A stretch of DNA of 34,768 nucleotides, taken from the sequence record DRR723986_7321. One strand, 5' to 3'. Both the position numbers and the translations under genes were made by a program. Below the pieces are notes generated by a model. The model was not told the origin of the DNA. It made no database searches and saw only the letters and a program-made list of their open reading frames with translations. Position 1 is the first letter of the stretch; each line of letters begins with the position of its first letter. This document shows, in pieces, positions 1-34,768 of the stretch.

Positions 1-441
1 GACGTCCTCATCGCTTATGGATTTGCGCAACTCCTCCATTCGCTTGGTGGTGTACAAAGTAGAGAGAACCTCACGCTCGGCCGCACGCAGGGCAGCTTTG
101 GCCTCTGTCACATACAACTCGCGGGCACGTTCAGCCGCCACGACTTTGTTGATATAGCGGTCAATCACAATGGCGCGATCCACACCCGACTGAAGCATTC
201 CACCGATTTCCATTTCAGTGATTTTCATACCGTTGATGCTGGCCACTTCGCGGTCCGATTGGCCATCGGAATCATCTGATGCATGAGCGCTGGCTACTGG
301 AGAGACACCCGCGCTGGAAGATCCCTGAAACACGGTCCAACCGGCCCAAGACACCAAGCCGACCAAACCGAATGCGGCGACCCCCAGCGCAATTTTCTGT
401 TTGGTAAACGATACGCCAATCTTGCTGTCAGACTCATTCAT
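1..441 (-). CDS. Partial PrsA/PpiC/SurA-like foldase (peptidyl-prolyl isomerase family), N-terminal part; truncated by the window edge
   Basis: Not in the ORF track; translated by hand from ATG at 441, overlapping the upstream stop at 434-436: MNESDSKIGVSFTKQKIALGVAAFGLVGLVSWAGWTVFQG...DREVASINGMKITEMEI...IDRYINKVVAAERARE...AEREVLSTLY...SISDEDV. Open to base 1. The membrane anchor, 'VAxING.KIT' motif and helical region are typical of these N-domains; the parvulin domain itself is not visible. Confidence 0.65.
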   Translation of the reverse strand, partial: MNESDSKIGVSFTKQKIALGVAAFGLVGLVSWAGWTVFQGSSSAGVSPVASAHASDDSDGQSDREVASINGMKITEMEIGGMLQSGVDRAIVIDRYINKVVAAERARELYVTEAKAALRAAEREVLSTLYTTKRMEELRKSISDEDV

Positions 442-919
442 CGCCCTGCCCCCTTAATTTGACTTCCACTTTTTCTGTCATCCCTTTGACGAGGGCCATC
501 GAGGCATGGCCCGAGCAACCCGCGAGACAAATTTCCTCGGCATGCCACACAACGTCTTTCGATATGCCCTGGATACTGTTCAACACATACATGAACTCGG
601 CATATTTGGAAGGGTCGGCAATGTCAATCTGGATACCTTCGCGATTGGCAACCACTTGCACATCCGGGCTCAATCTGGCCAAAACCCTGGCGTAATCCTC
701 ATAAACCATCTTCCCGACTGGCACCCGCTTTAAGGTGAACTCAGGTAACTCCTGACTTTTCCGCTCCATCTCTGTGGCTCGCAAAAAATCGTTGACTGAA
801 AAAGCAGCAAGAATCACCATGACCACCGCACACATCATCGCGAACACAGGTGCCAATCCCATCAGTCGACTGGCCTCGGCGACCCACAAAGCACTGTTGT
901 TCTTCAAATCCAGTTTCAC
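434..919 (-). CDS. Bitopic inner-membrane accessory protein of the pilus/secretion operon (GspM/PilO-like position)
   Basis: 161 aa, one N-terminal hydrophobic segment, GTGA overlap with the upstream gene; role inferred from operon position and topology. Confidence 0.55.
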   Translation of the reverse strand: MKLDLKNNSALWVAEASRLMGLAPVFAMMCAVVMVILAAFSVNDFLRATEMERKSQELPEFTLKRVPVGKMVYEDYARVLARLSPDVQVVANREGIQIDIADPSKYAEFMYVLNSIQGISKDVVWHAEEICLAGCSGHASMALVKGMTEKVEVKLRGQGDE

Positions 920-1785
920 TTGACCGACTCCTTCTTGCCTTGTTTACGTACAAGAAGAAGACCTTCCATATCCCTTAGATCGGTGATCACATCACGTCCT
1001 AGCGAATCGAGGTAGTCCTGACTCACCCAACTGGGCAGAATCAACTCGAATGATTCGTCGTCCTCTCCTTTCATTCTGTATTTCTCGATCCACCCCCCGG
1101 AACGCACCACAGTGGCAGACACTTTTTGTATTCTGGAAATTTGGCGTGCCAAAGGTTGCTGCACACTGAGCTTGATCAGCGTGGCGTTCAGATCATTTTC
1201 CACAGCCTGAGCATTCAAGCCACTTGCAGCCTGACTGTTGGTATACGCGCTTGCAGCCTGCGCGCCCAAAAAAACCAAGGACGATGAAATCAACACGGCT
1301 ATGGAGCCCTTCATCAACAAGGCACTGAAACGCTCAGTGATACCCTGGATGGCCTGAGGAATACTGCTCAGCGGTTTTCCGCCTTTGTGCTCAATTTCGA
1401 CAATGTGCAAATCAAGACCAATCAAATAATCTTTCAGCACATCCTGATCGTTGCACAGCAGGCGAACGCTGCCGCCTTCAATAATCAAGGCAACCGAATA
1501 GTCCGCGCCGTGCATCAGGTAGATGGCATCGCCTACATGCAAAGGCCCATCGGGCAAAACATCTACGAAGGGCAAATTGAATCCCGGGGCAGAGCTGAGC
1601 CATGAACTTTCAATCGCAAAGTAATAAACATGGCCTGCACGCTCGGCCAGGTAGGCGTGAAGACGGTTGGTTCCCAAAATGGCATAGGCCTGATTCATGA
1701 CCACCTTCTGCGCGCTACCCGTGCCCACTGGTAGACGCCCGGCAATCAGATTGGAGTAGATGCTTTTTAGATTGATGGTTTCCAC
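916..1785 (-). CDS. Pilus accessory protein (GspL / type IVb PilO-like topology)
   Basis: 289 aa; ~155-aa N-terminal soluble domain, one TM (SIAVLISSSLVFLGA), then a C-terminal domain; follows the platform gene by 3 bp. Confidence 0.55.
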   Translation of the reverse strand: METINLKSIYSNLIAGRLPVGTGSAQKVVMNQAYAILGTNRLHAYLAERAGHVYYFAIESSWLSSAPGFNLPFVDVLPDGPLHVGDAIYLMHGADYSVALIIEGGSVRLLCNDQDVLKDYLIGLDLHIVEIEHKGGKPLSSIPQAIQGITERFSALLMKGSIAVLISSSLVFLGAQAASAYTNSQAASGLNAQAVENDLNATLIKLSVQQPLARQISRIQKVSATVVRSGGWIEKYRMKGEDDESFELILPSWVSQDYLDSLGRDVITDLRDMEGLLLVRKQGKKESVK

Positions 1786-1788
1786 GGC

Positions 1789-3039
1789 TTAGGCTCCAGA
1801 CAACACAACTTCATTTTGCAAATACACAACCGCCAGGCTGAACAACACCGCAATACCCGAGTACGCAAGAGAGGCCACAAATGCGATGACTGCAAATTTG
1901 CGTGCGGCGCTGTTGGCTTTGTCATCCCGGGTTTGTGAAATCGAGGCCAGGCATTCGGCCAGTTGAGCCTGGTCCTTGTGCGCGCGAATCAACAACCGTT
2001 CGCTGCTGTCCAACAAGGGATGATTGAAGGCCACCGCAGGCTGTTCGCCTATTTCGCTACGATCGGTAATGGTTTGCCAGAACAAGGACACTGTCGGAGT
2101 AATCGTACCTTTTCGCGCAATTTGCACCGCATTCAGAAAAGCCACGCCACCCGTTAACAACGAGCCCAACACTCGGGTAGTGGCTGCAATACCGGAGCAG
2201 ATCAGTAACTCACCGATTACCGGTACTTTTTCCAGAATGGCAAAAGCCTGGGTGCGGGTTTTCTGATCTGGAGACAACACCAGCATGGTGAAATAAATCA
2301 AGATCAGAAAAAATACGAACGAGAAAACCAGCAAACCATTGTTGACCCATTCGGCCAAGGCAAGGGAGCTCTCATATTGCGCAACCTTGGCAGGGTCTTC
2401 ACTCATCAATGGCGTGGCTTTCAACTGCTCAATCAAGCCAAAGCGCATGCCAATAACCGTCGACACCGCCATGATCAAATCCAGTGCCGTCCAGGTGACA
2501 GCACCAAACATCAGTTTTAACGTTGCCGAGCCCTTTTCATAAAAACTCACCGCTGTTTCAAGGGCCTCACTCAACTGGCCCGCAGCCTCGCCGGCGCTTA
2601 AAACTGCAAGTGTTGAATCATCAAACCAGTTCAGCAACTCAACCGCCGCCACAAAGCCAAAACCCTGTCTCAGAGCATTCAAAGCCTGGTTCAAAATCAA
2701 ACGAGGCTCACCCAACTCACCCAAGATCACCTGCTCCAGCGCCTTTTCGGGTGACAAACCTGAACGCACATTGAACGCGAGTGCCTGCAAGAATTTTTGT
2801 TTGTAACTTCGACTGACTTTCGAACCAAACAGGCGAGACAACCTGCCTTTGGCTTGCAGTTCGATCACATCCAGCACCACACCACCACGGTCAATCACTT
2901 GCTGAATTGCCTCACGTTTTCTGGATGCGGTAATCACCAACTGATGATGGAAATAACCACTCAACCGGTCATCGGGTCGGGCTGTCGCATCCAGCATTTG
3001 GGGGGCCAGGTAATCGACTCGAAAATTCGAAATTGACAT
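1789..3039 (-). CDS. Type II secretion F / PilC-family inner-membrane platform protein
   Basis: Two T2SSF-like repeats (FLQALAFNVRSGLSPEKAL...AGEAAGQLSEALE; LGSLLTGGVAFLNAVQIA) with TM helices. Start moved to ATG 3039 (MSISNF), just after the ATPase stop, with GGGGGA upstream. Confidence 0.85.
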   Translation of the reverse strand: MSISNFRVDYLAPQMLDATARPDDRLSGYFHHQLVITASRKREAIQQVIDRGGVVLDVIELQAKGRLSRLFGSKVSRSYKQKFLQALAFNVRSGLSPEKALEQVILGELGEPRLILNQALNALRQGFGFVAAVELLNWFDDSTLAVLSAGEAAGQLSEALETAVSFYEKGSATLKLMFGAVTWTALDLIMAVSTVIGMRFGLIEQLKATPLMSEDPAKVAQYESSLALAEWVNNGLLVFSFVFFLILIYFTMLVLSPDQKTRTQAFAILEKVPVIGELLICSGIAATTRVLGSLLTGGVAFLNAVQIARKGTITPTVSLFWQTITDRSEIGEQPAVAFNHPLLDSSERLLIRAHKDQAQLAECLASISQTRDDKANSAARKFAVIAFVASLAYSGIAVLFSLAVVYLQNEVVLSGA

Positions 3040-3041
3040 GT

Positions 3042-4742
3042 TCAATCCCCCGCCACGCCGAGGATTTGAAGCACACTGGACCAATCCACCAAGCCATGAT
3101 CCAGCAGGGTTTGCAGAGTTTGAAGCCGGCTGGTGTAGTCCACCCCGTTGTCTTCGCACAAATCAACAGGGAGCTCAAGGTTGTGGCTTTTGAACGCTTT
3201 CACGAAACGGCCACGCATGGCTTCGTCTGCGGGCACATGCATGGTCTCATGTGCAGCGACACGACCTGAATAACCGAGCCCGGCGCAGCGGGTACAACCC
3301 ACCTTGTGGCGCAAACCCGCGCGCGGTTGAATCAAACCACCCGTGAGCCGGAATGCCTGTGACTGAATATGCTCAAGCAATTTACCCTGTACCAGCTTTG
3401 CACAGGAGCACAAGCGACGAACCAGACGCTGGTGAATGACCACGCGAAGAAAATGAGCGAGCAAAAATTCCGAATCGGCGCGGTGGGCTGGGTCGATCAT
3501 CGACAGAAAACGTTCACTGACCTGCAACACGCTGTTGGCGTGAATGGTGGAAATAACCAAGTGACCACTTTCTGCGAAAGCCAAGGCAGCACGGGCAGAG
3601 TCTGCGTCACGCACCTCGCCAAAAATAAGAATGTCCGGGTCTTGTCGAAGTATTGAACGCTCAAGCTCAATGGCCTTCTGTTTCATCAAAGCTTGCAGCT
3701 GGATTTGTTTGGCAAACGGCAAAATGTATTCGACCGGATCTTCCACGGTGATCACATTCATGGCGTCTCGCCGAAAACCGCAAGCCACCGTGTATTGCGT
3801 GGTACTTTTACCTGAGCCTGTTGCACCGGAGATAAACACCAGCCCCCCGGTTTTGCCTGTCTGGTTGTTGATACTTTTGATCAACCCGGTCATTTTGGGT
3901 TGCCCGGGAAACAAAGCAGTCAAGCTCGGCAAGAGCGAGGCATCCAGGGCACGCAGCACCACCGATTCGCCATCCACCAAAGGTTGCGTTGAAATCCGGA
4001 AGTCCACCACGCGGCCCTCGTGCTCGACAGTCAGGCGACCGTCCTGGGCTGTGCGGCTATTGGATGCATCCATGCCTGCCTCAATTTTGATACGGGCCAC
4101 CAGCGATTGCATCAACAACTCGGGCAACAAATGAGTTTGCCGCATCACCGAATCCACCCGGTAAGCGATCCATGCATCGGGATCACCTTTGCGGCTGAGG
4201 TGAATGTCGCTGGCTCGCAGTGACAGGGCTTCTTTCAATACTGCATACACCAGGCTGCGCAAACGGCCAGCCTCCAGCCCTTCATGTCGAAGTACCGTGA
4301 TCAGGCCGTTGACCGAGCCGGATTGTTCGATGCGCAACAGCAAGTCACACACCTCCTGGCGGCTGGAGGGCAAAAACTTCAATGCAGAAACAGGCGCACG
4401 CAAAATTTGACGGATACGATCCTGTTGAGCCGCTTTCAAGGGCTGCGCACAACGCAAAGTAAGCACCCCCTTTGAGAACTCGGTGGGCACACACACAAAT
4501 CGACGACAATATTCCAGCGGTAAAATGGTTTGCAGGGTGAAATGGTCGCCGATGACATTGGAATCCTCTTGAGAACCCGATTCGGCCAAATCATCCAGAT
4601 TGAGGAATCTTGAGCGCAAAGCGAGGCTGCCCAATTCGGCAGACCGACCCTCTCCTCGCAAGTGTGTGTGTTGTTGGCGAAGCAAATTGAGCTGATGCTC
4701 ATCCAGCCCGGCTTGTACCAAATCTGCTTCTAGTGATTTCAT
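3042..4742 (-). CDS. PilB/GspE-family assembly ATPase
   Basis: ASDIHL and QDGR motifs, Walker A GATGSGKST, Asp box TVEDPVE, Walker B LRQDPDILIFGEVRD, His box GHLVISTIH, Zn-motif region CSC...CTRC.G.GYSGR. Confidence 0.95.
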   Translation of the reverse strand: MKSLEADLVQAGLDEHQLNLLRQQHTHLRGEGRSAELGSLALRSRFLNLDDLAESGSQEDSNVIGDHFTLQTILPLEYCRRFVCVPTEFSKGVLTLRCAQPLKAAQQDRIRQILRAPVSALKFLPSSRQEVCDLLLRIEQSGSVNGLITVLRHEGLEAGRLRSLVYAVLKEALSLRASDIHLSRKGDPDAWIAYRVDSVMRQTHLLPELLMQSLVARIKIEAGMDASNSRTAQDGRLTVEHEGRVVDFRISTQPLVDGESVVLRALDASLLPSLTALFPGQPKMTGLIKSINNQTGKTGGLVFISGATGSGKSTTQYTVACGFRRDAMNVITVEDPVEYILPFAKQIQLQALMKQKAIELERSILRQDPDILIFGEVRDADSARAALAFAESGHLVISTIHANSVLQVSERFLSMIDPAHRADSEFLLAHFLRVVIHQRLVRRLCSCAKLVQGKLLEHIQSQAFRLTGGLIQPRAGLRHKVGCTRCAGLGYSGRVAAHETMHVPADEAMRGRFVKAFKSHNLELPVDLCEDNGVDYTSRLQTLQTLLDHGLVDWSSVLQILGVAGD

Positions 4743-4756
4743 GGAGAATGTTTCCT

Positions 4757-5614
4757 TCAGTTGGGAAAGCCAGTGCCAAAGCCCGGTTGATTGTTGCCCA
4801 ACTGGTTGCCTCCGAAACCACCATTGCCACCACCAAACCCGGAGCCAAAGTTGCCGCCTTGCTGCCCCCCCAAAGTACCTGAGGGTGAGAAAGTCTGTGT
4901 TCTCAGCACAGGCACCAAATAATCAAACTGATCGGTTTCCACTTTCAGCAACTGTGAATCGCTGGGCACTTGCGGCAGGCCACCTGCGCTCGACTCAAGC
5001 GCGCCATAAAACACATTGACCCAGGTGCCGTTTTCACTTAACCAGTCGACCGTGATGTCTTGCCCGTTGACCGTGGCTCGCAACGCGTAGCCGCTGACAT
5101 TTTCTGTTTTACCCACTCGCAAACGAAGTGCACCCGATGAACGCGACACCGGGCGAGGCACCACGACAGCGGCGGTTGGTTCGCTACGGCCATTGCCAGC
5201 CTGTTGAGTGACAGCAGGCTGAATGACTTGCTGGGGCGTGAAATCGTTCTCGACCCGTCGCATCACAATGGCACCCTGAAAATAGGCGGTCACCTGCATA
5301 TTGCTGAACAGGTTAATCAGCGGCACCGGCAACACCGGGGAATTCAAGGCTTGTTGCCGAATGTTCAAATCTTCTTGCGTAATCCGCCGCTCGGCCTGCC
5401 GACGCAAATCAGCAGCATCCCCGGTGGCTGCCTGTTCTGCCGGGCGCTGTGTGGCGCCGGAAGAATCTGGCCCATTTGCCACAGGTGCACCCTGTAACAT
5501 GGCAGGGCGAATCAAGGGATTGGCAATGGTTTGCTGCGACAACACACCGCCCGACCATGCAGCACAGGCACTGACCAGACAACAGATAACAAGGGGTTTT
5601 TGAAAGGCATGCAT
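4757..5614 (-). CDS. Exported hypothetical protein of the pilus operon with a Gly/Phe/Asn-rich low-complexity tail
   Basis: 285 aa, signal-peptide-like N-terminus, NPLIRP motif, between secretin and ATPase genes with short spacers. Confidence 0.6.
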   Translation of the reverse strand: MHAFQKPLVICCLVSACAAWSGGVLSQQTIANPLIRPAMLQGAPVANGPDSSGATQRPAEQAATGDAADLRRQAERRITQEDLNIRQQALNSPVLPVPLINLFSNMQVTAYFQGAIVMRRVENDFTPQQVIQPAVTQQAGNGRSEPTAAVVVPRPVSRSSGALRLRVGKTENVSGYALRATVNGQDITVDWLSENGTWVNVFYGALESSAGGLPQVPSDSQLLKVETDQFDYLVPVLRTQTFSPSGTLGGQQGGNFGSGFGGGNGGFGGNQLGNNQPGFGTGFPN

Positions 5615-5618
5615 GATT

Positions 5619-7244
5619 TCACTGCTCCTGAAACGGGGTCAGTTTCGAGATCATTTGAACTTGCGAGGGCACAAAACCCAGGCTTGTCGACAAACGCAAG
5701 GGGCCGCCCACGGCCGCTGCCACGGGTTCAACTGCGCTGGGTGCCTTGGGTTCAATTCTGCGTTTAATCGGGGCTGGCGTTTCCAACACGGGCAACTGCG
5801 CTGCGGGTTGTTCCAACTTGGCCACTTCACCGAACAACAACAAACGCGGGCGGATGGTCACCACCAGTTCCGTTTGCTTGGTGCTTTCAGTGCGACTGCG
5901 TGTACCCAATCCGCTTTGAAAATCGTCTTGCGCCCGGGATACAGTGATTCCACCCAGCAAAATGGTGTCTCCCGGTCGACACCGAACCTGGGTTTTCAAC
6001 TCACGGTCCGCCACTTCGGGCAAATTCAAATCCACACCCAAGGCAGTGAAACGCTTCAGCGCCAGAAGCTCCGTGATTGAAATATTGATGCGGGTGTAAA
6101 TGGTGGAGTCATGTGCCTCGCCGGTTAGCGAGACTTCAAGGCCTGTACGCAGGTTCTGCGTGTCGGCGGTGGATTGCGCCACTCCGTTCACAATTTGCGA
6201 GCCCACACGCGATACAAATGTGGTGGACTGTCCCACCCGAATATTGCCGTTGGTGCCATTCATCAAACCAATTTTGGGTTGGCTCAATGTTTTGACATCG
6301 CCTTGCGACTTTAAAAAATCAATCAGGAAATTGGTCGAAAAATTTTCACCAAAAATCAGGGTTTCGATCCCTGTGGCAGTGCGTGTCAACTGCGTAATTC
6401 GATCAGCGGTGCTTGAGGCGCCCGCAATGGAAGAATCTGGCGCGGTATTGATGCCATTGCCAGTTTTGTACAACTCCCAACGTACTCCCATGTTGTTGGA
6501 GTCGTTCAGGTCAACCTGCAACACATTCATGTCGTACACGATCAATGAACGCGTTGCCCGTGCACGCTCCAGATAACTTTGAATGTCATTCAAGGCACGA
6601 CGGTTGGCGCGAAACACCAGTGATCGGTTGATACGGTCCAGGTAAACATCACGCGCGCCCAGGTACTGCATGGTGTTGGTAATGCCAGCCATGCTGTCCT
6701 CGTTCAGCACAGGCGGCATGGTGACGACAAACTGTTGCTCAGGCATGATCCTCAACACGCCCGACTCCGTCACTGTCCAGAAAAACCCCATGATCTCGCC
6801 CAACTTGTTCATCACTTGCGGCAAAGTGCCACTGAGATTGTTCAGCGTAACCACCCCATAACGGGACGCTGCATCCGCCCCACCCTCAAAACTCAATGGC
6901 ATGTTGGTGCTGGCGAAAATCAGCTGCAGCACATCGAACAAACCGCGTTCGGTCACCGAGAGGTTCTCGACCATGCGGTTGGGCAGTTCACCCTCGGAAA
7001 GCTGGGGACGAACCCAGAAGGTATCGGAGGGCAAACGCTCAATGGGCAAAGTCACCTGAGGTGCTGCTTGATTTGCGCCAGTGATTTCCGGTGCTTTCAG
7101 TTTGGCGCGAAACTCGTCTTCCTGCCCGAACGGCCTTAGCGATGAACAAGCCACTGCGCTCAATGCGACAGCCACGTAAACACCAATTTTGCTCACACTC
7201 AAAGCGGTGTTTAATGCGGTATTGGGTTTCATACTGTTGTTCAT
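5619..7244 (-). CDS. Outer-membrane secretin, probably lipoprotein type (PilN/BfpB/MshL-like)
   Basis: Secretin C-domain motifs (VKTLSQPKIGLMNG, RTGLEVSLT, TQVRCRPGDTILLGG, TELVVTIRPR) and a lipobox-like ALSAVAC; start may be 7244 or 7232. Confidence 0.9.
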   Translation of the reverse strand: MNNSMKPNTALNTALSVSKIGVYVAVALSAVACSSLRPFGQEDEFRAKLKAPEITGANQAAPQVTLPIERLPSDTFWVRPQLSEGELPNRMVENLSVTERGLFDVLQLIFASTNMPLSFEGGADAASRYGVVTLNNLSGTLPQVMNKLGEIMGFFWTVTESGVLRIMPEQQFVVTMPPVLNEDSMAGITNTMQYLGARDVYLDRINRSLVFRANRRALNDIQSYLERARATRSLIVYDMNVLQVDLNDSNNMGVRWELYKTGNGINTAPDSSIAGASSTADRITQLTRTATGIETLIFGENFSTNFLIDFLKSQGDVKTLSQPKIGLMNGTNGNIRVGQSTTFVSRVGSQIVNGVAQSTADTQNLRTGLEVSLTGEAHDSTIYTRINISITELLALKRFTALGVDLNLPEVADRELKTQVRCRPGDTILLGGITVSRAQDDFQSGLGTRSRTESTKQTELVVTIRPRLLLFGEVAKLEQPAAQLPVLETPAPIKRRIEPKAPSAVEPVAAAVGGPLRLSTSLGFVPSQVQMISKLTPFQEQ

Positions 7245-7371
7245 CCTGTGAAATCGGTACTGTTGAGTATCCCGATGCTGGATGGGTTAAACATCCCTCT
7301 AAGGAGTCACCTCGCCGGCCCCACCTTTTCGCGGGATAAGGCAGGGTTAACCGACATTGAAGGAGCAATTC

Positions 7372-7842
7372 ATGAATTGGCTTACGATCAAAAAGACCTT
7401 GGTAGCCTGTACAACAGGCTTGTTGATGACTGGCACGGTGTATGCGCAGGAATCTGCCCCAGCAAAGCGAATGAACACACAGGACATTACCTCGAAGGTG
7501 GTGTATCACATTGACGGCGCCGAGCAACCACTCAAAGCCCTGCGCAATATTCGCAACCATCTCGATGTTTCGCCAAGAACCACCATCATTGTGGTGACCC
7601 ATGCGAATGGCGTGGACTTTTTAATGGAAGGCGCCAAGCATGCCGAAACGGGCACACAATACGCCCCACTGGTGAGCGCACTGACTGCCCGAGGCGTGGT
7701 GTTCGAGATTTGCGAAATTACATTGAAGAACCGCAATTTAAAGAGAGACCAGTTCGTGCTCGATGCGACATTTACACCATCAGGCGTGGTGCGTGTGGCC
7801 GATCTGCAAACCCAACAAGGCTTTGCCTACATCAAACCTTAA
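7372..7842 (+). CDS. DsrE-family protein with signal peptide
   Basis: KVVYHI, ALRNIRNHL, VVTHANGVDFL, FEICEITL (conserved Cys), TPSGVVRVADLQ..GFAYIKP; AAGGAG RBS before ATG 7372. Confidence 0.85.
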   Translation: MNWLTIKKTLVACTTGLLMTGTVYAQESAPAKRMNTQDITSKVVYHIDGAEQPLKALRNIRNHLDVSPRTTIIVVTHANGVDFLMEGAKHAETGTQYAPLVSALTARGVVFEICEITLKNRNLKRDQFVLDATFTPSGVVRVADLQTQQGFAYIKP

Positions 7843-7854
7843 TACCGACTTGCC

Positions 7855-9141
7855 ATGCAATTGAACACTCACAAGGCCGTATCCCCACTCACCGTGTTGT
7901 GGTGCGGGGCATTCATCATGACCATTTCATTGGGCATACGCCACTCATTCGGGCTTTTTTTACAGCCGATGAGTTTGAGCAATGAGTGGGGGCGTGAGGT
8001 GTTTGCCTTTTCAATTGCCATGCAAAACCTGGTGTGGGGCGTTGCGCAACCCTTTGTGGGCAGAATGGCCGATCGACTGGGGTCTGCCATCACCATGATT
8101 CTCGGGGGGGCTCTGTACACGCTGGGTTTGTTTTTAATGGCCATGGCTGAAAGCCCGGGTATGCTGACCTTGAGCGCCGGCGTTTTGATTGGTCTGGGTT
8201 TAAGCGGCACCACCTTCCCTGTGGTGTTTGGCGCCGTCAGCCGTGCCATGCCCCCTGAAAAGCGCAGTATGGCCATGGGCATCTCCATGGCTTTGGGTTC
8301 ACTGGGGCAGTTCGCATTTTTGCCCGGTGGTTTGTTTTTGATCAATCAGGTGGGCTGGTCTTCCGCACTCACCATTCTGGCGTGTTTTGCGGTAATTATC
8401 CTGGTGTTGGCCTGGCAATTGATTGAACCCAAAGCCACGCCCCTGAAAACCGATGATGCACCTTGCAGTGCCGAGTGCCCGAACACCGCAGCCAGCCATC
8501 AGGAAGCACCTGCAGACAAAGAGCTCGGCATGTGGGCCTCGCTGGGGCAAGCCATACGGCATCGCGCCTTCCTCATGCTGAGTGTGGGTTACTTTGTCTG
8601 CGGCTTTCAAATCCTGTTCATCAGCGTACACCTGCCCAGCTATCTTCAAGACAGCGGCATACCTGCCAGTGCGGGCAGCACAGCCTTGGCCTTGATTGGC
8701 CTGTTTAATATATTGGGTAGCTACCTGGCCGGCTTGTGGGGTGGCAAGTTCAGAAAACCCATGCTGCTGACTGGCATTTATGGCCTGCGCGGTGTGCTGA
8801 TTGTGGCTTTCATCCTGACTCCCTTAAGCACATGGAGTGTGTACTTGTTTGCGGCGGGCATGGGCGTGTTGTGGTTATCCACCGTGCCTCTAACCACAGG
8901 TACCGTATCAGCCATGTTTGGTGTCAAAAACCTCTCCATGCTTGGGGGATTGGTATTTATGTTCCACCAAATTGGTGCCTTTGTGGGTGGATGGCTGGGC
9001 GGCCTGTTGTTTGATGCCACTGGCAGCTACACACTGGTGTGGTGGATATGTGTGGCTTTAAGTGCAATTGCCGCTGCGGTAAACTGGCCAATCCAGGAAC
9101 AAAGCGCAAGCCCGAATGAACCCACCGCACAAGCCGCCTGA
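7855..9141 (+). CDS. MFS transporter
   Basis: About 12 hydrophobic segments, motif A GRMADRLGS, 428 aa. Confidence 0.92.
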   Translation: MQLNTHKAVSPLTVLWCGAFIMTISLGIRHSFGLFLQPMSLSNEWGREVFAFSIAMQNLVWGVAQPFVGRMADRLGSAITMILGGALYTLGLFLMAMAESPGMLTLSAGVLIGLGLSGTTFPVVFGAVSRAMPPEKRSMAMGISMALGSLGQFAFLPGGLFLINQVGWSSALTILACFAVIILVLAWQLIEPKATPLKTDDAPCSAECPNTAASHQEAPADKELGMWASLGQAIRHRAFLMLSVGYFVCGFQILFISVHLPSYLQDSGIPASAGSTALALIGLFNILGSYLAGLWGGKFRKPMLLTGIYGLRGVLIVAFILTPLSTWSVYLFAAGMGVLWLSTVPLTTGTVSAMFGVKNLSMLGGLVFMFHQIGAFVGGWLGGLLFDATGSYTLVWWICVALSAIAAAVNWPIQEQSASPNEPTAQAA

Positions 9142-9166
9142 AAACCAAGCGACCAATACATCACTG

Positions 9167-9280
9167 ATGCCGCGCTGGGCCAAGGTGGTGTTGGTGGCGT
9201 TTGCCTTGCTGGTGATGCTGGGCTACGCAAGCCCAGACATGCGGGCAGTCTATGTGGCCGCATGGGCGGCGTGCTTTTGA
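9167..9280 (+). CDS. Small membrane protein (37 aa; 54 aa if started at in-frame ATG 9116)
   Basis: Hand translation MPRWAKVVLVAFALLVMLGYASPDMRAVYVAAWAACF*; fills the gap after the MFS gene; GC-rich third positions; one TM helix; below the ORF-track length cutoff. Confidence 0.6.
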   Translation: MPRWAKVVLVAFALLVMLGYASPDMRAVYVAAWAACF

Positions 9281-9292
9281 ATGCTCAGGCTT

Positions 9293-10042
9293 TTAGCTGA
9301 AAAAACCAAACGCCCACGGTATTATAAGCGCTCCAAAAATACCATGTAAACCCATGCCCAAGCTGGCATAGCGCCCAGCCTCGGGGTGCACTGAAAATGC
9401 CCGTGCCGTGCCAATACCATGCGCGGCAAGCCCCATGGTAAAACCGCGCACCCACCAACGCTTCATGCCCATGAAATTAAACAGCCAGGTGCCCACAGCT
9501 GCCCCCAGAATACCTGTCACGATTGCAAACAAAGCCGTGAGCGTGGGTGAGGCACCAATGCGCTCGCTCACCCCCATGGCGATGGGCGCTGTCACCGATT
9601 TGGACCACAGGCTTTGAACAATGTCCAGGTTGGCGCCCAACAAGTGAGCAGTACCTAAGGCGCTACCAATGGACAAAGCACCTCCCACCAGCAAGGCCGC
9701 ACTGAGCAGGACCAGCGTGCGAATGGTTTGCCCCTTGACCGCAGTCAGCCCTTGATAAATTGGAACCGCCAATGCCACGGTTGCTGTGCCCAAAAGAAAG
9801 TGTACAAACTGGGCACCTTCAAAATACTGCTGGTAACTTAAGCCGGTGACTTGCAAGAATGCGGCCAACAGCAACACGGCAATCATGACCGGGTTGGTGA
9901 ATGGGTGTTGCCCACTTTTTTTGTAGCACCACAGACCAAGCTGATAGGCCAGCAAAGTGAGAAACAAAGCACTAAGCGGGTTACCGCTAAGGTAAACCCA
10001 AATTTCAGGGAGTTCCAGCACGCGACGGGCAGACTCACTCAT
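9293..10042 (-). CDS. lrgB: LrgB/CidB-family membrane protein
   Basis: FLLGTATVALAVPIY, KSVTAPIAM, RGFTMGLAAHGIGTARA motifs; ATG 10042 overlaps the end of lrgA (GTG 10051 is an alternative start). Confidence 0.9.
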   Translation of the reverse strand: MSESARRVLELPEIWVYLSGNPLSALFLTLLAYQLGLWCYKKSGQHPFTNPVMIAVLLLAAFLQVTGLSYQQYFEGAQFVHFLLGTATVALAVPIYQGLTAVKGQTIRTLVLLSAALLVGGALSIGSALGTAHLLGANLDIVQSLWSKSVTAPIAMGVSERIGASPTLTALFAIVTGILGAAVGTWLFNFMGMKRWWVRGFTMGLAAHGIGTARAFSVHPEAGRYASLGMGLHGIFGALIIPWAFGFFS

Positions 10043-10409
10043 TCTTGCCACCTTCGCTGACCTCGCCCGGCATAAAACGGGCAGCCAGCTTGTCCAGCAA
10101 CCACGCAGTACCCGTCAGGGTAACCACCACACTGACCAGGAGGGTGATCAAAATCACCACACCAAATTCAGCGAGCACAGGCCAGAAAACCACCACACCC
10201 ACTGCCGCAGGCACAAACAGCAAACCCAGGTTTGCGGTGAACACATTTGCAGTCGATTGAATATCGGCAGGCACACCACCTTTGATGAAGAAAAACACCA
10301 GCAAGGCGATCAAACCCAGTACAGGACCGGGAATGGATGGAAACAAGGCAAAACTGAGCAACTCGCCCAAAGCCTGAAAAGCAAGAAGTATCGTCAATGA
10401 TTTAAGCAT
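10035..10409 (-). CDS. lrgA: CidA/LrgA-family holin-like protein
   Basis: FQALGE, IPGPVLGL, LGLLFVPAAVGV motifs; paired with lrgB; start set at MLKSL. Confidence 0.88.
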   Translation of the reverse strand: MLKSLTILLAFQALGELLSFALFPSIPGPVLGLIALLVFFFIKGGVPADIQSTANVFTANLGLLFVPAAVGVVVFWPVLAEFGVVILITLLVSVVVTLTGTAWLLDKLAARFMPGEVSEGGKNE

Positions 10410-10515
10410 GTGGCAGTGTAGCGCCATGAAATTTTTATAGTCAACCTGTAAAACGGTGAGGCGTTAGAATGAAGTTGACAGCAATTGATTTAGAACAAAA
10501 CCCAAGGAATACACC

Positions 10516-11184
10516 ATGAACAAATTCAAACTTTCAGCAATCGCCCTTACTTTGTTTGCCGCAGGCTGTGCCAGCAACGGCGGCGGTATCTTTCAGCAAC
10601 CGCAAGCCCCACAACAGCCCGCCCCCGGGTCGCCCGTGGCCGTAGCAGGTTGTCCGCTTGCCCCTGAGCGCAAAGTAGACAACACCAAAACTGCAATTGG
10701 TACCGCAGTGGGTGCCATCGGCGGCGCTATTGTGGGCAACAGCATCGACGGCAAAGACACCGTTCGCGGTGCAGCCTTGGGCGGCCTTTTTGGCTACCTG
10801 GTGGGCAGCCAGATTGCAGTGCGTGAACAGCGTGATGGTTCTGTCATGCTGGATATTCCGGGCGCCGCCTTGTTCGACACCAACAAGACTGCAATCAAGC
10901 CACAATTTGCCGGTACTTTGGACCAAATTGCCGCCACACTGCGTGACAACCCCAACACCATTGTTTGCGTGATTGGCTACACCGACAGCACTGGCAGCGA
11001 CGAGTACAACCAGGACCTTTCAGTGCGCCGTGCCCAATCGGTCACCAGCTTTCTGACTGGCAAGGGTATCGATGGCGGTCGTTTGACTGCGGCGGGCTTG
11101 GGCGAACGCTTCCCGGTCGCGACCAACGACACTGAGGCGGGTCGCACTCAAAACCGTCGCGTTGAGATGTACGTGCGCAACTGA
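10516..11184 (+). CDS. OmpA-family lipoprotein with glycine zipper (YiaD-like)
   Basis: Lipobox FAAGC, glycine zipper GTAVGAIGGAIVG/GAALGGLFG, OmpA C-domain GYTDSTGS..YNQDLSVRRA, NRRVE; AAGGA RBS. Confidence 0.93.
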   Translation: MNKFKLSAIALTLFAAGCASNGGGIFQQPQAPQQPAPGSPVAVAGCPLAPERKVDNTKTAIGTAVGAIGGAIVGNSIDGKDTVRGAALGGLFGYLVGSQIAVREQRDGSVMLDIPGAALFDTNKTAIKPQFAGTLDQIAATLRDNPNTIVCVIGYTDSTGSDEYNQDLSVRRAQSVTSFLTGKGIDGGRLTAAGLGERFPVATNDTEAGRTQNRRVEMYVRN

Positions 11185-11220
11185 ATCTGATTCAGCTGCC
11201 TTTGGCATGCTGCAGCCATA

Positions 11221-11250
11221 AAAAAAGCCACCTTCGCAGGTGGCTTTTTT
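11221..11250. terminator. Bidirectional intrinsic terminator
   Basis: AAAAAAGCCACCT-TCGC-AGGTGGCTTTTTT, a perfect inverted repeat between the convergent OmpA-family and fadD genes. Confidence 0.92.
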
Positions 11251-11280
11251 GCTGATCTCACCGCTAGATGCAGTGTCCTT

Positions 11281-13050
11281 TTACGCAGTTTCTTTTGGCT
11301 TGTCGCGAAGTTCGCGGCGCAAAATTTTGCCCACAGGTGTTTTAGGCAAGTCGTCGCGGAACTCAACAAAGGACGGGATCTTGTAACCAGTCAGGTTCTG
11401 GCGGCAATGTGCGATCAGATCTTCTTTGGTCACACTGGCGTCTTTCTTCACCACGACCAGCTTCACTTTCTCGCCAGTCACTGGGTCGGGCACGCCCACC
11501 ACGCCACATTCCAGAACACCTGGGTGCTGGGCAACCACGTCTTCAATTTCGTTCGGGAACACATTGAAGCCGCTTACGATAATCATGTCTTTCTTGCGGT
11601 CTACAATCTTCACGAAGCCTTGCTCGTCCATGGTGCCAATGTCACCAGTCGCCAGCCAGCCATCTTTGTCGATTGTTTTGGCGGTTTCTTCAGGGCGGTT
11701 CAAGTAACCCAACATCACTTGCGGACCACGCACACAAATTTCGCCAGGTTCATTCAAACCAGCCCACAAGCCATCGTCGCGCTTCAAACGAACTTCGGTT
11801 CCCGGAATGGGCAAACCGACATTGCCGCGGAATGCAGGGCGCTCAACGCCATGCAGGGGAGGAACGGTCACCACTGGTGAAGTTTCTGTCATGCCGAAGC
11901 CTTCAGAAATCGCGCAACCAGTGACTTTGTACCAACGCTCAGCGATGGGCTGTTGCAAAGCCATACCGCCACTCATTGCAAACTTCATGTCCGAGAAATC
12001 GCGCTTGCAGAATTCTTCGTTGTTCAGGAAAGCATTGAACAAGGTATTCACTGCAGTGATCACATGGAATTTTTCTTTCCGAAGCACCTTCATCACGGTG
12101 CCCACATCACGTGGATTGGCAATCAGAATGTTGCGTGCACCAAAAGTCATGAACAACATGCAGTTCACGGCCAGCGCGTAGATGTGATAAAGCGGCAGCA
12201 TGGTGACCACGCAAATCGGGTCTTTGCCAATGGCTTCGCTCATCCAGGCCAGGCCCTGTTCCATATTGCTCATCAGGTTGCGCTGGGTCAGCATTGCGCC
12301 TTTGGACACGCCAGTGGTGCCACCGGTGTATTGCAGCAACGCCACATCGTCCAGCTTCGGGCTGGGTTTTGGAAAAGAAACACCCTTGCCAGCAGCCAGT
12401 GCTTTCTTGATGGGTACGGCCTGAGGCAAATTGTAGGCTGGCACCATCTTCTTGATTTTGCGCATCACGAAGTTGACGATGAAGCCCTTCAAGCCACCCA
12501 GCAAGTCGCCCAGTTGGGTAATCACGATGTTCTTAACCTTCGTACCCTCCAGCGATTGCTGCAGCGTGTTGGCGAAGTTCTCGAATACCACGATGGTGGT
12601 TGCGCCAGAGTCTTTCAACTGGTGGTTCAGTTCACGCACGGTGTACAGGGGGTTCACGTTGGTCAGTGTACAACCCAGCTTCATGGCACCCACAAAACAC
12701 ACGGGGAACTGCACGCAATTGGGCAGCATGATGGCCACAACGTCACCAGCCTTCACACCAATCGATTTCAGATAGCCCGCAAACTGGTCAGACATGTCGT
12801 CGACCTGCTTGTATGAAAACTCAGTGCCTGCAGACACAAACGCGGGACGGTCTGCGTACTTTTTGAGGCACTCAACCACCAGCTCCAGCATGCTGTTGTA
12901 ACGCAGTGGTGGCATGTCACCAGATACACCAGGAGGGTAGCTTTTGGTCCAGTAACGGGACTCAAACAGCTCCTGTGCTTCTTTGCTGACGAAACCATTG
13001 AATTGATCGGGCGATACCTTAGGGGCTGCCTCGTCGGGACGTGCTGACAT
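11281..13050 (-). CDS. fadD: Long-chain fatty acid--CoA ligase
   Basis: AMP-binding LQYTGGTTGVSKGA, GFGMTETSP, GWLATGDIG, DRKKDMIIVSGFNVFPNEIE, PKTPVGKILRR; AGGAG RBS before ATG 13050. Confidence 0.93.
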   Translation of the reverse strand: MSARPDEAAPKVSPDQFNGFVSKEAQELFESRYWTKSYPPGVSGDMPPLRYNSMLELVVECLKKYADRPAFVSAGTEFSYKQVDDMSDQFAGYLKSIGVKAGDVVAIMLPNCVQFPVCFVGAMKLGCTLTNVNPLYTVRELNHQLKDSGATTIVVFENFANTLQQSLEGTKVKNIVITQLGDLLGGLKGFIVNFVMRKIKKMVPAYNLPQAVPIKKALAAGKGVSFPKPSPKLDDVALLQYTGGTTGVSKGAMLTQRNLMSNMEQGLAWMSEAIGKDPICVVTMLPLYHIYALAVNCMLFMTFGARNILIANPRDVGTVMKVLRKEKFHVITAVNTLFNAFLNNEEFCKRDFSDMKFAMSGGMALQQPIAERWYKVTGCAISEGFGMTETSPVVTVPPLHGVERPAFRGNVGLPIPGTEVRLKRDDGLWAGLNEPGEICVRGPQVMLGYLNRPEETAKTIDKDGWLATGDIGTMDEQGFVKIVDRKKDMIIVSGFNVFPNEIEDVVAQHPGVLECGVVGVPDPVTGEKVKLVVVKKDASVTKEDLIAHCRQNLTGYKIPSFVEFRDDLPKTPVGKILRRELRDKPKETA

Positions 13051-13297
13051 GTACTGATCTCCTGTGAACCGAGCGAATGCGGCCAAGGAGCGGTGCCACT
13101 CTGGGTGGCTTTTTATGTCTCCCCGGCTGAGCCTGCTTGGGCTCGGTTTTTATAAGTGTTGTATAAGACTTCCGGCAAATTCAACAATACCATTCTTCCC
13201 GCGATTTTGGTAAGAATCGCGTAAGTTAACCCAAAGAATTCAGGATTTTAGACGCAGTACTCGATTTACCGGCGCAATTTTCCCAGCGGAAAAAACA

Positions 13298-14299
13298 TCA
13301 AATACCCAGCAAATTTCGCTTTTTGATTTCTGCGCGGCTCAGCACCGGTGTGATACAGGCGTCCACCTTGCCAAACACTTGCTCCCAATGGGCAAGAGGC
13401 TGAGAAGCAATCAACGCCTTCATGTCAGCCAGCATCTGAATTGCGGGCGGGGTGCCTGGCATGGCACCGCGGCTCCAATGAATATTGACCCACTCTGGCT
13501 TGCCCATGGCCTCGCAGGCCACTTTCCAGAACTTGTGCTCGAGTGAACCCACCGCCAAATGACGCTGATCCGCAGTTTTGTACACGTTGTAACAGGCCAG
13601 GCCACCGCTGAGCAAGTCGTCTTGATGGCGAGCAGGTTTGCCACTGAGCATGATCCACATTTGCTCCATGCTCTCGGGCATGATGTTTTGCTTCCACAGG
13701 TTGTGGGTCATGGACACATCCACAAACGTACCTTGGCCTGTGCGCTGGGCCTTCAACAAGGCCGCCAAGATGCCTTGCACAGCAGCGGAAGTGCCTCCAA
13801 ACAAATCGCCAAACTGTACCGCAGGCACCGGGATGTCGCCGTTGGCCGTTTGCAAACCATCGAGCACGCCACTTAAGGCCATGTAGTTGATGTCGTGACC
13901 AGCCTTTTCAGCCAACGCCCCCTGTTGACCGTAGCCCGTGATGCAACACATCACCAGCTTCGGGTTCAGCGCTTTCAAAGTGTCGTAGCCACAGCCCATG
14001 TCGGCCATGACGCCGGGACGGAATCCATCAATCAGCACATCGGCCTTGGCAGCATGATCCTTCAAAGCCTGAATGCCCTCGGGCGTACGAAAGTCGGCAG
14101 TCACAATCTGTTTGCTGCTGTTCAACGCGGCATACAACATGGGCATGCTTTTGGCATCATCCCCGTGGGGCGGCTCCATCTTGATGACCTTGGCACCCAT
14201 TTGCTGCAGGATCAGCGACGTGGCTGGTCCGGGCAAATTGCGCGACAAATCAAGAACGGTAATGCCTTCGAGCAAGGTGGGGTCTTGAATGGGTGACAT
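13298..14299 (-). CDS. CaiB/BaiF family III CoA-transferase (racemase-like)
   Basis: LEGITVLDLSRNLPGP, GAKVIKMEPP.GD, DGFRPGV, GHDINY; the real start is probably ATG 14299, because the track's extension runs through a palindromic intergenic element. Confidence 0.9.
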   Translation of the reverse strand: MSPIQDPTLLEGITVLDLSRNLPGPATSLILQQMGAKVIKMEPPHGDDAKSMPMLYAALNSSKQIVTADFRTPEGIQALKDHAAKADVLIDGFRPGVMADMGCGYDTLKALNPKLVMCCITGYGQQGALAEKAGHDINYMALSGVLDGLQTANGDIPVPAVQFGDLFGGTSAAVQGILAALLKAQRTGQGTFVDVSMTHNLWKQNIMPESMEQMWIMLSGKPARHQDDLLSGGLACYNVYKTADQRHLAVGSLEHKFWKVACEAMGKPEWVNIHWSRGAMPGTPPAIQMLADMKALIASQPLAHWEQVFGKVDACITPVLSRAEIKKRNLLGI

Positions 14300-14359
14300 G
14301 TGTGACGGCCTTGGTAAATAGTTGAGTACGAAAACGGTTGCTGGCGAATGAACCGGCTC

Positions 14360-14559
14360 AATGCCCCGTGGATGCGGGGCGATACTCGCTTCGCCTGGCT
14401 TTGCAAGGTTTCCCGGCGGATTCGCAGCGCGGGGCGATTGCGTAGCAATCGATGCGAAGACGCCGAGGCGTTTCGCATGCCCCAAGCAAGAAGCATCAAG
14501 CCGGAAAAAGAAACCTTGCTGAGGGCGAAGCGAGTAACACCCCAAGTCAATGGGGCATT
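14360..14559. repeat. ~200-bp nested imperfect palindrome (REPIN/MITE-like element or structured RNA)
   Basis: 36-bp terminal arms match at 29/36 positions as inverted repeats; inner pairs GCAAGGTTTC/GAAACCTTGC, CCGGC/GCCGG, GGGGC/GCCCC, ATGCGAAGACGCC/GGCGTTTCGCAT; side hairpin CGATTGC-GTA-GCAATCG. Confidence 0.75.
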
Positions 14560-14574
14560 ACACATTCAAACGTT

Positions 14575-16920
14575 TTAAGAGTTTACAACTCTCAAGCGCT
14601 CGCCCTGCACGGCCGCACCATGCGCAACATTGGGCACGTTCGCACATTCAAAACCTGGAGCATAGGTTACGGAGTTGTCACCAAAGAATTCCTGCGGTGT
14701 GAACTCGTCGACCATGATGGCTTCGAGGCTGATGCGATTGGCTCGGTCCAGCAGCTTTTTGTCAGCTGCTGTAATAATGCCTTTGGCCAATGCGGCCTCG
14801 GCCATTTCTTGTACAGAACCTTTGTCCACCAGCTTGGAGCGGCGCGCCTGAATCACTTTCATTTGCACCACCTCGGCTTCCTGAACAGCCTGGAAGGCTG
14901 CCATCAAACGCTTCACGCCCGTGGTTTGGGCCAACACTTCATCGCTGTCCAGGTCCGCCAGGTTGAACTTGGGCATGTACAAGTCGCCAGTGATGCGCCC
15001 GAGTTGTGCACCACTCTTGGTAATCGATTTGGCCACAGTGGGCACCAAGCGATCAAGACCTGAACCCACCAATGGATTCACGCGCAGGCTGAAATAACCC
15101 ACGGTGCGCAACAGAAAACCGACTGCGTTGTTGCCAAAATTGGCGTAGATCGACTCGAATGCTTTTTGCACCTTGGCCAAAGCATATTCGCAGGCGTATT
15201 GCACCAGCGGCAAGTCTTCTTTGATCTCGCCCTCAGCGACGTAGCGGCGAATGGTTGAAATCGCCAACAGCTGCCAACCCAATGCATCCGCGAAATGACC
15301 AGTCAGTTGCTGGCGTGCTTTCAGCTTGCCGCCCACAGTAATCAGCGCCATGTCGGTGAGGAATGAATAGCGCGATGACGCCCATGCCAGCTTGCGCAAA
15401 TAAGGTGTTACTCCATCCACTTTGGGCGTGCTGGCCAGGTAACCACGGGTCAAGGTAAGGCCAATCAAGCGACCGGTGTTCACCACCATGTGACCAATCC
15501 AGCCCTTCAGCGCGCTGCTGAATGTGGGCAGATCATTGGCTTCCAGTGCATTCGCAATTTTGAATGCATAGGGGTGGCAGCGCACTGCACCCTGGCCGAA
15601 TGTAATCAGCGAACGGGTCATGATGTTGGCGCCTTCAACTGTAATAGCGACTGGGGCTGAACAGTAGCCGCGGCCAATCACGTTGTTGGGGCCTTGCATC
15701 ACACCGGCACCAGCCATCACGTCCATGGCGTTTTTCGCTTGCTCACGTGAAAGTTCGGTGAGGTAGGCTTTCCACACAGCTGACACCACTGGGGGCTGTT
15801 CGCCGTTGTCCAGTGCACTCAATGCGTACACACGCGCAGCCTCGCTGAGGTAGGCCATCGCCGCGATTTCGGCCAGCTTCTCCTGAATGCCTTCCATTTC
15901 AGCAATCGGCATGCCGAACTGCTGGCGAACACGGGCGTATGCTCCCGAAGCAGCCGCTGCCGCGCGGATGCCGCCCACTGCACCGGCTGGCAGTGAAACC
16001 GCGCGACCACCTGCCAGCTGTTCCATCAACATGCGCCAGCCTTGGCCTGCGCACTCTTTGCCACCAATAATTTCGTCTGCATCAATGACGACGTCGCGGC
16101 CAATAATCGGGCCGTTGTAGAACGCATCGCCAATTGGCTGGTGGTGCTTGCCCATTTCCAAACCGGGCGTGCCACGGTGAACCAGCGCCACGGTAATGCC
16201 AGGCTCTGCACCTTTGCCCAACAAATTCTCGGGGTCGTGTAGTTTGAATGCCAGCGAAATCAGGTTGGCCACCGGTGCCAACGTGATGTAACGCTTGCGG
16301 AAGTTCAGCTTGATTTGAACCTTGCCTTCAGCGTTTTTGAACACCACGCCGCGCGCCAGGATGGACGCTGCATCGGATCCCGCAGTGGGTTCGGTCAAAC
16401 CGAAACAGGGCAGGTATTCGCCACTGGCCAGGCGTGGCAGGTAATGTTCTTTCTGTGCCTGAGTACCGTAGTGCTTGATCAATTCAGCTGCACCCAAGCT
16501 GTTGGGAATCACAACCAGTGTTGACAGCAGTGGGCTGTGCGATGTGATCATCGCCATGATGGTGGAAATGGCGTTGGCCGAAAATTCCAGGCCACCAAAC
16601 TTTTGGGGAATCAGGAAGGAATAAAAACCGGCAGAGGCCAAAAAGTCGACTGCTTTTTTCGGAATGATGCGTGTGGTCGCAATTTCATGCGGGTCGCACA
16701 TTTCGCACAGCTGTTGCACTGGGCCGTCGATGAAATCGCGCTCGCGCTGATTCAATTTCGAGTACGGCTCGGCAAACATTTTTGCAAAATCGGGCTTGCC
16801 GGAAAACACCTGCCCGTCAATCCATACCGTGCCTGCTTCAAGCGCCTGGCGCTCGGTCGGCGAAATTTGCGGCATGGCTTTGGCTTTGATCAAGCCATTC
16901 ATGATTGCTTTGAATACCAT
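14575..16920 (-). CDS. fadE: Acyl-CoA dehydrogenase, long FadE type
   Basis: ISPTERQALEAGTVW, PNSLG, CFGLTEPTAGSDA, KRYITLAP, ITVEGANIMTR; AGGAG RBS precedes ATG 16920; lacks the N-terminal TM segment of E. coli FadE. Confidence 0.9.
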   Translation of the reverse strand: MVFKAIMNGLIKAKAMPQISPTERQALEAGTVWIDGQVFSGKPDFAKMFAEPYSKLNQRERDFIDGPVQQLCEMCDPHEIATTRIIPKKAVDFLASAGFYSFLIPQKFGGLEFSANAISTIMAMITSHSPLLSTLVVIPNSLGAAELIKHYGTQAQKEHYLPRLASGEYLPCFGLTEPTAGSDAASILARGVVFKNAEGKVQIKLNFRKRYITLAPVANLISLAFKLHDPENLLGKGAEPGITVALVHRGTPGLEMGKHHQPIGDAFYNGPIIGRDVVIDADEIIGGKECAGQGWRMLMEQLAGGRAVSLPAGAVGGIRAAAAASGAYARVRQQFGMPIAEMEGIQEKLAEIAAMAYLSEAARVYALSALDNGEQPPVVSAVWKAYLTELSREQAKNAMDVMAGAGVMQGPNNVIGRGYCSAPVAITVEGANIMTRSLITFGQGAVRCHPYAFKIANALEANDLPTFSSALKGWIGHMVVNTGRLIGLTLTRGYLASTPKVDGVTPYLRKLAWASSRYSFLTDMALITVGGKLKARQQLTGHFADALGWQLLAISTIRRYVAEGEIKEDLPLVQYACEYALAKVQKAFESIYANFGNNAVGFLLRTVGYFSLRVNPLVGSGLDRLVPTVAKSITKSGAQLGRITGDLYMPKFNLADLDSDEVLAQTTGVKRLMAAFQAVQEAEVVQMKVIQARRSKLVDKGSVQEMAEAALAKGIITAADKKLLDRANRISLEAIMVDEFTPQEFFGDNSVTYAPGFECANVPNVAHGAAVQGERLRVVNS

Positions 16921-16949
16921 GGTTACTGCTCCTGTTTTCGTCATTCATC

Positions 16950-16983
16950 GCGAAGCAGGCTGGTCTGGGACAGCTTGCTTCGC
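16950..16983. repeat. Intercistronic hairpin between fadB/J and fadE
   Basis: GCGAAGCAGGCTG ... CAGCTTGCTTCGC, 12/13 inverted match, no U-tract. Confidence 0.6.
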
Positions 16984-16993
16984 AGGGTAAAAA

Positions 16994-19138
16994 TCAAGCC
17001 AGATTGTCTTCCAGCTTTTTGCCTTGTGCAGCCAATTCAACCAGCATGCTGGCGGGCTTGAAACGCTCGCCGTACTTGGCGGCCAGTTCTTCACAACGCT
17101 TCACGAACTGGGGCAGACCCTTGGCGTTGATGAACTGCAACATGCCGCCTGTGAATGGCGCAAAACCCAATCCAAAAATTGAACCGATGTTGCCATCCGC
17201 TACGGAGCGCAACACTTTTTCCTGCAAGCAGCGTGCGGCTTCATTGGCCTGTATGTACATCAGGCGGTCCTGGATTTCTTGTGAGCTTGGCTGCTCTTTG
17301 GCCAGCGGGAATTCTTCGCTCAACCCCTTCCACAAAGTTTTGCCTGCGGGGGTGTAGTCGTAGAAGCCTTTGCCGTCTTTCTTGCCGATACGGCCATGCT
17401 TTTCAGCCACAGTAATCAGTGTTTTGTAACCTGGATGATCGGGGAAGGTTTGGCCCGCGGCTTCCATGTCTTTTTTGGTTTGCTTCATGATCAGCAAACT
17501 CAAGCTGAGTGACACTTCGTCGTACAAAGCCAAAGGTGGCATGGGCATGCCGGCTTCCAGACCTGCCATTTCGATGGAACGTGGGTGAACACCCTCGCCT
17601 ACCATGGCGGCTGCTTCCATCAGGAAGGTGCCAAAAACACGGCTGGTGAAGAAGCCGCGACTGTCGTTGACCACAATCGGTGTTTTGCCGATTTGCTGAA
17701 CATAGTCAAAGCCCTTGGCCAGAGTTTCATCGTCGGTCTTTTCACCCATGATGATTTCAACCAGCGGCATTTTGTCCACGGGGCTGAAGAAGTGCAAACC
17801 GATGAACTGGTTGGGGCGCTTGGACGCCTCGGCCAAGCCAGTGATTGGCAAAGTCGAGGTATTGGATGCATACACGGCTGTTGCAGGAATAACCGCTTCT
17901 GCCTTGGCAGTGACATCGGCTTTCACGGCACGGTCTTCGAACACCGCTTCAATCACCAAATCTGCACCTTCCAATTTGGAGTAGTCGGTGGTGGCAGTAA
18001 TCAGGTTCAGCAGTGCCTCTTTCTTTTCTGGGGTGCTGCGCTTTTTGGCAATGGCTTTGTCCAGCAGGTTGGTGCTGTAGGCTTTGCCCTTGTCCGCGCC
18101 TTCTTGCGTGGCGTCGATCAACACCACTTCAATGCCCACTTTCGCAGACACGTAAGCAATGCCCGCACCCATCATGCCTGCCCCCAGCACGCCAATTTTC
18201 TTGACCTTGCTTTTTGCGGGTGCGCTTGGGCGGCTTTGGCCTTTCTTGATGCTGTTGAGCTGATACCACAGCGTGTTCATCATGTTCTTGCTTTCTTGCG
18301 ACAACACACAAGCAGCAAAGTAACGGCTTTCCACTTTCAAACCGGTGTCGATGTCAGTAATGCCGCCTTCGAACACGCAGCTGGCAATGTGGGTCAGCGC
18401 GGGGTAGTTGCCGAATGCCTTGGCGTTGGCCATGCTCGGTGCAATCGCCCAAATCTGTGCAATGGCTGGGTGCTTGGAATCACCACCGGGAAATTTGAAG
18501 CCTTTCACGTCCCATGGCTGCAAGGCCTTGGGGTTGGCGAGGGCCCAGGCTTTGGCCTTGGCAATCATGTCTTCAATCGTGTCTGCGGTGTCTTGAATGA
18601 TGCCTTTTTTCACCGCCTGCTCAACGCGCAGTTCCGTGCCTTGGGTCATCATTTCCAGCGCACCCTGAATGCCAATCATGCGGGGCAAACGCTGTGTGCC
18701 ACCGCCACCGGGCAACAAGCCCAACTTCACTTCGGGCAAACCGAATTTGGCTTTGGGGTTGTTCAATGCGATGCGGTGGTTACAGGCCATGGCCAGTTCC
18801 AGACCGCCACCCAGCGCGGTGCCGTTCAAGGCACACACAATGGGCTTTTCGCACTTTTCCATGCGACGCAACAGGGTTTTGAAGGCTTCTGCCAAATCAA
18901 AGGCCTGCTGTGGGTCGGTAATTTTGTACACCGTGTCCAGGTCAGCGCCAGCCAGGAATTCTGGCTTGCCGGAAGTCAGCACCACACCCTTCACAGCTGC
19001 GTCGGTTTCGATGCGGGTCAGGGCTTCCGCAAACGGGCCCATCAATTCTTCATTCAATACGTTCATGGAACGGCCGGGCATGTCGAGCGTGACTACCGCG
19101 ATGCCATCCTGACCGAGTTCAAATTTCACTGCACTCAT
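16994..19138 (-). CDS. fadB: Fatty-acid oxidation complex alpha subunit (enoyl-CoA hydratase / 3-hydroxyacyl-CoA dehydrogenase, FadB/FadJ family)
   Basis: Crotonase motifs FLAGADL, ALGGGLE, GLPEVKLGLLPGGGGTQRL; NAD-binding GVLGAGMMGAG, IEAVFED, SNTSTLPI, GLHFFSP; GAAGGAG RBS before ATG 19138. Confidence 0.93.
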   Translation of the reverse strand: MSAVKFELGQDGIAVVTLDMPGRSMNVLNEELMGPFAEALTRIETDAAVKGVVLTSGKPEFLAGADLDTVYKITDPQQAFDLAEAFKTLLRRMEKCEKPIVCALNGTALGGGLELAMACNHRIALNNPKAKFGLPEVKLGLLPGGGGTQRLPRMIGIQGALEMMTQGTELRVEQAVKKGIIQDTADTIEDMIAKAKAWALANPKALQPWDVKGFKFPGGDSKHPAIAQIWAIAPSMANAKAFGNYPALTHIASCVFEGGITDIDTGLKVESRYFAACVLSQESKNMMNTLWYQLNSIKKGQSRPSAPAKSKVKKIGVLGAGMMGAGIAYVSAKVGIEVVLIDATQEGADKGKAYSTNLLDKAIAKKRSTPEKKEALLNLITATTDYSKLEGADLVIEAVFEDRAVKADVTAKAEAVIPATAVYASNTSTLPITGLAEASKRPNQFIGLHFFSPVDKMPLVEIIMGEKTDDETLAKGFDYVQQIGKTPIVVNDSRGFFTSRVFGTFLMEAAAMVGEGVHPRSIEMAGLEAGMPMPPLALYDEVSLSLSLLIMKQTKKDMEAAGQTFPDHPGYKTLITVAEKHGRIGKKDGKGFYDYTPAGKTLWKGLSEEFPLAKEQPSSQEIQDRLMYIQANEAARCLQEKVLRSVADGNIGSIFGLGFAPFTGGMLQFINAKGLPQFVKRCEELAAKYGERFKPASMLVELAAQGKKLEDNLA

Positions 19139-19159
19139 TGTTGTTTCTCCTTCGGCCAA

Positions 19160-20365
19160 TTAAATGCGTTCGATGATGGTGGCGATACCCATGCCGCCGC
19201 CCACACACAGTGTGGCCAGACCCAGGGTTTTGTCTTGCCGCTCAAGTTCATCGAGCAAAGTGCCCAAAATAATTGCGCCAGTTGCGCCCAGTGGGTGGCC
19301 CATGGCGATAGATCCGCCGTTCACGTTCACGCGGTCCAGGCTGACACCCAGGTTGCGTGCGGTTTGCATGGGTACCACAGCGAAGGCTTCATTGATTTCC
19401 CACAGGTCGATGTCAGAAGCTTTCAAGCCAGCTTTCTTCAAAGCCTTCTGACAAGCGGGAGTTGGGCCAGTCAGCATGATGGTGGGCTCAGAACCGATGA
19501 CAGCGGCCGCGCGAATGCGGGCGCGTGGCTTCAAACCAGCCTTGCGACCGGCTTCTTCACTACCCACCAATACCAAGGCAGCGCCGTCTACGATGCCGGA
19601 GCTGTTACCCGCATGGTGAATATGGTTGATGCTTTCAACGGTGGTGTACTTGCGCAGGGCGGTTGCGTTAAAGCCCATGCTGCCCATCATTGCAAATGAG
19701 GGCTGCAAAGTGGCCAGGCTTTCCACGGTAGCATTGCCACGAATGAATTCGTCATGATCCAGCATGATCAAGCCATTCAGGTCCTTCACAGGAACGCGGC
19801 TCTTGTTGAAACGGCCTTCAGCCTGAGCCTTGGCGGCACGGCGCTGGCTTTCCACGGCGTAGGTGTCTACATCGGTGCGGCTGAAGCCTTCCAGCGTACC
19901 GATCAGGTCAGCAGAAATACCCTGCGGGATAAAGCCCAGCTTGTCGTTGATACGGGGGTCCATGAACCAGGCACCGCCATCGCTGCCCATGGTCCAGCGG
20001 CTCATGCTTTCTACGCCACCCGCAACCACCATGTCTTCAAGACCGCTGCCCACCTTGGCTGCAGCCAGGTTGACTGATTCCAAACCGGAAGCGCAGAAAC
20101 GCGATTGGGTTACACCCGCAACAGTTTCAGCCCAACCAGCATCCAGTACTGCAGTGCGCGCAATGTCAGCGCCCTGCTCGCCCACTGGGGTTACGCAACC
20201 CAGCACCACGTCGTCAACCAGGCTGGTGTCCAGATCATTGCGTTGCTGCAAAGCGGTCAGCAGGTTATTCAACAACCAAACTGGTGTGGCCTGGTGCAGG
20301 CTGCCGTCTTTTTTACCTTTGCCCCGTGGGGTTCTTACTGCGTCAAATATCAGTGCCGATGGCAT
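19160..20365 (-). CDS. fadA: Acetyl-CoA C-acyltransferase (thiolase)
   Basis: RFCASG catalytic Cys, [23 protein letters not shown]. Confidence 0.93.
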
Positions 20366-20388
20366 CTGTGCCTCCTGGATTTTCTGGA

Positions 20389-20494
20389 TTCGGTAACGGA
20401 AATTACCGAAGGTATCGTGAATTCTTCACAGTCCAGAATGGCGATGTGCAAATGCACAATCAACCCAAGAAGTTACTTTAGAGTGTCACCTCTA
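20389..20494. promoter_or_regulatory. Candidate operator palindromes in the fadA/TetR divergent region
   Basis: TTCGGTAA-N6-TTACCGAA (20389-20410), TGTGCA-AA-TGCACA (20445-20458), TAGAG-N6-CTCTA (20479-20494). Confidence 0.45.
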
Positions 20495-20636
20495 TGAATA
20501 TGGTAATCTAGCTTACCGTTTTTTGATCACCTTTGCGGTGTTGAACGGAATACAGGTTGACCAAACCGACACAGGTACCCGATGATTCGCTTTTTGATTG
20601 AACCCATAAAACTCCCGTCAAGCGGGTCTGGCGACC

Positions 20637-21263
20637 ATGAACGCAAGCGCAAGCCACCACAACACTGATGCCAACGCCAACCCGGCAACCATGCGAAAGG
20701 CCACACTGGATCGCATCGAGAATGCTGTACTGGAGCTGTTTACCAACCATGACTTCAATAGCGTCCCATTGATTGAGGTGGCGCGAACGGCGAATGTTTC
20801 CCTGCAAACCATTTACAAGTACTTTGGCAGCAAGGAACAGTTGGTGGCTTACGTGCTGGATGCCACATTGAGCCGATTGGCCGACCGCATGATTGACCAC
20901 CTTGAGGGTATTGAGGATTACCGTGAACGCCTGCGCAAAACCCTGTGGGTGATGCTGGACTACTTTGACAAGCACCCAAAGGTTATTTTGCTGCTGACTG
21001 TTTCGATACCCGCCAGCCGCTACCAAGACCTGCCCGTCTACGAGAGCCCGGAACTGATGGGTGCCTTTCTGGGCATGCTCAAAGAAGGACAGCACAAGGG
21101 AGTATTTAACAACACGGTGTCAAGCAAAATGCTGCTGGATGTTTTTATGGGCGTGTTTGGCCGTGTCGCGCAAATGCACTTTCTACGCAAAGAGAGTCAC
21201 AAGCTGATAGATCAATTCGACGACCTGTTCGGTATTTTGTGGGGGGCATTAAAAGCGGCCTGA
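20637..21263 (+). CDS. TetR/AcrR-family transcriptional regulator
   Basis: HTH IENAVLELF...VARTANVSLQTIYKYFGSKEQL; divergent from the beta-oxidation operon. Confidence 0.92.
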   Translation: MNASASHHNTDANANPATMRKATLDRIENAVLELFTNHDFNSVPLIEVARTANVSLQTIYKYFGSKEQLVAYVLDATLSRLADRMIDHLEGIEDYRERLRKTLWVMLDYFDKHPKVILLLTVSIPASRYQDLPVYESPELMGAFLGMLKEGQHKGVFNNTVSSKMLLDVFMGVFGRVAQMHFLRKESHKLIDQFDDLFGILWGALKAA

Positions 21264-21322
21264 TCGGGAACTGACACCTCGAGCCTCACCACTCAATTGC
21301 ACCGGGGCAGATTTCCAACGCC

Positions 21323-22612
21323 ATGTCAGCGAATATTGAACCATCCCACTGTGCATTATCCAACGCCAGCCTGTGGCAGCGCCTGCAACACCAAGCCACG
21401 GCCCCCTCAATTGCAGGGGGCGCTCTACGGGCCAACAGCCCATCCAGTCATCACCTGCCCAGCGTGAACCCGACAGGTAAAACATGGAGTGAGTTCACCC
21501 AGTCAAAAATTGCACACCAGCCGTATGTGCAGCAGCTCAATGAATCCATCAAAAGCGTACGCGAGTTTATTCAACAACACGCCGCCCATGGACCTCAAAC
21601 ACAAAAGGCATTGGGCAAGATTCAAGATTTCGCAGCCACCAAAATCAATTGCCGCCCTGCGTCACTCACGCCGCTCATGGTCAATGAAAACAGACGCAAC
21701 CTTTGGTTGATTGCACAACAGCTTCAAAACGAATCCATCCCGCTTGCGCAACGCATCGGGCTTGCCTTGACGCTTGCGGAGGGCCTGGATGTCTGTGCTG
21801 AAGGGGTTAGCCTCAACATATTGAGCTGTGCCAGCGAACTGATTAATCCACAGCAGGGGCTTGCAGGCTTGATCATTCACATCAAAAACCAGCTAATCGA
21901 TCAGCAGTTGTTGCAACTGGTGAGGTACATCGACAACAAGCAATTAAGTCCGGGGCAGGCCAAAGCACTGGAGATTCATCATGTGCAAGCCCTGAAAAAC
22001 CACGTGGCCAACCAATGGGGGTTGACTGTTGTTTCCGACCGCTATGCGACCGAGACGTACCAACAGCAAGTGGGGCCGATGGCCGCTTTGCTTTTGGAGA
22101 AAACAATCACCCCAGCCGCACTGGCCTACCTCGTGGCAGATCAAATTGGCGAAAAACTCACCGAATTCACGAGTCAAAACCTGAAGACAGGCATGGCCTG
22201 CGGAGAATTGAAAACCGAACCGCTGCGGCGACTGATGCAAGCCGAATTTGGCGCCAACATTGATCTACAACACTGCCTGCAATTCAGCGACGATTACTCG
22301 ACTGTGACGCTTCAATCCCGCCGGGCTCTGGCAAGCCACGCGATTGAGGCTTTCCAGAGAATCGGGCTACTGCCTGCAGATGCCTCACCGCGTTTCCTGC
22401 TGTCCCAACAAGAATTACCGACCCATCAAGCAATTGAGCAAACAAGTCATTTGGCGAGATATCTGGCTTCAGAGCCAGCAACCTGGGGCTCATCGCCCTG
22501 GAATACCTCTTTCTGGTTGGGACAGACTCTGCTGCATGGCTTTTCGAAAGACGATTCAGACGACGAACGCAGAAAATCAGAAAGACACCATATTGGTGCA
22601 AAAACCGCTTAA
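21323..22612 (+). CDS. Hypothetical helical protein, effector-like; possible remote NEL-type domain
   Basis: 429-aa ORF filling the space between tetR and amt; Ser/Pro/Ala-rich N-terminus; motifs DVCAEGVSL and EIHHVQALKNHVANQWGL. Confidence 0.65.
   Translation: MSANIEPSHCALSNASLWQRLQHQATAPSIAGGALRANSPSSHHLPSVNPTGKTWSEFTQSKIAHQPYVQQLNESIKSVREFIQQHAAHGPQTQKALGKIQDFAATKINCRPASLTPLMVNENRRNLWLIAQQLQNESIPLAQRIGLALTLAEGLDVCAEGVSLNILSCASELINPQQGLAGLIIHIKNQLIDQQLLQLVRYIDNKQLSPGQAKALEIHHVQALKNHVANQWGLTVVSDRYATETYQQQVGPMAALLLEKTITPAALAYLVADQIGEKLTEFTSQNLKTGMACGELKTEPLRRLMQAEFGANIDLQHCLQFSDDYSTVTLQSRRALASHAIEAFQRIGLLPADASPRFLLSQQELPTHQAIEQTSHLARYLASEPATWGSSPWNTSFWLGQTLLHGFSKDDSDDERRKSERHHIGAKTA
22584..22600. 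promoter_or_regulatory. NtrC-type binding site
   Basis: GACACCA-TAT-TGGTGCA against consensus TGCACCA-N3-TGGTGCA (12/14), upstream of an ammonium transporter. Confidence 0.65.
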
Positions 22613-22617
22613 AAAGT

Positions 22618-22633
22618 GGGCATTGTTTTTGCA
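22618..22633 (+). promoter_or_regulatory. Sigma54 (-24/-12) promoter for amt
   Basis: GGGCAT-TGTTT-TTGCA: GG at 22619-20 and GC at 22631-32 with exact 10-nt spacing, ~45 bp before the amt start. Confidence 0.7.
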
Positions 22634-22676
22634 GCTAATGCCCCACTTTTAACCAAAAACCTGAAAATTCACCAAA

Positions 22677-23882
22677 ATGGAACAAATTACTCTCGCACTG
22701 GACACTCTTTTTGTGCTTCTAGGCGCCATCATGGTGCTTGCAATGCACGCCGGTTTTGCATTTCTGGAAGTGGGCACAGTGCGCCACAAAAACCAGGTCA
22801 ATGCACTTGTCAAAATTCTGGCTGATTTTTCCGTCAGCACCATCAGCTACTTCTTCATCGGTTATGCCATTGCTTATGGCGTGGGTTTTTACGAACCCGC
22901 CACCGTGCTCAATGAGGGCAACGGCTATTCACTGGTGAAGTTCTTTTTTCTGCTGACCTTCGCAGCGGCCATTCCCGCGATTGTGTCGGGTGGCATTGCC
23001 GAACGCGCGCGCTTTGTGCCCCAATTGGTGGCTACCGCGGCGTTGGTGGGTTTGGTTTACCCTGTGTTTGAAGGCATGGTCTGGAATGGCAACTACGGCT
23101 TTCAGGAATGGCTGATTGCCAGCTTTGGTGCCCCCTTCATGGATTTCGCGGGCAGCGTGGTGGTTCACGCCGTGGGTGGCTGGATCGCTTTGGCTGCCGT
23201 GTTGCTGCTGGGCTCACGCCGTGGCCGCTACACCAAAGACGGACGCATCAGCTCGCACCCGCCGTCATCCATCCCCTTCCTTGCACTGGGCAGCTGGGTG
23301 CTGGCAGTAGGTTGGTTCGGTTTTAACGTGATGAGCGCCCAGAAAATTGAAGGCATTTCGGGCCTGGTGGCGGTCAACAGCCTGATGGCGATGGTGGGAG
23401 GCACTTTGGGTGCCCTGGCTGCAGGCCGCAACGACCCAGGCTTTGCCTACAACGGCCCCCTGGCTGGCTTGGTGGCCGTGTGTGCAGGCAGCAACATCAT
23501 GCACCCGCTGGGATCGCTGGCTGTGGGCTCCATCGCAGGCGTGCTATTTGTGTACATGTTCACCTTCACGCAAAACCGCTTGAAAGTTGACGATGTATTG
23601 GGTGTGTGGCCATTGCACGGCATTTGCGGCGCCTTCGGCGGTATCGCGGCAGGTGTGTTTGGCCAGCAAGCCTTGGGCGGCATGGGCGGAGTGTCGTTCA
23701 TGAGCCAATTGATCGGCACAGTGGCCGGCGTAGCATTTGCCTTGCTGGGTGGCTTTGTGGTGTATGGCGTGCTGAAAATGACAGTGGGCATTCGCCTGAA
23801 TGACGAAGAGGAATTCAACGGTGCCGACCTGACCATTCACAAGGTCAGTGCCAGCCCCGAGCGTGAAACCAGCAGTTGGTAA
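22677..23882 (+). CDS. amt: Ammonium transporter (Amt family)
   Basis: GFAFLEVG, IVSGGIAER, DFAGSVVVH, GWFGFN, DDVLGVWPLHG (both conserved His); no glnK adjacent. Confidence 0.95.
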   Translation: MEQITLALDTLFVLLGAIMVLAMHAGFAFLEVGTVRHKNQVNALVKILADFSVSTISYFFIGYAIAYGVGFYEPATVLNEGNGYSLVKFFFLLTFAAAIPAIVSGGIAERARFVPQLVATAALVGLVYPVFEGMVWNGNYGFQEWLIASFGAPFMDFAGSVVVHAVGGWIALAAVLLLGSRRGRYTKDGRISSHPPSSIPFLALGSWVLAVGWFGFNVMSAQKIEGISGLVAVNSLMAMVGGTLGALAAGRNDPGFAYNGPLAGLVAVCAGSNIMHPLGSLAVGSIAGVLFVYMFTFTQNRLKVDDVLGVWPLHGICGAFGGIAAGVFGQQALGGMGGVSFMSQLIGTVAGVAFALLGGFVVYGVLKMTVGIRLNDEEEFNGADLTIHKVSASPERETSSW

Positions 23883-23897
23883 TTCACCGGCAGATAT

Positions 23898-24599
23898 TTA
23901 TTTCGACATGATCTCCAGGGCTTCTGAATAGAAGTCCCTGCGGATCAACACAAACACAATCAGCGCACTAAAGGCCATCAGTAAACCTGGATGAATCATC
24001 CAGGTGACCGAGGCGATACCGAAGTAATAACTGCGCAACCCGCGGTTGAATTCATCACCGGCCAGGCTGTTAATGCGAGCCATGCGCAACACATAGGCCT
24101 CGTTGTATTCCTTGTCCGGATTACCGTCGGGCGCAGCCCCCACCAAAATAGTCAGCAGGTTGAACTGACGCAAACTCCACGTGAATTTAAAGTAAGCCAC
24201 CACAAACACGGTGAGCACCAGCAACACTTTGATTTCCATCAAACCGCGGCTCACCTCCCGGCTAAACGGCAAGTCACTGGTGATGTTGACCAGCTGATCC
24301 AGCGTACCCAACAGGGCGAATAAACCCGCAATGATGTAGATCGTGGTGTTGGCATAGAAGGTAACACTGTTGACCAGGTTGCCAATCAGCGCGGTATCTC
24401 CCACCCGGTTGCTGCGAGCAAGCATTTCACGCGCCCACAGTTTGCGGAACTCATGCGTTTTTTGCGCCAAACCATGACGACCGAACCGGCTGCGGCCATC
24501 GAACACATAGTTGTAACCCCGAAAGCAAATCACAAAAAATGCCACCGCGATCCAGTCGAATACGGTGAGTAGGGAAATTGCGGTTTGAACAGCCGTCAT
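23898..24599 (-). CDS. DUF599-family membrane protein
   Basis: FRKLW...M, YFKFTWSLRQFN, FNRGLRSYYF motifs; ATG 24599 forms an ATGA overlap with the stop of the upstream glycosyltransferase gene. Confidence 0.8.
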   Translation of the reverse strand: MTAVQTAISLLTVFDWIAVAFFVICFRGYNYVFDGRSRFGRHGLAQKTHEFRKLWAREMLARSNRVGDTALIGNLVNSVTFYANTTIYIIAGLFALLGTLDQLVNITSDLPFSREVSRGLMEIKVLLVLTVFVVAYFKFTWSLRQFNLLTILVGAAPDGNPDKEYNEAYVLRMARINSLAGDEFNRGLRSYYFGIASVTWMIHPGLLMAFSALIVFVLIRRDFYSEALEIMSK

Positions 24600-27500
24600 G
24601 ACGACACTCCAACAACAGAGAACAATTGACGCCAATGGTGTGCCGCTTCGGCATGGCTGAAACGGCTCGCAGAAGCAAAGGCCTTTTTGCTTAAGCCTTC
24701 ATGAAATTCGTAACTATCAAAAACAGAAAGTATTTGATCCGCGAGCGCATCTGTATCCCCAAATGGCGCTAACAAACCAGTTTCACCGTGCACGATCAAA
24801 TGCGAGGGGCCATACGGCACGTCAAAAGCAATTGCAGGGCATGCGTGGCAAAGACTTTCCATAATGGCCAGTGAGTAAGCCTCGGCCTGGCTGGTCAACA
24901 AGGACAAACCTGCACGCGTGTAATGGGCCGCAGGATCATCGGTCCACTCATTCAAACCAACATGATTCTGCAAGCCCAGCGATTCCAGCTGAGTCTTCAA
25001 ATCAGACAACAGGGAGTTTCCCGCAACCGCGAAACCGTAAAAATCAAGACGCGCCTCAGGATACTTCGCCACCACTTTGGCGAAAGCGGCGATTGCCAGG
25101 TGATGATTTTTCTCGGGGCTGTATCTGGCCATGGAAACAATTCGAAATCGGTCCCGAGTCTTGAACTCCGGAATTGAGTTTTTTATCTCACATGAATGGC
25201 CGATGGGAAATAGTTGCCCAGCCCCATATCGTGCAGTGATGTCATTCATTTGTTGATCGGTCAACGTAATGACTGCATCCGGACGCTTGATGTCGTGCAA
25301 GATATCCCTGAAATTGGAGTTGGTTGGACTCGTGGCCATATCTGCCACAGTGTGCGTATGGAGAGCGTGAATAACAGGCACCACTGCCACCTGACCTGGC
25401 GATTCCCGATGCAAGTGATCACGCGCAGTCACCGCAGGCAAGTACCAATACCGATTTTTATCAACGACCAACACATGTTTACCGCCTCGGCTCTTGAGCA
25501 TGGCTTGCAGGGCAAAAGTCAACCATTCTGACTCACTGAACCAACAGGCCAGCAGCACCCCAGTTGAATCGTACAGGCGAATATTTGACAGCTGTGGCTT
25601 GTTGTCAATTCGCTTGTAAAGCTTCACAAAAGCCAGTGAGCCACCTGGGCGCAAGTAGTGTTCATGATTCACCGCGCCAGTTGAATCCAGGTACTGAATG
25701 CAACTTAAAAATCCACGACTATCGTAATAATCCTTTCTGAACTTCACCCCGTCAGAAAAATGATTGATGTGAATCAGCGCGTCGTTCACAGGATTGCGAA
25801 CCACGTACATCAGCAGTTGTCCTTGCGGGCTCGTGACGCGAATATCCCGCCTGTCGGCGACCAGCTGACTGCGAAGCATTGGATTGTCAAAGAGCGATTG
25901 TCCGGTATTCAGTCGCGCCGGGACCTCTTCCGCATCTTGAAAATAATCATGAACAGACCGACACACCGAGGACTCAGGCAAAGCCTTGTTGGCCACCAAC
26001 TTCTCGATTGACTCCTGCAATCGTGGGTTATAGCGACAGGTCAACAACACTGGTCGCACATGCATCTCTCGCTCAAAAACCCGATATCGAAGCAGCGCTG
26101 CATTCTCAACGCCAGAACGCTGAAAACCAAAGTTCTGATTGAGAAACCAAAAAGTAGTCTCCTCAATTTTGGCGTTCAAGGAAACTTTTGGTCTGGCCTC
26201 TTTTTGACCGGGGTTCAACTCGCCCTGCATCAAAAATTTTCGGTAAGCCACCAGGCCCGATACATAGTGCTCCACATCGTCAATGCGCACCCGGTAGGCA
26301 TGATGCCGAATAAAGAATGAACCGTTCAGCGTGTCCGGTTTCGCAAAATACATGGCCCATTCAGGCCAAAAATAACCGGTGGTCAAATAATTGGCGCGCC
26401 AGTGCAAGGCTCGGTAAAACTTCTCGGTGTCCACCTGTGCATACAGGTCAGCAAACTCCGGCATGGCTTGCAAACGCGAGAGCATTTGTTGGGCGGCCAT
26501 CATCAACTCGAGCAAGGTGGGGAAAGTGGTGATGCGTGTCAGCACGAAATCCAGGTGATTCGCGAAATTGCGAATTCCAAACTCAAAGTACTCTCGCTTG
26601 GGTCGGTACAGGGTGAGCTCATTGACGCAATAGCTCATCCAGTGATCATTCGCTTTCCAGTGGCGAGCTTCAATAAAGTATTCGAATGCCAACTCCACCG
26701 CTTGAAGCCACCTGGATCGACGGGTGATTTTGTACAAACGCATAAGCGCGAATGCAGCTTCCCCGTCATAGTAAATAATCCTGAAGTGTTCCTTGATGGA
26801 AAGATCAGGGTAGTTAAGCACATGCACAAAGCGGCGACTGGCTGGATTGAGCATGGCCACAATGCCTTGGGCCAGCTGCTCCATCAATTCAATGTATTCG
26901 GTGGTGCCTGTCAGTTCGGTGTACTTCGCCAGCGCGAGAATACATACAGCATTCCCACCCAACTTGATTTCATTGCCGGTATCGACCAGAAAAGCCGCCT
27001 GAATGCCGCCACTTAACGGCATGCGCTTGATCAACTCCTGCGTCAAACAGCGCAGCGAGCGATCAATCGCAGACTTTAAAAATGTACTTTGCGTGACTTC
27101 CCACGCCTCAATCATTGCGTAGGTGGAACTTGCATGACGAAGCGTGTTGTAGGTTGGAATTTCCTTGTTGAAGCATGGAAACAATCCGTATACAAACCGG
27201 CCGCTGTCTTTGACTTGACGGGCGAGAAACTCACTGGCATTCAATACCAGCGATGTGCTTGCTTGCACATCCAGATCGGGTAACTTACGCCGTCCAGTTG
27301 CTACACCGAAAGGTTCAAGTGCATGCACCATTTCGTCGGCACCCAGGTAAGCGCCTTGTGTAGAAAACAGGTAGACAGGCTCTTGATCACCATGAGTCAA
27401 TACAAATGACTGGCCATACTTTTTTCGAGCATACTTTTCAAAGTTGCCAACATTCAGTTGGGCAAACTCCTCTTCTGATCCACCATAGAGCATGGCATTG

Positions 27501-27868
27501 CCGTTGAGTTCACCCCACAGAAAACTTTGCTTGAACTGCGCATCCAGTGCGAGACCGTAACTGAAGTAATTTCGTTTTGTTGTCGCAAGCAGAGCCTTCA
27601 GTTCGGCCCAATTGCTTGTCTGAACTTCGCATACCCAGTCCACACGCACATGCACACAATCCACACCTGATTGTTCAAACAGGGCAGATGCGTGTTTACT
27701 CAAGGCGCTCCAGCAGCTTTCAAAAGACTGCCCGACAAAAGTCTCTACACTGGCGCGCTCAATTCCGTTAGAACAGGACAACATCAACACGCAAGGTTCG
27801 TGATTGCCTGTTGAATACATGCTTGCAAGGAAACTACCCAGTTTTTCAAGTCTGACAGGATTAATCAT
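24596..27868 (-). CDS. Two-module protein: N-terminal ~550-aa alpha/alpha-barrel-like domain plus C-terminal GT4 glycosyltransferase of SdgA/SdgB/GtfA/TagE type
   Basis: C-half (~26160-24596): SGVENAALLR, DYYDSRGFLSC, ARYSPEKN, E-x7-E motif TSQAEAYSLAIME, FDVPYGP..LIVHGETG. N-half: YNTLRHAS, KLGGNA, YYDGEAAFAL, DHW, RIDDVEH. No signal peptide. Confidence 0.85.
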   Translation of the reverse strand: MINPVRLEKLGSFLASMYSTGNHEPCVLMLSCSNGIERASVETFVGQSFESCWSALSKHASALFEQSGVDCVHVRVDWVCEVQTSNWAELKALLATTKRNYFSYGLALDAQFKQSFLWGELNGNAMLYGGSEEEFAQLNVGNFEKYARKKYGQSFVLTHGDQEPVYLFSTQGAYLGADEMVHALEPFGVATGRRKLPDLDVQASTSLVLNASEFLARQVKDSGRFVYGLFPCFNKEIPTYNTLRHASSTYAMIEAWEVTQSTFLKSAIDRSLRCLTQELIKRMPLSGGIQAAFLVDTGNEIKLGGNAVCILALAKYTELTGTTEYIELMEQLAQGIVAMLNPASRRFVHVLNYPDLSIKEHFRIIYYDGEAAFALMRLYKITRRSRWLQAVELAFEYFIEARHWKANDHWMSYCVNELTLYRPKREYFEFGIRNFANHLDFVLTRITTFPTLLELMMAAQQMLSRLQAMPEFADLYAQVDTEKFYRALHWRANYLTTGYFWPEWAMYFAKPDTLNGSFFIRHHAYRVRIDDVEHYVSGLVAYRKFLMQGELNPGQKEARPKVSLNAKIEETTFWFLNQNFGFQRSGVENAALLRYRVFEREMHVRPVLLTCRYNPRLQESIEKLVANKALPESSVCRSVHDYFQDAEEVPARLNTGQSLFDNPMLRSQLVADRRDIRVTSPQGQLLMYVVRNPVNDALIHINHFSDGVKFRKDYYDSRGFLSCIQYLDSTGAVNHEHYLRPGGSLAFVKLYKRIDNKPQLSNIRLYDSTGVLLACWFSESEWLTFALQAMLKSRGGKHVLVVDKNRYWYLPAVTARDHLHRESPGQVAVVPVIHALHTHTVADMATSPTNSNFRDILHDIKRPDAVITLTDQQMNDITARYGAGQLFPIGHSCEIKNSIPEFKTRDRFRIVSMARYSPEKNHHLAIAAFAKVVAKYPEARLDFYGFAVAGNSLLSDLKTQLESLGLQNHVGLNEWTDDPAAHYTRAGLSLLTSQAEAYSLAIMESLCHACPAIAFDVPYGPSHLIVHGETGLLAPFGDTDALADQILSVFDSYEFHEGLSKKAFASASRFSHAEAAHHWRQLFSVVGVSS

Positions 27869-27880
27869 GTTGCCTTGTGA

Positions 27881-30800
27881 TCAGTCAAAAGAGAATTGAT
27901 AAAGCACATCGACTGCATTGTCTGCGCCAGCCCGCGCAATAAAGCTGAGCCGCCTGGAATACTGGTAATTCAATTTCAGGATACTGGCTGCCGTGGTTAC
28001 CGATTGATCGAAACTCAGATAGACACGATCGCTAAATCGTTTTCCCAAGGACACAATTCGTTGTGAGAGCAGTGGGTCATCGGAACCGATCACATTTGCA
28101 GAGGCATCGGCGCCGGGCGCAATGGCCACTTTGCTGCCCACGGCGCGGGAGTCTGCCGCAGTCAGCGAACCCGTGCTGAGACTCAGATCATCAATCCCGA
28201 TCGATTTCGCAATCTTGCGCGTGGTGCTCTCGTCCTCATCACCAAAAATTGCCGCGGCGGCCGTGAGCAACAAGGTGGAATCACGGTCTGCCGAGCCACT
28301 ACCTCGCCCAAGAATCATCCAGGACAACTTCTCTGAATCAGGCACTGCCGGCTCGCTGACCAGACTGACCTTGGGTCGCTGCGCCGTACCTGTCACTTCA
28401 ACACCCGCTTCAACCGCCACGCCTTTTCGCACCGCGCGAACATTCAAACCCGGATTGTCCAGAGGCCCCTGGAAATTGACCACACCTCGTTCGATGGACA
28501 GATCTTGCCCATATGCTCGGTAGGTACCACTCACGGTTTGAATGGTCCCGGTTGCACTCAAACGCCTTCCGGATCGGCGCTGCCCACTGCCTCCAACACC
28601 CTCCAGCATCACCAAACGCAAACCACCCTCAAGCCGGCTTCGCAAGCCTTCAGCATTCACGTAAAACCGTTCGCCCAAGTTGGCGCGCAATTGCAGGTCT
28701 ATCGGCAAACCTTGTCCGGCCAGTTCACTGCGCCCCTGAATGAAGACATCATCACCCAAAGTTTGAGGACCACTCTCGGGCATCTCAAAATATGCCCCCA
28801 AAGTATCCACCTCGCCCCGAATTTTGAGTGGCTGTCCATCCACGCTGGGTTGCTGCACAGTCACGCTGGAATTCACCATCATCCATCGGTCAGGTCGCTG
28901 AAGCAGGGGTACCCTGTCCATGGTCAGTCTTATCTCACCATTCAAACCGGTCAGGTTCCAAACACCCTGTGCTTGCACTTTGCCGTTGCCTTGAATCAGT
29001 GGCCCCAACTCCTCAATGTAACGGCGGGGTGGGCGGCGGTTGTAAACCGTGAATTCGAAGGTGTCGATACTGGCCTTGTCGGTCGTGAAGTCAACCACCA
29101 CATTGCCATCTTCAAGTCGAACACCCTGATCAAGCTGGAACACATCCAGGTCCAGTGCGAACAAACGCCCCTGAACATCCGGATTGTTCGCAGTACCAGC
29201 AATCGCCATTGCAACCTGACCGGTGCCGCTGGTTCTAACCCCACCGCTAATCATGGGGCCAAGCCAATTCAATTCAGTGAATCCCGCTGCCACCGAGCCC
29301 TGCATTGCTGCGTCACCGGCAATGCCCCAGGCTTTGGTTTGCGGATTCTGTTGAACCGGCAGTTTCAGATTTGCAGTCACCGCACCAAAGTCATCGGCAA
29401 GGATATTCAAATCAACACTGGCAGCCTCTCGATTAAAATCAAGATTTGCAGTCATGGTCCGAATGTTCACATCCACCTGTGAATCCGAAAGTACTTGCAG
29501 ACCACCGGACACATGACGAATATCCACATGCCCATCCACCTTGTTGGGATTGGCCACGTAGTTCCAGTTCACCTTGGCGACCAGGTCTTTAGGCTCTACG
29601 GTCAGTTGCTGGCGCAGTATCGGTGACATACGTGGAAAATAAAACTGGGGCATTTCACCCTCGACCCGTATCTCGCGATCTGCGACACGAAGGATCCGGT
29701 TGTTTAACACCGAAGTGTCTTCGCCTTTCAGCACAAAATCTGCAAGCTCCACAAACCCGGGTGCCACCACAAGCGGTGCCGGCGCCTGAAGTGAAAAGCT
29801 GCGAGCCGGCAACCACATGCCCTCCACCTTCAATTGCGCAAGCTGCCCATTCCAGCCAGAAACTGATTTCGGTTTCTCCAGAACGCCAAGCCCGCCCGAC
29901 AGCGCAAACTCTCCCTTCAACGGTCGCAAGCGGCTAAATGGCTGCAATCCACTGGAAAAAACACCCCGTAGTTGATGTTGACTTCGAATACCGCGAAGTG
30001 TGAGCTTCAGTTCATTCAAGACATTGGTGGCCGCATCTGGCACCTTCACTTTGCTCGCCACAATGTCACCAACCCAAGGTGAGCCAGGCGCCGAACCAAG
30101 ATTGAACTGTCCGGACACAGTCTCAATTTGAATGGTGTCATCCAGCTTCAACTGGCGCACATCCACATCACCCTCTCCCGAGAAGTTTCCGTCAAATCCG
30201 CGCAGTTTTCCTCTCAACCTTGCTGTTCCGGAAAGCTCCATTTGAACCAGTTTTCCGAGGCGTGGCAGCTCATCCAGATTCACATCCAGATCAACAAAAT
30301 CAGACTGAGCCCCGTAACTCCCGTTTGCTTTCACAGTGTTGCCCACCACGTCCAGGTCCAGCAGCACATTAGTCAAGCGCGACATACCCCCTGTTGCCTT
30401 GGCAAGCAGTTTAAGCGGGGCATTGGCCAAACGGGAGTTCATCAGATCCACAATGATTTCACCCACAGGATCAACAGCCCCCGCTTTTCCGCTCTGAATC
30501 AAAACACCAGTGAACGAGGCCGTGCCGTTCAGGTCGCCCTGCAAGAATGGACCGGCATCCGGAACGTAGTTGGCCGGGTTGATTTTCCTCAACTCAATCT
30601 GCGTATCAAGCGGTACTTTGTCCACCAGGTCGATCCGCAACTTGCCAAGCAGCTCCGCTTGCCGATCACGGACCTGTAGGCGCTCCACCCGAACCTGTGT
30701 GCCGGTTTTGGTGCCTTGAATCATGGACGTCAATGCGAGTCGCTGTGGCAACCTGGCCAATACCGAGGCATCTATATTGTTTGTCTTGATGTCAAAGTTC

Positions 30801-31933
30801 ATATCGCCCGCGAGAACATCCAGCGAGTCATCCTGATGATCAAGCTGCCTGGGTGCACGCCACTGAATCGTGGCGTTCGCGCTGCCAGCCTGACGTTTTC
30901 CATCGGCCAGGCGGAGTTCATCCACCCACAAATCAAGTTGTTCAGGACGTTGTTCCTTCAGACTCAAATTAAAGCGCGCCTGAATCAAAGACAGTGGCAA
31001 CCCGCCAGACTGGACGGTTGAGGGTCGGGCATTTCGAATGGAAAAATTGCCAGTGCTTTCAGAAAAATCGTCGTTGGGTTCTACAGTTGCAACAATCGCT
31101 AGCGAGGCGTGCGGCGCCCCTTCCAGCCAATTAGACGGATCAAAATTTTCCGCGTTTAAACGCACAGTTTCAAAGGGGTTTGAACCCAGCAAGGTCAACA
31201 CAGCATTGGCCTGCACATTCTGGGTTTGATCCGGTTTGCTGATGTTTTCCCCTTTCGCATTCAGGGCAAGCTCCAGGCGCTCAATTGACCCCGTGGCTGC
31301 CAACTGCGCATTGAGCAACAGATCATCCAATTCGCGACGTGCATTCACTTCGCCAGTGATCTGGTAAGGCTTCGCCAATGTGATTTCAACTGAAGAGTCG
31401 ATCTGTGTATCACGCACATTCAAGGAAAAATGGTGGACGCTCAACTGTTCCGATTGAATTGAAACCTTTGCACTCAGGCTCTTCAATTCTTCACCATTGA
31501 TCAACAATTGCTGCACCTGAAGTTGATGCAAATCAAGATCGACTGGCACGCTAATTCTGTCTGGAATCACCAGGGGGTCGTCATTCTCCGTGGGCGGTGA
31601 ATCAATGCGGACAACCCTTGCCGACAAAGTGTTGATTCGAATCATTTGATCAAGCAGCCTGGACCAGTCCACCGCAATTCGAATTTGCTCCGCCTCGACC
31701 TGGGTATTTTCTTGTTGCCAACGAACAAACTCGAGATCAAACCCCCGCCACAAAGTACCCTGGAATCTGCCGAATTCGAGCTGCTGATCAGAATTGCTGT
31801 TCACCCAGTCCTGCGCCTGAGCGGCAGCAAATTGAAGGCCTTGCTCCGTCTGGGTCACCCATACAACTCCAGCGGTCACCAGCATCATCGCTGACAACAC
31901 CAAGGAACATAAAACAATCACCCCACGCCTCAA
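27881..31933 (-). CDS. tamB: Translocation and assembly module subunit TamB
   Basis: 1350 aa, N-terminal anchor, beta-rich body, DUF490-type C-terminus (GTYRAYGQDLSIERG, GPLDNPGLNVRAVR, AGVEVTGTAQRPKVSLVSEP, LSWMILG); TTGA overlap with tamA. Confidence 0.92.
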   Translation of the reverse strand: MRRGVIVLCSLVLSAMMLVTAGVVWVTQTEQGLQFAAAQAQDWVNSNSDQQLEFGRFQGTLWRGFDLEFVRWQQENTQVEAEQIRIAVDWSRLLDQMIRINTLSARVVRIDSPPTENDDPLVIPDRISVPVDLDLHQLQVQQLLINGEELKSLSAKVSIQSEQLSVHHFSLNVRDTQIDSSVEITLAKPYQITGEVNARRELDDLLLNAQLAATGSIERLELALNAKGENISKPDQTQNVQANAVLTLLGSNPFETVRLNAENFDPSNWLEGAPHASLAIVATVEPNDDFSESTGNFSIRNARPSTVQSGGLPLSLIQARFNLSLKEQRPEQLDLWVDELRLADGKRQAGSANATIQWRAPRQLDHQDDSLDVLAGDMNFDIKTNNIDASVLARLPQRLALTSMIQGTKTGTQVRVERLQVRDRQAELLGKLRIDLVDKVPLDTQIELRKINPANYVPDAGPFLQGDLNGTASFTGVLIQSGKAGAVDPVGEIIVDLMNSRLANAPLKLLAKATGGMSRLTNVLLDLDVVGNTVKANGSYGAQSDFVDLDVNLDELPRLGKLVQMELSGTARLRGKLRGFDGNFSGEGDVDVRQLKLDDTIQIETVSGQFNLGSAPGSPWVGDIVASKVKVPDAATNVLNELKLTLRGIRSQHQLRGVFSSGLQPFSRLRPLKGEFALSGGLGVLEKPKSVSGWNGQLAQLKVEGMWLPARSFSLQAPAPLVVAPGFVELADFVLKGEDTSVLNNRILRVADREIRVEGEMPQFYFPRMSPILRQQLTVEPKDLVAKVNWNYVANPNKVDGHVDIRHVSGGLQVLSDSQVDVNIRTMTANLDFNREAASVDLNILADDFGAVTANLKLPVQQNPQTKAWGIAGDAAMQGSVAAGFTELNWLGPMISGGVRTSGTGQVAMAIAGTANNPDVQGRLFALDLDVFQLDQGVRLEDGNVVVDFTTDKASIDTFEFTVYNRRPPRRYIEELGPLIQGNGKVQAQGVWNLTGLNGEIRLTMDRVPLLQRPDRWMMVNSSVTVQQPSVDGQPLKIRGEVDTLGAYFEMPESGPQTLGDDVFIQGRSELAGQGLPIDLQLRANLGERFYVNAEGLRSRLEGGLRLVMLEGVGGSGQRRSGRRLSATGTIQTVSGTYRAYGQDLSIERGVVNFQGPLDNPGLNVRAVRKGVAVEAGVEVTGTAQRPKVSLVSEPAVPDSEKLSWMILGRGSGSADRDSTLLLTAAAAIFGDEDESTTRKIAKSIGIDDLSLSTGSLTAADSRAVGSKVAIAPGADASANVIGSDDPLLSQRIVSLGKRFSDRVYLSFDQSVTTAASILKLNYQYSRRLSFIARAGADNAVDVLYQFSFD

Positions 31934-33726
31934 AATGCCACCCCCAGCGCAAAGTGAATTCTCAAATTGGCCTGGTCTGCCGCTTTCGCAATATCGAAAG
32001 CGATAGGCCCGGCCGGAGTTTTGTACCGCACCCCAACACCCACCGCAGGTTTGGGATCAAGGTCACCCCAGTTGTCAGACACATCACCGACATCCGTAAA
32101 AACTGCAGCCCCCAGGGGCCCACCTTCAAACCACCGCGTGTACTCGAGGCTACCGATCATCAGGCGACGACCGCCCACCAAAACCCCCTGATCAATAACA
32201 CCCAAATCGAGAAAATCAAACCCACGAAGACTGTTGGTCCCGCCCGCGCGAAACAGATAGTCTTGTGGAATATCCCGGCGTGCACTGGCCACCACCGTAC
32301 CAACCTCAAATCGGGCAGAAAACAGATTTTCTCGGGAAGGAGACCAAAACTTCTGCACTCGCCCGTACAAACGCACAAAATCCTGATCAGAGGCAAACTG
32401 TTCCGCAGCAACAGCCAGTTGGCCAAAAGCGATGTATCCCTCAGAGGGATTCAATCGGTCGTCCACTGCATTTCTTGTCCAGGATGAACTGGCAACCAGC
32501 GCCTGGGTTTGTCCAAAATTGATGCCAAGCGCCCTTCGCTCTTCCAACTGAAAATTCAGACCCAAACGGTAATCATTGATGCCTTTGTTGAATTCCCTGA
32601 TCACGCCTACAGAGGAACGATCCACCTCAAGGTTTGATATTTCCTGGTGATCAACTGCAACCCCAACCGAATCGGTAATACCGCGGGTTGACGGTGGAAG
32701 GAATACATCTGCGTAGGCCGACTGGCGCTTTTGTTCCAAGCGAACCCCTGTAACCAGCGAGTAAGCCCGATCAAACAGATTATTGAATTGATACGTGGCC
32801 TCAGTTCGAAACCCGGTGTTGGAGCTGTAACCCGCACCCAAACCAAGACGTTTGCTGTCACTTTCCATCACGGTGACTTCAATTGGGACGTTCACCGGCT
32901 GCCGATCATCCGCATCAATTTTCACATCAACGGCTGAAAAGTAGGTTGTTCCCTGAAGATCCGCCAACAGAGTCAACAGACGTTCTTGTTCATATCGATC
33001 GCCGGGACGAATGCTGTTGTAACGGGAAACCAGATCCTTGGGGTATTTGTTCAAACCTTCAATTTGCAACTCGCCAAAGGTAAAGACCGGACCACTGTCA
33101 TAGACCACGCTCAGGGCGACTGTATGATTCTCTGGATCGACATCGGCCAGGCTTTCCGAAAGTGTTGCCGCAGCAAAATCCTTGGCCAGCAAGTCTCGCA
33201 GAAGATTGTCTTTACTGGCACTCCAATCCGCTTGATTAAAGGGTTGATTGACACCCAACAACCACAAGGTCTTCAAACGCTCACGGCGTTGCGCGAATTC
33301 ATCTTGGTTGATTTCACCATCGAATTGAATATCCACTGACACAATTTTACTTTGTACCCCCGGCTCAATTTTGATGTTCAGCGGCGGTGCCGCTTCTTCA
33401 GGAACGGTTTCATCGACTATCCGCTGAATGGAGGGCGCGAAATAGCCCTCAGTGCCAAGCGCATCTCGAATGGCGGGCCTCAATCTTCTGAAAAGTTGCC
33501 ATGCATCGCCATTGTCGTTGACTTGGGCAGTCGAACGAATTTGCAACGTAGACTGCTCAATCAAATCCTTGAATTCCTCAGGCACCTCATAATTCACAGT
33601 GGGAAGATCGAACTCAGTGACTGTATCTTGGGCGTACACCACGCCCGTGTGAAGGGTTATTGCACTGAAAACGGCACAAAGCCAGATAAAAGCCTTGCTT
33701 GTGTGGTTACTCAAAAACTTCTTCAT
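31930..33726 (-). CDS. tamA: TamA (Omp85-family outer-membrane insertase)
   Basis: Signal peptide, POTRA-type region (GYFAP, DSGPVFTFG), FRAGGTNSLRGF lid motif, GVRYKTPAGPIAFDIA, C-terminal Phe; likely start ATG 33726. Confidence 0.92.
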   Translation of the reverse strand: MKKFLSNHTSKAFIWLCAVFSAITLHTGVVYAQDTVTEFDLPTVNYEVPEEFKDLIEQSTLQIRSTAQVNDNGDAWQLFRRLRPAIRDALGTEGYFAPSIQRIVDETVPEEAAPPLNIKIEPGVQSKIVSVDIQFDGEINQDEFAQRRERLKTLWLLGVNQPFNQADWSASKDNLLRDLLAKDFAAATLSESLADVDPENHTVALSVVYDSGPVFTFGELQIEGLNKYPKDLVSRYNSIRPGDRYEQERLLTLLADLQGTTYFSAVDVKIDADDRQPVNVPIEVTVMESDSKRLGLGAGYSSNTGFRTEATYQFNNLFDRAYSLVTGVRLEQKRQSAYADVFLPPSTRGITDSVGVAVDHQEISNLEVDRSSVGVIREFNKGINDYRLGLNFQLEERRALGINFGQTQALVASSSWTRNAVDDRLNPSEGYIAFGQLAVAAEQFASDQDFVRLYGRVQKFWSPSRENLFSARFEVGTVVASARRDIPQDYLFRAGGTNSLRGFDFLDLGVIDQGVLVGGRRLMIGSLEYTRWFEGGPLGAAVFTDVGDVSDNWGDLDPKPAVGVGVRYKTPAGPIAFDIAKAADQANLRIHFALGVAF

Positions 33727-33789
33727 GCTTTCCCGGATAGATTGGTCATTTCTTCCTGAGTTGACACTTTGACACCCCGCCACGGCGTC

Positions 33790-34243
33790 TTGAATTGGCC
33801 AAGCTCAAATTGCCGATAAAAATACACAAATTTACCTTGTGACCGGTTCAACTCTCATCTGTATCAACCAGGGGCTCAAGAATTACAGTGCTACATACGA
33901 ATTCTTACCAAACACCCCCCCACTCAAATGAGTCCCCCTTTAAGACCATGAAGATCTGAAAATCTCGATTGAATCGGATTATTTTCGATGTCGATCAATC
34001 GATGATATGAAAAAAATTTCAAATCGATTATTGCAGTAAATAAACTAAAAACCACCACCAATAAACACTTGTTAATTTTAAATGATGAAATTGTTTCACA
34101 ATTGGAATTAACTCAGCCAGCAAGAGGAAAATTTTCTTGCAGATATCTGTTTTCTTATGAATCCGATTAAATCCCTTGTGAGTAAAACGCTTATAGCAGT
34201 GAACTTGCCTAACCAACTCTCTAGCCCCAAGGAAATGTGAATC
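33790..34243. promoter_or_regulatory. AT-rich divergent control region between tamA and the SD-repeat gene
   Basis: Clearly more AT-rich than the flanking genes, no credible ORF, clustered TCGAT/ATCGA motifs at ~33965-34030. Confidence 0.5.
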
Positions 34244-34768
34244 ATGGAAAACGCCAACCCGAATGTTGGAATTATCAAATCGCCAGCCGGCCTTCAGGTC
34301 GAACGCGGCGGCAAGATCGTTGAACTAAGTCAAGGCGATGCCTTGAAATGGAACGACGTAGTGACCAATACAGGCAATCAAACTGCCGAGGTTTTGATGC
34401 CTGCCATGTCCGCTGGACACGGCGACACACTTTTGCAACTGGCTCCCAATGCGTCAGCCAAGCTGGAACAGATTACCTCCACCGTTGCAGACGGCGCGAC
34501 TCGAACAGAGGTTGTGGCACTGAGTGAAGGCGTAGAGCTCTATGACATCGACAATGAAGTGAGTTCAGCAATCCTGACACCTTACGAAGGCACCATGTCT
34601 GGCCTGGTGGGTGCCGGCTTGCTGGCTGGCGGTAGCGCCGGTGCTGGCGTTGGTGCAGCCATTGGTGGCGCTGCGCTTGGCGCGATCGCCCTGAGCGACG
34701 ATGGCGACGACACGGTCATCACAGTTGACCCCAACGACGACAGCGATTCCGACTCTGACAGCGATTCC
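34244..34768 (+). CDS. Partial surface/secreted protein: retention-module-like N-terminus, Gly/Ala hydrophobic segment, then Ser-Asp repeats; truncated by the window edge
   Basis: Not in the ORF track; 175 open codons from ATG 34244 (AAGGA upstream): MENANPNVGIIKSPAGLQVERGGKIVELSQGDALKWNDVVTNTG...LLQLAPNASAKL...GLVGAGLLAGGSAGAGVGAAIGGAALGAIALSDDGDDTVITVDPNDDSDSDSDSDS. Confidence 0.85.
   Translation, partial: MENANPNVGIIKSPAGLQVERGGKIVELSQGDALKWNDVVTNTGNQTAEVLMPAMSAGHGDTLLQLAPNASAKLEQITSTVADGATRTEVVALSEGVELYDIDNEVSSAILTPYEGTMSGLVGAGLLAGGSAGAGVGAAIGGAALGAIALSDDGDDTVITVDPNDDSDSDSDSDS
34739..34768 (+). repeat. Start of an SD dipeptide repeat with 18-bp periodicity
   Basis: GAC AGC GAT TCC GAC TCT GAC AGC GAT TCC = DSDSDSDSDS, continuing to the last base. 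Confidence 0.75.

Follow-up and report, generated by a model that had tools for sequence, protein, structure and literature searches.

A two-module SdgB-like enzyme and Ser-Asp repeat proteins, very probably a protein-glycosylation system of Limnobacter and other Gram-negative bacteria

The stretch of DNA analysed here (34,768 nucleotides, referred to as the window) comes from Limnobacter, a freshwater and marine betaproteobacterium, and encodes a glycosyltransferase (GT) related to SdgB of Staphylococcus aureus as well as the beginning of a Ser-Asp (SD) repeat protein. These two components very probably represent a real and so far undescribed protein-glycosylation system, because enzyme and repeat protein are found paired again in unrelated Gram-negative bacteria. 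The glycosylation of SD repeats is regarded as a staphylococcal speciality, where it shapes immune recognition and shields the adhesins from proteases. If our proposal is true, this chemistry also runs in Gram-negative bacteria, including Klebsiella aerogenes and a large plasmid of Escherichia coli. A search of the full-text literature found nothing in print on a Gram-negative SD-repeat system of this kind.

The locus and the glycosyltransferase half of the enzyme

The enzyme is encoded on the minus strand by an ORF of 1090 aa (positions 24596-27868) with two modules, i.e., an N-terminal module (N-domain; residues 1 to ~560, positions 26189-27868), and an SdgA/SdgB-like GT half of the GT4 family that includes a DUF1975-type insertion (residues 573-1083, positions 24620-26152). 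The 3' end of this gene is overlapped by a gene for a DUF599 membrane protein (23898-24635, minus strand; Pfam, 1.5e-59), and upstream on the same strand lie tamB (27881-31933), after a gap of 12 bp, and tamA (31930-33783), both identified with Pfam and NCBIfam. A divergent intergenic region of 460 bp (33784-34243), where a consensus scan gave no sigma-70-like site, an uninformative result, separates tamA from the gene of the SD-repeat protein on the plus strand (34244-34768). This gene is open at the window end, within the first five units of a (DS)n tract (34739-34768; the ORF ends in DSDSDSDSDS). The coordinates agree with the first-pass annotation of this DNA, which had described the order tamA-tamB-GT-DUF599 divergent from an ORF that enters (DS)n. 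The tamAB genes are placed between the enzyme gene and the SD-protein gene; the adjacency of tamB and the enzyme gene is kept only inside Limnobacter and is missing in loci L013, L077, L100, L141 and L142, and a DUF599 gene is found downstream of the enzyme only in this genus. Since the GT is accompanied by these genes only in Limnobacter, tamAB and the DUF599 gene are probably bystanders, outside the system.

The resemblance of the GT half to SdgA and SdgB, which the first-pass annotation had proposed on the basis of four motifs, was confirmed by profile searches. All four motifs are present in the translation, i.e., SGVENAALLR (585-594), DYYDSRGFLSC (713-723), ARYSPEK (914-920) and the pair E996-x7-E1004. 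The NCBIfam model of SdgB matches residues 573-1083 along positions 2-493 of 496 (9.5e-61, 206 bits) and that of SdgA follows (2.9e-48, 165 bits), with GtfA (1.5e-19, 70 bits) and EpsE (62 bits) as runners-up. Among structures, SdgB (PDB 7ec1) is matched by residues 574-1083 over its positions 4-494 (5.4e-52, 180 bits), and Gtf1 (7e-17, 64 bits) and TarM (6e-15, 57 bits) give weaker matches. The GT half is therefore far closer to SdgB than to GtfA, TarM or the GT4 enzymes of exopolysaccharide (EPS) and lipopolysaccharide (LPS) synthesis, and it does not group with the LPS, EPS and teichoic-acid GTs; such a grouping would, according to the first-pass annotation, have counted against its proposal. 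When 72,556 plasmid records were searched with the GT half using tblastn, the top match was an S. aureus gene located beside sdrE and sdrD (28.1% identity, 99% coverage), to which the SdgB model assigns 971 bits. The reverse search of S. aureus SdgB into the nearest available genome (G001, 100% complete) recovered the enzyme (9.2e-53, 31% identity), the next GT4 being found at 9e-6; the GT half and a bona fide SdgB are thus reciprocal best matches, with 28-31% identity. Authentic SdgB and SdgA reach 971 and 891 bits on their models, and the curated NCBIfam cut-off, set at orthologue level (800 bits), is not reached by the enzyme with its 206 and 165 bits. On this sequence comparison the enzyme is a distant relative of SdgB and SdgA and not an orthologue, and with 28-31% identity and a score so far below the cut-off, its acceptor specificity could have changed.

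The residues of SdgB quoted in PMC8561734 were mapped by hand on the PDB alignment. Of the donor and catalytic positions named there, 9 of 11 are identical (SdgB/enzyme): G15/G586, H246/H834, R329/R915, K334/K920, E406/E996, S409/S999, L410/L1000, A411/A1001 and E414/E1004. Substitutions are limited to G407A and F408Y, and Y358/Y944 is kept too; these residues do not tell sugars apart. The positive groove of the DUF1975 insertion that in SdgB binds the SD peptide is described in the same paper as formed by six residues (R101, Y124, N126, R132, K134 and R137). Three of them are identical in the enzyme (R101/R677, N126/N702 and K134/K709), one is conservatively replaced (R137/K712), and two are changed (Y124H at H700 and R132G at G707). 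A group of homologues from Citrobacter, Pantoea and Comamonas lacks approximately 40 aa at this groove.

The repeat protein and its linkage to the enzyme

The part of the SD protein encoded in the window (P0002) begins with an N-terminal domain of ~118 aa, followed by a Gly/Ala-rich hydrophobic stretch (residues 119-150, nucleotides 34598-34693, judged by eye), an acidic segment SDDGDD...DD and the (DS)n tract. P0002 gave no match in Pfam or NCBIfam, and its ~118-aa domain belongs to no known family. The tract continues well beyond the few units seen at the window edge, whereas an end after a few units would, according to the first-pass annotation, have spoken against its proposal. A 99%-identical copy on contig C11 of G001, from which the length in the window strain was inferred, runs on for 745 aa and contains 40 DS units, built on an 18-bp unit repeated 13.6 times with 98% matches. 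Other Limnobacter carry 10-59 units, and several of them 40-59. The full orthologue of L. alexandrii has 1028 aa (L139:514-3600), and in the Limnobacter protein ~700 aa of other acidic repeats lie C-terminal to the DS tract. Type I secretion (T1SS) genes, LapG and a retention module were looked for in connection with the Limnobacter SD protein and none was found: NCBIfam gave neither the retention module (NF033682) nor the BapA prefix in P0002 or the L. alexandrii orthologue, G001 contains no LapG (PF06035), LapB-like ABC genes sit on other contigs, and a BLASTP comparison with the N-terminus of the L077 repeat protein was not significant.

An SD gene is found near the enzyme gene at 8 of 9 loci from Limnobacter-type genomes and at 5 of 6 metagenome loci; this synteny alone proves little within Limnobacter because these loci represent one lineage. 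Outside the genus, (DS)n or (DT)n genes accompany enzyme homologues in no fewer than three additional gene contexts, in agreement with the co-occurrence expected from the first-pass annotation. In L077 the enzyme is followed by LapG and LapD, and then by a retention-module protein with more than 1360 aa of (DS)n; in L100 this arrangement is extended by TolC and an ABC transporter. The two-domain enzyme also occurs within Lap/T1SS adhesin operons of Enterobacterales contigs, of K. aerogenes NCTC10006 and of the E. coli plasmid of strain ET210, and in the latter two a (DS)n stretch (1446 and 1318 aa, respectively) is followed by TolC, ABC, HlyD and the enzyme. In L082 the homologue adjoins (DT)73. 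The setting of L013 differs again and lacks tamAB; here an enzyme with 47% identity is located 5.7 kb from a protein that shares the N-terminal domain of the SD protein. In L077, L100, L084 and L017 a LapA retention module (100-126 bits, cut-off 50) and a TAAG site stand at the start of the repeat protein, whose gene is flanked by LapG and LapD; the repeat protein of L061 starts with a BapA prefix domain. The first-pass annotation had suggested looking for RTX/T1SS genes beyond the window; the partners in other lineages are T1SS adhesins of the LapA/BapA type, and no T1SS genes were identified for the Limnobacter protein. If the proposal holds, the glycosylated proteins of several lineages are T1SS biofilm adhesins, no dedicated modifying enzyme would have been known before this one for the LapA/BapA class, and a sugar-coated chain would leave the cell through type I secretion or another Gram-negative pathway.

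Tracts of the Asp-X type were detected at 37 of 49 N-domain loci. In a controlled comparison of Asp-[S/A/T] tracts, they were present at 9 of 16 metagenome N-domain loci (250 kb) versus 1 of 64 GT4 loci without an N-domain (631 kb), and the lone positive control, L061, carries the closest GT-only relative. No tract is seen at 8 of 25 GT-fusion loci; among them, the contigs of L088, L089 and L070 are shorter than 9 kb, that of L060 reaches just 410 bp beyond the start of the enzyme gene on its upstream side, and L084 stops 50 nt past a retention module.

The N-terminal module and the probable acceptor

The N-domain gave no match in Pfam or NCBIfam. An AlphaFold model (pLDDT 90.9) shows an alpha/beta subdomain (residues 1-190) and an (alpha/alpha)6 barrel (195-551). 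In sequence, the N-domain shares 50-60% identity with its counterparts in fusions with a MurF-like ligase, which in many Proteobacteria adjoin adhesin genes with (DA)n. An alignment of 27 N-domain sequences has a mean column identity of 60% and more than 100 invariant columns. The family consists of a module of ~550 aa that precedes a catalytic domain in the fusion protein and has an Asp-X repeat gene in its vicinity; it is the most conserved part of the enzyme (50-60%, versus 26-38% for the GT half) and the part that tracks the Asp-X repeat genes. It is an undescribed family, large and unannotated, with no accession, and is brought to light here.

In the reading that we consider the most probable, the DS tract is O-glycosylated in the cytoplasm and exported afterwards. 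The first-pass proposal that the GT glycosylates the neighbouring SD protein is supported by homology, conserved residues and gene linkage, and the glycosylation itself is a prediction from sequence. According to this proposal the enzyme, which has no signal peptide, would act in the cytoplasm, where its C-terminal half, a retaining GT4 of the SdgA/SdgB type, would use a UDP-sugar to O-glycosylate the (DS)n serines in the product of the gene that starts at position 34244, before this product is exported. The donor is probably UDP-GlcNAc, although sequence alone does not reveal which sugar is used. Once coated with sugar, the acidic tract could form an extended, protease-resistant stalk, as in the staphylococcal Clf/Sdr adhesins. 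The N-domain may recruit or hold the repeat, or couple its modification to export; this is a bet, and the weakest step of the proposal. Two loci speak against DS-tract glycosylation: in L094 a GT fusion is paired with (AD)n, which is free of hydroxyls, and in L013 the partner protein lacks a DS tract.

It is unlikely, in our judgement, that the acceptor is not a protein but an exopolysaccharide, a lipid-linked glycan or a teichoic-acid-like polymer, on which barrel and GT would both act, the adhesins being merely co-regulated surface or biofilm neighbours. The closest folds of the N-domain, whose barrel is nearest to cellobiose/GlcNAc 2-epimerases and GH76 (VIA Z 24-26, with Foldseek in agreement), suit a glycan-directed role; however, at 8-12% identity this similarity is mute on function. 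Likewise, teichoic acid is the substrate of the related enzymes TarM and TagE, and automatic annotation labels the K. aerogenes copy tagE, but the score of 206 bits for SdgB stands against 57-70 bits for TarM and GtfA. The sister fusions bear MurF-like and CapA-like domains, known from the synthesis of cell-wall and capsule polymers; nevertheless, the enzyme is set in adhesin/T1SS operons and not in polysaccharide clusters, and the kind of tract varies with the catalytic domain of the fusion: GT fusions are accompanied by DS at 15 loci, DT at one and DA at one, and MurF-like fusions by DA at 20 and DS at two.

Even less probable is a modification of the neighbour family away from the DS tract, at Ser/Thr of Gly/Pro/Ala/Ser/Thr-rich repeats, or an essential chaperone or export-coupling role of the N-domain to which the GT would be accessory. 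The L013 partner, which has no DS tract, is rich in S, T and G; the ~700 aa of acidic repeats of the Limnobacter protein, and the higher conservation of the N-domain, fit this explanation as well. PMC8561734, on the other hand, gives DSD as the minimal substrate of SdgB, and the neighbour offers DS units and the groove is partly kept; in addition, the Enterobacterales partners are visible almost wholly as (DS)n. A chance neighbourhood, i.e., a gene order inherited in one genus with an unrelated GT substrate, would fit the tamAB-linked loci, all of which are Limnobacter, and a pair split by two housekeeping genes, but is already disfavoured and very improbable given that the pairing recurs across other gene orders and taxa and that tracts occur in so few control loci.

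Beyond cytoplasmic glycosylation of the DS tract, it is possible, and we suggest it tentatively, that the N-domain defines a modular system for the post-translational modification of ribosomally made Asp-X stalks of secreted adhesins, of which Limnobacter would be one member. The N-domain would contact either (D-X)n or the complex that exports it, and hand the tract to exchangeable catalytic partners: a GT of the SdgB type for (DS)n/(DT)n, and a MurF-like amide ligase, which may carry CapA/MslH-like or VanY/PBP5/beta-lactamase-like domains, for (DA)n. This ligase would put D-Ala-D-Ala-like peptides on Asp carboxylates, so that the decorated (DA)n would mimic a peptidoglycan stem peptide and the stalk might even cross-link to the wall. 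Partners resembling a methyltransferase and a LanM dehydratase are present in Methylobacter, and could be further catalytic modules. Taken together, the loci suggest a simple and directly testable rule, in which the repeat type matches the enzyme fused to the N-domain.

Comparison with known systems

The closest known system is that of SdgB and SdgA (NF047881 and NF047880; PDB 7ec1 and 7vfl), which are likewise GT4 enzymes of GT-B fold with a DUF1975 insertion, colinear with the GT half over their full length. The likeness extends to the reciprocal best match, the conserved donor and catalytic residues, the lack of a signal peptide, and the location beside a long (DS)n gene built on an 18-bp unit. 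In contrast with staphylococci, a domain of ~560 aa is fused to the Limnobacter enzyme, one enzyme takes the place of the SdgB/SdgA pair, and the host is Gram-negative; the repeat protein does not belong to the LPXTG/YSIRK MSCRAMMs, and its counterpart in other Proteobacteria is a T1SS adhesin of the LapA/BapA type. In the GtfA/GtfB system of serine-rich repeat adhesins, which includes the accessory Sec system (TIGR02918; PDB 5e9t and 4pqg), a DUF1975-bearing GT4 also attaches sugar of the O-GlcNAc type to a repetitive adhesin in the cytoplasm, ahead of export, which for Limnobacter is the proposed course. However, the enzyme reaches only 70 bits on TIGR02918 (cut-off 574.6), below its SdgB score, the structural match is at 7e-17, and no GtfB-like partner was seen for it. 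TarM/TagE (PDB 4x6l) has the same GT4 and DUF1975 architecture, with 57 bits versus 180 for SdgB. Synthesis of wall teichoic acid is not known from Proteobacteria.

Partners of the LapA/LapG/LapD or BapA class are found in L077, L100, L084, L017 and L061; the Limnobacter SD protein fits neither N-terminal family, and G001 is without LapG. The full-text literature search found neither Asp-X dipeptide stalks nor a dedicated modifying enzyme described for adhesins of this class. Gram-negative adhesins are glycosylated in the cytoplasm before secretion by HMW1C and by the heptosyltransferases TibC/Aah; the concept is shared with the system proposed here, while the enzyme families, the linkages and the secretion routes (two-partner and autotransporter) are different. 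It was also observed that (DS)n genes are systematically mis-annotated, with calls either placed on the opposite strand or broken into pieces labelled 'clumping factor'.

Genes of the divergent block and the glycosyltransferase half

The enzyme, a protein of 1090 residues, is encoded on the minus strand (24596-27868) together with a DUF599 gene (23898-24635), tamB (27881-31933) and tamA (31930-33783), and it is separated from the plus-strand SD-protein ORF by these last two genes and a gap of 460 bp. The translation places the start of this ORF at 34244, and its frame is still open at the end of the window in DSDSDSDSDS. Pfam and NCBIfam both support the four minus-strand genes, the layout agrees with that of the first-pass annotation, including the divergent ORF running into (DS)n, and the four motifs quoted there are present in the translated enzyme at residues 585-594, 713-723, 914-920 and E996/E1004. 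A promoter scan of the divergent region gave no sites and was uninformative. Elsewhere in the window there are a fatty-acid oxidation cluster at 11281-20365 on the minus strand (acyl-CoA synthetase, family III CoA-transferase, FadE-like acyl-CoA dehydrogenase, FadB-like protein and thiolase), and on the plus strand a 429-residue ORF with no Pfam match (21323-22612) and an ammonium transporter (22677-23882).

The same annotation had proposed from the motifs a likeness to the S. aureus glycosyltransferases SdgA and SdgB, and the searches sustain it. Residues 573-1083 (the GT half) align with positions 2-493 of the 496 in the NCBIfam SdgB model (9.5e-61, 206 bits), which is the top family, with SdgA second at 2.9e-48. 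Behind these two come GtfA (1.5e-19) and GT4 enzymes of the EPS/LPS type, the match of the latter being confined to the C-terminal Rossmann domain. Among solved structures the best match is SdgB (7ec1, 5.4e-52, versus 7e-17 for Gtf1 and 6e-15 for TarM). When 72,556 plasmid records were searched with tblastn, the GT half found as its top match an S. aureus gene adjoining sdrE and sdrD (28.1% identity, 99% coverage) whose score on the SdgB model, 971 bits, exceeds the cut-off of 800 bits. Searching with this gene back into G001, the nearest genome of Limnobacter (Burkholderiales, Betaproteobacteria), returned the enzyme (9.2e-53, 31% identity), and the next GT4 followed at 9e-6, so that the reciprocal searches are concordant. 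With 206 bits against the cut-off of 800, the enzyme is a distant relative of SdgA and SdgB and not an orthologue. By family it clearly falls outside the LPS, EPS and teichoic-acid enzymes, SdgB ranking far above TarM, GtfA and the EPS/LPS GT4s. Likewise, the six further proteins tested that join an N-domain (residues 1 to about 560 of the enzyme) to a GT all have SdgB or SdgA as top family, with 164-280 bits, and the next family reaches at most 103.

Mapped by hand on one pairwise alignment, 9 of the 11 donor and catalytic positions described for SdgB (PMC8561734) are identical in the enzyme; the six residues that form the groove for the SD peptide comprise three identities, one conservative replacement and two changes. 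The enzyme is probably an O-glycosyltransferase that acts in the cytoplasm on the DS tract ahead of export, as SdgB does; the product would be an extended acidic stalk coated with sugar. An acceptor of another kind, a glycan or some other non-protein molecule, is unlikely. The enzyme is rare: at E≤1e-40 the GT half was found in one of the 400 scored genomes of a class-wide sample (401 drawn; G249 unscored), and this one is G001 itself. The linkage data described below come from pattern scans run on contigs of both genomes and metagenomes, and not from this sample.

The SD protein and its setting in Limnobacter

Five DS units are visible in the window, and a tract ending after a few units would have spoken against the proposed acceptor. 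In a contig of G001 that is 99% identical to the window, the ORF runs on for 745 residues and holds 40 DS units (an 18-bp unit in 13.6 copies), followed by acidic repeats rich in Gly, Pro and Ala, inside which the contig stops. The complete orthologue of L. alexandrii has 1028 residues and no Pfam match; it consists of an N-terminal domain of about 118 residues, a Gly/Ala-rich hydrophobic stretch assigned by eye, 59 DS units as counted in a repeat scan, and about 700 residues of acidic repeats. Other Limnobacter carry from 10 to 59 units. Limnobacter genomes also contain four to six paralogues of the N-terminal domain with its Gly/Ala-rich stretch (in L. alexandrii at L139:3717-4544, and in G001 on contigs C9, C14, C4 and C44); one of them, directly 3' of the SD gene, has an acidic tail rich in Pro, Glu and Asn and no DS tract. 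A LapA-like N-terminus of the SD protein, suspected by eye, was dropped, as BLASTP against the retention module of locus L077 was not significant and NCBIfam returned nothing.

The SD gene lies divergent from tamA-tamB-enzyme-DUF599 at 8 of 9 genome loci and at 5 of 6 metagenome loci, the sixth (L060) being a contig on which the enzyme gene is preceded by just 410 bp. Because all these loci belong to one lineage, alone they are little proof of a functional link. More telling is the ninth genome locus (L013), where a 47%-identical enzyme, accompanied by neither tamAB nor DUF599, lies 5.7 kb from a protein of 1136 residues that shares the N-terminal domain and hydrophobic stretch of the SD protein; this partner is rich in Ser, Thr and Gly and has no DS tract. 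Its composition would suit a modification of the SD-protein family outside the DS tract, a reading that is quite improbable. Since tamAB and DUF599 accompany the enzyme only in Limnobacter, they are probably bystanders of the system. In Limnobacter sp. 130 (L012:10001-14824), the orthologue has about 1608 residues, an inserted CapA domain (PF09587) separating its N-domain from its GT half.

Regarding export, no LapG was found in G001, and NCBIfam detected no retention module in the SD protein. The T1SS genes for which the first-pass annotation had proposed to look are absent from the contigs carrying the Limnobacter SD gene and its paralogues, and present at the L100 locus, in K. aerogenes NCTC10006 and on the E. 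coli ET210 plasmid. The LapB-like ABC genes of Limnobacter are about 30% identical and reside on contigs other than those of the SD gene and its paralogues. The secretion genes inside the window are T2SS/T4P-like (1789-7244, minus strand), coding for a platform protein (T2SSF), an ATPase (T2SSE) that carries an MshEN domain, and a secretin; two ORFs, 916-1785 and 4757-5614, have no Pfam match.

Repeat tracts beside glycosyltransferase fusions in other lineages

Further contexts came from metagenomes, scanned with 12 aligned GT halves, and from searches of public records. At L077, 3' of malT-malP-malQ, the order is enzyme, LapG, LapD and a repeat protein; the last has a retention module of the LapA family (126 bits against a cut-off of 50), a TAAG site and a (DS)n tract exceeding 1360 residues. 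The same order occurs at L100, with a protein of 732 residues and about 30 DS units followed by TolC and a C39-ABC exporter, and at L084, whose contig stops 50 nt past the retention module. In K. aerogenes NCTC10006 and on the E. coli ET210 plasmid, (DS)n tracts of 1446 and 1318 residues, respectively, begin a series continued by TolC, a T1SS ABC protein, HlyD and the enzyme, for which SdgB is the top family. In the public records of these two loci (L142:1-8809 and L141:1-5458, respectively), the giant (DS)n frames are annotated either as a "hypothetical protein" on the opposite strand or as four fragments called "clumping factor", and the enzyme is named tagE or glycosyltransferase; such mis-annotation of giant (DS)n genes is probably systematic.

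At L082 (4375-9466), the enzyme, which has an N-domain of 31% identity and the highest Sdg score (278-280 bits), adjoins a convergent ORF in whose product (DT)73 gives way, at the C-terminus, to a hydrophobic segment and then a basic tail (KRRQKK); a YheC/D-type ATP-grasp gene is found 3' of the enzyme and LRR proteins upstream. At L061 (8396-15963), a CapA/MslH-like domain is fused to an SdgB-like GT (1051 residues, 219 bits) with no N-domain. A BapA-prefix protein that has DS/DA repeats as well as a hydrophobic stretch is encoded 3.7 kb away. As MslH epimerises peptides, the repeat peptide may be the target of the CapA-like domains found in such systems.

Asp-[Ser/Ala/Thr] tracts, whose number depends on the thresholds used (at least 10 D, 10 X and 25 D+X per 30 residues in open segments of at least 80 residues), accompany the N-domain at 37 of the 49 loci from genomes and 9 of the 16 from metagenomes, and GT4 genes without it at 1 of 64 (L061); as many of the loci are kin, these counts are descriptive. 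The tract type follows the type of the fused enzyme, as GT fusions go with DS (15), DT (1) and DA (1), and Mur-ligase fusions with DA (20) and DS (2). No tract is visible at 8 of the 25 GT-fusion loci; three of these (L088, L089 and L070) are contigs shorter than 9 kb, and L060 shows the 410 bp already mentioned. T1SS ABC genes are present at L078, L088 and L091. A linkage to SD-repeat genes beyond Limnobacter, on which the first-pass annotation had made its proposal depend, is thus seen as (DS)n at L077, L100, NCTC10006 and ET210, against the single control in 64. Chance synteny, merely inherited, would suffice for the block of one lineage, and with these other lineages it is very improbable.

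The N-domain and its other partners

Neither Pfam nor NCBIfam has a family for the N-domain. Its AlphaFold model, for which 27 homologues were aligned, is confident (pLDDT 90.9) and predicts an alpha/beta subdomain and, after it, an (alpha/alpha)6 barrel that resembles cellobiose 2-epimerases and GH76 (Z 24-26, 8-12% identity); overall, fold searches gave only generic six-hairpin barrels (8-14% identity), with no LanC-like protein among the matches listed, and neighbours in the ESM Atlas were unnamed or "Mur ligase". The likeness of the modelled fold is generic and no guide to function. Conservation is higher in the N-domain than in the GT half, and the N-domain tracks Asp-X repeats regardless of its catalytic partner. 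In the glycosylation of the DS tract it might recruit or hold the repeat, or couple modification to export, which is a guess; a second enzymatic activity stands equally.

N-terminal domains 50-60% identical to it occur in Mur-ligase fusions of Alpha-, Beta- and Gammaproteobacteria, some of which add CapA, VanY, PBP5-like or beta-lactamase-like domains. Long (DA)n tracts, the longest of 445 units, occur no more than 10 kb from the genes for these fusions (L019-L053 generally), in most cases along with T1SS genes; (DA)n was seen at 20 of the 31 Mur-fusion loci. In Agrobacterium sp. (L053:1468-13120), the order is OEP, a (DA)445 protein, ABC, HlyD and the fusion, whose ligase half, the only one searched among these fusions, is MurF-like (262 bits on a MurF equivalog); before its repeats the (DA)445 protein has a hydrophobic stretch and an N-terminus that is BapA-prefix-like by tblastn likeness only. 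MurF-like fusions beside (DA)n suggest a peptide decoration of Asp side chains. A wider modular system, in which the N-domain would present Asp-X stalks to interchangeable catalytic partners, is a bolder reading than glycosylation in Limnobacter alone. Full-text literature searches, which left subscription journals mostly uncovered, turned up no paper connecting adhesins of Gram-negative bacteria, or of the LapA/RTX or T1SS type, with SdgA/B-like enzymes or with SD, DS or DA repeats.

A gene for a putative HExxH metalloprotease (MXAN_6640-like, 55 bits, below cut-off), absent from the window, adjoins N-domain genes in several lineages (L013:13304-14323; L014, L015, L017, L042, L043 and L070). 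At one of these loci, from a Methylobacter MAG (L017:4172-17889), LapG-like and LapD-like genes and an 863-residue retention-module protein with (SPT)n, (DA)130 and (DS)80 are followed by an N-domain fused to a SAM-methyltransferase (1110 residues, the C-terminal 350 or so with no assignment), and separate MurF-like, HExxH and LanM-dehydratase-like DUF4135 genes are also present; this locus would represent a version of the system with several enzymes.
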